Positions 1 through 42,008 of a stretch of 42,008 bases of DNA are shown here, in pieces. The position numbers and the translations under genes are program-made. The notes beneath the pieces were generated by a model, which did no database searches, had not been told where the DNA came from, and was given only the letters and a program-made list of their open reading frames with translations. Each line of letters begins with the position of its first letter. Positions within the stretch are counted from its first letter, which is position 1. The DNA is from a virus: IMG/VR virus record IMGVR_UViG_3300045988_028709, positions 1 to 42,008 of that record; one strand, given 5' to 3'.

Positions 1-119
1 CTGCGGCACCCTGCGGGGCCGCAGGTGGGTATCCGTAGGGGCTTCCGTACCCCTGATAGGGATTCGCAAAATAATTCATAGCGCACCTCCTTTTTCTGCC
101 TTTATGGTACAAAAAAAGA
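1..119. repeat. Terminal direct repeat, identical to 41890-42008 (circular-assembly overlap or terminal redundancy)
   Basis: Base-by-base comparison of nt 1-119 with 41890-42008 shows identity. Nt 1-79 duplicate the 5' part of the - strand gene 41585-41968. Confidence 0.95.
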
Positions 120-157
120 ACCCAAACAAACGGCCTGAAAAAGGTCTTTGTTTGGGT
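110..157 (-). terminator. Rho-independent terminator after the sigma-like gene
   Basis: On the - strand an 11-bp stem (120-130 ACCCAAACAAA pairs with 147-157) with extra inner pairs is followed by UCUUUUUUUG (110-119). It lies 6 nt after the stop at 164. Confidence 0.7.
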
Positions 158-163
158 CCTTGT

Positions 164-403
164 TTATGAGTGCTTAACGCCGTCCAAAATCTTGGAGTAG
201 GCCCGCCGTCTGCATTTCTTGATGTACTCTGGAGATACGTTCATTTGCCCGGAAACCTGCGTGTAAGACTGCCGCCGGACGTCGATCTGAACAAGGCAGT
301 ATTCCTCGTCTGTCGGCAGCTCAAAGGATTGAATATACGCCTCCGCCCGCTTGGGGGCCATGCCGGATAGCATGGCCCGCAGCGCCTTATGCTCACTGTT
401 CAT
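164..403 (-). CDS. Small sigma-70 region-4-like HTH regulator
   Basis: 79-aa ORF. LPTDEEYCLVQIDVRRQSYTQVSGQMNVSPEYIKKCRRRAYSKI follows the sigma-70 region 4.2 / LuxR-type HTH pattern. No clear SD, so the start is uncertain. Confidence 0.5.
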   Translation of the reverse strand: MNSEHKALRAMLSGMAPKRAEAYIQSFELPTDEEYCLVQIDVRRQSYTQVSGQMNVSPEYIKKCRRRAYSKILDGVKHS

Positions 404-470
404 GCTCGCAGTTTCAGCTTGCAGAACGGGATATCCCGTGGGCGTTTCCGCCGCCTCACATCTCCTTTCG

Positions 471-3400
471 TTATTTCCCGGCCAAACGGGCGTTCTTCCG
501 AACTTTCTCGTTTACAAGCGCCTTGTTGTAATGCCGGATGCTTTTGCCTACCCCCAGATACTCAAAAAGTGCGTTCCGCTGCTTCTCACTCAAACCGGGC
601 ATATTGTACACCGCCTGCATGATCAGCAGCCCCTTGCTGTTGGGGATCGTCTCCCCGCTTCTGTCCTTGACGCTTTCCAGATCGGATACCTGCGTTTTCA
701 GCGCCACATAAATTTCCGGCTTAATGCCGTACTTCTTCTGTGCCTCCTGCGCATTCAACACCCACTTGTTCGTGATCTCATAGGTTTTGTCCGTCTCGTG
801 CAGTGCCGTCTTTTTGGCGTAGGTCTCCGCGCTGGACAGGGCCTTGTCTTTCTGCTCGTCAGTGAAGGCCATGAACACCGGGCTGTCCTCCAACCCGGAT
901 TCCATGGAGCTGTAAAGCTCGGACTTCCTGCGGCTGTATACGATGTAGTCATCGGAGCTGAGATCATTTTCCGTAAATTTGTCCTCGCCCTCGCCGGTGC
1001 CGTACCGGTCTTTCACACCGATCAGACTTGCAGCCGCGTCTGGGAGCCTGAAATCCTCATCGTTTTCCCGTTCCTTGTCCAGCTTGCTCCGCATACTGCT
1101 GTCAACGGAGCTGTTGTCCAGCGCCATGAAGTCTTTCAGCTCTTTGCGGATGTGTTCATAGGTGGTCAGGTCTCCCTGCTCCAGCGCCTTGAACGCCAGA
1201 TTCAGGTATCGGCTTTTGTTTGTGGTGCTGTAAATATTGTATGTGAATTTCTCAAATTCATATTCCAGCGCCACGCTGCCGGTAGCTTGAACAGCCGTCC
1301 GGACTGCCGCCATTGCGTCCCGCTTGATGTTGGCCACCGGAAGGCCGAAAAGCTTAGAACAAGCTGCAAACATATTTGTCAGCGCTTCTTCTCTGGTCTT
1401 TTTGCCGCTGCCGCCCATGCTTGCGGTGAAATCTTTAGAGGCAGATACAATGTCAGAAAACACCTGCATGTCCGTCCGGGATACGCTGTACCCCTGCGTC
1501 AGGGAAAGAATATCCTTTACAAACGGGATGCTTCCCAGCTTGTTGATGTTGCTCCCAAGGTTTCCTTCCAAAACAATATGCTGCAGCAGCTCCTTGGTGG
1601 TCTTCTCACCGCCGGTAATGCCGGTCAGTGCCGTCAGGAACTTCTCCCAATAATCCTTGTCCGGATCATCGTCACGCCCTGCGTCTGCGATGCTCTGGGC
1701 CAGTGCGTTAACTACGTCCGTCACCAGCAAAGCAGCAGCCGCACGTCCCACGGTTTTAATGGCCTTGCTCCGCTTGGCAGGGTTCTCTTCATAGCGCATA
1801 TTGTCCCATGCCCGCATGAACACGTTCAGGCTCATGATGGGTTCGCCCATGAACGAGGTCGCCTGCTTGGCAAGGTCGCTCTTGCCGCGCATGATGTTGG
1901 AACGCTGCAAAATGCCGTCTACCACCTGCGTCTGGTCGATCATGTTAGTAAACACTTCATTGACCGCGCTGTAAAATTCACCGCTGCCAGCCCGCAGATT
2001 AGGTCTCTCCCGCTTCACCTGCCACTCGCAGGCGTTCCAGAGCGCGCCCCAGGTAACGGCATCCGCTTTCCCTGCGGGAGCGCCAGCCTTGTCATTGATC
2101 TTGTTGGCGATGCCCTCCTTGCCGTAAAAACGGTCATTCAGGGTATAGGGGGAGGAAATGTCAAAGCTGCCCACGTCCTTCCGCATGGCAATAGGGGAAT
2201 GCGTCAAAGCCTTTTCCCAGCCGTTTCCCTTCGTAACGCCGCCGGTCAGGCCTCTTGCCATGTCAGCAGGATCCAATACGGCGGATGCCCGGAAAAAGGC
2301 GGACGGCTGCTGGATGACCACACGCACGTTCGCACCGACGGCAGCGCCCTTAAAGCTCCCGATGCCTTTTGCGAATTTATCCGTAAGCGGTTCAAAATCC
2401 TTGGTCTTGATGCCGTTCTGGATGTCGCCCATTAACTTCTGCCAGTACTGCTGAGATCCCTGTCCGCCCTTATCTTCCAGGAAGCCCTTTACGGTCTGAA
2501 CGAGATTGCCTTCACTGTCCCGGAACTGGAAGTTGTACAGCCGATTCGCGTCCTCCATGGGACACAGCCACGCTGCGTAGTCGATCATATCGGATGCGTG
2601 GTCCGCGAAGGTGTCAAACACCCCTCGGATGCTCAACGGCGTCGCCGCGTTGGGTTTTACAGCCTGCGCCATGCCGATATTCTTAATGGAGCGCACATTC
2701 CCGCTATCCTTCTCCTGCGAGCTGTGCAGTGCTTCCTTTGCGGATTTGATGGGCCAGTAGTCCTGCTCCGTGAATTTCTTATAGCCGTAGGCTTTCATGC
2801 TGGCCTCGTTGCCGTAGTTGGCAAGAACACCGGTGGTCAGCTTCTGCAAACCGTCCGCAATCCTGATCTGCTCCGGGGTCAAAACCTTCACAATGGACTG
2901 AATATCCTCTGCGGAAAGATGGATCACGTCCGTTCCTCTGGGGGTTTTGGTCTTGCCGGGAATCTTGATCTCCGGCTGCACGATGCCGCCTTTCAGCAGG
3001 TGGTCCTCCGCCTGCTTGCGTTCACTCAGAAGATACAGCTCCATGGCCTGTGCCGTGGTCAGGTCCAGCTCATGGCCTTCCGTTGTGGTGAAATGGTGGA
3101 CTTCCTCATTCATGGACGTTACCGCGTTTTCGCGGATGCCGGTTTTCGCGTCGCCCAGAATCTGGTGAACCTTCTCCGCCACATCCCGTGCCATGATCTC
3201 CTGATGGTCCTGCGCGTTCCGCAGCATCCGGTAAATGTCCTTTCCGGTCTGCCCGAAGTGGGCAAAGAACGTATAAGGCGTTTCCAGACTGATCGTCACG
3301 TTGTTTCCCAGTTTCCGCCGCCGGGTCATGCCGTCCATGCGGAGCGCATCGGCAAACTGCTTGGTGGTCTCGAATTTCTCCGACGCCAGCGTCTTGCCTG

Positions 3401-6400
3401 CCGTGGTTACGGAATGCTCCACGGATTTCAGCACGTTCCACATGGTTTTCAGCTGCTCTGTGGTCAGGTCCGCAAGGCGGGTGTCACCCATCTTGATGAC
3501 CTCGCTGAATCCACCGGTCACATCGTCGCCGCCCAGAAGAGACGGGTCCACCACCATATCGCCATCCTGGGCGATCTTCTGATACTGCTCCTTCAAATTC
3601 TGGAACGCCACCGTCCGGTTCGTCGGCGTGCCCGGTTCCTTGTAAATACGTTCCTTTGTCACAGGGTCCAGCGTAAAGGACCGTGCATTGGGGCTGCTCT
3701 CCTGATTGATGCTTTCCAGCACCTTTGCCACGGCGGAGCGCATATCCTCCGGAATGTGCTGGTTGTCCGTGGGCCGCAGCAGCTTTTGGGACAATGCGCT
3801 GGCATGGCGCACGATCTTAGCCCGCAGTTCTCTCCGCTTCTGATTGTCCCGCCGGGTCACGTCCTTCTCCCGGTAACGCTCCTTCAATGCCTGCACCTGC
3901 TCCGCACGCCGGGTCCGTTCCTTTGCCAATGCCTGCGCCGTGCTTCTTAGACGCTTTGCGTCCTGTCTGCCCTGGGCCATCTGCCCTGCCAAAAAGGCGT
4001 CATTTGCCGCCTGCCTGCCCTGAAATCTGGCTTCCTGCACCTGCTCCGCTGCTCGGTCTGCAAAGGTCTTTTTTGTCTGGGACAGGTCAAAGAACCGGTC
4101 CATAATGTCATTGGAAATAGACGCCACGGCCTGTCCCATGTAGCCTTCAAAGGGGTTGTACTCCGTCACCTTGTACAGCCGGTTCGCCACGTCCGCGATC
4201 CGCTGCACCTGGTCGGAGATGTTGGTATCCTGTGCCTCGTTGAAAAACTCCGGATACTGGTTGGACAGTTCGGAATAGATCTGGTCAACATTGGTGTGTT
4301 CGCCCTTGCTGATTTTCAGCTTGCCGAACAAGCTCTTGCGAAACTCGTTGAAGTCCGTGATCTCGGCGGCATCCGCTTCCGTCAGCGTCAGCTTGGTGTC
4401 TTTCAGATACTTCCGCAGACCGGCGTATTCCTTGTATGCCCGATCGTCCACCTCTACGGCGCTTTCTGCGATCCGCTCCGCAATGGCATCAGACCGTCTC
4501 CGCGCCTCTGCATAGGTCAGCTCGTCTTTGCCGTCCTTGCCGCTGGCAATGTAGTCATACAGACTTTGCAGATCCCCGGCAATCTCGCTGCCGCTAATCT
4601 CCGCGCCGTAGTCCTTTACCAGTGCATCCGCCGCCTTCTGAACGGATTTCCGGTCGGTGGTCACGCCCTGAGACCGTCTGGTCTGGCCCTTCCAGTACTC
4701 CACCCGCTCTTTCAGGATCTCGTTCTCCCGTTTCAGCGCCGCAATCTCCTGCGCGTTCTCCGTGCCCTTTAGGGAAAATTTTGCGTCATCCACGCTGTTG
4801 ACCTTCGCAAGCCGGTCCGCCTCGTCTCCGGCGATATATTCCACCGTGTTGACACCGGCATCCTGCAATGCGGCTTTCAGCTGGTCACTACTGTTGTCCG
4901 GGATCACCGCTGCCAATACCTCGTCAAACCCAACAGCACGCTGGGGCTTGGCTTCAAAGTATTCCGTCGGCAGCGCAGCCGCAGCTTTGTACAATTCCTG
5001 GATCTGCTTTGCGGTCACGTTGCTGATCTTGTAGCCTTCGTTTGCAAACGTCCGCATAATGGAATCAATGGTGCGTTTGCTCCTTGCAGCCTCCATCAGC
5101 ACGGTGCCGATGATCTCGCCCTCTTCAAAGGAATTGTCGGTATGGGCTTTGGTTGTCTGCATGATCCTCTGTGTGACGGCGCGGATCTTATCCTCCACTG
5201 CGCCCATCTGCGCTTTATAGCTGTCCGTTTCCACGGAACCCAGACGCCCGCTGTCATCCCGGATTTCCTGAATGGTCCGGTAAGAAGGCACCGCGCTTGC
5301 CTGCAAGCCTCCGGCAGTCACGCCGGATACCTGTCCGCCACGTTCCTCCTGGGTTTCCTGCATGGCCTTTACAATGTTTTCCAGCGTGTAGCTGTAATGG
5401 GTCTGGTTGAAGCTGCGGCGATTGCCAGAAGACGTGTACGGGTCCTTTCCGTTGTTGATGCCAGGTTCACCAAAGACACCGGTGAGCTGCTTTTCGACCC
5501 AGCCCTTCACGTCCTCGCCGTCAGTCATTTCGTGCAGCTTGTCCTGTGTGCCCCAGCGGTCGATCTCGCCCTTGGTTGCCCCGCCGTCCTGATAGTAGTC
5601 CCATGCGTGACGGGCAAGGCTTTCCAGCGTAAACGGGCTGACGTTTTCCATGCTCTTTTCAATGCGGGCATTTCGCTTCTCGGCAATTTCTTCCTGCGTC
5701 CAGCCTCGCTTTTGGGCCATTCTTTGTAAAATCGCCTCGCCCATGTCCCGGTAATAGTCCCGCAGAATATTCCGGAGCCGTTCCGCATCCTCCCCCAATG
5801 CGGTCTCCACGGACTGCCCCAGTTCAAAATTGGCGTTGATCTCTGCAAGACGCTGTACGCCGATTTCGTCCAGCACGGTCCGCACGGTATCATTTCCGTA
5901 CCTGTCCCACACCTTGTCCTGATAAACCGGTTTCAGTTCTTTCCCGTGGGCCTCCAGATACGCGGCTCTCACCGCGTCATCCCTTGCGAGGATCTCCGCC
6001 GCTTTGATGGGAGAATCTGTGCTGACTTCCTCAATGCCGTGACTTCTCAGTACGCTGCTGCTGGCAAAAATGCCGTTGGCAACTTTCTTGGAAAGCTCGT
6101 TGATCCTGCCCTCCACAGCCAGCGCAGCTTTTGCATTCACCGGGTATTCCACGCCGGGATTAGTGGGTGTATAAGCGTCGCCGCCGTATACTTTGTTCCG
6201 GCTGTCCGCCTGTGGGTCAATGGTGGTCTTGTTGAACAACAGGGAAATGGGGCCGTATTTGCTGTGTCCTGCCTTTGCCTTGACCACGGCAATAGACGGC
6301 ATAGGCAGCCCGCCCAGTTTCAATGCGGCCATAATGCTGGCCTCGTCCTTGTTGTGAACGGCAATCAGCTTGTCCGTTTCCTCAACGGGGGTTTTCAGAG

Positions 6401-9400
6401 AAAAGCGGGTGCTTTCTTTCGCCTTTTTTTGGTTGTCAGCCTTAAACCGCTCATGCAGTTCATTCAGTTCTTTGACGTAGGCAGAAAAGTCATAAAAGGC
6501 TGTGTTAAGAATTTCATTCAGCCCGCCCATATTCCCAGAACTGATGTGCCCATACAACGTCGCGTTCAGTTCGTCATATAGATTGATCCGCTCCGTCTCG
6601 CTCAAAGAAGTATTAAGCGGGTCAATTCCTCTGTGTTTCGCTGTGTGTTCCAGCAGAATGCGGGCTTCAAGTGTAGACATATCCAGCATATCCGGGGTTT
6701 TGGACACAAAGTCAAGGTAAGGCGTATAACCCACCTGCTTCATAACGTGTGTAATTTCGTGGGTGGCGTACATCCCCCGATTCTGCTCAGGCATGGTCTC
6801 CCGGAAATAGATTTGTCCACCGGCAGAAAATGCCGGGGCATTGCCCTTATTCTTGGCCCACGCCGCGTCATCCACAACAAAACTCGGCACACCGTAGTCT
6901 GCCGCTGTTTGCTGTTCTGTATAGGCCACGCTGCCCTGAGACGGTCTCACAATGTGGCCCTCAGCCCAGGAGCGCACAGGCTTCTGCCCGAAAGAGGCGT
7001 TTAATCCTCCCCGCCCTCGCCAAAGTACAGCGTCTCCTCGAAGAATTTCCCCAGCAGATTCTTGTACCGCTCGGTTTCCTTCTCGGTTTTGTTCGGCTTC
7101 TTGCGCAAAACTTCCATCTCCTTGCGCTCTTTCTCGTCCATCGTCCACGCCCTCCTTCACAGCATATCTTGTTTCGCTGATTGTACCATTTGTCTGCCGG
7201 TTCTGCAAGCTTTCCGCCTGCTTGCTGGCCGCTTCAAATGCCGCCTGCAGCTTGCCCTCCACCGTCTGGGCCTGCCGCTTGGCTCTGCCGGTCAGCTTGC
7301 CCACGATCTCATGAATGGCGTCACGCAGCTTTTGCAGCAGCGTCCGGTCGGTGCTGTGCTTCCGGATGAAATCGTCCAGCACGTCGCTGTTGGCGATCAT
7401 CTCACCGGCATAGTTGGCGGTAGCCTCGTCCAATGCCTGTTCGTAGCTGGTTTCAACGCCCGCCCGGTTGTACTGGTCAAGCAGGATGTTCGCCGCTTCC
7501 TGCACGTCTGGAATACTGGCCACGGCATCCCGGAACGCCCGGTACTGCTCCGGGGCCAGCTCCTGTACACGGTGGGTCCACTCGTGGCCTACCACCTGCA
7601 AAGCAGGGTCCACCGCGTCCTTTGCGATCAGAACGTCGCTGCCGGTAATCTGACCGTTTGCGCTTCCGCCCAGCACCTGATCCACCATCCGCGTCCGCAC
7701 GCCCAATGCTTTTGACACGGTGTTCACCTCGTCGGCAACAGCGCTGTCCATTTCACGGGAAACATAATCGTCGAACACAAGGCCGCTGTCCGTTCCGGCG
7801 GTCTTGGCAAACTGCGCCGCCCGCTTCTCTCTTGCAAGAGACGCCGCCGCGTCATTCTGCCCTGCCGCATACGCCGCAAAGGATACCGCGCTGGTACTGT
7901 TGGGGTTCTTCTGGTTGGTCATGCCTGCGTGATACGCCCGCAGAAATTCCCCGGCGTAGTCCCCACGGTCCGTCCCCTGATACGCCGTCTGAAACGCCTT
8001 CCTGCCACTGTCCCCCAGCTTGTCTGCAATACCGGTAAAGGTTTTCTGCACGGCGGCTTCTCGCTGCCGCAAGGCCTGTTCCTCCATGGAAACGGGATTG
8101 CTCACAGTCTGCCGCTGAACGGCTTCTTGAATGGCCCTCTGCGCACCCTCCTGCTGGGTCTGTGCGTTCGTTTGTGCGGGGGTGGTACGTGTACCCTCCT
8201 GAACGTCTGCGCGCTCCTGTGCGCCCTGCTGTGCGGTTCCCAGATCATAGCGGTATGTATTGGGGCTGACAAGCCCGCCCATTGCACCGGACGTGGCTCC
8301 AACCAGAAAGTCATACAGGGAGTTGGAAAGGGTTTCCTGTGCCGTAGCCACATCGCCGCCGTAAATGCGGGGCAGCTGCCATTCCATCCAATCACCGATG
8401 AACTCTTCCAAGCCCTCGCCAACCGCTCCGGCTCCGAAAGTCAGCGCCGATCCCAGCGCCTTTTTACCGGCTTCTGTTTTGGCAAATTTGTCTACTGCAC
8501 TGCGGATGCCGCGTTTTACCACATCATCCAGCGCACCGCCGCCGTATGCCTTTGCGAAGGGCATTGCGATGTTGAACATCTTTTCGGTGAAAACCTCTTT
8601 CGCGGCAGATGCCGTACCGTACAAAAGCTGCCCCTTGTAATCCGCGCCGTCCTGACGTGCCTGCTGGGTAGCCCCGCCGAAGGCGCGCACCGCAAACGGA
8701 GCCATGCCCAGCGCGCCGCCCGTCAGAATGCTGGGGATCGCGTCAAGACCGGTCTGTGTCATGGATGCGCCTGCGTCTACAAGCATGTTGCCAAGGAACC
8801 CTGCGCCTTCTTTTGCCCGCTCCAAATCAGCCTGCGCGCTTCCGGCAAGCTCGTCCGCCTTCCGGTATGCCTGATCGGCCACTGCCTTGTCGGACTGCTC
8901 CACCGCTTTGGTGTAGCTCTCATGGGCTGCGATCCGGCGTTTTGCGGCAGAAAGGTATTTCTGCACCTGCTGTACGTCCACCGCCGTCATGGGCTTGCCG
9001 TCGGCCCACTTTACGTCCCGTAGCATCTTTTCATACTGCTTCACCGCGTCATAATCGCTTTGCAGAGCCGCTCCGGCGTTCTGATTGGCGATTCTGGTAT
9101 TCAGGTAGCCAGCGCCCTCAGCCAGTACGCCACCTACGTTGGTATACGCCGCCGCAGACGATTTCGCACCGCCCTTAATAGTGTTCGTTACGCGGTCCGC
9201 AAAGGAAGGCGTATTGCCGGTATCACGCGGCTCCCGCTTTTGAATGTCCTGCAGCAGGCGGCTGTTTGCCGTGTTCTTCCGACCAACATTGTCCATAGGC
9301 AGGCCGCTCTGCTTCTTTGCAGGAGCCGTCGCAGGTGTAGTTTTCTTCTGTGGAGAGGCCCCCGCAGCGGGGGCGCTCTCCGGTTTATTAAAGTGGCTCC

Positions 9401-9512
9401 GATTCAGCTTCTGTACAGTTTTCACCGCGCCGGACGTGTCTTTCTTGTTCGTGCCTGTTGCCGTTTTGCGATTGCCTGTTCCGAAATAAGACCGATCCAG
9501 TTTTTGTGCCAT
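471..9512 (-). CDS. Giant 3,013-aa multidomain (polyvalent-type) putative virion/ejected protein with two zincin HExxH motifs
   Basis: Uninterrupted 9,042-nt ORF with AGGAGG 6 nt before the ATG at 9512. GHEWTH is encoded at 7572-7586 and THEITH at 6747-6761. It has a basic low-complexity N-terminus, a Gly/Ala-rich hydrophobic segment (aa ~230-420), an HN..GGLPMPSIAV module (aa ~1050-1080) and long coiled-coil stretches. Confidence 0.85.
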   Translation of the reverse strand: MAQKLDRSYFGTGNRKTATGTNKKDTSGAVKTVQKLNRSHFNKPESAPAAGASPQKKTTPATAPAKKQSGLPMDNVGRKNTANSRLLQDIQKREPRDTGNTPSFADRVTNTIKGGAKSSAAAYTNVGGVLAEGAGYLNTRIANQNAGAALQSDYDAVKQYEKMLRDVKWADGKPMTAVDVQQVQKYLSAAKRRIAAHESYTKAVEQSDKAVADQAYRKADELAGSAQADLERAKEGAGFLGNMLVDAGASMTQTGLDAIPSILTGGALGMAPFAVRAFGGATQQARQDGADYKGQLLYGTASAAKEVFTEKMFNIAMPFAKAYGGGALDDVVKRGIRSAVDKFAKTEAGKKALGSALTFGAGAVGEGLEEFIGDWMEWQLPRIYGGDVATAQETLSNSLYDFLVGATSGAMGGLVSPNTYRYDLGTAQQGAQERADVQEGTRTTPAQTNAQTQQEGAQRAIQEAVQRQTVSNPVSMEEQALRQREAAVQKTFTGIADKLGDSGRKAFQTAYQGTDRGDYAGEFLRAYHAGMTNQKNPNSTSAVSFAAYAAGQNDAAASLAREKRAAQFAKTAGTDSGLVFDDYVSREMDSAVADEVNTVSKALGVRTRMVDQVLGGSANGQITGSDVLIAKDAVDPALQVVGHEWTHRVQELAPEQYRAFRDAVASIPDVQEAANILLDQYNRAGVETSYEQALDEATANYAGEMIANSDVLDDFIRKHSTDRTLLQKLRDAIHEIVGKLTGRAKRQAQTVEGKLQAAFEAASKQAESLQNRQTNGTISETRYAVKEGVDDGRERAQGDGSFAQEAEQNREGNRAVQESAGEILRGDAVLWRGRGGLNASFGQKPVRSWAEGHIVRPSQGSVAYTEQQTAADYGVPSFVVDDAAWAKNKGNAPAFSAGGQIYFRETMPEQNRGMYATHEITHVMKQVGYTPYLDFVSKTPDMLDMSTLEARILLEHTAKHRGIDPLNTSLSETERINLYDELNATLYGHISSGNMGGLNEILNTAFYDFSAYVKELNELHERFKADNQKKAKESTRFSLKTPVEETDKLIAVHNKDEASIMAALKLGGLPMPSIAVVKAKAGHSKYGPISLLFNKTTIDPQADSRNKVYGGDAYTPTNPGVEYPVNAKAALAVEGRINELSKKVANGIFASSSVLRSHGIEEVSTDSPIKAAEILARDDAVRAAYLEAHGKELKPVYQDKVWDRYGNDTVRTVLDEIGVQRLAEINANFELGQSVETALGEDAERLRNILRDYYRDMGEAILQRMAQKRGWTQEEIAEKRNARIEKSMENVSPFTLESLARHAWDYYQDGGATKGEIDRWGTQDKLHEMTDGEDVKGWVEKQLTGVFGEPGINNGKDPYTSSGNRRSFNQTHYSYTLENIVKAMQETQEERGGQVSGVTAGGLQASAVPSYRTIQEIRDDSGRLGSVETDSYKAQMGAVEDKIRAVTQRIMQTTKAHTDNSFEEGEIIGTVLMEAARSKRTIDSIMRTFANEGYKISNVTAKQIQELYKAAAALPTEYFEAKPQRAVGFDEVLAAVIPDNSSDQLKAALQDAGVNTVEYIAGDEADRLAKVNSVDDAKFSLKGTENAQEIAALKRENEILKERVEYWKGQTRRSQGVTTDRKSVQKAADALVKDYGAEISGSEIAGDLQSLYDYIASGKDGKDELTYAEARRRSDAIAERIAESAVEVDDRAYKEYAGLRKYLKDTKLTLTEADAAEITDFNEFRKSLFGKLKISKGEHTNVDQIYSELSNQYPEFFNEAQDTNISDQVQRIADVANRLYKVTEYNPFEGYMGQAVASISNDIMDRFFDLSQTKKTFADRAAEQVQEARFQGRQAANDAFLAGQMAQGRQDAKRLRSTAQALAKERTRRAEQVQALKERYREKDVTRRDNQKRRELRAKIVRHASALSQKLLRPTDNQHIPEDMRSAVAKVLESINQESSPNARSFTLDPVTKERIYKEPGTPTNRTVAFQNLKEQYQKIAQDGDMVVDPSLLGGDDVTGGFSEVIKMGDTRLADLTTEQLKTMWNVLKSVEHSVTTAGKTLASEKFETTKQFADALRMDGMTRRRKLGNNVTISLETPYTFFAHFGQTGKDIYRMLRNAQDHQEIMARDVAEKVHQILGDAKTGIRENAVTSMNEEVHHFTTTEGHELDLTTAQAMELYLLSERKQAEDHLLKGGIVQPEIKIPGKTKTPRGTDVIHLSAEDIQSIVKVLTPEQIRIADGLQKLTTGVLANYGNEASMKAYGYKKFTEQDYWPIKSAKEALHSSQEKDSGNVRSIKNIGMAQAVKPNAATPLSIRGVFDTFADHASDMIDYAAWLCPMEDANRLYNFQFRDSEGNLVQTVKGFLEDKGGQGSQQYWQKLMGDIQNGIKTKDFEPLTDKFAKGIGSFKGAAVGANVRVVIQQPSAFFRASAVLDPADMARGLTGGVTKGNGWEKALTHSPIAMRKDVGSFDISSPYTLNDRFYGKEGIANKINDKAGAPAGKADAVTWGALWNACEWQVKRERPNLRAGSGEFYSAVNEVFTNMIDQTQVVDGILQRSNIMRGKSDLAKQATSFMGEPIMSLNVFMRAWDNMRYEENPAKRSKAIKTVGRAAAALLVTDVVNALAQSIADAGRDDDPDKDYWEKFLTALTGITGGEKTTKELLQHIVLEGNLGSNINKLGSIPFVKDILSLTQGYSVSRTDMQVFSDIVSASKDFTASMGGSGKKTREEALTNMFAACSKLFGLPVANIKRDAMAAVRTAVQATGSVALEYEFEKFTYNIYSTTNKSRYLNLAFKALEQGDLTTYEHIRKELKDFMALDNSSVDSSMRSKLDKERENDEDFRLPDAAASLIGVKDRYGTGEGEDKFTENDLSSDDYIVYSRRKSELYSSMESGLEDSPVFMAFTDEQKDKALSSAETYAKKTALHETDKTYEITNKWVLNAQEAQKKYGIKPEIYVALKTQVSDLESVKDRSGETIPNSKGLLIMQAVYNMPGLSEKQRNALFEYLGVGKSIRHYNKALVNEKVRKNARLAGK

Positions 9513-9522
9513 ATCACGCCTC

Positions 9523-11421
9523 CTACGCTCCCAGCATACGGTTCAATTCTTCCTGCTGCTTGGTGCTTAAACTGTCAAAATACTGATTATACAGTTGGAA
9601 CGCTCTGTCTCCGCTGCCTTGTGCAACCAGCGTTTGAATCGAACGCTTCAAATCGCCAAAATTGGGGACATTGCCTGAACCGGCAGCGCTGGGCTGTTCA
9701 TATCCATAGGCGCTTTCCAGATATTCATCGCTATATCCCGCATTGTGGAACGCATCCAGAACATCCTGCGTGAAAATGCCCTGTTTGGCGTTGTCCTTTG
9801 CAACGCTCAACTTCATGCCGCTATCCTCGCGTTTCTTTCCTCCGCTGCTCCCACTGCGTCCGCTCTTCGCCTTTGCCGTCTGCGCGATCTGATACGCCTG
9901 CCGCATGCTTTCGATCTGGCTGTCGGTGTAGCCAAGCGCCTTGTAGCCGGAGAAATCGCCGTAGGACGCCATCATATCCGCCTGCTGCGCCGCCTTGTTC
10001 CACTCGTCCTGAGACATGTTGTAGTCCCATTCCTTCTGCTTCCACTGGTTGGCAAGCGCGTCCTGCGCCTGCTGATAGGCAAAATTCCGGTCCGTGTTCC
10101 ACTGGTTCAGCTTGTCTCCGTACTCACCGTATTCCCGGTCATAGGCGTCGCTCAGCATACCAAGGCTGCTCAGCTTGTCGCTGCGGTCCTGCTGATACAT
10201 TTCTCTGGCAGCCTGCTCCAGCTTGCTCATCCAATCGTTGTATTCCTGATTGGCGACGCTGGCCGCATAGGAGGATGCCAGACCGCCGGTGCGGGAGGAT
10301 ACCTGTCCCAGCAGATCGTTCATGCCCATCTCGCCGTTGGCCGCGTACTGGTCGCGCAGGGCGGAATACTGGTCGCCCTTCTTCCAGTCCGCCAGATTGC
10401 TGTTGAGGATCTGATCGATCAGCGCCCGCATTTCGGAATCGTAGGTATAGTCAAAGCTCGGCCTCCCGGCGTCGCTGGTGTTGAACCCGTTGTTGACCAG
10501 CCCCTGCAGAATGTCCACGTTTCCCACTGTGGGATAGGGGATCTGCTGTCCCGGCGTATAGTCCTTCATAAAGTCCTCGTAGGACTTCACCTGCCCTGCC
10601 GCCTGCGCGAGAGGGGATGTGTCCGTGCCCATCAGATACCGGTAGTAGGCCAGCTCCGCGCTTTCCGGGCTGACGTCCAGCCCCAGCCGCCGCCGCAGAT
10701 CATTCACGGAGGAAAGAGCGCCGCTGTCCGTCACATAGCCGTTCTTGTCGATGGTATAGCCATATCCGGCGCGAATGGCATTTGCCGCCTGGTTTGCCTG
10801 ATCGCCTGTGATCTTCCCCGCCTGCATCTGCGCCCGGATATCCGCAATTTTCTTTCGGTCAGCAGCCGTCAGCATTTCGTTATCCGTCCATGCGCCGTTT
10901 TGGTTATAGCTGCCGTTCCCAGCATTGATATCCTGATGAGGCGTATAATCTGCCACACCCTTTACGGCATTTTTGGCGTATCCGTTCTCATCGTAAAACA
11001 CGGTATATCCGTTGGACACCGCATACCCGCCTGCCAGATCCGGCCTGCGGCTCATGTCCGCACCACCAGTCATTTTCTTCCAGTACCCGGACATATCCGT
11101 GGGCTGCAAATTGGCTGCCCCGTAAATACCCGGCGTGGTATAGCCGCCGGTGCCGTAGCCGGGGCCTTTTACATAAGGCGTCCCACCGGTTGCCGTCTGA
11201 GAGCTGCCGCCGGAAGATCCGCTGTTGCCCCGGTTGCCGGACCCGCCGTTGCCCATAATATCGTTCTTGCCCTGATACGGGTCCTTGCCCCCGTATGTAG
11301 CGTCGATTTTGTTCTGCCGCTCTTGGCGCAGCTTGTCAATCGATTCCTGACTGTCACCTCGCTGCTGTGCCTTTACGATCTCAAGCGAGTAGTCTTTGTT
11401 TTTGTCCCAATACCCTGCCAT
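9523..11421 (-). CDS. Hypothetical virion protein (Gly/Ser linkers, Gln/Tyr/Asp-rich)
   Basis: 632-aa ORF whose ATG overlaps the upstream stop (ATGA at 11421). Low-complexity GGSGNRGNSGSSGGSS and SGRSGSSGG linkers. No family recognised. Directly precedes the giant gene. Confidence 0.7.
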   Translation of the reverse strand: MAGYWDKNKDYSLEIVKAQQRGDSQESIDKLRQERQNKIDATYGGKDPYQGKNDIMGNGGSGNRGNSGSSGGSSQTATGGTPYVKGPGYGTGGYTTPGIYGAANLQPTDMSGYWKKMTGGADMSRRPDLAGGYAVSNGYTVFYDENGYAKNAVKGVADYTPHQDINAGNGSYNQNGAWTDNEMLTAADRKKIADIRAQMQAGKITGDQANQAANAIRAGYGYTIDKNGYVTDSGALSSVNDLRRRLGLDVSPESAELAYYRYLMGTDTSPLAQAAGQVKSYEDFMKDYTPGQQIPYPTVGNVDILQGLVNNGFNTSDAGRPSFDYTYDSEMRALIDQILNSNLADWKKGDQYSALRDQYAANGEMGMNDLLGQVSSRTGGLASSYAASVANQEYNDWMSKLEQAAREMYQQDRSDKLSSLGMLSDAYDREYGEYGDKLNQWNTDRNFAYQQAQDALANQWKQKEWDYNMSQDEWNKAAQQADMMASYGDFSGYKALGYTDSQIESMRQAYQIAQTAKAKSGRSGSSGGKKREDSGMKLSVAKDNAKQGIFTQDVLDAFHNAGYSDEYLESAYGYEQPSAAGSGNVPNFGDLKRSIQTLVAQGSGDRAFQLYNQYFDSLSTKQQEELNRMLGA

Positions 11422-11882
11422 CAGGTGGTCCCTCCTTTTGCTTCCAGCGCTGTGACGCGCTGATCAATATTCTGCACGGTGGCTTGCAGCGCTGTGACCC
11501 GCTGGTCTGTGCTCTGCACGGTGGTTTTAAGCGCAGCGACGTCCGATTGCAGAGTGCCCACGGAGGATTGCAGCGCCGTCACGTTCTGGCTCAATGTCTG
11601 TATGCTGTTATTCAGCCCGGAAACCGTTGTCTCCAAGGTGGTGATCTGCCCCTGCATCGCCGTGACGCTGGACTGCATGGCCTGTACGTTGTTCTGCAGC
11701 GCCGCCACGATCAGCACCATTTCCGCCGTACTGGTTCCCGCCGAGGACAGGGTGCGGGTAAGATTGGAATTGTTGAACTCCAGCCGCTCCCGCATATAGG
11801 AGATATAGTTTTCCAGCGTCCGCAGGCTCCCTGCAGCGTCCTGCGGGTCCAGATGGTTCAATTCCTTGTCGAAAATCGCCAT
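11421..11882 (-). CDS. Coiled-coil fibre-like protein with 14-aa repeats
   Basis: 153-aa ORF with repeated units such as DQRVTALQATVQNI/DQRVTALEAK.. and VTALQSSVGTLQSDVAALKTTVQ. The DNA shows a 42-nt periodicity. Confidence 0.7.
   Translation of the reverse strand: MAIFDKELNHLDPQDAAGSLRTLENYISYMRERLEFNNSNLTRTLSSAGTSTAEMVLIVAALQNNVQAMQSSVTAMQGQITTLETTVSGLNNSIQTLSQNVTALQSSVGTLQSDVAALKTTVQSTDQRVTALQATVQNIDQRVTALEAKGGTT
11445..11612. repeat. Degenerate 42-bp tandem repeats (about 4 units) inside the coiled-coil gene
   Basis: Units start at 11445 and 11487 (cagcgctgtgac.cgctg.tc....tctgcacggtgg). More diverged units follow at 11529 and 11571. Confidence 0.6.
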
Positions 11883-11883
11883 G

Positions 11884-13407
11884 CTACACCTCCGAACCCA
11901 CCCGGAACCGCCGGATCATGCCAAGGATCGCGCACGCGCCCTGCCCAGACAACCGTACCTCGTATTTGTCACACCGTCTTGGCCGTACCGGAAGAAGCTG
12001 CGGGCCTTTCCCGTGAAGGCTTCCGATCTTCTCCCATTTCCCGTTGTCGCACCGTACCTCCGCCTGCATCCACGCCTTTTCTCCCAGCTCAAACCGGAGA
12101 TACAGGGAGGAATATACCTTCTTCCCCTCCATGGTCTCGTAGAAGGGCGTAAACGTGGCGCTCCAGTCAATGATTTCACTGCCCGTGTCCGCATCCAGTG
12201 ACCACAGGGACCCGTCGGAGGACAGCATATAGAGGAAACTGTTGTACCGGCAGAAATCCAGTGCCTCCGTGTCATCCTCTTCCAGCCATACCCCCTGCTG
12301 GGTGTCATACACCAGAAGGTGCCACACGCCGCCGCTTTTGGCGGACATGTAGTAGTTCTTACCGTCCGTCCCGCTGACGGCATCCGTAAACCGCTTGGCT
12401 CCGAACATCTGGGATACCAGAGACGGCGTACCGCCGGAATAGGCGTACACGCCGTCCGGCCCCTTGTAAAAAAGAACGTCATTGATGACCTGCATGCTCT
12501 TGAAGCTCCCCTCCTGCACCCCGGTAATGTCCGAGGTGTAGAGGGCGTATTCCGCAGGGTAGCTGCCCAGAATCTTGTGCAGCAGGTTTTCCTTCCAGAA
12601 AAGCACGGAGGAACTCAGCTTGCAGCACCCGGTAAAATTCCCAGCAGAGCCAACCGCCAGTGCATAGGAATCCGTGGAGATCCCCTGATACACGAAAAAG
12701 TTTTTCGGATCGCCCAAAGAGGACGCGTAAATGGTCTTGTTGGCGTTGCTCACGCCCCAAAGCCGGTTCTCACTTTCGCAGATGAAATCCAGATCCGGGA
12801 TCTTCCGCTCGATTTTCATGGTGCCTGCTTCCGTGCAAGCCGCCAGCGCGTTTGCGGAGAATGTCAGCTTGTCTCCATCCACGGCTTTGATGACGATATC
12901 CTTGTTGTTTTCCTTTTTTGTGGTGCAGCCGGAGATTGTGATTCCGTCCCCGGCAGAGAATTTGGAGGAAAGCCCTGCCCCCGTCATGGTGATGCTGTCG
13001 GTGGTTACAACGGCATTGGCCTTTTCTGCACTGGCTCCCAGCTCGTGCAGCGCGGACGTGTTCAGGTCCAGATATTTCTTGTCCGGCCAGATCACCAGCT
13101 TTGTGTTGACCACGGCAAACTGCTTTTCCCCTGCCGTCACTGTCCCAACCACATTGCCGTCATAGATCAGGCTCGTACCGTCCACCACCACCAGCTTATT
13201 CCATGCAGTAACGGCGGTAGGGGACACATAGTCCCCCACCGGCAGCCGCCGCAGCCGTGTAGACAGATAGGGATACCTGCGGGTAGAGAGGTTCCGGCAG
13301 GCAGAAAAATTCCCATCCGTAAAGTTGTCGGAGAAATTGATCCCCAAAAACTCTACGATCTGCTGTTTCGTTTTCTGCTCTGCGTATTTCAGACTTGGAA
13401 GATACAT
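11884..13407 (-). CDS. Putative tail/virion structural protein (beta-rich, propeller-like repeats)
   Basis: 507-aa ORF in the late operon with repeated beta-strand-rich segments (..LWGVSN.., ..LFYKGPDGVYAYSGG.., ..LYMLSSDGSLWSLD..). Function inferred from context only. Confidence 0.55.
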   Translation of the reverse strand: MYLPSLKYAEQKTKQQIVEFLGINFSDNFTDGNFSACRNLSTRRYPYLSTRLRRLPVGDYVSPTAVTAWNKLVVVDGTSLIYDGNVVGTVTAGEKQFAVVNTKLVIWPDKKYLDLNTSALHELGASAEKANAVVTTDSITMTGAGLSSKFSAGDGITISGCTTKKENNKDIVIKAVDGDKLTFSANALAACTEAGTMKIERKIPDLDFICESENRLWGVSNANKTIYASSLGDPKNFFVYQGISTDSYALAVGSAGNFTGCCKLSSSVLFWKENLLHKILGSYPAEYALYTSDITGVQEGSFKSMQVINDVLFYKGPDGVYAYSGGTPSLVSQMFGAKRFTDAVSGTDGKNYYMSAKSGGVWHLLVYDTQQGVWLEEDDTEALDFCRYNSFLYMLSSDGSLWSLDADTGSEIIDWSATFTPFYETMEGKKVYSSLYLRFELGEKAWMQAEVRCDNGKWEKIGSLHGKGPQLLPVRPRRCDKYEVRLSGQGACAILGMIRRFRVGSEV

Positions 13408-13416
13408 AGCCCCTCC

Positions 13417-13779
13417 TTACATGGTCTTGAACCAATTCCCGTCCGTTGCCGGTCGGTTCGTCCGCCGGTAATAGCTCCGGTATTCCTGCATGGCGCTGTT
13501 GAACACGGCCATGTCATTGGCGTACAGGTCTGTTTCCCGATTGTACAAATCGATCATAGCGATTACATACAGGTGATACAGGCGGTCATACGGATGGGGC
13601 ACCAGCAGCTCCGTTCCGGCGTCCTCCGGCCACGAATAGGCTACCGGGTCCGTTTTCAGCAGCTCCACACTCAGCTGCCCGTCCAATTCAGAAAGCCAGC
13701 CGGTGATCTGCTCATCCGTGTAGAGGTCAGGCCGTACCGCCTGCGTCTGGGCGATGACCTCTGAAATGGTTTTGTTCAT
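13417..13779 (-). CDS. Hypothetical late protein
   Basis: 120-aa ORF tightly packed between the endolysin and the 507-aa gene. No family recognised. Confidence 0.6.
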   Translation of the reverse strand: MNKTISEVIAQTQAVRPDLYTDEQITGWLSELDGQLSVELLKTDPVAYSWPEDAGTELLVPHPYDRLYHLYVIAMIDLYNRETDLYANDMAVFNSAMQEYRSYYRRTNRPATDGNWFKTM

Positions 13780-13788
13780 AGTGTCTCC

Positions 13789-14814
13789 TTATCCGTTCCA
13801 GTCAGATTTGACCTCTCTCACATCAATGTGCGTGAAGCCTTTCTGACTGTATACGCCCACACCGCCCCAGTCTGGCATCAGTTGTCGCGCGTAGGCCGCT
13901 ACCGCTGCCGGTTTCTGCCCCCGCACGGTAATGTCCGCCGCCGTGCCGTAGCAGTGCTGGCTGTGGGCCACGCCGCCGACCTTGGTATTGTACTGCGGCG
14001 TCCGATACCCACTGTTGATGGTCACAGCCGCGCCGAAGTGACTGCGGATGCTCTGTAAAACCATCACCAGCCGGGGCGCCACCAGTACGGCATCGGAGCC
14101 GTCCTTGCAGGCAAATTCTTTCACTTTAAAATGGGTGGACAGCTTCTTGCCGCCGTCCTTCGCCTTGGAATAGGCGTTGATCTCTACCATAGGTTTCTCT
14201 CCTTCCGGCTCACACGCATCCCCGCTTTTCTTTTTCCACACCAGGAAGAACGGAATCACCCGCCCGTCCCCGGTAAAGCCCTTGCCCTCGCTGTCCATGA
14301 AGCAGGTAGACCCGCCGCCGTCCATCATAATGGCGTTGTCCCAGCCGGACGCAGTCAGCAGGTCACGGAGCTGTTCCGGTGTCCGCCGGTCCTTGCTCAC
14401 ATAGTAAGCGAACCGCCCGTTCTTGGTGCCGATGGCCGTCCGAGGGGCGCGGTAGCGCATATCCGCTCCGCAGTGGATGGGGCTGATCTTCTTCCCGCCG
14501 ATGATGAGGTGAACGCACTCCATGTAATTCCGGTCCCCATTGGGCACGGTTTTCACGCCGAAGTCCGCCGGGGTGTCCCAGCTGATGGCCCACGCCCGGT
14601 AATTGGGGGCCTTGTAGACTTTGCCGTCTGCCTTCAAATGGCAGGCCGGTGTCTGATTCCGCAGGAAAATGGAGCCATTGCAGATAGCGTCCCCGCCCGC
14701 CTCCGCCAGCATCTTTTTCAGGTTGGACGTGGTGGAGCGGAGACGCTTTTGGTTGAAATAGATCTTGATGAATTGGAGATCGGAGAGCGGGACGGTGCCC
14801 GCTCTCGTGCTCAT
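13789..14814 (-). CDS. Two-domain endolysin: N-terminal phosphodiester-glycosidase-like (NAGPA/DUF2233-type) plus C-terminal peptidase M15A-like
   Basis: N-terminal half has ..AIMMDGGGSTCF.. typical of the NAGPA-type domain. C-terminal half has F.V.EFACKD....L...L..IR..FG..V.INSGYRTP.YN..VGG...S.H..G.AAD (M15A/YcbK-type Zn peptidase). Immediately follows the holin. Confidence 0.75.
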   Translation of the reverse strand: MSTRAGTVPLSDLQFIKIYFNQKRLRSTTSNLKKMLAEAGGDAICNGSIFLRNQTPACHLKADGKVYKAPNYRAWAISWDTPADFGVKTVPNGDRNYMECVHLIIGGKKISPIHCGADMRYRAPRTAIGTKNGRFAYYVSKDRRTPEQLRDLLTASGWDNAIMMDGGGSTCFMDSEGKGFTGDGRVIPFFLVWKKKSGDACEPEGEKPMVEINAYSKAKDGGKKLSTHFKVKEFACKDGSDAVLVAPRLVMVLQSIRSHFGAAVTINSGYRTPQYNTKVGGVAHSQHCYGTAADITVRGQKPAAVAAYARQLMPDWGGVGVYSQKGFTHIDVREVKSDWNG

Positions 14815-15266
14815 GTGTGAGCCTCCGAATTCTGTTTCCCCTGATCGCTGGCCTGACGAATGGCATCCAGCATATTTTTAATAAAGGCGGGGTAGGGAAC
14901 CCCCATCACTGCCGTATTCTCCAAAATCGACAGCCCCTCGTTTGCGATGAAAAACATACACACTGCGTCCCGCACAAAATCGCTGGATGTGGCCTGATCC
15001 AGTAATGCCCCCATCCATACCAGCGCCAGCATGACGCACTTTTTCGCCAGCCCCTTGAACCCGGCGTCGGAACTCAGCGCCCCGGTGCCGCTCTTGCTGG
15101 ACTTATGCCAGATGGCTGCTACCATCCAGCCGGTGGCGTAGTCCAGCACCATGAAACAGATCAGCACTTTCAGCGCCATATCCCAGCCCCCCAGAGCCTG
15201 GGCGATGGCGGAGCCAGCCGCAGCCAGCACCGCCAACACCGTGTTTTTGATGTGTAAAGCGTTCAT
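14811..15266 (-). CDS. Holin (phage_holin_4_1 / TcdE-like family)
   Basis: AAGGAGG 6 nt before the ATG at 15266. Multi-TM protein with the VLDYATGW...SSK.G..G..KK pattern of this holin family. Overlaps the endolysin start. Confidence 0.8.
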   Translation of the reverse strand: MNALHIKNTVLAVLAAAGSAIAQALGGWDMALKVLICFMVLDYATGWMVAAIWHKSSKSGTGALSSDAGFKGLAKKCVMLALVWMGALLDQATSSDFVRDAVCMFFIANEGLSILENTAVMGVPYPAFIKNMLDAIRQASDQGKQNSEAHT

Positions 15267-15286
15267 TGTGTACCTCCTTTCGGTGG

Positions 15287-15607
15287 TCACACCCGCACGG
15301 CCTTCTCAGGACGACCATCCTCGTCGAAGGTAATACGGTAATGGCCTTCCGGCGTCCAGACCTCCTCCTCGGTGTTGGCCTTAGCAGGGTCACGCCGCAT
15401 GTAATCGTGGAGGTGCTTCACGTCCTCCGGCTCGGTCTCTGCGGGGATAAAGCCCTCGGCCATCTCAGCCTCGGTCCAGTTGGCCACGCCGCCGTCAGGA
15501 TTCAGGTGGAAGTTGGCCCCCGCCTCCTTCAGCTCCTTGTTGATGGCCTCGATGGTCTTGCCGCTCTTGCAGCCCTCGTTGATGATCTCAGCAAACTTCT
15601 TTTCCAT
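15287..15607 (-). CDS. Hypothetical acidic protein
   Basis: Start chosen at MEKKFAEI (15607), 8 nt after AGGGG. 106 aa. No family recognised. Confidence 0.55.
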   Translation of the reverse strand: MEKKFAEIINEGCKSGKTIEAINKELKEAGANFHLNPDGGVANWTEAEMAEGFIPAETEPEDVKHLHDYMRRDPAKANTEEEVWTPEGHYRITFDEDGRPEKAVRV

Positions 15608-15630
15608 AATGTATACCCCTTTCATTTTTT

Positions 15631-15648
15631 CGGTTGAATCTTCAACCG
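15631..15648. promoter_or_regulatory. Perfect 8-bp-arm palindrome CGGTTGAA-TC-TTCAACCG in the divergent region
   Basis: Lies between the - strand start at 15607 and the + strand micro-gene at 15731. On the + strand it is followed by ATTTTAATTT. Could be an operator or an antisense-blocking terminator. Confidence 0.3.
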
Positions 15649-15730
15649 ATTTTAATTTGTTGTTGCCCCACATTCCGACGCGTTTCGACCCGGCCTCTGT
15701 GGTATCATCCCCTCAAAGGAGGTGGTCAAC

Positions 15731-15871
15731 ATGACCGATGCACAGCGCCAAGCCTATGAAGAACTCTACTACATGACCGTAGAACTTCTGGACGAGCTGG
15801 ACGAACTCAAGCGTAAAGTCGTCGCCCAGCAGAACGCGTCGGAAGCCCTGTGGGGCCTGCCGGAGGATTGA
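15731..15871 (+). CDS. 46-aa acidic coiled-coil micro-protein on the opposite strand of the late operon
   Basis: AAGGAGG 8 nt before the ATG at 15731. Translation MTDAQRQAYEELYYMTVELLDELDELKRKVVAQQNASEALWGLPED. Extended -10-like TGGTATCAT upstream and its own terminator downstream. Confidence 0.45.
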   Translation: MTDAQRQAYEELYYMTVELLDELDELKRKVVAQQNASEALWGLPED

Positions 15872-15885
15872 CCTCCGGCTTTTTT
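15859..15885 (+). terminator. Rho-independent terminator of the + strand micro-gene
   Basis: GCCGGAGG (15859-15866) pairs with CCTCCGGC (15872-15879) around loop ATTGA, which contains the TGA stop, followed by TTTTTT (15880-15885). Confidence 0.6.
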
Positions 15886-16588
15886 AAAAGCAGAAGGCAA
15901 AAGATATGCAATACACATCATTCGCACTGATGTAGTCGGCGAGGCCGCTGTTGCGGATTGCGCAGAAACTCGTGTAGTTGCCAATGCGTGGAGAGCGCTG
16001 CCACCAGTAGTTCGCGCTACCGTTGTAATTCTTCACCTTGCTGTTGCCTGCCTTATAGTAGTCATACTGCGTGCCCTCGCCGCTCTTGGAATAGGTGACG
16101 CTGCCGAAAATCTCGATCTCGCTCAGCAGGAATAGCTTGTCCGCCGTGGTGCTGATGGTGGTGCTCCGGGAACCCTCCGAGGTTAGCTTATTCACCTCTT
16201 GGATGCCGTTCTGTACCTCCGTTGGCATCAGGGCAAGGATGGCGGGCAGGTGTGTGCTTCGCATGTCACAGCTCGTCCAGCCGCCGCTGTTGGTGTTGCC
16301 ACCGTTCATCATCTTTCTGTCCGCGTAGCAGTCATGCAGCTGGAAGGTCAGGGGAGCTTTCCCGGAACCGTCGGCATAGTCATCGTGCCCCTTTCCGATA
16401 ATGTCGATAGCATACGCCGTCCCATTGATCGTCATGGGCTTCTGGTTGCCCACCGCCCAAGTAGCGGGGACTTTGTTTTTGTGGCAAGCATCAATGATCT
16501 GCGCCCACGTATTATCCGCAAAGTTCGCCTTGTACGTCACCGGCGCCGTATGCACCTCGCCCTTCCGCAAAAATAAACAGTGTCCCAT
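15884..16588 (-). CDS. Putative receptor-binding/adhesin protein, WWQRSP-motif family (paralog 2)
   Basis: 234 aa. FLLSEIEIFG.., ..YWWQRSP.. and a C-terminal hydrophobic end parallel the upstream paralog. From memory this resembles proteins annotated DUF6273 (unverified). Confidence 0.65.
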   Translation of the reverse strand: MGHCLFLRKGEVHTAPVTYKANFADNTWAQIIDACHKNKVPATWAVGNQKPMTINGTAYAIDIIGKGHDDYADGSGKAPLTFQLHDCYADRKMMNGGNTNSGGWTSCDMRSTHLPAILALMPTEVQNGIQEVNKLTSEGSRSTTISTTADKLFLLSEIEIFGSVTYSKSGEGTQYDYYKAGNSKVKNYNGSANYWWQRSPRIGNYTSFCAIRNSGLADYISANDVYCISFAFCF

Positions 16589-17313
16589 TAGGCAATCACC
16601 ATCCCGTTTTTATTGACCGAGAGTGTAGAGGGAAGAATCAAAGCGGGGCGGATGCCGTTCGAGTAGGATGCGTTGCCGTAGCCGCAGTCGCCAACGGAGT
16701 AGACGTACCACACGCTGCTGGTGCTGAAGGTGCACGGGGAGCGGAGCCACCAGTAGGCGGCCGAGCCGCTCAGGTACGCAACTCGCTTCGAGTCAGCACC
16801 ATTGGTGACGCACGAAGCAAAATAGCTCAGTGCTGCGCCTTCGCCAGAGTCGATATAGGTGTGCTCGTAGTGAACCTCAGGTGCGCTCAGCAAGAAGATC
16901 TTGCAGGGCAAACCGTTTGCTCCCTGCTGCGTCGTACCACCAGAACCGCCGTTCTTGCGATACGGGAGCTTTACCTGCTTGATTGCGCCCTGAATGTTGC
17001 TCTCAAACAGGTTCAGGAACGTGTTGTTCAGGTAGGTGTGGATGTCGCTGCTTTCGTACTTGTTGATATTTCCGCTCTGCCAGACACGGTTCTCGTAGAT
17101 GTTCTTCATCAACAGCCAAGTGCCGTTGCAGGAGCTGTCATACTGGATGGCATTAGTCGATAAAGGGGTACCCTGATTAACGATCAGAAAATCAGTTACG
17201 GTGCCATTCACGCTTAGTCTGACTGTGGAGCCAACTGCAAGTTCCGAAATAGGCGCTCCTACGGTTGGCTCGGTCATGCCCTTACTCGCCCCGCTCAAAA
17301 TCACACGTCCCAT
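16588..17313 (-). CDS. Putative receptor-binding/adhesin protein, WWLRSP-motif family (paralog 1)
   Basis: 241 aa. ..IFLLSAPEV.., ..YWWLRSP.., ..GIRPALILP.. motifs. Start overlaps the fibre gene stop. Confidence 0.65.
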   Translation of the reverse strand: MGRVILSGASKGMTEPTVGAPISELAVGSTVRLSVNGTVTDFLIVNQGTPLSTNAIQYDSSCNGTWLLMKNIYENRVWQSGNINKYESSDIHTYLNNTFLNLFESNIQGAIKQVKLPYRKNGGSGGTTQQGANGLPCKIFLLSAPEVHYEHTYIDSGEGAALSYFASCVTNGADSKRVAYLSGSAAYWWLRSPCTFSTSSVWYVYSVGDCGYGNASYSNGIRPALILPSTLSVNKNGMVIA

Positions 17314-19049
17314 CAGCTCACCTCCGCAACAATGGGGATCGCAACCGTGTTGGCGTCCCCGAAGATGGTAAACTTGATGCCGCCGTCATAGGTCTCTGCG
17401 TAGCCGTTGGTGATGTACGTCAGGTACTGGTTTTCCGCCTCCACAAAGGCCGCGTAATCGTCGCTTGTCCCGTTGCCGGTGTAAACATGATCCACCGTGG
17501 CCGTGTGGCTTGCCAGCACCCCCGGAATCGCCACGCTCTGGGTCTTGACCCCGGTGTTGCTGTCCTCCGTCCATGTGGTGCCGATGGTAGCGGTGTAGGT
17601 CTTGACGGAACTGATTTCCGGCAGCTGGCTTGCAGGCACCTTGCCGTCCGTGTCCAGAGACGCCGCGCCAATGGCCGCAGGGGTAATGGGATCTGCCCCG
17701 TCCTTCCCGTGCTGGCTGGCGTGTTTCCCCGCCGCCTTGCCGTCCCACGCGGTTTTCTGCGCGGCGGTCACGTGGACCGTGGTGTTCCCGGCGTGTGCCG
17801 TCAGATTGCTCTGTACCGCTGCCGCAGCCCCCGCTGCTTCCTTGCCAGCTAAAGCATTTCGGATGTCCTGATGTGCGGCAGTGTCCTTGTTGTGGGCAGT
17901 CACCGCTGCCGCTGCAGTCCCGGATGCTTCCTTCCCATTCAGCGCTTTTCGGATGTCCGCGTGGGCCTCAGCGCTCTGGTTATGTGCCGTTACATAGCCC
18001 TGCGCCTCCACCTTGGTTGCAAAGTCACCGCCGACAACTGCCTGTGCCTGCTCTGCCCAGTATTTGGCGTTGTTGGTGTCCTCGCCGGGGCGGGTGTTGG
18101 TACCGCCTACCGCCCAGCTTTGGGCGGTCTTGTTGATACCGTCCACACTGGCCGCGCTCTGCGCCGCTGCCGTTGCTGCCGCGCTGGCTTGAGACGCGAA
18201 GCCGGATGCTGCTTCCGCCGCCTGATCAGCAAAACTTGCCGCGTTGGACGCCGTGCTGGCTGCGCTTTGCGCTGCCTGAGCGCTGGAGGAAGCGTTGATT
18301 TCACTGGATTCAGCAAGGCCTTGCGCGGATTTTGCCGCCAACGCGTTGGATTCAGCCGCATTAGCCTGCGCTGTGGCCTTGTCCTCGCTGGACTTTGCCG
18401 CCTTCTGGGACGCTGCCGCTTTTGCGGCACTCGCATCCGCCGCGCTGGCCTGTGCGGTTGCCGTCGCGGCACTCTCCGCCGCCGCCGTTTTAGAGGCTTC
18501 CGCAGAGGACGCAGAGCTGGCCGCTGCCGTTTCACTGGCCTTTGCGTTGGTCTCGCTTACTTTTGCATTGTCCGCTGCTGCTTCTGCCGCCGCTTTTGCG
18601 GTGATAAACAGATTTTCAAGCCCGGCAATCTCCGCCTGCAGCTGGTCCTTGTCGCTGGGTGTGATGGTCCCGGCGTTCCCGGCACTGTCCGGCAGCTCGG
18701 AATCCAATACCCGGAAATGCCCCGCCGCCGTGGTGATGGCCTTGGTGGTGGTATCGCCGCTTGTCAGTACGCCCTTGATGGTCACAGTGGCTTCTCCGGC
18801 ATACTTCAATGCCTCGGAGGGCACGTCCACTTCATAGGCTCCATCCACCAGCGTGTCCAGCCCCAGCACCAGCGCAACGGAAGTATTCCCCAGCGCATCG
18901 GTAAAATACGCAGTCTTGGCGGTGCCCTCCCATGCAGGGCCGAATGTCATCCGCAGGGTCACGGCATTGTGGGAGCCGGTGGCTCCGAACGCTTCCCCGG
19001 TATATTTGATATACATGTCCTCAACGGACAGTGAAATAATGCGATTCAT
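17313..19049 (-). CDS. Fibre protein (BppU-N-like start, Ala/Ser-rich helical shaft, phage-tail-fibre-repeat-like H..DIR.AL.GKEA units)
   Basis: Start set at MNRIISLSVED (19049). About 200 aa of A/S/E/K low-complexity helix. Repeats AHADIRKALNGKEASG / AHQDIRNALAGKEAAG. Confidence 0.7.
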   Translation of the reverse strand: MNRIISLSVEDMYIKYTGEAFGATGSHNAVTLRMTFGPAWEGTAKTAYFTDALGNTSVALVLGLDTLVDGAYEVDVPSEALKYAGEATVTIKGVLTSGDTTTKAITTAAGHFRVLDSELPDSAGNAGTITPSDKDQLQAEIAGLENLFITAKAAAEAAADNAKVSETNAKASETAAASSASSAEASKTAAAESAATATAQASAADASAAKAAASQKAAKSSEDKATAQANAAESNALAAKSAQGLAESSEINASSSAQAAQSAASTASNAASFADQAAEAASGFASQASAAATAAAQSAASVDGINKTAQSWAVGGTNTRPGEDTNNAKYWAEQAQAVVGGDFATKVEAQGYVTAHNQSAEAHADIRKALNGKEASGTAAAAVTAHNKDTAAHQDIRNALAGKEAAGAAAAVQSNLTAHAGNTTVHVTAAQKTAWDGKAAGKHASQHGKDGADPITPAAIGAASLDTDGKVPASQLPEISSVKTYTATIGTTWTEDSNTGVKTQSVAIPGVLASHTATVDHVYTGNGTSDDYAAFVEAENQYLTYITNGYAETYDGGIKFTIFGDANTVAIPIVAEVS

Positions 19050-19104
19050 ACGCCCTCCATAGAAAATGCGGGCAAACGGCAGGAAACCGTCTGCCCGCAT
19101 CGGG

Positions 19105-19362
19105 TTACATATCGGCCAAAGCCTTGGCGCTGTTCTTCTGTGCCGCCATCTGTGCCTTGTAGGCTTCCATTTCCTGTTTCTCTGCGTTCTGCAGCACCAG
19201 CAGGAACTTCCTCTTGATCTGCACAGTCTCACCACGCATAATGCGGATGATCTCACCGTTGACGCCCACGATAATATCGCGGGAATCCGTGCGGCCCATG
19301 AGAGGTGCGGTATACTCTACCAGCTCCTCATTGGGGTCCGTTACCTTCTTAGCTTCGCTCAT
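19105..19362 (-). CDS. Small hypothetical protein following the capsid gene
   Basis: 85-aa ORF 13 nt downstream of the capsid gene. No family recognised. Confidence 0.6.
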   Translation of the reverse strand: MSEAKKVTDPNEELVEYTAPLMGRTDSRDIIVGVNGEIIRIMRGETVQIKRKFLLVLQNAEKQEMEAYKAQMAAQKNSAKALADM

Positions 19363-19374
19363 TTTGTCCTCCTA

Positions 19375-20412
19375 TCAGGCGCTGACGGTCGTTTCGATAC
19401 GGACCATGTACTGCTGGACCAGAATCTCCGCCGTCTTGGTGGCCTTCCAGCCGACGGTGGCGCGCTGATCCAGGGGATCGCCGGAACCGGCGCTGCCCAG
19501 CTGCTTGACGATGTGCTGCAGACCGCCGCCGGAGATATCGGTGATGCCGTAGGCGTCATCCGCAAGGATCAGGGTGGAGTACACGTCCCGCTTGTTGGCA
19601 ACCTCCGTGCCGGTGGCCTTGTTCTTGGCAGCGTCCTTCCACACCTTGGCGCGGCTGGACTGCACAAACCGCACACCGTACAGCTCGCCGATCTCGTTCT
19701 TGTAGATGTTGGCGGTGTCCACATACTCGTGGGGGTTCTTCCACTCAGGGTCCTTCATCAGGTCATACTTGGCGTTGGGATGGATGATGCCCACATAGTA
19801 GCCGTTGATCTTGGGAGCGTCCTGCGCCTCCAGAGTGCGCACGGCCTTCTTGATGGCATCCACGGTCAGATAGTTGTTCTCGCTCTCGGTGGCGCTGCCG
19901 CCCACCAGATTGGCGCGGGCAGTCACGGAGCCGTCGGCGTACTGGACAATGGTACCAGCGTTCAGAATGTCGCGGGTGATGGTGTCCAGAGTGCGTCCGG
20001 CCTGAGAGGCGATCAGCTTGGTGGCCTGCACCACGTTGTTGTCGATAGCTGCCAGAATCAGCATATCGGACAGGGTAACGTAGCCGCCGTACTGCTTCAC
20101 GGTGGCCTCCAGCTTCTTCACGTTCAGGCTCTGGCCGTCAGGGGTCACGCCTTCGGTAAGGGCGGTGGTCATCTCAGGCAGGGGATCATACTGGCGGAAC
20201 TCAATGGTCTTGCCGCCGTTCTTGGGGATGGGGTGCTTCTGGCCGAACTGGTCATGCACAAGCTCCGGCTCTGCCAGGTCGATCAGATAGTCGGAGTAAT
20301 AGGTCTTCATCTCCGCAGACAGGTCCTTGCCCTCGCCCGTCTGGGTAGTGGTGTTGGTCTTCATGTCCGCGAAGATCTGCACGAACATAGGGAACATAAA
20401 CAGAGTGTTCAT
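19375..20412 (-). CDS. Major capsid protein (HK97-fold, probably N4-gp56-type family)
   Basis: 345 aa, positioned after the scaffold. GKTIEFRQYDPLP and YGVRFVQSS-type segments are typical of this capsid family (recognised from memory). N-terminal ..VQIFADMK resembles an L27/Prp cleavage motif. Confidence 0.8.
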   Translation of the reverse strand: MNTLFMFPMFVQIFADMKTNTTTQTGEGKDLSAEMKTYYSDYLIDLAEPELVHDQFGQKHPIPKNGGKTIEFRQYDPLPEMTTALTEGVTPDGQSLNVKKLEATVKQYGGYVTLSDMLILAAIDNNVVQATKLIASQAGRTLDTITRDILNAGTIVQYADGSVTARANLVGGSATESENNYLTVDAIKKAVRTLEAQDAPKINGYYVGIIHPNAKYDLMKDPEWKNPHEYVDTANIYKNEIGELYGVRFVQSSRAKVWKDAAKNKATGTEVANKRDVYSTLILADDAYGITDISGGGLQHIVKQLGSAGSGDPLDQRATVGWKATKTAEILVQQYMVRIETTVSA

Positions 20413-20433
20413 AGAGTAGCCTCCTTGTTGTTG

Positions 20434-21357
20434 TCAGTTAAAAGTGATGGTTTCCCCCATCGCAGCCCGTCTGGCGATCTCCGCCCGGTCTGCCGGGGTC
20501 AGTTTGGAAACATCATCCTTCACAACAACGGCGCTCTTGGGCGCGGCTCCGTTTTCCTGCGGTCTGGCCCCTCTGGCGCGAATATTGTCCGTTACGGTCT
20601 TCTCCGCCTGTGCCGTGGCCTTGCTGAGGAAGTCATCCATGTGCAGGACCTTGTATGCCTGCTCCACGCTGACGCCTCTTTGCAGCAAGGCAAGGAAATC
20701 GGGATTGGTGTTGATCTCGGTGGGCAGGTCGAAGTCTGCCAGCAGGGGGTCCTGCTTCATGGCCTCCGCCTGATCCATCCACGAGTGCAGCTGCTGTTCG
20801 CTGCGCTGACGGGCGTAATAATCCTCCTGCGCTGCTCTCAGCCGTGCGTTCTCCTGTTGCATCTGCTGATACTGCCGGTATTGCTCCACGCTCATACCGG
20901 CTTCCTCCGCAGCCTGCTCCCAGAGAGAATTGTCCCGATCCACCGCCGACCGCAGGGCTTCAATGTCGCCGGGTGCCGTACCGTAGCGAAGAGACAGGGC
21001 GTCCAGAATGGGCTGCTGTGCGTTCAGCGCTTTGCCCTGATCCGCCACGATGCGGCCCTGATCCTTCACCTTTTTCAGCCGTTCGCCTACGATCCGCTGT
21101 ACCTCGGCGTCGAAGTCCGCCTTATAGTCACCGTTGATCAAATCCTTGAAGGATGCGCGTTGGTCTTGCTCCCCGGCGTCAGGAGCCGCAGTCTGCTTTC
21201 CGTAGACTACCTCGCCCGTTTTGGCCTGCTGGGCGACGTCAGGCCCGCCATTGGTCCCGCCCGTCTCGGCTCCGACCTCTCCTGCTCCGTCGGACGCCCC
21301 GGAAGCGCCGCCGTCAAACAGGAAAAGAGACATTGCCTTGACAAAAATATTCTTCAT
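20434..21357 (-). CDS. Scaffolding protein
   Basis: 307 aa, acidic and Gln-rich with helical/coiled-coil character, located between Prp and the capsid gene. AAGGAG 8 nt before the ATG, which overlaps the Prp stop (ATGA). Confidence 0.65.
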   Translation of the reverse strand: MKNIFVKAMSLFLFDGGASGASDGAGEVGAETGGTNGGPDVAQQAKTGEVVYGKQTAAPDAGEQDQRASFKDLINGDYKADFDAEVQRIVGERLKKVKDQGRIVADQGKALNAQQPILDALSLRYGTAPGDIEALRSAVDRDNSLWEQAAEEAGMSVEQYRQYQQMQQENARLRAAQEDYYARQRSEQQLHSWMDQAEAMKQDPLLADFDLPTEINTNPDFLALLQRGVSVEQAYKVLHMDDFLSKATAQAEKTVTDNIRARGARPQENGAAPKSAVVVKDDVSKLTPADRAEIARRAAMGETITFN

Positions 21358-21710
21358 GTGTCTGCTCCTTTATCAGATTGCCGCGTCTGCGGCTTGGAAC
21401 ACAAATCAAGTCCCCTCGTATCCACGCGGAGGTTTGCAGGATAGCCTTGTGCAAGGCTTATTAGCCCCAGTACAGCCGCCCGCCACGGTTCCCAGCACGG
21501 CCCACGGGCTTCCAGTACGAACCGCCCCGGCTCCATGTGATCCCGCGTAATAGTTACGCCCTCGGCGTTTTTGCACCAGAGATACAGCGTCTGACAGATG
21601 GCAGAGATGGCCGCACACACCACGTCTTTCCCGCTTTCTGCGTACCCGGCGTGCCCCCGACATTCCAGCCGGACGGTATCTCCGTTCTGTTCTGCGTACA
21701 CACGGGTCAT
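21354..21710 (-). CDS. prp: Prp-like ribosomal-processing cysteine protease homolog (putative prohead protease)
   Basis: 118 aa with the GHAGYAESGKDVVCAAIS catalytic His/Cys signature of the Prp/DUF464 family. Sits between the portal and scaffold genes. Confidence 0.7.
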   Translation of the reverse strand: MTRVYAEQNGDTVRLECRGHAGYAESGKDVVCAAISAICQTLYLWCKNAEGVTITRDHMEPGRFVLEARGPCWEPWRAAVLGLISLAQGYPANLRVDTRGLDLCSKPQTRQSDKGADT

Positions 21711-23599
21711 GCCCTGCTCCTCTCAGCCAGCCGTTCGCCGTAACTCTTCTTGTTGGCGCTGATGGCATCCTGACGGGCCTGTGCAATGGTCGGACCGCCG
21801 CCGCCCTGTTTGGTCTGGCTTTGGTATCCCGGCTGCTCCACGCTCATGCCTGCCGCCGCCTGGAACATGGCCAGCTGCTGTTGGAGCTGCTGCACCACAT
21901 TCAACAGCGTCTGCCCCTGCTGCACCTGCTGCAGGATCTGTTCCTTGCCTTCAAAGTCCATCATGGACAGGGCAATGATGCTCTGCTGAGCGTTCTCCGG
22001 ATTGAAGAATCCAAGTCCGTACAGCTCCTTTGCCCGCTCATACTGGGCTTCAATGGTGAAGGGGCTGCGCTTCTGGGGTCTGATCTTCAAGTCGAACACG
22101 GGACGTCGGAACATCTGCGCCACATTCCCCGGCATCGCCACCGGCTGGTCCTGCATCCCGGCGTTGTTGAAGTCCACAAACTCCATCTGCCCGCCCTCGC
22201 CTAAAATGCGGAAGGTGCGGGTCTCCGTATAAAACTGCCGGATCAGCTCGATCACCAGAGAACACACCTTCCGGTATGCCCGGTAGCTGCCCTGGATCAT
22301 GTCACGGCTCACCTTGTTGCCGGATTCCTGCAGGGCTGCAATGGCCGCTGCCGCCGTCACGCCGGAGGTTCCGCCGCTGTTCATGTCCCGGTTGGCGCTG
22401 GTCTCCTTCATCTCGTCGATCTTCATCTGATAGACGTCGATGTAGTTCCCTTCCAGAGAGGGCGGCACGATGGGCTGTAAATGATCGCTGTCCAGCCTCG
22501 GCAGCGCGCTGTGCACGATGGCGCAGTTTGCGTCTTTCAGCTCATCCTCATTGATGCCTGCCTGCTCGGATGCCAGATACCGGGTCTTGGTTCCCAGCAG
22601 ACTGCGCTCCAGAATGTTCTGGCCCAGCTTGTCGATGTAAAGCTGTGGGTTCTTGCAGATGGCGATCATGCCGAAGCCATACGGCGTCCCCGCTTCCGGG
22701 AACATGGTGTCGAATACCACCGGATACAGACCGTGGTCATAATAGCCGCGCTCGGAATAGTTGGCATCATTCTCACTGGCATACAGGATGCAGTCCCCAG
22801 AGAACTTGCAGTAATGCAGCAGCGTCTTCCCGGTCAGGTCCTTTTTCTTGTAATACCAGTCCCACACCAGACACTTCCCCGTCCAGTCCACGTTGGGATC
22901 GTAAGAGTAGGCGTAGTCATCAGGCGTGGCCGTCTCCAGCTTGCCCTTATACTGCGGAAACCGCGCTTCCAGATCCGCCGTCTCCGCCACGCCTGCAATA
23001 AACAGGTTCCGGCTCTGCTGAATGTCCTTGACACCCGGTTCCCAGTAAACGTCCAGCAGGTCAAGATCGTGAATATCAATGTCGCCCAGCCCATTTTCTT
23101 TCTCCGGGTCCCACCCAACGAAATACGCGCCGGTGCCGTGCTTCAGCTTGCCCCACCAGGCATCTGCATACACTTCCTCAAACTCCGCCACCTCCATGAC
23201 GCAGGGGAGAATGGAGGACAGCTTCTTTGCTTCCTGCTGGTCTCCCGCCTCTCTCGGAAGCACGTTCGGCTCCGGATAGTTGTCCATAGCGTCGGCGTGT
23301 TTGTTGGTGATAGCGTTGAACAGCCATGCGGAGGACGGCTCCGGCACATCCGGGTTGAACTTCTTCCGCACCGCTTCCCAGTGCCGCACCCGATACCACA
23401 GCTCATCCTCTTTCAAGCGGTTTTCCAGCAGGCTCTTGCCGTCCTTGTACTTCCGCACCGTCTCCGCCGCCTTGCGGATGTCATCCACCTTGATTGCATC
23501 CCCGGTGGCCATCTGCCCTGCGGGCTGCGGCTGTAGCTGAGGCATGAGACTTCCCAGCCCCATGCCCATTGCCTTATTGAATAAGTCCTGTCTGTCCAT
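21707..23599 (-). CDS. Portal protein
   Basis: 630-aa ORF directly downstream of TerL. Size and position are typical of a portal. Confidence 0.75.
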   Translation of the reverse strand: MDRQDLFNKAMGMGLGSLMPQLQPQPAGQMATGDAIKVDDIRKAAETVRKYKDGKSLLENRLKEDELWYRVRHWEAVRKKFNPDVPEPSSAWLFNAITNKHADAMDNYPEPNVLPREAGDQQEAKKLSSILPCVMEVAEFEEVYADAWWGKLKHGTGAYFVGWDPEKENGLGDIDIHDLDLLDVYWEPGVKDIQQSRNLFIAGVAETADLEARFPQYKGKLETATPDDYAYSYDPNVDWTGKCLVWDWYYKKKDLTGKTLLHYCKFSGDCILYASENDANYSERGYYDHGLYPVVFDTMFPEAGTPYGFGMIAICKNPQLYIDKLGQNILERSLLGTKTRYLASEQAGINEDELKDANCAIVHSALPRLDSDHLQPIVPPSLEGNYIDVYQMKIDEMKETSANRDMNSGGTSGVTAAAAIAALQESGNKVSRDMIQGSYRAYRKVCSLVIELIRQFYTETRTFRILGEGGQMEFVDFNNAGMQDQPVAMPGNVAQMFRRPVFDLKIRPQKRSPFTIEAQYERAKELYGLGFFNPENAQQSIIALSMMDFEGKEQILQQVQQGQTLLNVVQQLQQQLAMFQAAAGMSVEQPGYQSQTKQGGGGPTIAQARQDAISANKKSYGERLAERSRA

Positions 23600-23609
23600 A
23601 CGTCCTCCA

Positions 23610-25046
23610 TCAGTATTTCCGGAACCATGCGTAATCCCGGTCCTCCGGCTCGTCCGCGTCCAGAGGGCTGTACGGCTTCACCGCCGCCGGGATGCGGATA
23701 GTCTGCGCCACAGGGTATTCCATGCACATATACCGGCACTCGTCATAAATATGGTCCTCACCGTCGGTGTCCACGTCCTCAACGTCCGTCTCGCTGTATA
23801 CCAGATTCGGCACCGTCCGGATAAAATGCTTACAGGTATCAAACACATACAGCATGGGGATACCCTGTCCATCAAAGGCCAGCCGATTGTGGATCTGCAT
23901 CTTCCCGTTCAGCCGGTCATGCTGCCCCGGCTCCCAGAACACGCCCTTGCGCTCCATCACCGCCGCCACGCTTTCCGTGCCGCTGTTGCCGAAGATAGCC
24001 GGGTCTGCCACGCCCCGCACCGTCCGCCCCTGTAAATTGGGGTCCTCCCGCTCAATGCGGCGTATCTCATCCGCCACATGGTCCGGCGTCCACTTCACAC
24101 CCTCATTGGGCGTTCCCGTGCAGCCGTACAGCTCCCGGATGCGGTAAAGCCGCCGGTCCTGATCCACGGCGTACCAGCCCACGGAGAAGGGCCGCGTATA
24201 GCCCCAGTCCATCGCCCGCCACACATTCCAGTTTTCCGGAATGCGGAACGGCTCAATGACATGGGTCTTGATATGGTCTCGGTAATGCTCACGGTCATTG
24301 ATCCATTCGCGGAACACTTGGCCGGAGAAGCTGTCCCAGTTGCCGTCCAACAGCGCTGCACGCTCCGCCTCCGGCAGGGACGCCAGATTTAAAATGTAAT
24401 TGGGGTCATTCCGCAGAAGCGCGGCATTGTCCGTCACCTTTGCCGGAATAAAGATCCGGCTGCGCCTGCCCTCCTGCTTTTTACCGTCAGCTCCTATCCA
24501 GGAAACATCCTGCCAGATGGTCTGCATGGGCGGAGCCGCCGTGATAAAGCGGTCTTTCACCCATCCGTGGCCGATGCCGCCGGGGTTCGCCGTGGCCCGC
24601 ATATAAACCCGCGTTCCCGGCCCGTTGGGCCGGTTGCGGGAAAACATATAGCTGTATTCCTCCCAGGTGAAATGGGTCAACTCGTCAAACGCGATAAAGT
24701 CATACGCCTGTCCCTGATATTTCACGCGGTCTTTGGTGTACTGCATGGAGCCGAAAATGATTTTCGCCCCGCTGGGGAATGACCATGTGTGGCTGCTGCC
24801 GTTGTATCTGGCTTTCGGGTATACACGCGGATAATAGGAAAGCGTCTTGTCAATCAGCTCCGCCAGCTGCGGATAGGTCTTTCGCAGGATCAGGCCCTTG
24901 TACCACGGGATATTCACCTGCCGCAAGGCCTCGATCACCAGTGCGTCGCTCTTCCCGCCTCCGGCGGCGCCGCCATACAGTGCCTCCCATTCCGGGCGGC
25001 TCATAAAAATAGCCTGTCTCGGTTGCGGCGTCCAGATCACATTCAC
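23610..25046 (-). CDS. terL: Terminase large subunit
   Basis: 478 aa. Walker A-like YGGAAGGGKSD near the N-terminus and a C-terminal nuclease-type region. GTG start overlaps the TerS stop. Confidence 0.9.
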   Translation of the reverse strand: MNVIWTPQPRQAIFMSRPEWEALYGGAAGGGKSDALVIEALRQVNIPWYKGLILRKTYPQLAELIDKTLSYYPRVYPKARYNGSSHTWSFPSGAKIIFGSMQYTKDRVKYQGQAYDFIAFDELTHFTWEEYSYMFSRNRPNGPGTRVYMRATANPGGIGHGWVKDRFITAAPPMQTIWQDVSWIGADGKKQEGRRSRIFIPAKVTDNAALLRNDPNYILNLASLPEAERAALLDGNWDSFSGQVFREWINDREHYRDHIKTHVIEPFRIPENWNVWRAMDWGYTRPFSVGWYAVDQDRRLYRIRELYGCTGTPNEGVKWTPDHVADEIRRIEREDPNLQGRTVRGVADPAIFGNSGTESVAAVMERKGVFWEPGQHDRLNGKMQIHNRLAFDGQGIPMLYVFDTCKHFIRTVPNLVYSETDVEDVDTDGEDHIYDECRYMCMEYPVAQTIRIPAAVKPYSPLDADEPEDRDYAWFRKY

Positions 25047-25453
25047 AGCTTTTCCTCCGGCAGCACCGATGGCATCTGCACCACGCCGGTACCCGCTTCA
25101 TCCGCGCCCATGCCCTGTGCCTGCGTCCATTTGTCGATCAGGGTCCCTAACGCAGTTGTGATCTGGCTTGGCGTTGCCTCTGCCAGCTTCTCTGGGTCAT
25201 TCAGCACTGCCAGCCCCTTGCCGATGATCTGGCACACGATGTCCCGCTGGCTTTCCATGTATGCGAGAATGTCCGCTGTGTTCTGGTCTTTTTTCTGTTC
25301 CAGTTTTTTCTCGACTTCTCCCGCTTCTTTCAGGACTTTGTTCGCGGCGTCCCACGAAACCTTGTTCTTTTTCGCGGCAGCATTCACTGACTGCGTTTCC
25401 AGATAGTCCGCCAGTATTTTCTTTTTCTGCCGGTCTGTCAGTCTCGCAGCCAT
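25043..25453 (-). CDS. terS: Terminase small subunit
   Basis: Start at ATG 25453 after GAGGTGG. N-terminal HTH-like segment (RLTDRQKKKILADYLETQSVNAAAKKNKVS) and position upstream of TerL. Confidence 0.7.
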   Translation of the reverse strand: MAARLTDRQKKKILADYLETQSVNAAAKKNKVSWDAANKVLKEAGEVEKKLEQKKDQNTADILAYMESQRDIVCQIIGKGLAVLNDPEKLAEATPSQITTALGTLIDKWTQAQGMGADEAGTGVVQMPSVLPEEKL

Positions 25454-25462
25454 TGTCACCAC

Positions 25463-26338
25463 CTCAAATCAATTTTGCTACCAGCCCCCACCCCTTGGCC
25501 TTACATAGCAGACTTTACCCGCCCCGAAGGGCTACAACGCCGCCCATATTGGGCGTTAGTCTTTTCACAGGTCCCGGCATTGCGCTCTGTTTGAATTGCT
25601 TACACAGCGGCCTAATCATACGATTGCCGCCACCACGCCACATCCATTGAACGCCTCGGCACTCGCGCAGAGTGTAGCAATGCCGGTATCCCACGGAACT
25701 TTTCAGCCCTGCGCCGGTATGTCGGTCGCATCCGTTTCTTCATTTATAGCCGGAGCCAGCCAAATAATTATTATTCGGCCTGCCGCTTTCATACAGCGCA
25801 CAGGCAAGCCCCTTGTAGCGGTCTTACCCTTCCGCGGTGCCGCAATGCGGTAGCATACATCTGGCAGGGACGGTTGGGGATCGAACCCACCCAAGCGGTT
25901 TTGGAGACCGCCTCGCCAGCCTTGGAACATTCGCCCCTGTATCCCGCGTTTGCGTACTCGCCGGAGCGGGTACGTGTTCTAAGTAACGCTCGATTCAACG
26001 CGGGCAAATCGAACGGCCCTTCGCGGAGCCACGCCCTGCTGACGGGACACAACGCTCGCCAAGTATGGGCTTGCCGCAATATTGCCCCTGTACGCTGTCA
26101 GCTTTGGGATTTGGCGCAGACGGCGGGGCTTACACCTGCTTCATCGCAATGGCGTCACCAAAGCGCCGCTCTTTGGGTTGAGCTACGTCTGCATACCCCC
26201 GGCATCTGCCGGGGTCAGGAGGAAAGAAAGGATGGAAAGAATGAGGATACGGATATAACCCCGCACCCTCATTCTCGCACATCTGTTCGTCAACATTCCT
26301 CCAAATGGAGGAATTTGAAATATTTATTTTCTGTACAA
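25463..26338 (-). ncRNA. Candidate large structured ncRNA (GOLLD/ROOL-like or novel), boundaries unknown
   Basis: ORF-free on both strands within an otherwise gap-free genome. Many perfect local helices including a UUCG tetraloop hairpin (25521-25532), and a central tRNA-like module. See findings. Confidence 0.45.
25862..25938 (-). tRNA. tRNA-like element with a Trp-type anticodon loop (CU-CCA-AA); non-canonical D arm and T/acceptor junction
   Basis: - strand AGGGGCG..GCGGU-CUCCAAA-ACCGC..UGGG-UUCGAUC-CCCA..CGUCCCU-G-CCA. The acceptor pairs 7/7 (one GU) and the anticodon stem 5/5, and a GUUCGAUC T-loop and encoded CCA are present. The D stem pairs poorly and one extra nt sits between the T stem and the acceptor. 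Confidence 0.45.
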
Positions 26339-26560
26339 TTAAGAGTTTCGCTCACCCTCATCCCAGCAAAGCTGGTCAAGGCTGACGTTGTAATACGCAG
26401 CAATCAGTTTCAGCTCCGACAGCCCCGGTTCCCGTGTGCCTCGCTCGTACCGTCTCAATGCGTCCCGGCTCAGCCCCATCAGTTCAGATGCCACATACCG
26501 GCTGACAACCGGGTGTCTGCTTTCTCGGAGCCGCTGCAGCCGTTCCGGGAATGTACTCAC
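26339..26560 (-). CDS. XRE-family HTH regulator
   Basis: 73 aa. FPERLQRLRESRHPVVSRYVASELMGLSRDALRRYERGTREP fits the XRE/Cro-CI HTH pattern. Confidence 0.75.
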   Translation of the reverse strand: MSTFPERLQRLRESRHPVVSRYVASELMGLSRDALRRYERGTREPGLSELKLIAAYYNVSLDQLCWDEGERNS

Positions 26561-26763
26561 ATAACCACCTCACATAGCCGGAAGTTCTCTACCACGGGTC
26601 CGCCCGCCGTTTCCGTCCGCACACTGACAAACCGGCCCTTTGGATGGATGTAAATTACCTCTCCGCGCCGGAACGGATACATCTGCTCATACGTCGGGTG
26701 CTGCCGCTCCAGCTGGGACGGTATGGACTTGAATCTGGCCCGAACCACCTGTCCAAGTTTCAT
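26557..26763 (-). CDS. Hypothetical small protein
   Basis: Start at MKLGQVV (26763) overlapping the upstream stop (ATGA). 68 aa. Confidence 0.55.
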   Translation of the reverse strand: MKLGQVVRARFKSIPSQLERQHPTYEQMYPFRRGEVIYIHPKGRFVSVRTETAGGPVVENFRLCEVVM

Positions 26764-26951
26764 GATTCCTCCATTTCCAGTAGTTTCACCAAGTCCCAGA
26801 ACTTCCGCGCATCCAGCCCGGTTTCCGTCTTGATCTTGCCCAGCCGATAGATCACGCTGTTGTGATGGATGTCCATTTCCTTTGCGGTTTTCACGCAATT
26901 CATATCATTCTTTGCATAGATGCGCAGGAGCGATATATCTTCCTTCTGCAT
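26760..26951 (-). CDS. Small HTH protein (PucR-C / sigma-r4-like)
   Basis: 63 aa. NCVKTAKEMDIHHNSVIYRLGKIKTETG is a classic HTH segment. Confidence 0.6.
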   Translation of the reverse strand: MQKEDISLLRIYAKNDMNCVKTAKEMDIHHNSVIYRLGKIKTETGLDARKFWDLVKLLEMEES

Positions 26952-26953
26952 AG

Positions 26954-27292
26954 TTACCTCCCATAACGGACCTTTTTCAAATCCTTGTATCTGTCCGGGA
27001 AGGGGATCAACTCCGCCTTCCCGTTGATAATCTCCGCCAGCACCCGGTCCATGTGCACCTGCCGGACGTCTGCCTCCGGGTCCTTGCAGTTTAAGGCAGG
27101 CCTGTATTCCCGCTGGGTCTCCATCCACTCATGCGTGACGCGCATTATCCGGTCATAGCCCCAGCCTTCCTTCTGGTGCATAGTCATCTGCAAAGTGTCA
27201 ACGGCAAACTGCGCTGCCATCGCAGCACCGGCCCAAAAGACCGCATCCAACTGCGCATCCCGCCGTTGCAAATAAGCGGATTGTTTAGCCAT
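26954..27292 (-). CDS. Hypothetical protein
   Basis: 112-aa ORF packed in the operon. No family recognised. Confidence 0.6.
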   Translation of the reverse strand: MAKQSAYLQRRDAQLDAVFWAGAAMAAQFAVDTLQMTMHQKEGWGYDRIMRVTHEWMETQREYRPALNCKDPEADVRQVHMDRVLAEIINGKAELIPFPDRYKDLKKVRYGR

Positions 27293-27488
27293 TAGCGCAC
27301 TCCTTTTCCGCTGCTTGCACAGCCCACTCGTAAAAACTTACGATTTCACCATCATCTTCCAGCTCAATAAAGTTCCTGTCATGATCCACTGCCCACTTCA
27401 ACCGCCTTTTTGCCGCCGCAAGCTGTTCTTTGAAAAAATGAAGCCTGCGCTGTTGATAATTTACAGCAACCAGTTTCATTGACATCAC
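27285..27488 (-). CDS. Hypothetical protein
   Basis: 67-aa ORF whose start overlaps the upstream stop by 4 nt. Confidence 0.55.
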   Translation of the reverse strand: MMSMKLVAVNYQQRRLHFFKEQLAAAKRRLKWAVDHDRNFIELEDDGEIVSFYEWAVQAAEKECANG

Positions 27489-27760
27489 CCGTTGATCCCT
27501 CGCAGAATATCGTTCAGGATTTCAAGATTCAGTTCTGCAATGCCCTTGCACCCTTCCAAAGCATCCTGCGCGCACATAACGTCTGGAGACTTTACTGCGT
27601 TTTGCGGCTTATCGCCGAATAGTTCTTTTTGAATTTGCGTTATCAGTTCATTGGCTTTTTTTACCTCATCAGACAAAATCATGATCGTCTCCTTCATGCT
27701 ACCAGTCATGGGAGACACGCAGCCTTCTGTTGCACAGCCGTAATTCAAATTATCATTCAT
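27485..27760 (-). CDS. Hypothetical protein
   Basis: Start placed at MNDNLNYG (27760), since the longer ORF upstream part looks non-coding. 91 aa. Confidence 0.5.
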   Translation of the reverse strand: MNDNLNYGCATEGCVSPMTGSMKETIMILSDEVKKANELITQIQKELFGDKPQNAVKSPDVMCAQDALEGCKGIAELNLEILNDILRGING

Positions 27761-28064
27761 TTTCGTTATCCTTTCTCTCTCCGTAGCTGCAAAACGTCGA
27801 TTCCAGATCCCGTAAAGTGCAGTCCCATACCTTGCAATAATCAACGCTCTTACCGTGGCACGGCTCCTGTACCCACCCTTTATGCTTGCAGTCCTTACAC
27901 CGTATAATAAGTTTCGCTCTTCTCCGCAACTTATTGATTGCGGATACCCAAACCAACGCAACGGCATATATCGCCAAGCCGAGAATAACTGATACCAGCA
28001 CAGCACCGCCGACGATCATAAACGCCGCGCCAATGTTCACCATCACGTTATCTATCATTCGCAT
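27753..28064 (-). CDS. Membrane-anchored Cys-rich small protein
   Basis: 103 aa. N-terminal TM segment(s) followed by CKDCKHKGW..C..C motifs. Confidence 0.55.
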   Translation of the reverse strand: MRMIDNVMVNIGAAFMIVGGAVLVSVILGLAIYAVALVWVSAINKLRRRAKLIIRCKDCKHKGWVQEPCHGKSVDYCKVWDCTLRDLESTFCSYGERKDNENE

Positions 28065-28339
28065 TGCCCTCCGTCATGCACCGTTGTGTACTTCCAAATC
28101 AGCGTGTTCAACTTTCTCAGCCCCTCCATGGTGATTAGGTCCTGCTCGCACAGCTCGTCCCGTAGGTGCTCCAGCGCTTCGATTGGGGCAACGTCGGCGG
28201 CTGGGGCATCTTCGATCATGTCGATTGCGTCACCTGTACCACACGCACGGCATCTTACTCCGTTGTAGCTGTTGCAGCCTACGCAATAAACTTCTTTGAT
28301 GCGCTTAATTGTCGCTTCCCTCTCAATGCATTCGCCCAT
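28055..28339 (-). CDS. Cys-rich (Zn-ribbon-like) hypothetical protein
   Basis: Start at MGECIERE (28339). CVGC...CRAC motif. Confidence 0.55.
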   Translation of the reverse strand: MGECIEREATIKRIKEVYCVGCNSYNGVRCRACGTGDAIDMIEDAPAADVAPIEALEHLRDELCEQDLITMEGLRKLNTLIWKYTTVHDGGQCE

Positions 28340-28341
28340 TG

Positions 28342-28542
28342 TCAGCCCTCCTGTTTCAGGTCTTGCACAGTCTGGTGGATACGCTTTGCGCAGGCAGGGC
28401 ATATTTCCCCCACATCCACTATGACATTCACTATGTCCGGGTTGCTGTCGTAGATGCTTGCGTTGCTCTCCACGCAGACCCTATAAGTTTCCTGAAGATT
28501 GTGTATTTCTTTTCCGCAAAGATCACAAAAACGCTTCGTCAT
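28342..28542 (-). CDS. Zn-ribbon hypothetical protein
   Basis: Start at MTKRFCDLCGK (28542, ATGA overlap). CDLC...CPAC pair. Confidence 0.5.
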   Translation of the reverse strand: MTKRFCDLCGKEIHNLQETYRVCVESNASIYDSNPDIVNVIVDVGEICPACAKRIHQTVQDLKQEG

Positions 28543-28778
28543 GTTCTTTCCTCCCTCCTCCACCGGCATCCGTTGCAGGCCCCCTCATGGGCCAGCGTGT
28601 AGTTCCCGCATTTCAGGCACAGTTCGTTCCGCAGTGCGTCAATTTCTTTCGCCTGCGCTTCGATCAGGTCAGCGGCTTCTGTCAGATCGTCGCACAAGGC
28701 AATGGGCGTTTCCCACGGGTTCCCCTCCGCCCATTCTGCGTGCTCACGCAGCGCATTTACGAGGTTTTGATCTCTCAT
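28539..28778 (-). CDS. Hypothetical protein
   Basis: Start at MRDQNLV (28778, ATGA overlap). C-terminal CLKC..C.GC. Confidence 0.5.
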   Translation of the reverse strand: MRDQNLVNALREHAEWAEGNPWETPIALCDDLTEAADLIEAQAKEIDALRNELCLKCGNYTLAHEGACNGCRWRREERT

Positions 28779-29470
28779 AGTTCCTCCCTTATGTCTCCGC
28801 CCCATTGCTCCGCCATGGCTCTGGCGATGCCGGGGAAGGTTTTACTTCTGTCCCTTGCCGTGCGCGGGTCATTCCATCTCAGGGCTTTCCCTTTTCCATC
28901 TTTCGCATAATTCGCACTCGCACCTACACTGTATCCACCTGGTAAAATTTCCCCTGCGTCTACAATATTTGTCGGTTTCAAAGTGGGAAGGCCCTTTAAC
29001 CACAGGCAAGTCTTTTTCCTTGCCTGGTGCCCAAACTCATACGGCTGGATAATGCAATCCGGCTTGCGATAGTATGTAGACATATACCCAACCGGATTTT
29101 CCACTGCGATTTTGCAAATATCTGCATTTGCAAAAGCCATGAAAAACGCCGCAGCTTCTTCCCGTAACGCCAACCGCCTGACCGCCTTTTCTCCATATCT
29201 TTCCGTGTTAAACCAGCGATTCCCGGTAACAGTTAAGTATGTGCACGGCGGGTGCGCGATCAGCAGATCCCACTGGTCAACGTCATGCGGCTCCCCGTCC
29301 ATAGTAGACAGCTGCCCCCCCTCGATGGCCTTGAGCGCATCGCCTAAGATGTGCCACTCCGGGTGTCCTCCGGACGGCTCCTGGATGTCGCAGCTATACG
29401 CCTCATGCCCCAGCGCCCGGAACGCCTTGCAGACTTCCTGCGATTCCTCACAGGCTATCAACACTTTCAT
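28775..29470 (-). CDS. C5-cytosine-methyltransferase-like protein (tentative)
   Basis: Start at MKVLIACEESQ (29470, ATGA overlap). AHPPCTYLTVTG resembles motif IV (PC) and AVENPVG resembles motif VI (ENV). No canonical FxGxG motif I seen. Confidence 0.45.
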   Translation of the reverse strand: MKVLIACEESQEVCKAFRALGHEAYSCDIQEPSGGHPEWHILGDALKAIEGGQLSTMDGEPHDVDQWDLLIAHPPCTYLTVTGNRWFNTERYGEKAVRRLALREEAAAFFMAFANADICKIAVENPVGYMSTYYRKPDCIIQPYEFGHQARKKTCLWLKGLPTLKPTNIVDAGEILPGGYSVGASANYAKDGKGKALRWNDPRTARDRSKTFPGIARAMAEQWGGDIREEL

Positions 29471-29832
29471 GCGTCCTCCACCTCCGCAAGCCAGAACTCG
29501 CGGCGGCAAATATCACAACCTCTTCCAGTCGGGCAATGCCCGCGTAACGCTGTATCAACAAGGCATGGGTCTAAAGCAACGTTATGTGTGTTCGTATATA
29601 TTGGCGCATTTGGAAACAGCTTCAAGAACTCGCTCTGGCGGGTTTTGATGGGGTGCTCGGCGGCCCACTGTTCCACGATAGCAACCATCTTTTCTGGGTC
29701 TTTCGGTTCACCCAGCTTATAGCACTGCGAAACCCCCTTGTATGCGGCGCAGTTTTCGCAGGTCATTTCGCCAGTTTGATTTGCCTCGCACATCCGTGCT
29801 CTTTCCTTCAAGAAATTTACAGCATCCATCAT
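29467..29832 (-). CDS. Cys-rich hypothetical protein
   Basis: 121-aa ORF overlapping both neighbours by 4 nt. Confidence 0.6.
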   Translation of the reverse strand: MMDAVNFLKERARMCEANQTGEMTCENCAAYKGVSQCYKLGEPKDPEKMVAIVEQWAAEHPIKTRQSEFLKLFPNAPIYTNTHNVALDPCLVDTALRGHCPTGRGCDICRREFWLAEVEDA

Positions 29833-30206
29833 TCTGCCTCCTCAATTTCCACGCGGATCGTATCTCCGCTCCAAAATTTGTGTTCCACGGCACGGAACCA
29901 CTCAGGGTTGTCATCCGGCAGTATGTAGCCCTTCATCGCATCCACAAAGGCCTTGCCCAGCGCGCCGTGATTGTCGATGTCCAGATTGTCATTCCAGAAA
30001 AATGTCACCTTGACGGGGTGATTTACCAGACGTTTTGTAATTCCTGCTTTTCGCATTGCCCAGTGGGCAAGCTCGTGCAGCTCTTCCGCGTCCTTCTTCC
30101 GCTGCGACCAATGCTTACCGGCGTAATACGCATTCAGGCCAAACCGCTTGTTCCACGCCGCTTTACCGCGCTTTGTTGCCGGATAAGGGATCTCAAATGC
30201 AATCAC
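29829..30206 (-). CDS. rusA: RusA-family Holliday junction resolvase
   Basis: 125 aa. DIDNHGALGKAFVDAMKGYILPDDN matches the RusA D.DN..K...D.....I..DD signature. Confidence 0.65.
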   Translation of the reverse strand: MIAFEIPYPATKRGKAAWNKRFGLNAYYAGKHWSQRKKDAEELHELAHWAMRKAGITKRLVNHPVKVTFFWNDNLDIDNHGALGKAFVDAMKGYILPDDNPEWFRAVEHKFWSGDTIRVEIEEAE

Positions 30207-30859
30207 CGCTTTTCCTCCTCACAAGTAAACAAACTGATCTGCGCCGTGTGTTCCGCAAAGCGCTTTTCCTGCGCCTGAAAATAGTGATGGTCGATCTCAC
30301 ACCCAACAAAGTCCAGCCCAGCGTCCCATGCGGCGATCCGGCTCGATCCACTTCCTAAATGCGTGTCTAATATTCTGTCGCCCGCCTTTGCAAAGCGTGA
30401 GAATATCCACGCATACAGAGCGATAGGCTTTTGCGTCGGGTGGATTGTCCCGCCCTCGCGCGCAAGTTGCCCGCGGTTAATTATTACAACTCTTGTCGGG
30501 GTATCAAATGAGGAATAGGCCAGCTCGCAGTTACTCATAGTCAAATCCTGTTGGCCTTTGTACCACACGATCCAGCCTTTATGCCCATGTTCCAGCGCGG
30601 TGACAAAATAATTTGCACCCCATATAATTTGGTTCTTTGAAACACGCTCCAGCTCTCTAAAATACTCCAGAGGCGGTATGTGCGTGTCCCACCCCCTTTT
30701 TGCGTGTTCCTTTCGGTTATGCTTTGGGTTCTTGTTGATAGACAATTTTTGACCGTCTATTCCGATTCCATAAGGCGGGTCCACTACGGCCAGATCAAAC
30801 GCCTTGTCCTGCAGCGTCCGCATATACTCCATGCAGTCTACGTTATAGGCTACGTTCAC
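30203..30859 (-). CDS. Orphan DNA methyltransferase, beta-class (DPPY; N6-adenine or N4-cytosine)
   Basis: 218 aa. AVVDPPYGIG (motif IV) precedes ILDTHLGSGSS (motif I). GTG start. No cognate endonuclease is adjacent. Confidence 0.85.
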   Translation of the reverse strand: MNVAYNVDCMEYMRTLQDKAFDLAVVDPPYGIGIDGQKLSINKNPKHNRKEHAKRGWDTHIPPLEYFRELERVSKNQIIWGANYFVTALEHGHKGWIVWYKGQQDLTMSNCELAYSSFDTPTRVVIINRGQLAREGGTIHPTQKPIALYAWIFSRFAKAGDRILDTHLGSGSSRIAAWDAGLDFVGCEIDHHYFQAQEKRFAEHTAQISLFTCEEEKR

Positions 30860-30990
30860 CGCTTCTCCTCCTTGCCATCGGTAATGACGCTGACCACGCG
30901 GACGCGGCCCAGAGGCTCCAGCAGCATGGCCACCGCCTCCTTCGTACCCTGCGTGTCCTCGCCGTAAATATCAACCACGATCCGCATCAT
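30856..30990 (-). CDS. 44-aa micro-ORF between the replisome organiser and the methyltransferase
   Basis: My own translation: MMRIVVDIYGEDTQGTKEAVAMLLEPLGRVRVVSVITDGKEEKR. The ATG overlaps the upstream TGA and its stop overlaps the downstream GTG (translational coupling). Confidence 0.35.
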   Translation of the reverse strand: MMRIVVDIYGEDTQGTKEAVAMLLEPLGRVRVVSVITDGKEEKR

Positions 30991-31730
30991 CACACATACC
31001 CCCAAGCGTCCTCGCATTTGAATCCGGGGCCTTTTGCGCCCTTGCGGCCACCGCGATCCTGTTCTTTGGCAAGCCAGCGAGTAATGAATCCACGCACACC
31101 TTTCGGCGTTTTGCGCTTTGCTGGGTTATTCAGGCACCATTCCCGCATCTCCCGCAACTGCTGTATCACGTCAACAGCAGGGTACACGCCTGCCCATTCC
31201 CGGCATTGCTCCTGCGACACCGGATATTCAGTGCCGTCATTGAGAGGGATGGAAACCACCGGCGGGGATGCCGTTTGCGGCTCGCCGCCTACTTCTTCTG
31301 GATTCTGGATTCTGGATTCTGGATTCTGGATTGGATTACGGGCGCATTTGCTTTCACCTGCTTGCAATTGATTGCAATTGATTTCAGATGTAATCAATCC
31401 GTCAGCAGGTGCCGGGAATTTGCTTACTTTGTTCCTCACCGTCTGGTGTTCGCTCCAGTTCGGAAAACATAGGTACGGTTCTCCGTCAACTTCATAGAGG
31501 ATCACAGAGCCTATGGTCGCCAATTCTGCAAGCGTCTTACTGATCGTTCCCTCAGTCACACCTTTTCTGCGGGGGAATACAAAGCCTTTGAGCAATTCCG
31601 GGTCTGCGCTGCCGCGCCCATAATCATCAACGTAGGTGATCAGGTACGCCCACAACCGGAATTGGAAATCCGACATTGCATTGATGCTTTTGCTCGTCCT
31701 GATGCTATCCTTGATGATCCTGTTCGGCAT
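30990..31730 (-). CDS. Replication initiator / replisome organiser (wHTH N-domain)
   Basis: 246 aa. N-terminal FQFRLWAYLITYVDDYGRG...ILYEVDGEPYLCFPNWSEHQ resembles phage replisome-organiser/DnaD-like initiators. Located next to SSB. Internal DNA repeats sit in the linker. Confidence 0.6.
   Translation of the reverse strand: MPNRIIKDSIRTSKSINAMSDFQFRLWAYLITYVDDYGRGSADPELLKGFVFPRRKGVTEGTISKTLAELATIGSVILYEVDGEPYLCFPNWSEHQTVRNKVSKFPAPADGLITSEINCNQLQAGESKCARNPIQNPESRIQNPEEVGGEPQTASPPVVSIPLNDGTEYPVSQEQCREWAGVYPAVDVIQQLREMREWCLNNPAKRKTPKGVRGFITRWLAKEQDRGGRKGAKGPGFKCEDAWGYV
31296..31335. repeat. Five perfect tandem copies of the heptamer TTCTGGA plus one degenerate copy, inside the organiser gene
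   Basis: Counted directly: units at 31296, 31303, 31310, 31317 and 31324, then TTGGA. Encodes ..NPIQNPESRIQNPEE.. Confidence 0.9.
31362..31381. repeat. Tandem 10-bp repeat TTGCAATTGA x2 (each contains the CAATTG palindrome)
   Basis: 31362-31371 and 31372-31381 are identical. The flanking sequence is locally AT-rich. Confidence 0.85.
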
Positions 31731-31742
31731 TCGCCCACCGCC

Positions 31743-32141
31743 TTAGAACGGGAAGTCCCCAGCATCCTCGATCTCGCTGAAACCGCCCTGCGGTTCGCTC
31801 TGCGCCGTTTCCCCGCCGTCCCGCTTGGAATCGCCAAAGTACACGCTGTCTGCCACAATCTCGGCGCTGCGGCGTTTATTGCCGTCCTTGTCCGTCCAGT
31901 CACGGATCTGCAAGCGGCCCTCCACTACGGCCATGCGGCCCTTAGAGAAATACTTGCTCACAAATTCTGCGGTGTTGCGCCATGCCACCACGTCGATGAA
32001 ATCCGTTTCCTTCTCGCCGGATTGGGACTTAAAATCCCGGTCCACCGCCACGGTGAAGGATGCCACCGCCGTGCCGCTGTTGGTGCGGCGCAATTCAGGG
32101 TCACGGGTCATCCGGCCCATCACAATAATTCTGTTCAGCAT
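31743..32141 (-). CDS. ssb: Single-stranded DNA-binding protein
   Basis: Start at MLNRIIVMGRMTRDPELR (32141). OB-fold SSB pattern and acidic C-terminal tip ..EDAGDFPF. Confidence 0.9.
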   Translation of the reverse strand: MLNRIIVMGRMTRDPELRRTNSGTAVASFTVAVDRDFKSQSGEKETDFIDVVAWRNTAEFVSKYFSKGRMAVVEGRLQIRDWTDKDGNKRRSAEIVADSVYFGDSKRDGGETAQSEPQGGFSEIEDAGDFPF

Positions 32142-32452
32142 GAAATAGCTCCCTTTCTGTAAATCATGTCCTCCCGGTTCCAATCCGGGTAAAATGCTTT
32201 CATGTGCGCCACCAGCCGCACATAGATGCGCTCGCGGTCTCGTAATGGCCCCTCGTCAAACAGGCGATGGCAGCGGGGGCAGAGGGTTGCAATGTTCTGC
32301 TCAATTCCTCTGCCGCCCTGCGAACGTCGTACCACATGGGCCACCGGCGCGCCTGCGGGAGACCCGCAGATCACGCACTGGTGATTGTCACGTGCCCATA
32401 CAACAACCTTCACGGATTGCGGAATGGACGTGGCCTTTGTCATTTTGTGCAT
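32135..32452 (-). CDS. HNH endonuclease
   Basis: Start at ATG 32452, 7 nt after GGAGG. CVICG....HH..R..GG....N...LC..CH pattern. Confidence 0.8.
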   Translation of the reverse strand: MHKMTKATSIPQSVKVVVWARDNHQCVICGSPAGAPVAHVVRRSQGGRGIEQNIATLCPRCHRLFDEGPLRDRERIYVRLVAHMKAFYPDWNREDMIYRKGAISC

Positions 32453-32973
32453 CCCCATTCCTCCATCATCCCCGCCAGCTTGTCCGGAGACAGGGTCTCG
32501 ATACCTTGCTCCACGCAGTCCTGCACTGCCATATCGATCAAATGTGACATTTGCCGGGTGTTGTAGGTGCTGGAGCCGTAATACAAAATCACGTTGGTGC
32601 AGCCGGGGATCCTGCTTGCCATGGTATCCGTCTGCCAGCCAAGCCCATTGTGTTCCCACCCGTTCCGCAGCTTTTCCACGGCTGAATCGATCACGCAGAC
32701 CATTTCATGATTGCCGCCGATCTCCCGAATGTATCTCCGGTAAATATCCGTCTTGGGAATTCGGATCTTTTCGGCCAGCCGATCAACCAGAACCCAGAAG
32801 TACGCATTCGCATCGAGGCTCCGCTTCTCCCGGTGTTCTTTGATCTCCACGTCATAGACTTGACCCTCTTTCAGTGCGCCAAGCACCTGCCGCGCCTTGT
32901 TGGTCTGTATGCACAGCCAATCTCCGGCGGCATCCATTGTCCAGCGGAACCCTGACGCCTTAACCCGCTCCAT
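32440..32973 (-). CDS. NinB/Orf-like recombination protein (tentative)
   Basis: 177 aa. KRSLDANAYFWVL parallels the RSLDQN motif of lambda NinB. Located in the recombination module. Confidence 0.5.
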   Translation of the reverse strand: MERVKASGFRWTMDAAGDWLCIQTNKARQVLGALKEGQVYDVEIKEHREKRSLDANAYFWVLVDRLAEKIRIPKTDIYRRYIREIGGNHEMVCVIDSAVEKLRNGWEHNGLGWQTDTMASRIPGCTNVILYYGSSTYNTRQMSHLIDMAVQDCVEQGIETLSPDKLAGMMEEWGCTK

Positions 32974-33547
32974 AAAGTTCCTCCATCCTCGGCCAATGTC
33001 CTGTTTTCAGACATTTCGCCAAATACCGCAGCCGCGGCAAATATGCGTCTCTCACCCACTGAGCGTCATACCGGACTTCGTGGTGTGATAGCCGTCTGCT
33101 ATCTACTGGTAAAAAGTAGTTCTGCATTTCGGCATCCGTCAGTTGGTACGCCACGATGTAACACGTTTTCCGCTTTCTCCAGAATCCGTAACCGCTGGCA
33201 AACATCTCCACTTGGCATTGTTGCCAATATGCCTTGCTGACTTTAAACCCCGGCTTACTGTGTGTCTTGACCTCTATAATCGTCCTTGGAAATTCACCGT
33301 CATAGTTCACCCGCAGGCGCAGCCGCGGAATGCGTATCTGCCTGTCCATCTTCGGGACGAAAATGTGCTCCAAAATCCGGTGTTCATAAGCTGTCCCCGC
33401 CTGCATAGCGGGGGTATGGAATCGGTTTTCCCGTAATCCCAGCTTCTCCAGCCACCACTTCCGGAAGGTCTCTGTCGCCCAGTTCCCCATGATGGTTGAG
33501 GTGTCCGACGCTCCAAACCAGCCGCTCCGCTCATGGTTGTGGATCAT
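32960..33547 (-). CDS. YqaJ-like (lambda Exo-type, PD-(D/E)XK) recombination exonuclease
   Basis: 195 aa. GASDTSTIMG.., ..G.AYEHRILE.., ..IIEVKTH.. motifs. ATGA overlap with the SSAP gene. Confidence 0.75.
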   Translation of the reverse strand: MIHNHERSGWFGASDTSTIMGNWATETFRKWWLEKLGLRENRFHTPAMQAGTAYEHRILEHIFVPKMDRQIRIPRLRLRVNYDGEFPRTIIEVKTHSKPGFKVSKAYWQQCQVEMFASGYGFWRKRKTCYIVAYQLTDAEMQNYFLPVDSRRLSHHEVRYDAQWVRDAYLPRLRYLAKCLKTGHWPRMEELYGAG

Positions 33548-34191
33548 AACCGGCTCACTGCCTTTTCAAATTTATCAATCGTGGAGAAATAGCCCATCAA
33601 CTTCTTCAGCTCTCTATCCCCGATTCCGATACCACGCAGCAGATCGCTGTGGTCAAGCCCGTTTTGCTCCTTCACGGTAATCAGCCGTTCGATCCGCTCT
33701 TTGATCGCCCAAATATTGTGACGGCTCAAATCGTCCTCGCCATCGTCAGCGTCCGATTCTGCCCACAGGTCAAATCCTAATCCGGTGCGGATGGCAACGC
33801 CCTTGACAAACGCCCGCGCCAGCGCATTGTTAATCCGCAGCTGGTTCAGAGTGTCAGTGTAAACCACCAGGGATCCATTCAGCAGCGGCGTATCGTATAC
33901 AAATTCCAAATCGTCAATGTGGATCAACACCCGCACAAACCAGCATTCCGTATCCCGCCCTTTGCTGGTGGACACTTTTGCTTGGGGCCAAAGATAAGTG
34001 TGAGTGGTTGGACACTCCACCGGCGCATACCACACATCATTTGCTCCGTTTTCGTGCAGCAGCTTCACACATTTGCCCCAGCTCAAATACGGGACTTTGA
34101 TTGTCTTCCCGTTTTCGTCTTTGGCATCCCGCGTATCGCATTGTGGACGCACATCGATTTTAATTAACTCGTTAAATGATTTCAGTGCCAT
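33544..34191 (-). CDS. Rad52-family single-strand annealing protein (Sak/DUF1071-like)
   Basis: Start at MALKSFNE (34191), 7 nt after AGGAGG. ..VPYLSWGKCVKLLHENG.. and an acidic C-terminal tail. Paired with the exonuclease. Confidence 0.65.
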   Translation of the reverse strand: MALKSFNELIKIDVRPQCDTRDAKDENGKTIKVPYLSWGKCVKLLHENGANDVWYAPVECPTTHTYLWPQAKVSTSKGRDTECWFVRVLIHIDDLEFVYDTPLLNGSLVVYTDTLNQLRINNALARAFVKGVAIRTGLGFDLWAESDADDGEDDLSRHNIWAIKERIERLITVKEQNGLDHSDLLRGIGIGDRELKKLMGYFSTIDKFEKAVSRL

Positions 34192-34399
34192 TTTCTTTCC
34201 TCCTGTATCTCGCAAACCGCACGGTCTCGCCGTAGCGGTTCTTCTGTGTGACCGTCTCCACGTCCAGCGCCACGCCGTCCCGCCGCAAGTCGGAGACCCG
34301 CGCCGTGAAATTGGCGATGCCGCACTCGCTCATGGCCTCGGCCCGTGTGATACTGCCGTGTTCATCCAGATACTTCAAGATCCGCTCACACTGGTTCAT
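34172..34399 (-). CDS. Winged-helix DNA-binding protein
   Basis: Start at MNQCERILKYLDEHGSITRAEAM (34399), 6 nt after GGAGG. 75 aa. Confidence 0.6.
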   Translation of the reverse strand: MNQCERILKYLDEHGSITRAEAMSECGIANFTARVSDLRRDGVALDVETVTQKNRYGETVRFARYRRKENGTEII

Positions 34400-34400
34400 A

Positions 34401-34604
34401 TCAGTCCTCCGGGATGTCGATGATTGCGATCCCCATGGCCCGTGCCACGGCTTCCGGATCGCTGTCAACTTCATCCTTGAGCCAATCCTTCGCGCACTCC
34501 GGGCAGTAGCACTCTCCGTTGATCAAAAACCCCGGAGCCACATCGTCAAACGCATTGGGGTTCATGACGATGGAACATCTCGCGCACACCGGATAGATCT
34601 TCAT
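34401..34604 (-). CDS. Zn-ribbon hypothetical protein
   Basis: Start at MKIYPVCARC (34604, ATGA overlap). CxxC...CPEC. Confidence 0.5.
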   Translation of the reverse strand: MKIYPVCARCSIVMNPNAFDDVAPGFLINGECYCPECAKDWLKDEVDSDPEAVARAMGIAIIDIPED

Positions 34605-34801
34605 TTCCACGCATCTCCTCTCTTCCACGCTTTCGTGGCGTTGGATTGCTGGGCGTAACCCGCTGTGATGGCGCCGCAGGTGGAACACCGTACATAGTGC
34701 TTAAACGGTGCGTCCGTGGACTGCACACGCTCACCGCTGTCCATGCCACACACCGGGCAGAGATCCAGCGGATGACGCTCATGCCGGTTCTTTCTGTTCA
34801 T
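34601..34801 (-). CDS. Lar-family-like Zn-ribbon protein (possible restriction alleviation)
   Basis: Start at MNRKNRHE (34801). CPVCG....V..C..CG......A..AWKRG follows the Lar-family pattern. Confidence 0.5.
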   Translation of the reverse strand: MNRKNRHERHPLDLCPVCGMDSGERVQSTDAPFKHYVRCSTCGAITAGYAQQSNATKAWKRGDAWK

Positions 34802-34923
34802 CGCGCGCTCACCACCATATACGCAATGGTGATCAGCAGCAGGGCCAGAAAACTCATGAAGCCCATCCATGCGGAGGCATCCGCCTTCCGCTGCTCTCTG
34901 GTGCGCCGATCATGCTTTCTCAT
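34798..34923 (-). CDS. 41-aa single-TM micro-protein
   Basis: My own translation: MRKHDRRTREQRKADASAWMGFMSFLALLLITIAYMVVSAR. AGGAGG 8 nt upstream. Its stop overlaps the next ATG. Confidence 0.45.
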   Translation of the reverse strand: MRKHDRRTREQRKADASAWMGFMSFLALLLITIAYMVVSAR

Positions 34924-35017
34924 GCGGGTCCCCTCCTTCAATCAGGTCAACGATTTTGAATACCCAAGTGGCCGCATACGCCACGCCCAGGTTCATAAAA
35001 AACAGGTTCCAGCTCAT
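34910..35017 (-). CDS. 35-aa hydrophobic micro-protein
   Basis: My own translation: MSWNLFFMNLGVAYAATWVFKIVDLIEGGDPHEKA. AGGAGG upstream. Its ATG overlaps the upstream stop. Confidence 0.4.
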   Translation of the reverse strand: MSWNLFFMNLGVAYAATWVFKIVDLIEGGDPHEKA

Positions 35018-35127
35018 TTCTTCTGCTCCTCCTGCTTACCCTCTTCCTTCGGCACAAACCGCACAGAAACGATCTCCAAATGGTTTTGCCGCGCCCAAAG
35101 CATCAAAGCCACTTCTTCAAATGTCAT
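35014..35127 (-). CDS. 37-aa micro-protein
   Basis: My own translation: MTFEEVALMLWARQNHLEIVSVRFVPKEEGKQEEQKK. GGAGGT 7 nt before the ATG at 35127. Confidence 0.4.
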   Translation of the reverse strand: MTFEEVALMLWARQNHLEIVSVRFVPKEEGKQEEQKK

Positions 35128-35185
35128 GTTTTTTACCTCCATTTCGTACTGGAAATAAATTCCCACATTCGGCAAAAATTATGAT

Positions 35186-35214
35186 TTGCAATTCGGCGGT
35201 TCCTGTGCTATACT
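35186..35214 (+). promoter_or_regulatory. Near-consensus sigma-70-type promoter facing against the early operon
   Basis: TTGCAA (35186-35191), exactly 17 nt, then TATACT (35209-35214) with an upstream TG (35206-35207) extended -10. Confidence 0.5.
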
Positions 35215-35220
35215 CAGCAC

Positions 35221-35286
35221 AAGAACAACTCCCTTTGTTCTGCTTACGCTCCGCCCGGTCTGCAACACCGGACGGGGCATTTTTTC
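35221..35286 (+). ncRNA. Candidate ~65-nt antisense sRNA (promoter-hairpin-terminator unit)
   Basis: Hairpin AGAACAA/TTGTTCT (35222-35241), then the terminator hairpin at 35248-35278 and a U-run. No ORF. Lies opposite the 163-nt spacer of the early - strand operon. Confidence 0.4.
35248..35285 (+). terminator. Rho-independent terminator (+ strand)
   Basis: GCUCCGCCCGGU (35248-35259) pairs with ACCGGACGGGGC (35267-35278) with one C.A mismatch, followed by A-TTTTTT (35280-35285). Confidence 0.55.
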
Positions 35287-35290
35287 GCGT

Positions 35291-35488
35291 TCATTTGTCC
35301 TCCTTCGGGATCAGCCGTGCCGGAGGAACGTTCAGCACCTTCGCCATTTCCATCACCACGTCCAACCGGGGCCATCCGCCGTTCTTCCAGTTGGTCACGT
35401 TGCTCTTGCTCATCCCCAGCGCCAGACACACCGCCGACGGGCTGGTGTGCTTTTTCTTGCATACTGCCTTCATGTGCTCGTAAAACAC
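35291..35488 (-). CDS. Cro-like XRE HTH protein, first gene of the early - strand operon
   Basis: 65 aa. SPSAVCLALGMSKSNVTNWKNGGWPRLDVVMEMAKVLNV is an XRE HTH. GTG start 9 nt after AAGGAG. Confidence 0.75.
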   Translation of the reverse strand: MFYEHMKAVCKKKHTSPSAVCLALGMSKSNVTNWKNGGWPRLDVVMEMAKVLNVPPARLIPKEDK

Positions 35489-35557
35489 GCTTTCTGTCTC
35501 CTTTCTCGTTTACTTTTTGGAACTTTTGCGGTATCCTGTCGGAAAAGGGGGGTTATT

Positions 35558-35899
35558 ATGACCACACTTTCCGATCACGCCCATACCATACTGGAATACA
35601 TCGCCGCGCACCCACGCTCCGCAGAAACAGATATCCTGTCCGCCCTGCAGAAAACTTACGATTTAACGCTGTCCCGCTATCTGCTGATGTACCTGTCAGG
35701 CTCCGGGCTTCTGTCCGCATCCTCTGGCCGCTATAAGCTCACCCCAAAGGGAACCGAAGCCTTACAGCAAACGCGCGATGATGCCGCCCGCTGCGCCAAT
35801 GAGAAAGCAGAGCGTAAGAAGGATCGCATTATAACGATTGTTCTTTCGATAGTAAGCGCAGTCATCAGCTCGCTTCTCACGCTCATCATCAAGCAGTGA
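35558..35899 (+). CDS. Membrane-anchored winged-helix (MarR-like) protein
   Basis: ATG at 35558. wHTH-like TILEYIAAHPRSAETDILSAL...GLLSASSGRYKLTPKG plus a C-terminal TM helix IITIVLSIVSAVISSLLTLII. Confidence 0.65.
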   Translation: MTTLSDHAHTILEYIAAHPRSAETDILSALQKTYDLTLSRYLLMYLSGSGLLSASSGRYKLTPKGTEALQQTRDDAARCANEKAERKKDRIITIVLSIVSAVISSLLTLIIKQ

Positions 35900-36070
35900 C
35901 AGTGTGTAAATCTGCTGCGCGGCTTCAAAGTCACTGGACGTATCCAGATACACCTGCCAGAAAAGCTGAAACCGTGCGGCATCCGCTGCGTTGTCTCCGC
36001 AAAGCCCTGTCTGCTTGGCCGCTTCGTATGCGTACCGCTTGCGAGGTCCCCACTCAATTCGTTCGTCCAT
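35762..36070 (-). CDS. 102-aa hypothetical protein with C-terminal TM helix, overlapping the convergent wHTH gene by 138 nt
   Basis: AGGAGG 5 nt before the ATG at 36070 (MDERIEWGPRKRY...). The last 46 codons are antisense to 35762-35899. Confidence 0.45.
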   Translation of the reverse strand: MDERIEWGPRKRYAYEAAKQTGLCGDNAADAARFQLFWQVYLDTSSDFEAAQQIYTLSLLDDEREKRADDCAYYRKNNRYNAILLTLCFLIGAAGGIIARLL

Positions 36071-36094
36071 CCCGTCCTCCTTTCGCAAAAGTCC

Positions 36095-36123
36095 TTGACA
36101 GTTCCCCGGAAAGTACTTATAAT
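36095..36123 (+). promoter_or_regulatory. Consensus sigma-70 promoter reading towards the CI-like repressor gene
   Basis: TTGACA (36095-36100), 17 nt, TATAAT (36118-36123). Both hexamers match the consensus perfectly. Confidence 0.6.
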
Positions 36124-36230
36124 GAAAGTACCACCAAACAGAATAAGTACTTGAAGGGGTATGTCCATGCTTGTATCTTAGCACTTGTTAGGGTACTTTA
36201 CAAGCAGAATTTCACCCAGTCGAGTACTTT
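36111..36230. promoter_or_regulatory. Five copies of a GTAC-core motif (AAGTACTT-like), putative operators
   Basis: AAGTACTT at 36111-36118 (overlapping the spacer and -10) and at 36145-36152. AAGTACC at 36126-36132, GGTACTTT at 36192-36199 and AGTACTTT at 36223-36230. All lie in the divergent intergenic region. Confidence 0.45.
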
Positions 36231-36260
36231 TGTGGTCATGCACAAAACGGGGGTGGGATT

Positions 36261-36608
36261 TTGTCCACTTTATACGAAAATATCAAATCCCTTTGCGATG
36301 ATCGAGGAATCAAGCCTGGGAAAATGTGCGTTGAAACTCAGATCAGCAAGGGGCTGATTACCGATTTAAAAATGGGGCGGAAGAAAACCGTTCATGCCGA
36401 AACCGCAAAAAAAATCGCCGATTACTTCGGCGTATCGGTGGAGCGGGTCCTCACCGGGGAAAAAGAAAACGCCCCCGGCCCGCAGGCCGAGAGCGTGAAC
36501 GAAAAACTGCTTATTGATTTGTTCCGCCAGCTTTCGCCGGAGCGTCAGCAGGAAGAGCTTGCGTATTTAACGCAGGCAGCGAAGCGCGGAGCCGTTCAAG
36601 ATATGTAA
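36261..36608 (+). CDS. CI-like XRE-family repressor
   Basis: 115 aa, TTG start after GGGGGTGGG. N-terminal HTH LYENIKSLCDDRGIKPGKMCVETQISKGLITDLKMGRK and a C-terminal LLIDLFRQLSPERQQEELAYL tail. Confidence 0.75.
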   Translation: MSTLYENIKSLCDDRGIKPGKMCVETQISKGLITDLKMGRKKTVHAETAKKIADYFGVSVERVLTGEKENAPGPQAESVNEKLLIDLFRQLSPERQQEELAYLTQAAKRGAVQDM

Positions 36609-36672
36609 GCTGCTCCTCCGGCGTCATCTGCCGGTATAGCGTGAGCAACTGCCTGACCCTTTCCTCGTCCAT
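36511..36672 (-). CDS. 53-aa protein convergent with, and overlapping by 98 nt, the repressor gene
   Basis: AAGGAG 8 nt before the ATG at 36672 (MDEERVRQLLTLYRQMTPEEQLTYLERL...). TTGAAA-17-TATGCT promoter-like hexamers lie upstream on the - strand. Confidence 0.45.
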   Translation of the reverse strand: MDEERVRQLLTLYRQMTPEEQLTYLERLRASLPALNTQALPADAPAKAGGTNQ

Positions 36673-36794
36673 GTTCCGCGCTCCTTTCGTTCGTACATTC
36701 GTTCGATTCATGCTGTTAGCATATCACGTTCCATTTCAAGTTTCAACCCAAATTTATAGGTGGCTAAAATATTGTTGCACGGGGGTAGATATGA

Positions 36795-37721
36795 ATGAAT
36801 GTGGGACAATTTGTTGTGGCGTTTCTATCTGATCTGCTCGTTACCGTCTTTGCGTATGGATTGGGTCCTATTATCCTGCTAAAGCTTCACAAAGGGCCTA
36901 TTTCTATCAAAAAGCTAAAATGGTTCCATATTATCTACACAATTATAATTTCTTTTTCTTTTAACGTCATCTTGCTTTTGCTGGAGCTTAGACCAGTCAG
37001 CAATTTTACCCCCGCTTTAATTTGGGGAACGGTTTTCTACCGATTCAACAAAAAGAAATTCGCCCAGCGGGAAAAAGCCATTCCGCCCGAAACCTACACC
37101 CAGCAGGAAGCCCAAATGAAGCAGTTTGTTGTGGACGATGCCACCGGCGAGGTCATCAGCGAACCGCCTGCCGAAGAACCAAAGCCAATAACCCTGGAAT
37201 ACCATCCCGATTTCCGGCTGCAAGGCCCGCCAGAAGATCCGAAGCCGCCGGTGGAATCCCCGGACCTTACCCAGAAGCCCGCCGGGAAGTCCTATGCCCC
37301 GCTGTGCATTATCCTCGGTATCCTTCTTGCCGCCAGTTTTGCTGGGAATGTGGTTCAAAGCTATATGTCTGTAAACAAATTGGAAGAAATGACTTTCATG
37401 CAGGATAAATTGCAGGCAGAAGTGAATTCTCTGCGGAGCCGGGTTTCCTCTCTAAGAAAAGAAAAAGACCAGCTGAATGAACAGTTGTCAAACGTGCAAT
37501 ATGGGTCTGATATTCAAGATGGAATCATAGACCAGATTGCTCCGGAAGCCTTCGCCATGGAAACTTATATCGGATTCATCTATGATGGTTCTCAGTACTG
37601 CCATAGCTATAACTGCCCGAACTTCCCGTTTGAAGATTGTGCTGATAATGGGTTTTACGCACACAACGTAGAATATTGTGAATGGCTTGGATACCCAAAG
37701 CATTCCGGATGCTGGGATTGA
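36795..37721 (+). CDS. Multi-TM membrane protein with Pro-rich linker, coiled coil and Cys/His-rich C-terminus (moron; possible superinfection exclusion/abortive-infection function)
   Basis: 308 aa. Visibly more AT-rich than the rest of the genome. N-terminal TM helices, a PPEDPKPPVESP linker, a fourth TM, a heptad region, and a C-terminal CHSYNCP...C....H...C....H.GC. Confidence 0.7.
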   Translation: MNVGQFVVAFLSDLLVTVFAYGLGPIILLKLHKGPISIKKLKWFHIIYTIIISFSFNVILLLLELRPVSNFTPALIWGTVFYRFNKKKFAQREKAIPPETYTQQEAQMKQFVVDDATGEVISEPPAEEPKPITLEYHPDFRLQGPPEDPKPPVESPDLTQKPAGKSYAPLCIILGILLAASFAGNVVQSYMSVNKLEEMTFMQDKLQAEVNSLRSRVSSLRKEKDQLNEQLSNVQYGSDIQDGIIDQIAPEAFAMETYIGFIYDGSQYCHSYNCPNFPFEDCADNGFYAHNVEYCEWLGYPKHSGCWD

Positions 37722-37926
37722 TTTCATCCCCCCCGCCCCGCCGCCTCTGCAACAAGCGGCGGAGCCGGGGGCAGCAAGCTGGGGTGGGCTTGCCGTGATG
37801 TAAGCGTAGCAGAAAAAGGTTGGGCAGCGCAATGGCCAAATGTGGGAAACGGGCAGTATGCTACCGAACGAAATTGTGTACTATCGCTGCCCATATCTTA
37901 CAAACTTAATATAGGAGGCCGATTTT

Positions 37927-38361
37927 TTGACGATCCAAGACATATGCCGCGAAAAAAGAGCCGCCCTCAACATGACGGCTCAGGACATTGCCGATGCTTC
38001 CGGCGTCCCCCTCTCCACCGTTAATAATTTCTTCGCCCATGCGTCCAAATCCCCGGCCCTTTATACCACAGCTGGTATCTGTGCGGCGCTGGGGGTGTCT
38101 TTGGACGCATTTTTTGGTATTGGCGATCACTGTACCGCCACGGAAGAAACCTTGCAGGCGGAAAAGGACGGGCTGAAACACCGCCTTGAAAATAAGCGGC
38201 AGACCATTGACGTGCAAAACCATACCATTCACGTCATGGAAAAGGGCCTGCGGATTCGGAACTGCGTGATTCTGGTTATGGGCATAGCAATCGTCCTGCT
38301 GCTGTGCTGGTGCGTATTTATGGATATGCACGCTTTGAATATCGGTTTTTGGAGGAGATAA
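37927..38361 (+). CDS. Membrane-anchored XRE HTH protein
   Basis: TTG start 7 nt after AGGAGG. HTH REKRAALNMTAQDIADASGVPLSTVNNFF, a coiled coil, and a C-terminal TM VILVMGIAIVLLLCWCVF. Confidence 0.7.
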   Translation: MTIQDICREKRAALNMTAQDIADASGVPLSTVNNFFAHASKSPALYTTAGICAALGVSLDAFFGIGDHCTATEETLQAEKDGLKHRLENKRQTIDVQNHTIHVMEKGLRIRNCVILVMGIAIVLLLCWCVFMDMHALNIGFWRR

Positions 38362-38363
38362 TA

Positions 38364-39689
38364 TTGAATGTCTTACGCGCAGCACTTTATCCGCGCGTCA
38401 GTACGGAAGAACAGGCGAAGTTTGGCCTTTCCATCCACGATCAGCAAAACGATCTGGAAGAATACGCCAAAGCAAACGGGATGAAAGTTGTCGGCATTTA
38501 CCCGGATGCCGGTTTTTCAGCCCGGAAGAAAATAGAAAAGCGCCCCGCCATGATGGAGCTGTTGGCTGCAGTCCAACGAGACGAAATTGACATTATTCTG
38601 GTCACAAAGCTGGACCGATGGTTCCGCAATATCGGCGAATATTATAAGGTGCAGGAGATCCTTGAAGCCCACAATGTGTGCTGGAAAACCATTTACGAGG
38701 ACTATGACACCTCCTCCGCCGCAGGCCGGTTAAAGATCAATATCATGCTGGCCGTAGCCCAGGACGAAGCAGACCGGACAGGGGAGCGGATCAAGAAGGT
38801 GCTGGACGCAAAGAAATCCCGAAACGAAGTCTGCACCGGCCATCTGCCGAAAGGATACAAGATCGACGGGAAATTTGCGGTGATCGACCGTGCAGCAGAG
38901 CCGGACGTCAAAACGTTTTTCAGTGTGTTTTTGGAAACAGGCTCCATCCACAATGCGATCTCCGCAGTCCCCAATTTGAAACTGCAATACCGCACCGCAA
39001 GCAAAATGCTGGACAATCGCGGCTATGTCGGAGAATGGCACGGTCTGTCGATCCCGCCATATTTAACCGCAGAAGAGTTTGACCGCGTCCAGACGCTACG
39101 CAGACGGCTTCAACGGAAGGTGGCCCAGAACCGAACGTATATCTTTTCCGGGCTGCTTGTATGCGGAGACTGTGGGCGAAGGATCGGCGGCAGGCCGCGC
39201 AAGCTCGTAAACGGCGAATCCTATGTGTACAGCTGCGACGGTGCCTATCAGTATAAGGGCTGCCCCAATCATGCAAATATTATGGAAGCCACGATTGAAC
39301 AGTATTTACTGGAAACAATTGACGCAAAGATTGAAATTTTTGCAAATACCAAAGACGAACCCAAACAGAATAGCAAAGAAATTGAGGAAAAAGCAAAATC
39401 TTTGCGAAAGAAGTTAGCAAAGCTTTCCGATCTGTATCTCGACGATCTGATCGCCAAAGATGAATACGCAAAACGCTATGCCGATCTGACAGCGCAGTTA
39501 GAATCTGCTGAATCATTGCTCCGCAAACCTCCCGCAAAATCCGCGAAAGACCTTTCCGAGGCATTCTTTTCCGGATGGCAGGATATTTATAAAGAACTTA
39601 GCAGAGAAAACAAAAAAGTGTTCTGGAAACTAAAGCTAAAAGAAATCCGGCTGTACCAAGATCGCCGGATAGACTTCGATTTCCTTTAA
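38364..39689 (+). CDS. Large serine recombinase (integrase)
   Basis: TTG at 38364, 6 nt after GGAGGAG. Catalytic YPRVSTEEQ, resolvase-type core, recombinase domain, Zn-ribbon CGDCGRR..YVYSCDG..YKGCPN and a C-terminal coiled coil. Confidence 0.9.
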   Translation: MNVLRAALYPRVSTEEQAKFGLSIHDQQNDLEEYAKANGMKVVGIYPDAGFSARKKIEKRPAMMELLAAVQRDEIDIILVTKLDRWFRNIGEYYKVQEILEAHNVCWKTIYEDYDTSSAAGRLKINIMLAVAQDEADRTGERIKKVLDAKKSRNEVCTGHLPKGYKIDGKFAVIDRAAEPDVKTFFSVFLETGSIHNAISAVPNLKLQYRTASKMLDNRGYVGEWHGLSIPPYLTAEEFDRVQTLRRRLQRKVAQNRTYIFSGLLVCGDCGRRIGGRPRKLVNGESYVYSCDGAYQYKGCPNHANIMEATIEQYLLETIDAKIEIFANTKDEPKQNSKEIEEKAKSLRKKLAKLSDLYLDDLIAKDEYAKRYADLTAQLESAESLLRKPPAKSAKDLSEAFFSGWQDIYKELSRENKKVFWKLKLKEIRLYQDRRIDFDFL

Positions 39690-39733
39690 TTCCATAGTTG
39701 CACCTAACCAAATGGTTAATGTAATCTATGGAA
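39690..39733. other. Candidate attP: 44-bp imperfect dyad centred on AA at 39711/39712
   Basis: TTCCATAG (39690-39697) and CTATGGAA (39726-39733) are inverted, and the inner TAACCA/TGGTTA arms (39705-39710 / 39713-39718) share the same centre. 15 of 22 positions are symmetric. Starts right after the integrase stop. Confidence 0.4.
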
Positions 39734-39734
39734 C

Positions 39735-39759
39735 GCCCCCGCCCATTGTAGGCGGGGGC
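39735..39759. terminator. GC-rich hairpin between the convergent integrase and cassette genes (terminator-like)
   Basis: GCCCCCGCC (39735-39743) pairs perfectly with GGCGGGGGC (39751-39759) around a 7-nt loop. ATAATTTATT follows on the + strand. No clean U-run on the - strand. Confidence 0.5.
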
Positions 39760-39764
39760 ATAAT

Positions 39765-40253
39765 TTATTCATGTTCCACGATCCCGTGATAATACGCCGC
39801 CAGCTTTTTCTTTGCTCCCGGTCCGTCCTTGTCCATCAGAAATGCCCTTGCCATATCTGCGTAGAACTCTGCAATGGACACGCCGTATTTCTCCGCCACG
39901 CCGGAATAGTCGGAATACATCATGTTCATGGTGATCCACCAGCAGGGCCGGGAAACCTTTTCCCAGGTCATGCCCATGCTTTCCGCAACAGCGGTAGTCT
40001 GGTCAACGCCCCAATGGGGGCCTGTGGTACCGTCCTCGTTTCGGAGCATTGCAGACCACGCCGTCGCATCCTGTTCTGTAAAACCGTCAGACGTGCGGGT
40101 GCAGTCTTTCATGGCGGCAAGCGCAGACCAGCAGTCCAGCATCCCACGAATCGCGCAGGCGGACCGCTCGCTGGCTGGCATCCGCATATACTCAGAAATG
40201 CCGTGTTCCAGCTTTTCCAGATATTCCGCGATCTGGTCTTTGTTCATGCCCAT
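39765..40253 (-). CDS. Hypothetical protein (NEDGTTGPHW..DQT motif)
   Basis: 162-aa ORF, last gene of the cassette. I have seen the motif in other Firmicute phage proteins but cannot name a family. Confidence 0.6.
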   Translation of the reverse strand: MGMNKDQIAEYLEKLEHGISEYMRMPASERSACAIRGMLDCWSALAAMKDCTRTSDGFTEQDATAWSAMLRNEDGTTGPHWGVDQTTAVAESMGMTWEKVSRPCWWITMNMMYSDYSGVAEKYGVSIAEFYADMARAFLMDKDGPGAKKKLAAYYHGIVEHE

Positions 40254-40261
40254 AGTCCACC

Positions 40262-40666
40262 TCAGATCTTCTCAACCCGTGCGGCAACGTTGTTGACGGT
40301 GGAAGCCGCGCCGGTCAGCAGCAAGGTCAGCACGGAACCGGTGGAGCAGCAGCCCAGCCGGACAGTCGCAGGGAACGCCAGCGTCACGGTATTAGCAACA
40401 GCCGCCACCGTAGCGGCAGCAGTTGCGCCGGGGACGGCAACGCCGTCCTTCAAAAGCTGAACCGTCACCGTTCCGGCGGCGTCGGGGACGGCTTCAACAG
40501 ACACGTCCACATCGTAGTAGCCCTGTCCGTTGATGGCGATCCCGTTTCCGTTCAGATTGCAGTTGCATCCGTAGCGCCGGACGATGGTTCCCAGAGGGAT
40601 AATGCCATTCACCGCAACGGCGGTCGGAGTCTGCATCGCGGTGTAAATCAAAGATTTGCAGCTCAT
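40262..40666 (-). CDS. Stand-alone BclA-C-terminal-like (C1q/TNF-type jelly-roll) protein
   Basis: 134 aa. GQGYYDVDVSVEAV...GTVTVQLLKDGVAVPGA......LTLLLTG...STVNNVAARVEKI parallels the Bacillus BclA C-terminal domain pattern (G.Y.I.V....LTIQVNGVPVPG......VIVTG......IIIEKV). AGGAGG 8 nt upstream. Confidence 0.6.
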   Translation of the reverse strand: MSCKSLIYTAMQTPTAVAVNGIIPLGTIVRRYGCNCNLNGNGIAINGQGYYDVDVSVEAVPDAAGTVTVQLLKDGVAVPGATAAATVAAVANTVTLAFPATVRLGCCSTGSVLTLLLTGAASTVNNVAARVEKI

Positions 40667-40680
40667 ATAAATAACCTCCT

Positions 40681-40712
40681 AATAATAAATGGGCGGAGCA
40701 CCGGCCCCGCCC
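40681..40712 (-). terminator. Possible internal terminator/attenuator in the cassette
   Basis: On the - strand GGGCGG (40707-40712) pairs with CCGCCC (40691-40696), followed by AUUUAUUAUU (40681-40690). A second perfect 9-bp hairpin lies at 40737-40757. Confidence 0.35.
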
Positions 40713-40761
40713 GTAACCCGGCCAGAAGGGCCTGAACTATTTCCGATCCGGAAATAGCTGC

Positions 40762-41373
40762 TCAGATGTTGCCGCCGCAGCCGTTGTTGCAGCCGCAGAA
40801 GGGAGAGGGACCGGCGTTGTAGGTGTAGCCGGTGGGATACCGCACTACGCCGCACAGCTGCTCACGCATGTAGAGCTGGCTGTTGGCCTGCTCCAGCTGC
40901 GCGATCCGACCCTCAAGCTGGCTCTTTTCCAGAGCCGCGAACTTGGCATCAATGTTGGCGTTGATGCCGTCCAGCGCCCGCTGGGTGGTGCAGCAGCACT
41001 CCGCCATCTGAGCCTGAATATTGTTGCCGGTCTGCATGATGGCCATGTTGGTGCCGTTCTGGGCCAAGGCCATCTCCTTGCCCAGATTGCCGATGCCGCC
41101 CTGCATCTCATAGCCCAGGTTGCAGATGCCGTTGCCGATGTTGGTCAGGCGGTCGTTGATCTGGCCAAACTGCTGGCCGAACAGGATCTCCTGCTGACTA
41201 GCCGCCGTGGCGTACTGGCCGAACTCACCCTGACGGGCGCCGAAGCCGAAGCCACCGCCACCGCTCATGAGGACAAACAGGAACAGGATGATGATCCACC
41301 AGGCGCCGCTGGTGCCTGCGCCGTCATTGTCACGGGTGACGGCTGCGAGATCGCTCAAAGTATAGTTATCCAT
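40762..41373 (-). CDS. Single-TM protein with Gly-rich segment, coiled coil and Cys-rich C-terminus
   Basis: 203 aa. WWIIILFLFVLMSGGGGFGFG TM/Gly block, CCC and CGCNNGCGGNI motifs. No family recognised. Confidence 0.6.
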   Translation of the reverse strand: MDNYTLSDLAAVTRDNDGAGTSGAWWIIILFLFVLMSGGGGFGFGARQGEFGQYATAASQQEILFGQQFGQINDRLTNIGNGICNLGYEMQGGIGNLGKEMALAQNGTNMAIMQTGNNIQAQMAECCCTTQRALDGINANIDAKFAALEKSQLEGRIAQLEQANSQLYMREQLCGVVRYPTGYTYNAGPSPFCGCNNGCGGNI

Positions 41374-41418
41374 ATCTGATCTCCTTTCAAAATTTAAAAC
41401 AAGCCGTTGCGCACCGGC

Positions 41419-41640
41419 CTATTTACCAAGAAATGCCAGAAAGTCCCGGGCTTGCTGTTGGAGCTGCTGGAACTGATCCTGAGACATGGTTCCGTCCGCC
41501 AGCAGCTTTTCAACCTGCTGCTGCGCCCGCTGGGGCGTCATGTTGGCCGCGAACTTCCGGAACTCCGCTATCATGGCGATGGGATTATTCGGCATTCTGC
41601 TTCCGCTTCCCCGGAGCATCTGCATCATCGGGTTTGCCAC
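41419..41640 (-). CDS. Small Gln-rich helical protein (start uncertain)
   Basis: 73-aa ORF overlapping the upstream gene end. An internal start at MPNNPIAMI is also possible. Confidence 0.5.
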   Translation of the reverse strand: MANPMMQMLRGSGSRMPNNPIAMIAEFRKFAANMTPQRAQQQVEKLLADGTMSQDQFQQLQQQARDFLAFLGK

Positions 41641-41968
41641 TCAGCATCTCCTCCAATCTTTTCACACGGTTTTCCAGTCCGGCCACGTCCACCGGGGCCG
41701 CTGCCTGATACGGTGTCACCGTGTAGGGTGTCACCGTGGCGTAGCCTGCTCCGTCTGTCTGCTTGAGCCACACGATGGGGTCATTCTCGTCCATCAGCAG
41801 GATGGAGCTGTTAGGGGCCATTCTAAAAGCCTCTGCGCCGTTTCTGCCGTTGACCCTGGTAACTTGTCCACCAAACGCCTGGGGCGCTCCTGCGGCACCC
41901 TGCGGGGCCGCAGGTGGGTATCCGTAGGGGCTTCCGTACCCCTGATAGGGATTCGCAAAATAATTCAT
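41585..41968 (-). CDS. Hypothetical protein with Pro/Gly/Tyr-rich N-terminus; spans the circular junction repeat
   Basis: Start at MNYFANPYQGYG (41968), 6 nt after AAGGAGG. Conserved-looking core VNGRNGAEAFRMAPNSSILLMDENDPIVWLKQTDGAGY. Confidence 0.6.
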   Translation of the reverse strand: MNYFANPYQGYGSPYGYPPAAPQGAAGAPQAFGGQVTRVNGRNGAEAFRMAPNSSILLMDENDPIVWLKQTDGAGYATVTPYTVTPYQAAAPVDVAGLENRVKRLEEMLSGKPDDADAPGKRKQNAE

Positions 41969-42008
41969 AGCGCACCTCCTTTTTCTGCCTTTATGGTACA
42001 AAAAAAGA
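41890..42008. repeat. Terminal direct repeat, identical to 1-119
   Basis: Direct comparison shows identity. Confidence 0.95.

Follow-up and report, generated by a model that had tools for sequence, protein, structure and literature searches.

The giant gene of the temperate phage studied here encodes a polyvalent protein that can be described as a chassis with one slot. Sequence comparison with its relatives indicates that this slot, which extends from the first zincin (zincin 1) to a coiled coil, holds exchangeable effector cassettes. It is rather likely that this protein of chassis and cassettes is packaged in the virion and ejected with the DNA. The polyvalent class is already known from phages (Iyer, Burroughs, Anand, de Souza and Aravind, 2017, J Bacteriol, PMC5512222); the carrier part of this very large family had not been characterised before, and the anatomy is new.

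The window, that is, the whole stretch of 42,008 nucleotides analysed (IMG/VR record IMGVR_UViG_3300045988_028709), carries a 119-bp direct repeat at its ends and therefore represents a circular assembly of ~41,889 bp. The giant gene takes up 21.6% of it, in agreement with the figure of about 22 percent in a preliminary description made from the sequence alone. As also described there, the gene is a single uninterrupted ORF with a strong ribosome-binding site: it runs from an ATG through 3,013 codons to a stop without any internal stop, has GGAGG 6 nt 5' of the ATG, and starts 10 nt past the stop of the preceding gene on the same strand. The preliminary description named no strand; it is the minus strand. 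The gene was placed at the end of the late operon, which is nearly correct, but a 79-aa ORF on the same strand comes after it. A hairpin followed by a T-run was read by eye at ~105-160, and a simple scan of positions 1-700 found no minus-strand terminator. The phage encodes a serine integrase and is found integrated in MAGs. The host of the prophage is a gut bacterium. Coordinates are collected in Table 1.

Table 1. Features of the giant gene and of its late-region neighbours, with nucleotide positions in the window and residue numbers (aa) in the giant protein.
Feature	Position	Strand	Basis or remark
Whole giant polyvalent protein	471..9512	minus	3,013 aa; PHROG 22978 E=0; 2,491 homologs
Basic low-complexity N-terminus, aa 1-110	9183..9512	minus	composition, duplicated ~10-aa motif
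Gly/Ala-rich, moderately hydrophobic small-residue segments, aa 111-450	8163..9182	minus	composition, hydropathy
Helical region and zincin 1, aa 481-781	7170..8072	minus	HEWTH nt 7572-7586; E696 nt 7425-7427
Junction 1, RYAVK, aa 782-786	7155..7169	minus	predicted disordered, pLDDT<50
Cassette 1, DUF4157/eCIS_core zincin (zincin 2), aa 787-1035	6408..7154	minus	Pfam PF13699
Junction 2, RFSLK, aa 1036-1040	6393..6407	minus	motif, swap borders
Cassette 2, PBECR5 predicted RNase and ~340-aa module, aa 1041-1577	4782..6392	minus	Pfam PF18814
Junction 3, KFSLK, aa 1578-1582	4767..4781	minus	motif
Helical/coiled-coil region starting the C-terminal unit, aa 1583-1800	4113..4766	minus	130/150 representatives
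All-alpha family-defining C core, aa 1801-2815	1068..4112	minus	150/150 representatives
More variable C-terminal tail, aa 2816-3013	474..1067	minus	61/150 representatives
79-aa ORF downstream of giant gene	164-403	minus	ORF listing
632-aa protein directly upstream, invariably paired with giant gene, without family assignment	9523..11421	minus	synteny
153-aa coiled-coil protein, tail-needle/fibritin-like matches	11421..11882	minus	PHROG
507-aa protein, PHROG 511 'internal virion protein'	11884..13407	minus	PHROG
Prp-family cysteine protease	21354..21710	minus	Pfam PF04327 E=6.5e-15

The chassis

The N-terminus is basic, as noted before, with 20 Lys and Arg against 7 Asp and Glu in the first 100 residues. 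It contains the motif AQKLDRSYFG (aa 2-11, nt 9480-9509) and a second copy, VQKLNRSHFN (aa 33-42, nt 9387-9416). The repeat has p=0.025 in this protein; of 134 full-length representatives of the family, 64 show a comparable duplication at the N-terminus (p<=0.01). The Gly/Ala-rich hydrophobic region proposed next to it was recovered as regards composition (Gly and Ala make up 29-34% of residues 201-400), but its hydrophobicity is only moderate: no 19-residue window of the region reaches the transmembrane threshold, the maximum being 1.23. The sequence is weakly conserved (10/150 representatives by phmmer), and all divergent relatives have Gly/Ala-rich hydrophobic segments at the equivalent position.

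Exactly two HExxH motifs are present where the preliminary description had placed them, at aa 643 (HEWTH) and aa 918 (HEITH, nt 6747-6761). From composition 0.04 would be expected, and 0.085% of 20,000 shuffled sequences contained at least two. The first belongs to what sequence and model indicate is a gluzincin-type metallopeptidase, with E696 as the candidate third ligand. AF2 modelled aa 481-781 with a pLDDT of 89.8 and gave a zincin topology at pLDDT ~96: a helix is followed by three strands, by a helix with the HExxH and, further on, by one with the Glu. Neither in the giant protein nor in distant members did zincin 1 match Pfam or curated peptidase families, and a fold search of the PDB returned nothing significant. 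H643, E644, H647 and E696 are invariant. Conservation of the HExxH motifs, on which the preliminary description had made its reading depend, differs between the two: zincin 1 is found in 94 of 150 representatives and keeps its motif in 92 of these, while zincin 2 is swappable and occurs in 6/150.

Behind the slot the chassis continues with a coiled coil, present in 130 of 150 representatives, and with a C-terminal module that comprises ~1,200-1,400 aa and is all-alpha in the predicted structure. PHROG 22978 matches the giant protein from aa 1585. The C core, modelled by AF2 with a pLDDT of 76, has 4,165 representatives at E<=1e-3 in a set at 50% identity. It has no match in Pfam, only low-complexity matches in the PDB by sequence and none there by fold (best E 0.19). 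The 92 matches in BFVD are, every one, giant phage proteins, and the module has no detectable kinship to any protein of known location. Through gain and loss of enzyme cassettes, the length of family members varies between ~2,200 and ~4,200 aa.

Exchangeable cassettes and the junction peptide

Cassette 1 matches PF13699 with 25.0 bits (cutoff 22), and its H918, E919 and H922 are conserved. Near-identical phages have a 156-aa module in its place, alone or combined with ART-PolyVal; relative P0058 has ART-PolyVal where the studied phage has its cassette. Cassette 2 opens with the module previously noted for its HN...GGLPMPSIAV sequence, which is real and was identified as PBECR5 (aa 1035-1232, 208 bits, E=2.4e-61). 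Its H1053, N1054, H1083 and D1099 are at least 95% conserved. PBECR5 occurs in 27/150 representatives, and the ~340-aa module without assignment travels together with it. Among close relatives cassette 2 has two alleles. Slot 1 holds three to four cassette types, and all combinations with the two alleles of slot 2 occur among homologs that are 86-100% identical across shared parts (the same range as in the 120 listed homologs, of 2,915-3,114 aa). The mosaic architecture first noticed is thus reshuffled among near-identical phages. Such swapping by recombination between near-identical prophages is an arms-race signature.

Further out in the family, ART-PolyVal is carried by 8 of 13 distant members according to Pfam, and LPD3, LPD23, GNAT and MuF_C are present in the same place as the cassettes. 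The LPD-type domains which the preliminary description had recommended looking for were found in family members as LPD3 and LPD23. Together with the PBECR5 and eCIS_core/DUF4157 matches, these domains support its assignment of a polyvalent-type giant protein.

A disordered-linker peptide, [RK][FY]SLK, delimits the slot and each cassette within it. Of 129 strict motifs, 127 fall in the stretch from zincin 1 to the coiled coil; longer slots contain more copies. Over the whole set 189 were observed against 24 expected, the commonest form being RFSLK (49/189). Across 25 distinct junctions, each of the five codons shows synonymous differences, which argues that selection acts on the peptide and not on a DNA site. 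Members free of cassettes have an intact zincin and almost no junction motifs; cassette release therefore cannot be the sole role of the zincin. It is conceivable, though unlikely, that the motif is nothing but a recombination joint left behind when cassettes are exchanged, without function as a peptide. The motif is confined to cassette borders, is missing from cassette-free members, and marks exactly where swaps between close relatives start and stop. However, the synonymous codon variation speaks against such a joint, as does retention of the peptide though the conserved cores are only ~40% identical.

RFSLK is also a variant of APIM, [KR][FYW][LIVA][LIVA][KR], a PCNA/beta-clamp-interacting motif. 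Nedal et al. (2020, PMC7261172) measured binding of RFSLK peptides to the E. coli beta-clamp (KD<50 uM) and saw growth and mutagenesis blocked when such peptides were overexpressed. The most frequent phage junction form is identical to this variant, a five-residue coincidence that came up in an after-the-fact text search.

Probable packaging and ejection

With the 507-aa protein as anchor, 49 related loci were recovered. The block encoding portal, Prp, scaffold and capsid and, further on, the 120-aa, 507-aa, 153-aa, 632-aa and giant proteins is retained down to 29% identity. The 153-aa protein aligned with P22 gp26 in hhalign (probability 53%, E=1.4e-4), a match that may reflect coiled-coil bias. 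Packaging and ejection are suggested by this conserved gene position and by analogy with gp47 (vb_24B_48) of the Stx phage phi24B, a protein of 2,807-2,811 aa that proteomics has found in virions and for which a role in ejection has been proposed. Like the protein studied here, gp47 is giant and polyvalent, includes a metallopeptidase and is encoded by the last large late-region gene of a temperate short-tailed phage. In hhalign the two proteins are weakly similar around the strands of the zincin and its HExxH motif (E=0.007-0.009). Phi24B gp47 differs in its LPD5, LPD1 and LPD38 accessory domains and its Gram-negative host, contains no [RK][FY]SLK, and has no similarity to the C-terminal module detectable by profile comparison.

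In the proposed mechanism the giant protein is made late, alongside head and tail proteins. The chassis would then load a few copies into the capsid. At infection these would exit through the short tail, with or before the DNA, as a beads-on-a-string chain accompanied by the adjacent 153-aa and 632-aa proteins. In the cytoplasm the cassettes would act against RNA- or protein-based host defences. Processing of the chain, at the junctions or close to them, may be a task of the conserved zincin. Late synthesis alone among these steps has direct support in the sequence; loading, exit and action are proposed.

Alternatively, the protein could be made late and stay unpackaged, as a polyprotein for host takeover, anti-defence or superinfection exclusion in the producing cell or lysogen. 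Packaging is itself argued from gene position and analogy, the RNase, ART, GNAT and zincin cassettes could act in cis in an infected cell, and the phage is temperate. We regard this as quite improbable, given the start of the gene just behind a structural-block gene on the same strand, its conserved position behind the needle-like and 632-aa genes, and the presence of the analogous phi24B gp47 in virions. Moreover, anti-defence enzymes are most useful upon DNA entry, as argued by Iyer et al. (PMC5512222).

Some data might suggest a mainly structural tail component, either a tape-measure-like ruler or a short-tail trans-envelope channel with accessory enzymes. As previously stated, no tape-measure, tube or sheath gene is recognisable: none of the late-region ORFs searched matched a family of these kinds. 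The Gly/Ala-rich segments recur at one place in all divergent relatives, and the position of the gene corresponds to that of the ejection-protein genes in P22 and T7. Yet the suggestion that the protein doubles as a tail-length ruler was not upheld, since tape-measure families do not match it and a roughly two-fold length variation through enzyme cassettes fits a ruler poorly. No segment of the protein reaches transmembrane hydropathy. T7 gp14/15/16 and P22 gp7/20/16 are alpha-helical, have an equivalent late-operon place after adaptor, nozzle and needle-like genes, and are required only at entry, but they lack exchangeable effector cassettes. The T7 gp16 profile showed no homology to that of the C-terminal module (E=0.35), N4 ejection proteins showed no similarity, and the hhalign comparison with P22, which found no ejection-protein homology, was of too little power to be informative, as it missed even the portal and capsid controls. 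A mainly structural role is accordingly very doubtful; a channel role for the chassis alone is compatible with the packaged and ejected protein.

Finally, it seems highly improbable that [RK][FY]SLK is the site at which the phage's own Prp, acting within the prohead, splits the chain into its modules: the prp gene lies between portal and scaffold genes, its GHA...C motif is conserved, known sites are cleaved after Phe before a small residue (e.g. NLQFF'ASKK) and an aromatic residue precedes Ser or Ala at the junctions, but in this lineage the capsid and scaffold sites, close to the N-terminus, read L-x-[LIM]-F'[ADE], a motif absent from the giant protein and under-represented in its family (67 seen against 127 expected), and the junctions deviate from it at P2 (Arg/Lys, not hydrophobic), P4 and P1'. 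From these sequences, Prp probably does not cut the junctions.

Relation to known giant phage proteins

The polyvalent proteins of Iyer et al. (2017) likewise unite many effector domains, including PBECR-type RNases and zincins, in a single giant chain whose gene lies among those for virion proteins. Their domain content differs between orthologues, and packaging and delivery with the DNA were predicted. Here, unlike there, zincin 1 is recognised by no Pfam model. The text of that paper (PMC5512222) contains no linker, domain-boundary or tape-measure terms; hence the C-terminal module, the bounded slot, the junction peptide and the N-terminal duplication were not found described in it.

N4 gp50, the virion RNA polymerase, is also a packaged protein of ~3,000-3,500 aa with an HExxH zincin, and its beads-on-a-string build is thought to permit passage through the tail. 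The N4 gene order, with two ejection proteins of 150 and 644 aa next to the product of 3,500 aa, resembles the 153, 632 and 3,013 aa found here. The giant protein differs in having no RNA polymerase domain, and neither the gp50 C-terminal domain nor gp51 or gp52 gave profile similarity. What the two phages have in common here is organisation rather than ancestry, and the synteny arguments from P22 and N4 are analogies.

A giant protein of Acinetobacter phage Ab9 (2,839 aa) shares the cassette 2 unit (24% identity, E=6e-28), and its gene comes after genes annotated 'internal virion protein'.

Polyvalent architecture and the cassette slot

The giant gene is a minus-strand ORF of 3,013 codons which starts with ATG and has zero internal stops. 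A GGAGG is found 6 nt 5' of the start codon and the stop of the upstream gene lies 10 nt before it, therefore the two genes are tightly packed. Translation, start codon and GGAGG thus agree with the uninterrupted ORF of the preliminary description, which had further read the product as a giant polyvalent protein with zincins. That reading proved right, based on the presence of PBECR5, DUF4157 and mosaic relatives. PBECR5 (PF18814) was matched in Pfam at aa 1035-1232 (208.1 bits vs a gathering cutoff of 25, E=2.4e-61, profile positions 2-197 of 239). It is a predicted phage BECR-fold RNase that was defined in the study of polyvalent proteins (Iyer et al., 2017, PMC5512222). Its polar residues H1053, N1054, H1083, D1099, Y1109, and D1112 are at least 95% conserved among 21 sequences. 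Such conserved polar residues, including histidines, are as in BECR-type RNases, and an RNase is predicted from the sequence. A marginal Pfam match was to eCIS_core/DUF4157 (PF13699) at aa 882-927, which includes the HEITH motif (25.0 bits vs a cutoff of 22). Searching the giant protein against NCBIfam gave no match.

Two HExxH motifs were found exactly where they had been placed, HEWTH at aa 643 and HEITH at aa 918. The expectation from composition is 0.04, and at least two copies arose in 0.085% of 20,000 shuffles. In the DUF4157 zincin, H918, E919, and H922 are conserved (6 sequences). In the first zincin (zincin 1), H643, E644, H647, and E696 are invariant in a 28-sequence alignment and likewise unchanged across 13 distant members. 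Of 94 members, 92 retain the HExxH motif, usually in the form HExTH. In an AlphaFold model of aa 481-795 (pLDDT 89.8) a helix and three strands precede the HExxH helix, and E696 sits on a helix further along. This order fits the core described for zincin-like peptidases of the MPTase type, which has an N-terminal helix and a Glu on a later helix (Iyer et al., 2017, PMC5512222). Zincin 1 did not match the Pfam peptidase/MPTase models, and a PDB fold search with it gave nothing significant; it is therefore named a zincin by its motif and modelled topology only, and is assigned to no named family.

Homologs number 2,491 in a large protein database, and the best 120, from gut metagenomes, span 2,915-3,114 aa. 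When four homologs were read, the block between ...ETRYA[AV]K and ...[RK]FSLK[TAS]PVEETDKL was found to be exchanged whole. Here it holds the DUF4157 zincin; elsewhere it holds a 156-aa module, either alone or followed by an ART-PolyVal ADP-ribosyltransferase. In one variant aa ~70-450 are replaced instead of the cassette block. Split at the joints, the best 120 homologs show 3-4 types of first cassette, and the PBECR5 unit in second place has two alleles; all combinations occur. Moreover, 13 long or distant members carry ART-PolyVal (8), LPD3 (4), PBECR5, LPD23, GNAT acetyltransferases, or MuF_C between the zincin and the coiled coil. PBECR5 and the ~340 residues that follow it (aa 1041-1577, cassette 2) behave as one mobile unit, which recurs in the giant proteins of the unrelated cultured phages Ab9 (24% identity, E=6e-28) and Bacteroides phage BF1-TP2 (22% identity). 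A search of plasmids for the ART cassette found no match.

At least two distinct effector domains are thus joined in one polypeptide (PBECR5, the eCIS_core/DUF4157 zincin, and the conserved zincin 1). The gene sits in a phage late block with terminase, portal, capsid, holin, and endolysin, a block kept in 49 loci, and the architectures of orthologues vary through combinatorial cassettes among close homologs. Searching segments of the giant protein against the 150 best representatives separated its constant and variable parts: the C-terminal core was matched in 150, the coiled coil before it in 130, the first zincin in 94, PBECR5 in 27, the second zincin in 6, and the basic N-terminus in 0.

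Conserved ends and probable placement in the virion

The family is defined by its all-alpha C-terminal module. Residues 1585-2958 align to positions 2055-3386 of 3513 of PHROG 22978, a family of unknown function (E=0, 1,727 bits). An exhaustive search with aa 1801-2999 retrieved 4,165 representatives (50%-identity clusters) at E<=1e-3 and 2,748 at 1e-30; the proteins listed are 1,400-4,200 aa long, and all have the match at their C-terminal end. AlphaFold predicted aa 1801-2999 to be nearly all helical (41-sequence alignment, pLDDT 76, pTM 0.62). A PDB fold search with this module gave nothing significant (best E=0.19), and PDB sequence and profile searches with the whole protein and the module profile returned coiled-coil or low-complexity matches only. 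Among predicted viral structures there were 92 matches at E<=1e-3, and those listed are C-terminal pieces of giant proteins from uncultured phages, named for their cassette. Homology to the encapsidation domain of N4 gp50 was rejected (hhalign E=0.38 against gp50 aa 2101-3500 and 0.42 against full gp50). Homology to T7 gp16 was also rejected: a single-sequence match over the most conserved motif reached E=0.041, and a 21-sequence gp16 profile against the module profile gave a probability of 0.17% and E=0.35. Comparison of the module profile with phi24B gp48 and the Ab9 giant protein was negative. Since the module is constant beside variable cargo, a role as carrier is suggested.

At the other end, composition bears out the basic N-terminus that had been described. 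Of the Gly/Ala-rich hydrophobic region proposed next to it, the composition stood, with residues 201-400 being about one-third Gly and Ala, and the hydrophobicity proved only moderate, as no segment reaches transmembrane hydropathy. Transmembrane helices in this region were rejected on the same measure. A motif of ~10 residues usually occurs twice within the first ~150 residues, the first copy from residue ~2-7 and the second 20-60 residues on. Its sequence varies from clade to clade and the duplication recurs, including in the N-termini of the homologs P0125-P0198. The giant protein has it as AQKLDRSYFG and again as VQKLNRSHFN (aa 2-42, p=0.025). Among full-length representatives, 64 of 134 reach p<=0.01 for duplication against shuffles of the same 150 residues, with ~1 expected. 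A paired, fast-evolving motif suggests binding to a symmetric, co-evolving partner, and the duplication could be a candidate bivalent docking or loading signal.

Features of the window. Gene order is from PHROG and Pfam searches of minus-strand ORFs.
Feature	Position	Strand	Basis or remark
Large serine integrase	38304-39689	+	opposite strand to late genes
Large terminase	23610-25046	-	PHROG/Pfam
Portal	21707-23599	-	PHROG/Pfam
Prp-family cysteine protease	21354-21710	-	PF04327, E=6.5e-15; between portal and scaffold genes
Putative scaffold	20434-21357	-	
Major capsid protein	19375-20412	-	
85-aa protein	19105-19362	-	
Ala-rich fibre-like protein	within 17313-19256	-	
Two DUF6273 proteins	16588-17313, 15884-16588	-	
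128-aa protein	15287-15673	-	
Holin	14811-15290	-	
Endolysin	13789-14814	-	
120-aa protein	13417-13779	-	
507-aa protein	11884-13407	-	PHROG 511, 'internal virion protein'
153-aa coiled-coil protein	11421-11882	-	needle/fibritin-like matches
632-aa orphan	9523-11421	-	
Giant gene	471-9512	-	
Duplicated N-terminal motif	9387-9509	-	aa 2-42 of giant protein
HEWTH (zincin 1)	7572-7586		
HEITH (DUF4157 zincin)	6747-6761		
PBECR5 unit (cassette 2)	4782-6392	-	aa 1041-1577 of giant protein
79-aa ORF	164-403	-	3' of giant gene
Hairpin and T-run	~105-160	-	read by eye
Terminal direct repeat	1-119 and 41890-42008		exact, 119 bp

Using the 507-aa protein as anchor, 49 loci were recovered (29-100% identity). 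The order from portal, Prp, scaffold, and capsid to the 120-, 507-, 153-, and 632-aa proteins is kept wherever the contig reaches far enough, and an ORF of >2,000 aa directly follows the 632-aa gene. PDB searches by sequence with the 507-aa and 632-aa proteins gave low-complexity matches or none. In the interval 17313-19362 (minus strand) mechanical ORF calling gave a 647-aa product that is too long, with ~70 residues of Arg/Cys/Trp-rich nonsense at its start; this interval more likely holds the 85-aa gene and a gene for a fibre-like protein of ~578 aa, Ala-rich over a long central part. Three related loci (L001-L003) have collagen-repeat fibre genes where the window has the Ala-rich fibre-like gene.

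It had been suggested that the giant protein doubles as a tape measure. Tape-measure families in Pfam, PHROGs, and NCBIfam do not match it, and family lengths range from ~2,200 to ~4,200 aa via cassette gain and loss, with no ruler-like length constraint; the suggestion was not upheld. Moreover, no late-region ORF that was searched matched tape-measure, tube, or sheath families, and from this a short-tailed virion is plausible.

Known systems suggest, indirectly, a place inside the particle. Phage phi24B, an Stx phage, has a 2,811-aa polyvalent protein (gp47) that was found in purified virions by proteomics and cannot be seen in the reconstruction; the authors of that work propose that it is an ejection protein (2026 preprint). 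As with the giant gene, no other large gene follows the phi24B gene in the late region. The 38.7-kb Acinetobacter phage Ab9 encodes a 2,839-aa protein (L058 3265-11784) which shares cassette 2 with the giant protein and whose gene comes after two 'internal virion protein' genes and a 773-aa 'endolysin'. In phage N4 the packaged protein has 3,500 aa, and the loose links between its domains are believed to let it thread through the tail. The ejection module of N4 consists of gp52, gp51, and gp50, which are 150, 644, and 3,500 aa long (L004 6524-19524), compared with 153, 632, and 3,013 aa here in the same order. Comparing N4 gp51 and gp52 and the phi24B neighbours with the 632-aa and 153-aa proteins by hhalign gave nothing, and Pfam gave no RNA polymerase family match of the kind expected for an N4-like virion RNA polymerase. 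When P22 gp4, gp10, gp26, gp14, gp7, gp20, and gp16 were compared with the neighbouring genes, the sole score was that of the 153-aa protein with gp26 (E=1.4e-4), which may reflect coiled-coil bias, and the portal and capsid positive controls failed. The parallels with known systems are analogies of organisation, with no homology detected. By these analogies, and by the gene order kept in related loci, the giant protein is probably packaged, and we infer that it would be delivered into the recipient cell with the DNA, for which phi24B gp47 is the only precedent.

The junction peptide and its possible functions

The cassettes are bordered by a short peptide. In the giant protein the joints are TRYAVK (aa 782), TRFSLK (aa 1036), and AKFSLK (aa 1578), and the motif is borne on linker peptides such as ESTRFSLKTPVE; junction 1 is predicted to be disordered. 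The chance count of the pattern in the giant protein is 0.09, with the pattern having been defined after it was seen. In the 150 representatives 189 copies were found vs 24 expected, the commonest forms being RFSLK, RYSLK, and KFSLK, often with ...NPT.DPDI before them. In the 94 proteins with both anchors, 127 of 129 strict copies lie between zincin and coiled coil, a density of 2.3 per 1,000 aa in the slot vs 0-0.015 elsewhere. Copy number climbs with slot length, and members nearly without a slot are almost without copies. When 25 distinct junctions of related loci are compared, synonymous changes occur at all five codons, therefore the peptide itself appears to be under selection.

It is possible that the resident zincin cleaves the junctions, as has been proposed for polyvalent proteins in general (Iyer et al., 2017, PMC5512222). 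This would not be its only role, since cassette-free members keep an intact zincin. A broader reading, to which we give a low probability, is an undescribed delivery code. The C-terminal module (~1,400 aa) and the duplicated N-terminal motif would together be a general capsid-loading and ejection device, and the [RK][FY]SLK on either side of each cassette would serve a function as a short linear motif and would not be a scar. Under such a code the peptide could be a processing site that frees each effector after injection. The other option is that the copies would act as host-replisome hooks on disordered linkers of the injected chain, based on RFSLK being a validated beta-clamp-binding, growth-inhibiting peptide. 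RFSLK is an APIM variant; the peptide binds the bacterial beta-clamp and its overexpression halts growth (PMC7261172). The match is a notable coincidence that came from a text search on the peptide, and is taken as a lead only.

The phage Prp was first suspected of cutting the junctions when its gene was found. In known Prp sites the cut falls between Phe and a small residue. The capsid and scaffold proteins begin with propeptides ending L-x-[LIM]-F'[A/D/E], with VQIF'AD (capsid) and LFLF'DG (scaffold) here and NLQLF'AD in distant relatives. A motif of the L-x-[LIM]-F' type is the target of host Prp on ribosomal protein L27 and on the capsid proteins of phage 80alpha. The arrangement of phage Prp and propeptide is kept down to 29% identity of the anchor protein. 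Scanning the giant protein for an L-x-[LIM]-F'[A/D/E] site found none, and the junctions differ from the lineage sites at P4, P2, and P1', so that cutting by the phage Prp was largely rejected.

The polyvalent class is already known, and an experimentally packaged analogue now exists in phi24B. The features that appear to be undescribed are the bounded cassette slot with the peptide at its junctions, the unclassified zincin with its invariant residues, the C-terminal module with its very large family, and the duplicated N-terminal motif. The family is indeed very large (>4,000 clusters at 50% identity) and is common in prophages of human-gut Clostridia. Host immunity is thought to meet polyvalent proteins before any other phage molecule, and to our knowledge almost none of these proteins have been studied. 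The layout seen here, a fixed carrier and one slot with marked borders, is unusually clear. With such a layout, experiments could address how a small capsid takes up and expels a protein of >300 kDa, whether a protease separates the chain into its effectors and which protease that would be, and which host defences are beaten by RNase, ADP-ribosyltransferase, acetyltransferase, and zincin cassettes. Cassette swaps among near-identical prophages are natural isogenic comparisons, and a defined slot offers a practical route for designed cargo into phage particles.

Genome ends and integration

The 119-bp repeat at the two ends indicates that the window is a complete genome of ~41.9 kb, assembled in circularly permuted form, of which the giant ORF takes up 21.6%. 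The giant gene had been placed at the end of the late operon; it is not quite last, as a 79-aa ORF comes after it. Beyond that ORF a long hairpin, CCCAAACAAA...TTTGTTTGGG, is followed by a T-run and is likely the true end of the late unit. A simple terminator scan listed no minus-strand terminator around this position, having probably missed the hairpin owing to its 16-nt loop.

Against GenBank phages the giant gene had no near-identical DNA match. GenBank protein matches were limited to fragments from faecal contigs and, for cassette 2, to Acinetobacter phage Ab9 and Bacteroides phage BF1-TP2. In metagenome-assembled genomes (MAGs) the element is integrated in a Clostridiales bacterium, with the prophage end directly against a GerA-family spore-germination gene that is truncated to 228-242 aa (L002 21629-22357 and L003 21671-22357, from MAG GCA_001915795, Clostridiales bacterium 42_27, and a second metagenome scaffold). 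The GerA junction and the large serine integrase recall the sporulation-gene-interrupting elements of Firmicutes. Around the integrase and lysogeny region (36000-40000) G+C falls to 0.49-0.50 and strand skews vanish; over the remaining genome G+C is 0.52-0.61 and the skews are consistently negative.

Follow-up and report, generated by a model that had tools for sequence, protein, structure and literature searches.

The window analysed here is the whole 42,008-nt stretch of IMG/VR virus record IMGVR_UViG_3300045988_028709 (positions 1 to 42,008). Its - strand genes mostly overlap or abut their neighbours, as the first-pass annotation had remarked, and the ORF coordinates bear out the 885-nt gap (25454-26338) that it placed upstream of the packaging genes, between an XRE-type HTH gene and the next - strand ORF. 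The gap had also been described as free of credible ORFs, which agreed with our analysis in that the ORFs inside it are short and none is conserved over its widely conserved part. The ORF next to the gap had been labelled terS; its position fits this label, but there was no Pfam match and the PHROG match was weak and unrelated. The features of the gap and its borders are as follows:

26339-26560, - strand: XRE-type HTH gene
26197-26338, - strand: lineage-specific leader after the XRE gene; folds, is common to only about 5 loci and lies outside the conserved RNA
26295-26314, 26238-26276 (17 bp, followed by a C/U-rich tract) and 26197-26214, - strand: hairpins of the leader
26112-26192, - strand: second degenerate tRNA-like (fold z-score -2.5), outside the conserved RNA
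25862-25938, - strand: tRNA-Trp(cca)-like gene of 77 nt (ARAGORN), the 5' boundary of the conserved RNA
25565-25861, - strand: conserved structured RNA of about 297 nt, from the first base past the tRNA CCA to a conserved CCUGUGA
25477-25561, - strand: subtype-specific structured 3' extension or leader of about 85 nt, conserved in about 28 loci
start at 25453 or 25462, - strand: ORF next to the gap, terS by position, with a 4-nt overlap with terL

Folding energies differed between the two halves of the gap. Its description as hairpin-dense beyond chance was correct for the upstream half (25939-26338, z -5.2), where the excess came mainly from three strong local hairpins, but not for the downstream half. 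The hairpins listed in the first-pass annotation all exist where it had placed them, with z-scores of -2.2 to -3.9, except that 25999-26025 (z +0.14) equals shuffles; a 17-bp hairpin at 26238-26276 (z -6.1), one of these three strong ones, had not been listed, and several of the listed helices, 25759-25779 for example, differ from the conserved ones. The downstream half is the part conserved across phages, and its MFE was unremarkable compared to shuffles (z -1.15), an observation on the window copy that counts against the reading proposed below. The duplicated AUACCGGC at 25682-25689 and 25713-25720 is present as described. A hairpin before the tRNA-like was considered as a defining feature and rejected, being common (mean MFE -10.4 vs -7.2 kcal/mol for shuffles) but not universal.

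According to the first-pass annotation, the entire gap encodes a single ornate RNA of about 885 nt, either of GOLLD/ROOL type or of a new class, with the tRNA as its central module. A GOLLD/ROOL-type RNA of this length enclosing the tRNA is very improbable, even though the whole gap is without conserved ORFs, its upstream half folds better than shuffles, and tRNA islands are also the surroundings in which the phage RNAs GOLLD and ROOL occur (PMC12286853). The roughly 400 nt 5' of the tRNA are common to only 4-8 of about 120 related loci and recombinant, while the conserved, covariation-supported RNA spans only about 297 nt (25565-25861), with the tRNA marking its 5' boundary from outside rather than being enclosed. 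Locus L108 is 99% identical to window positions 26400-26179 and, after a gap, resumes at about 25878; it thus has the same leader without the block of about 300 nt that holds the tRNA-Trp-like gene in the window. In this upstream region, a lineage-specific mosaic, an early-operon leader is combined with a second degenerate tRNA-like and with a spacer. The second tRNA-like (26112-26192) has an acceptor stem (GCAGACG/CGUCUGC) followed by G and then CCA, as well as a D-arm; it lacks a canonical T-loop and was called by neither ARAGORN nor Rfam, and an intact version of it is located directly 5' of the conserved RNA in L108, L120 and L058.

Covariance models of the known classes did not recognize the region. 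For GOLLD, ROOL, raiA and OLE alike, the window was without a match at the Rfam gathering score; relaxing the threshold to E<=10 over 25200-26600, or to E<=1 for five diverse members of the family, brought up none either, and a gathering-score search of 13 related loci was negative for GOLLD and ROOL. Throughout the Rfam searches on the window and these 13 and 5 related loci, only tRNAs and chance matches were returned. The earlier proposal was right in placing a structured ncRNA, linked to a tRNA, just before the packaging genes of a phage, and its new-class option fits as well, Rfam being without a matching family.

The conserved RNA, referred to below as the element, is delimited in a profile of 89 distinct loci, in which conservation goes up where the tRNA ends (3') and drops once CUGUGA is passed, with concordant blastn coverage; the conserved unit measures 297-360 nt. 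IMG/VR contributed homologues from at least 145 phage contigs; others came from two phage records of human faeces and from a few MAGs of Oscillospiraceae. A search with a 19-mer of the core retrieved at least 119 IMG/VR contigs, and a second pattern that avoids this 19-mer added about 26 members that were confirmed by covariance model. Clustering at 90% identity sorted the 89 distinct sequences of the family into 33 groups, and the lowest identity to the window copy was 45%. With covariance model R1, whose seed alignment includes the window itself, the window copy scored 132.3 bits (E 5e-25) and was the only copy in the 42 kb. Species-representative genomes yielded five matches, in Oscillospiraceae, Oscillibacter and Eubacteriales MAGs and one further MAG; L122, one of the five, failed confirmation with the covariance model. 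In the phage record collection, two uncultured 'Bacteriophage sp.' records from human faeces were the only ones with the element, three other matches covering the tRNA alone. Judged from the few MAG matches, the hosts of the carrier phages are probably Oscillospiraceae.

The element is a structured RNA on the strand that also carries the tRNAs, and it starts right after the NCCA of a tRNA or of a tRNA-shaped module whose acceptor stem is intact. G·U pairs outnumber A·C pairs by 105 to 14, and the strand is therefore fixed. Codon-like conservation was looked for and not seen, and compensatory changes were present in the helices. A coding function was rejected on three grounds: there was no 3-periodicity across the family, indel lengths mostly break the frame (205 with remainder 1 and 110 with remainder 2, against 26 multiples of 3), and no reading frame is open across the whole family. 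It is likewise highly unlikely that the conserved block is a DNA-level site (pac/cos, attP or origin) or a small protein gene in place of an RNA. Terminase genes are close by, some contigs end inside the element, and in many loci it is overlapped by antisense ORFs with a length of 100 aa or more (forming a 'family' in 88 loci). However, these ORFs arise because the DNA is conserved and GC-rich, assembler breaks are expected at a repeat common to co-occurring phages, and neither a DNA site nor a protein gene would account for helices and a pseudoknot kept by compensatory changes or for the strong preference of one strand for G·U over A·C.

Comparison of the family members is best explained by a fold in which a 5' region that varies (putative P1-P3) precedes a conserved 5' core and a 3' domain closed by P7. 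RNAalifold on the full MAFFT alignment recovered this structure only in part; it was obtained from averaged pair probabilities together with anchor-based strand extraction and sub-alignments. Compensatory changes support P4, P5, P6a, P7, P9, P9a and a loop-loop pseudoknot. In the window, the parts of the fold are located as follows:

25778-25805, - strand: P4 hairpin (GCCUG..CGCU-loop-AGCG..CAGGC), with 6 of 8 pairs changed on both sides in alignment A2
25790-25794, - strand: 5' strand of the pseudoknot, GUAUG, in the P4 loop
25748-25761, - strand: P5 hairpin GGCUG[GCUC]CGGCU, with an invariant U·G pair and 96.5% paired
25691-25736, - strand: nearly invariant 46-nt core, AACGGAUGCGACCGACAUACCGGCGCAGGGCUGAAAAGUUCCGUGG
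25731-25735 with 25693-25697, - strand: P6, ACGGA with UCCGU, inside the 46-nt core and without variation
25711-25729, - strand: P6a hairpin, inside the 46-nt core, covarying at two pairs
25717-25721, - strand: 3' strand of the pseudoknot, CAUAC, in the P6a loop, pairing with 25790-25794
within 25691-25736, - strand: AGGGCUGAAAAGU internal loop
25574-25686, - strand: 3' domain closed by helix P7
25677-25686 with 25574-25583, - strand: P7, CCGGCAUUGC with GCAAUGCCGG
25660-25674, - strand: P8 hairpin CACUC[UGCGC]GAGUG
25651-25659, - strand: conserved CCGAGGCG motif directly after P8
25633-25639, - strand: conserved GGNGUGG, flanking P9/P9a
25605-25632, - strand: P9/P9a hairpin (UGGCGG-C-AAUC[GUAU]GAUU-AGG-CCGCUG)
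about 25598-25606, - strand: conserved GUGUAAG, flanking P9/P9a

Within the 5' core 95.4% of the alignment cells are paired, compared to 32-43% when the strands are slid, 14 pairs show double changes, and none of 500 shuffles paired as well. The pseudoknot is compensatory at four of its five pairs with 96% of cells paired, and occurs as GUAUG:CAUAC, GUACG:CGUAC, GUGCA:UGCAC and CGCACA:UGUGCG. P5 underwent independent double changes in L031 (AUCUG/CGGAU) and L095 (GUCUG/CGGAC). P6 and the core loop are invariant, and covariation is therefore uninformative on them. The seed set was collected with exact-match patterns, so that the invariance of the core is partly a matter of ascertainment, a bias mitigated by the second, independent pattern scan, in which the core varied by single bases only, apart from a few copies that carried deletions or were cut off by the end of a contig; the flanks of the core, which the search pattern did not force, are 97-100% conserved across 89 loci. 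The element also contains an AU-rich J4/5 linker. A palindromic AAUAAUUAUU in the window is not conserved as a palindrome.

The 3' domain has 98.9% of its cells paired, compared to 30-46% when slid. All nine inner pairs of P7 are compensatory (97.8% paired), its cognate duplexes average -28.2 kcal/mol vs -12.9 for non-cognate ones, and its base is 85% paired vs 54% in shuffles. P9/P9a is 100% paired in alignment A3, with three of the four P9a pairs compensatory, and the six basal pairs of P9 are 94% paired over all subtypes vs 77% shuffled, with AU, GC, CG and UA variants. Every subtype has a hairpin followed by YGAGGCG at the position of P8, for which a pairing of CUCUG with a distal CAGAG may be an alternative; the P8 sequence may instead extend P7. 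The junction motifs GAGGCG, GGNGUGG, GUGUAG and CUGUGA are conserved in this domain. Beyond it, the subtype-specific 3' extension, which may or may not be part of the RNA, ends beside the RBS of the following gene and has compensatory changes in its stem (GCUAU..GUAGC / GUUAC..GUGAC); loci with a tRNA after the element lack this extension.

Linkage to tRNAs is the other constant of the family. The 77-nt tRNA-like module noticed in the first-pass annotation is called as tRNA-Trp(cca) by ARAGORN, but it is atypical as a tRNA, with a non-canonical D-arm, an encoded G-CCA end and an Rfam tRNA (RF00005) score below the gathering threshold of 29 bits; its best match in the Rfam clan was tRNA-Sec (33.5 bits, threshold 47). 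The equivalent upstream modules in L001, L002, L095 and L108 score 49-52 bits as tRNA (Rfam). A 7-bp acceptor stem with NCCA directly precedes the element in 82 of the 89 distinct loci, ending 144-177 nt before the core, and five further loci have an ACAA end in place of ACCA. In nearly all loci 0-2 nt separate NCCA from the first base of the element, and the types of upstream tRNA are interchangeable across its subtypes. A tRNA also follows 150-225 nt after the core in about 24 of 100 loci, where it begins 5-20 nt past UGUGA, and many loci are islands of 4-8 tRNAs. ARAGORN found no tmRNA, two-piece permuted forms included, and Rfam had no tmRNA match on the element; tmRNA has a split tRNA-like domain, whereas the acceptor stem of the upstream module is complete in itself.

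The precision of this junction raised the possibility of a ribozyme or RNA device acting on the attached tRNA(-like), for example by self-cleaving at the CCA junction and freeing a CCA-3' end, or by making some other use of that end. We regard this as quite improbable. The 46-nt core is conserved at the level of an active site and adjoins the pseudoknot, and the acceptor stem and NCCA are kept even in tRNA-likes that lack a normal anticodon arm or T-loop. On the other hand, nothing points to catalysis, the element has no similarity to the self-cleaving ribozyme families of Rfam, and five loci have ACAA for ACCA. A T-box-like UGGN:NCCA pairing was tried and rejected for lack of covariation, because the combinations of the discriminator with the base after the conserved GUGG include U/C (15 loci) and C/C (5), which cannot pair; Rfam returned no T-box match over the gap. 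A broader version, that the acceptor-stem-NCCA module and the RNA of about 300 nt form one functional device rather than being mere neighbours, for instance a ribozyme that liberates or modifies the CCA end or, after the homo-oligomeric nanocages of ROOL and GOLLD, a third kind of self-assembling phage RNA particle with tRNA-like cargo, is likewise improbable; if it were true, the 46-nt core would be the active or assembly site. A tRNA-like cargo in a self-assembling RNA particle has been speculated on before for GOLLD.

The reading we consider probable is that the element represents a new family of structured gut-phage ncRNAs of about 300 nt, released by tRNA enzymes and acting in trans. The window copy has all features of the family: the NCCA junction, the P4:P6a pseudoknot, the 46-nt core and the P7-closed domain with P9. 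The element and the tRNAs would share one transcript, from which the tRNA-maturation machinery of the host would release it as a stable RNA, with its 5' end cut at or near the upstream CCA and its 3' end created, where a downstream tRNA is present, when RNase P matures the 5' end of that tRNA. Once released, it may act in trans during infection as a passenger RNA of tRNA islands similar to GOLLD and ROOL, and the main use of the upstream tRNA-likes, which are exchangeable and often have a defective anticodon, would be as handles for processing. The transcription of the element, the sites of its processing and its stability are all inferred. Release of non-tRNA RNAs by tRNA punctuation has precedents in MALAT1/mascRNA and mitochondrial tRNA punctuation, and stable 'species 1/2' RNAs are encoded in the tRNA cluster of phage T4. 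In these systems, as in the element, a non-tRNA RNA is directly beside a tRNA(-like) and tRNA-processing enzymes could set its ends; degenerate tRNA-likes with an acceptor stem would fit the role of processing handle, processing being presumed in our case. However, the MALAT1 tRNA-like is located 3' and that of the element 5' with an encoded CCA, and the T4 species 1/2 RNAs are much smaller than the element, with no evidence of homology to it.

Some observations do not sit easily with release. The usual 3'-maturation routes of Firmicutes are poorly suited to an encoded CCA that runs directly into a tightly folded trailer, which counts against the release model. So does the placement of the element, which in many loci, the window included, immediately precedes the first late or packaging gene and would there fit a cis role as well; the subtype-specific 3' extension, which abuts the RBS of the following gene, points the same way. 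The element could accordingly be a cis-acting leader of the late/packaging operon, a processive-antitermination or translation-control RNA for terS onward, which we consider unlikely, if worth keeping in mind. Its position in the window, between early-type XRE and PucR-type HTH regulator genes and the terS-like, terL and portal genes, favors such a function, as do the large share of loci in which the next ORF is small terminase-like or another first late gene and the conserved 3' extension, which in about 28 loci reaches as far as the RBS. In contrast, tRNAs rather than an ORF follow the element in about 24 loci, and the genes after it come from many unrelated families, among them several terS-like families, a ParB-like protein, HU and cysteine desulfurase contexts. 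The element is also found inside the tRNA islands of contigs >100 kb, and no intrinsic terminator follows it on the transcribed (-) strand of the window; the sole terminator-like site of the scan was on the + strand. No protein family is common to the loci within about 7 kb, so a universal partner protein was not found.

Among described RNAs, GOLLD and ROOL are closest in setting, and the element shares their context of phage contigs, flanking tRNAs and many tRNA-island loci. ROOL is phage- or prophage-encoded, often near tRNA islands, and adopts a complex multi-helix fold with pseudoknots; its protein partner and function are not known (PMC12286853). The element resembles it in phage origin, tRNA-island setting and a multi-helix pseudoknotted fold. 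The length of ROOL is roughly 580 nt, compared to about 300 nt for the element, which has no Rfam model match at permissive thresholds and is fused directly to an upstream NCCA end, a fusion not described for ROOL. GOLLD, a phage and prophage RNA near tRNA islands that was first found downstream of a Met-tRNA, sometimes has embedded tRNAs and combines a conserved 3' region with a variable 5' region (PMC12286853). The element shares the variable extreme 5' region and the tRNA link, but GOLLD is usually >800 nt, the tRNA is here a 5' neighbour rather than enclosed, and the two RNAs have different helices and different conserved motifs. Fremin et al. 2023 (PMC10690425) reported 10,006 candidate structured RNAs from IMG/VR, sharing with our family the data source and human faecal viromes; many of these candidates are tRNA-like or upstream of terminase, and the main text does not describe a tRNA-fused pseudoknotted RNA of about 300 nt. 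A full-text search for the core sequence and a topic search of the literature gave no description of this RNA.

GOLLD and ROOL are the only large structured phage RNAs that we found described with tRNA islands, and their functions are still open. If our reading is correct, the element would be a third, unrelated and smaller RNA class with the same genomic habit. Its strict NCCA junction, almost invariant 46-nt core and more than 145 natural variants would make it a compact system to ask what tRNA-linked RNAs do and why they travel with tRNAs, and at about 300 nt it would be easier than GOLLD or ROOL to transcribe, mutate and image. The loci also show that many 'tRNAs' of gut-phage arrays are degenerate tRNA-shaped modules kept beside another RNA, which matters for how the tRNA content of phages is read.

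The 885 nt between the XRE-type HTH gene and the small terL-overlapping ORF, a spacing that the first-pass annotation had given correctly, lie in a phage that carries nearly all of its genes on the - strand. The small ORF does occupy the annotated terS position; the name derives from that position only, with no match in Pfam and a weak, unrelated match in PHROG.

Features in and around the 885-nt gap (25454-26338, - strand), in order of transcription
26339-26560, - strand: XRE-type HTH gene
First part of the gap: early-operon leader with three strong hairpins
Second part, 26112-26192, - strand: degenerate tRNA-like module
Third part: spacer
Fourth part, 25862-25938, - strand: tRNA-Trp-like gene
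Fifth part, 25861→25565, - strand: conserved ~297-nt element
Last part, 25477-25561: ~85-nt subtype-specific 3' extension, common to ~28 loci
25043-25453/25462, - strand: small ORF in the terS position, overlapping terL
23610-25046: terL
21707-23599: portal gene

The gap is a mosaic, because positions 26338-25939 are common to just four to eight loci and because L108, another locus with a homologue of the element, is 99% identical to window 26400-26179 and resumes only at ~25878; compared with L108, the window thus has another ~300-nt block at this point, and the tRNA-Trp-like gene is part of it. The earlier observation was largely real, but its boundaries, its size and its picture of a central tRNA were wrong; the conserved unit (25861→25565) begins at the tRNA 3' end. 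That the whole 885 nt form a single GOLLD- or ROOL-like RNA is very improbable. All of the hairpins listed earlier are present, with z scores of -2.2 to -3.9 against shuffles except for the one at 25999-26025, which folds no better than shuffles, and the duplicated AUACCGGC was recovered. Dense folding held for the upstream half of the gap, far beyond shuffles (z -5.2), but not for the downstream half (z -1.15).

Two further structures were seen in the upstream half. Downstream of the XRE gene and before the first tRNA-like module lies a 17-bp hairpin (26238-26276, - strand; z -6.1) whose 3' arm is overlapped by the C/U-rich tract 26216-26247; together they could terminate or attenuate transcription at the border of the early and late units, and a simple terminator scan did not call the hairpin. 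The acceptor stem of the module at 26112-26192 (- strand) is perfect over its 7 bp (GCAGACG/CGUCUGC) and is followed by G-CCA; the module has a D-arm, lacks a canonical T-loop, and was detected by neither ARAGORN nor Rfam; the same variant is carried by loci L051 and L094 at 93-94% identity.

A blastn search of phage records matched the window only at 25811-25473 in MT835513 (95.6%) and, over a shorter stretch, in MT835520. In these two human-faecal phages the neighbouring genes are different, and in each a tRNA or tRNA-like sequence ending CGUCUGC-A-CCA precedes the matching stretch. A 19-mer from this match occurred in at least 119 IMG/VR contigs and in five species-representative genomes, four of them Oscillospiraceae, Oscillibacter or Eubacteriales MAGs and one a bacterial MAG. 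Scanning with a second pattern that excluded the 19-mer added ~26 members confirmed by covariance model, which showed single-base differences in the core and included a few deletion or contig-truncated variants. The 89 distinct sequences formed 33 clusters at 90% identity and ranged down to 45% identity to the window copy. Conservation starts at the tRNA 3' end and stops at a conserved CCUGUGA, and the 46-nt centre (AACGGAUGCGACC..GGCGCAGGGCUGAAAAGUUCCGUGG) is almost invariant, including at positions outside the search-pattern constraint. Locus L020, without the whole 3' domain, and two second-scan loci without GCGCAGGGCUGAAAAGUUCCGU are probably decaying copies. Three IMG/VR contigs (L131, L149 and L171) terminate inside the element, probably because their assembly broke at a repeat that co-occurring phages have in common and not because the genome physically ends there.

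A protein-coding reading of the element was ruled out by the lack of 3-periodicity in column entropy of the alignment, by frame-breaking indels (205 of remainder 1 and 110 of remainder 2, against 26 multiples of three) and by the lack of an open reading frame across the family, 26 of 51 sequences having no open frame at all. In a 51-sequence alignment, 95.4% of cells in the 5' core were paired versus 32-43% with partners slid, both sides changed in 14 pairs, and none of 500 shuffles covaried as strongly. P4 GUAUG (25790-25794) and P6a CAUAC (25717-25721) form a loop-loop pseudoknot, with compensatory changes in four of five pairs (e.g. GUACG:CGUAC, GUGCA:UGCAC and CGCACA:UGUGCG). In helix P5, L031 and L095 each underwent a double change independently; compensatory changes affected all nine inner pairs of P7 and three of the four pairs of P9a. 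Overall, 98.9% of 3'-domain cells were paired versus 30-46% when slid; across all subtypes, cognate P7 strands reached -28.2 kcal/mol versus -12.9 for non-cognate ones, and the basal 6 bp of P9 were 94% paired, with AU, GC, CG and UA variants. GAGGCG, GGNGUGG, GUGUAG and CUGUGA are conserved in this domain, whose interior also has a putative helix P8; elsewhere in the fold are putative helices P1-P3 and an AU-rich linker. From the excess of G·U pairs over A·C (105 versus 14), the RNA lies on the strand of the tRNAs. The element, an RNA whose pseudoknotted fold is conserved, has on that strand an NCCA end 5' and often a tRNA 3', and it is very unlikely to be a site acting as DNA or to encode a protein.

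The only tRNA called by ARAGORN in the 42 kb was tRNA-Trp(cca) at 25862-25938 (-), where the Rfam tRNA threshold was not reached and the best clan match was tRNA-Sec (33.5 bits). A 7-bp (or 6-of-7) acceptor stem with discriminator and CCA, 144-177 nt before the core, was found at 82 of the 89 distinct loci, its end coinciding with the 5' end of the element; five further loci end in ACAA. ARAGORN assigned upstream modules to Gly, Trp, Met, Ser, Thr and Cys and made no call at that position in 58 of 100 loci. Several modules scored 49-52 bits with the Rfam tRNA model, while others, still cloverleaf-like in shape, no longer have a normal anticodon arm or T-loop. Recombination has freely shuffled tRNA types among element subtypes. 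Some ~24 loci have a tRNA, for Gly, Gln or Thr, that begins a few bases past CUGUGA, and many loci lie in islands of four to eight tRNAs. The tRNA-Trp(cca)-like genes (25862-25938 (-) and the 'type B' modules of L015, L016, L025 and others) share an unusual D-arm, UGUnCCAAGGnGGCGA, best aligned by Rfam as a Sec-type 6-bp D-stem, and an anticodon loop, CUCCAAA, conserved across differing acceptor stems. Another recurrent module, of ~92 nt and cloverleaf-like (GCGGCAU...AUGCCGU-A-CCA), was not detected by ARAGORN and lies ~95 nt upstream of the element in L004, L006, L018, L038, L043, L048 and others; its D-arm analogue is capped by GUAA, its anticodon-arm analogue is long and its 7-nt loop is not a T-loop.

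Genes downstream of the element are heterogeneous, and no protein family was found to accompany it across loci. Cysteine-desulfurase-like and HU-like genes follow the tRNA island in L002 (5123-6295) and in ~20 further loci (~+2 kb from the core), an arrangement of one large-phage lineage carrying the element. In the window, a 3013-aa ORF (471-9512, -) has an eCIS_core domain and, at aa 1035-1232 (E 2.4e-61), a PBECR5 domain (phage Barnase-EndoU-ColicinE5/D-RelE-like nuclease). Its product resembles a giant polyvalent protein that includes an RNase-type domain; the phage has tRNA and tRNA-like genes as well, and to connect this protein with the tRNA-associated RNA would be entirely speculative.

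The position before terS and the 3' extension at the RBS would suit a leader that controls the late operon in cis, a reading that we consider unlikely given the loci where tRNAs come after the element and the unrelated downstream genes. Still less probable is that the element is a ribozyme, or some device, working on the CCA end to which it is attached: the exact CCA junction and the active-site-like core point that way, but nothing indicates catalysis, and UGGN:NCCA pairing of the T-box type did not hold up. We are highly confident of a new structured RNA family linked to tRNAs. For its processing by tRNA-processing activities the chances are about even; the element would be co-transcribed with the tRNAs and excised by these activities, RNase P cutting at the downstream tRNA to form the 3' end and some activity cutting at the CCA junction to form the 5' end. 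The released element may act in trans as a stable RNA during infection, and degenerate tRNA-like modules may be kept as processing handles.

Membership in GOLLD, ROOL, raiA or OLE was not borne out, as Rfam covariance models at permissive thresholds matched no family (tmRNA, T-box and RNase P included) in the window or in diverse members; the alternative of a new class proved right. In full-text literature searches, no paper gave the core sequence or described the element, and fragments of it might be in the IMG/VR catalogue from 2023 (10,006 candidate structured RNAs; PMC10690425). GOLLD and ROOL are described as RNAs of phages and prophages that lie 'often near tRNA islands', and GOLLD, which first turned up downstream of a Met-tRNA, sometimes contains tRNAs (PMC12286853); the element matches them in this context but differs in size. 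It is a new class within a recognised kind, the tRNA-island-associated structured phage RNAs: a widespread, compact and well-supported RNA with an unusual, obligatory NCCA junction.
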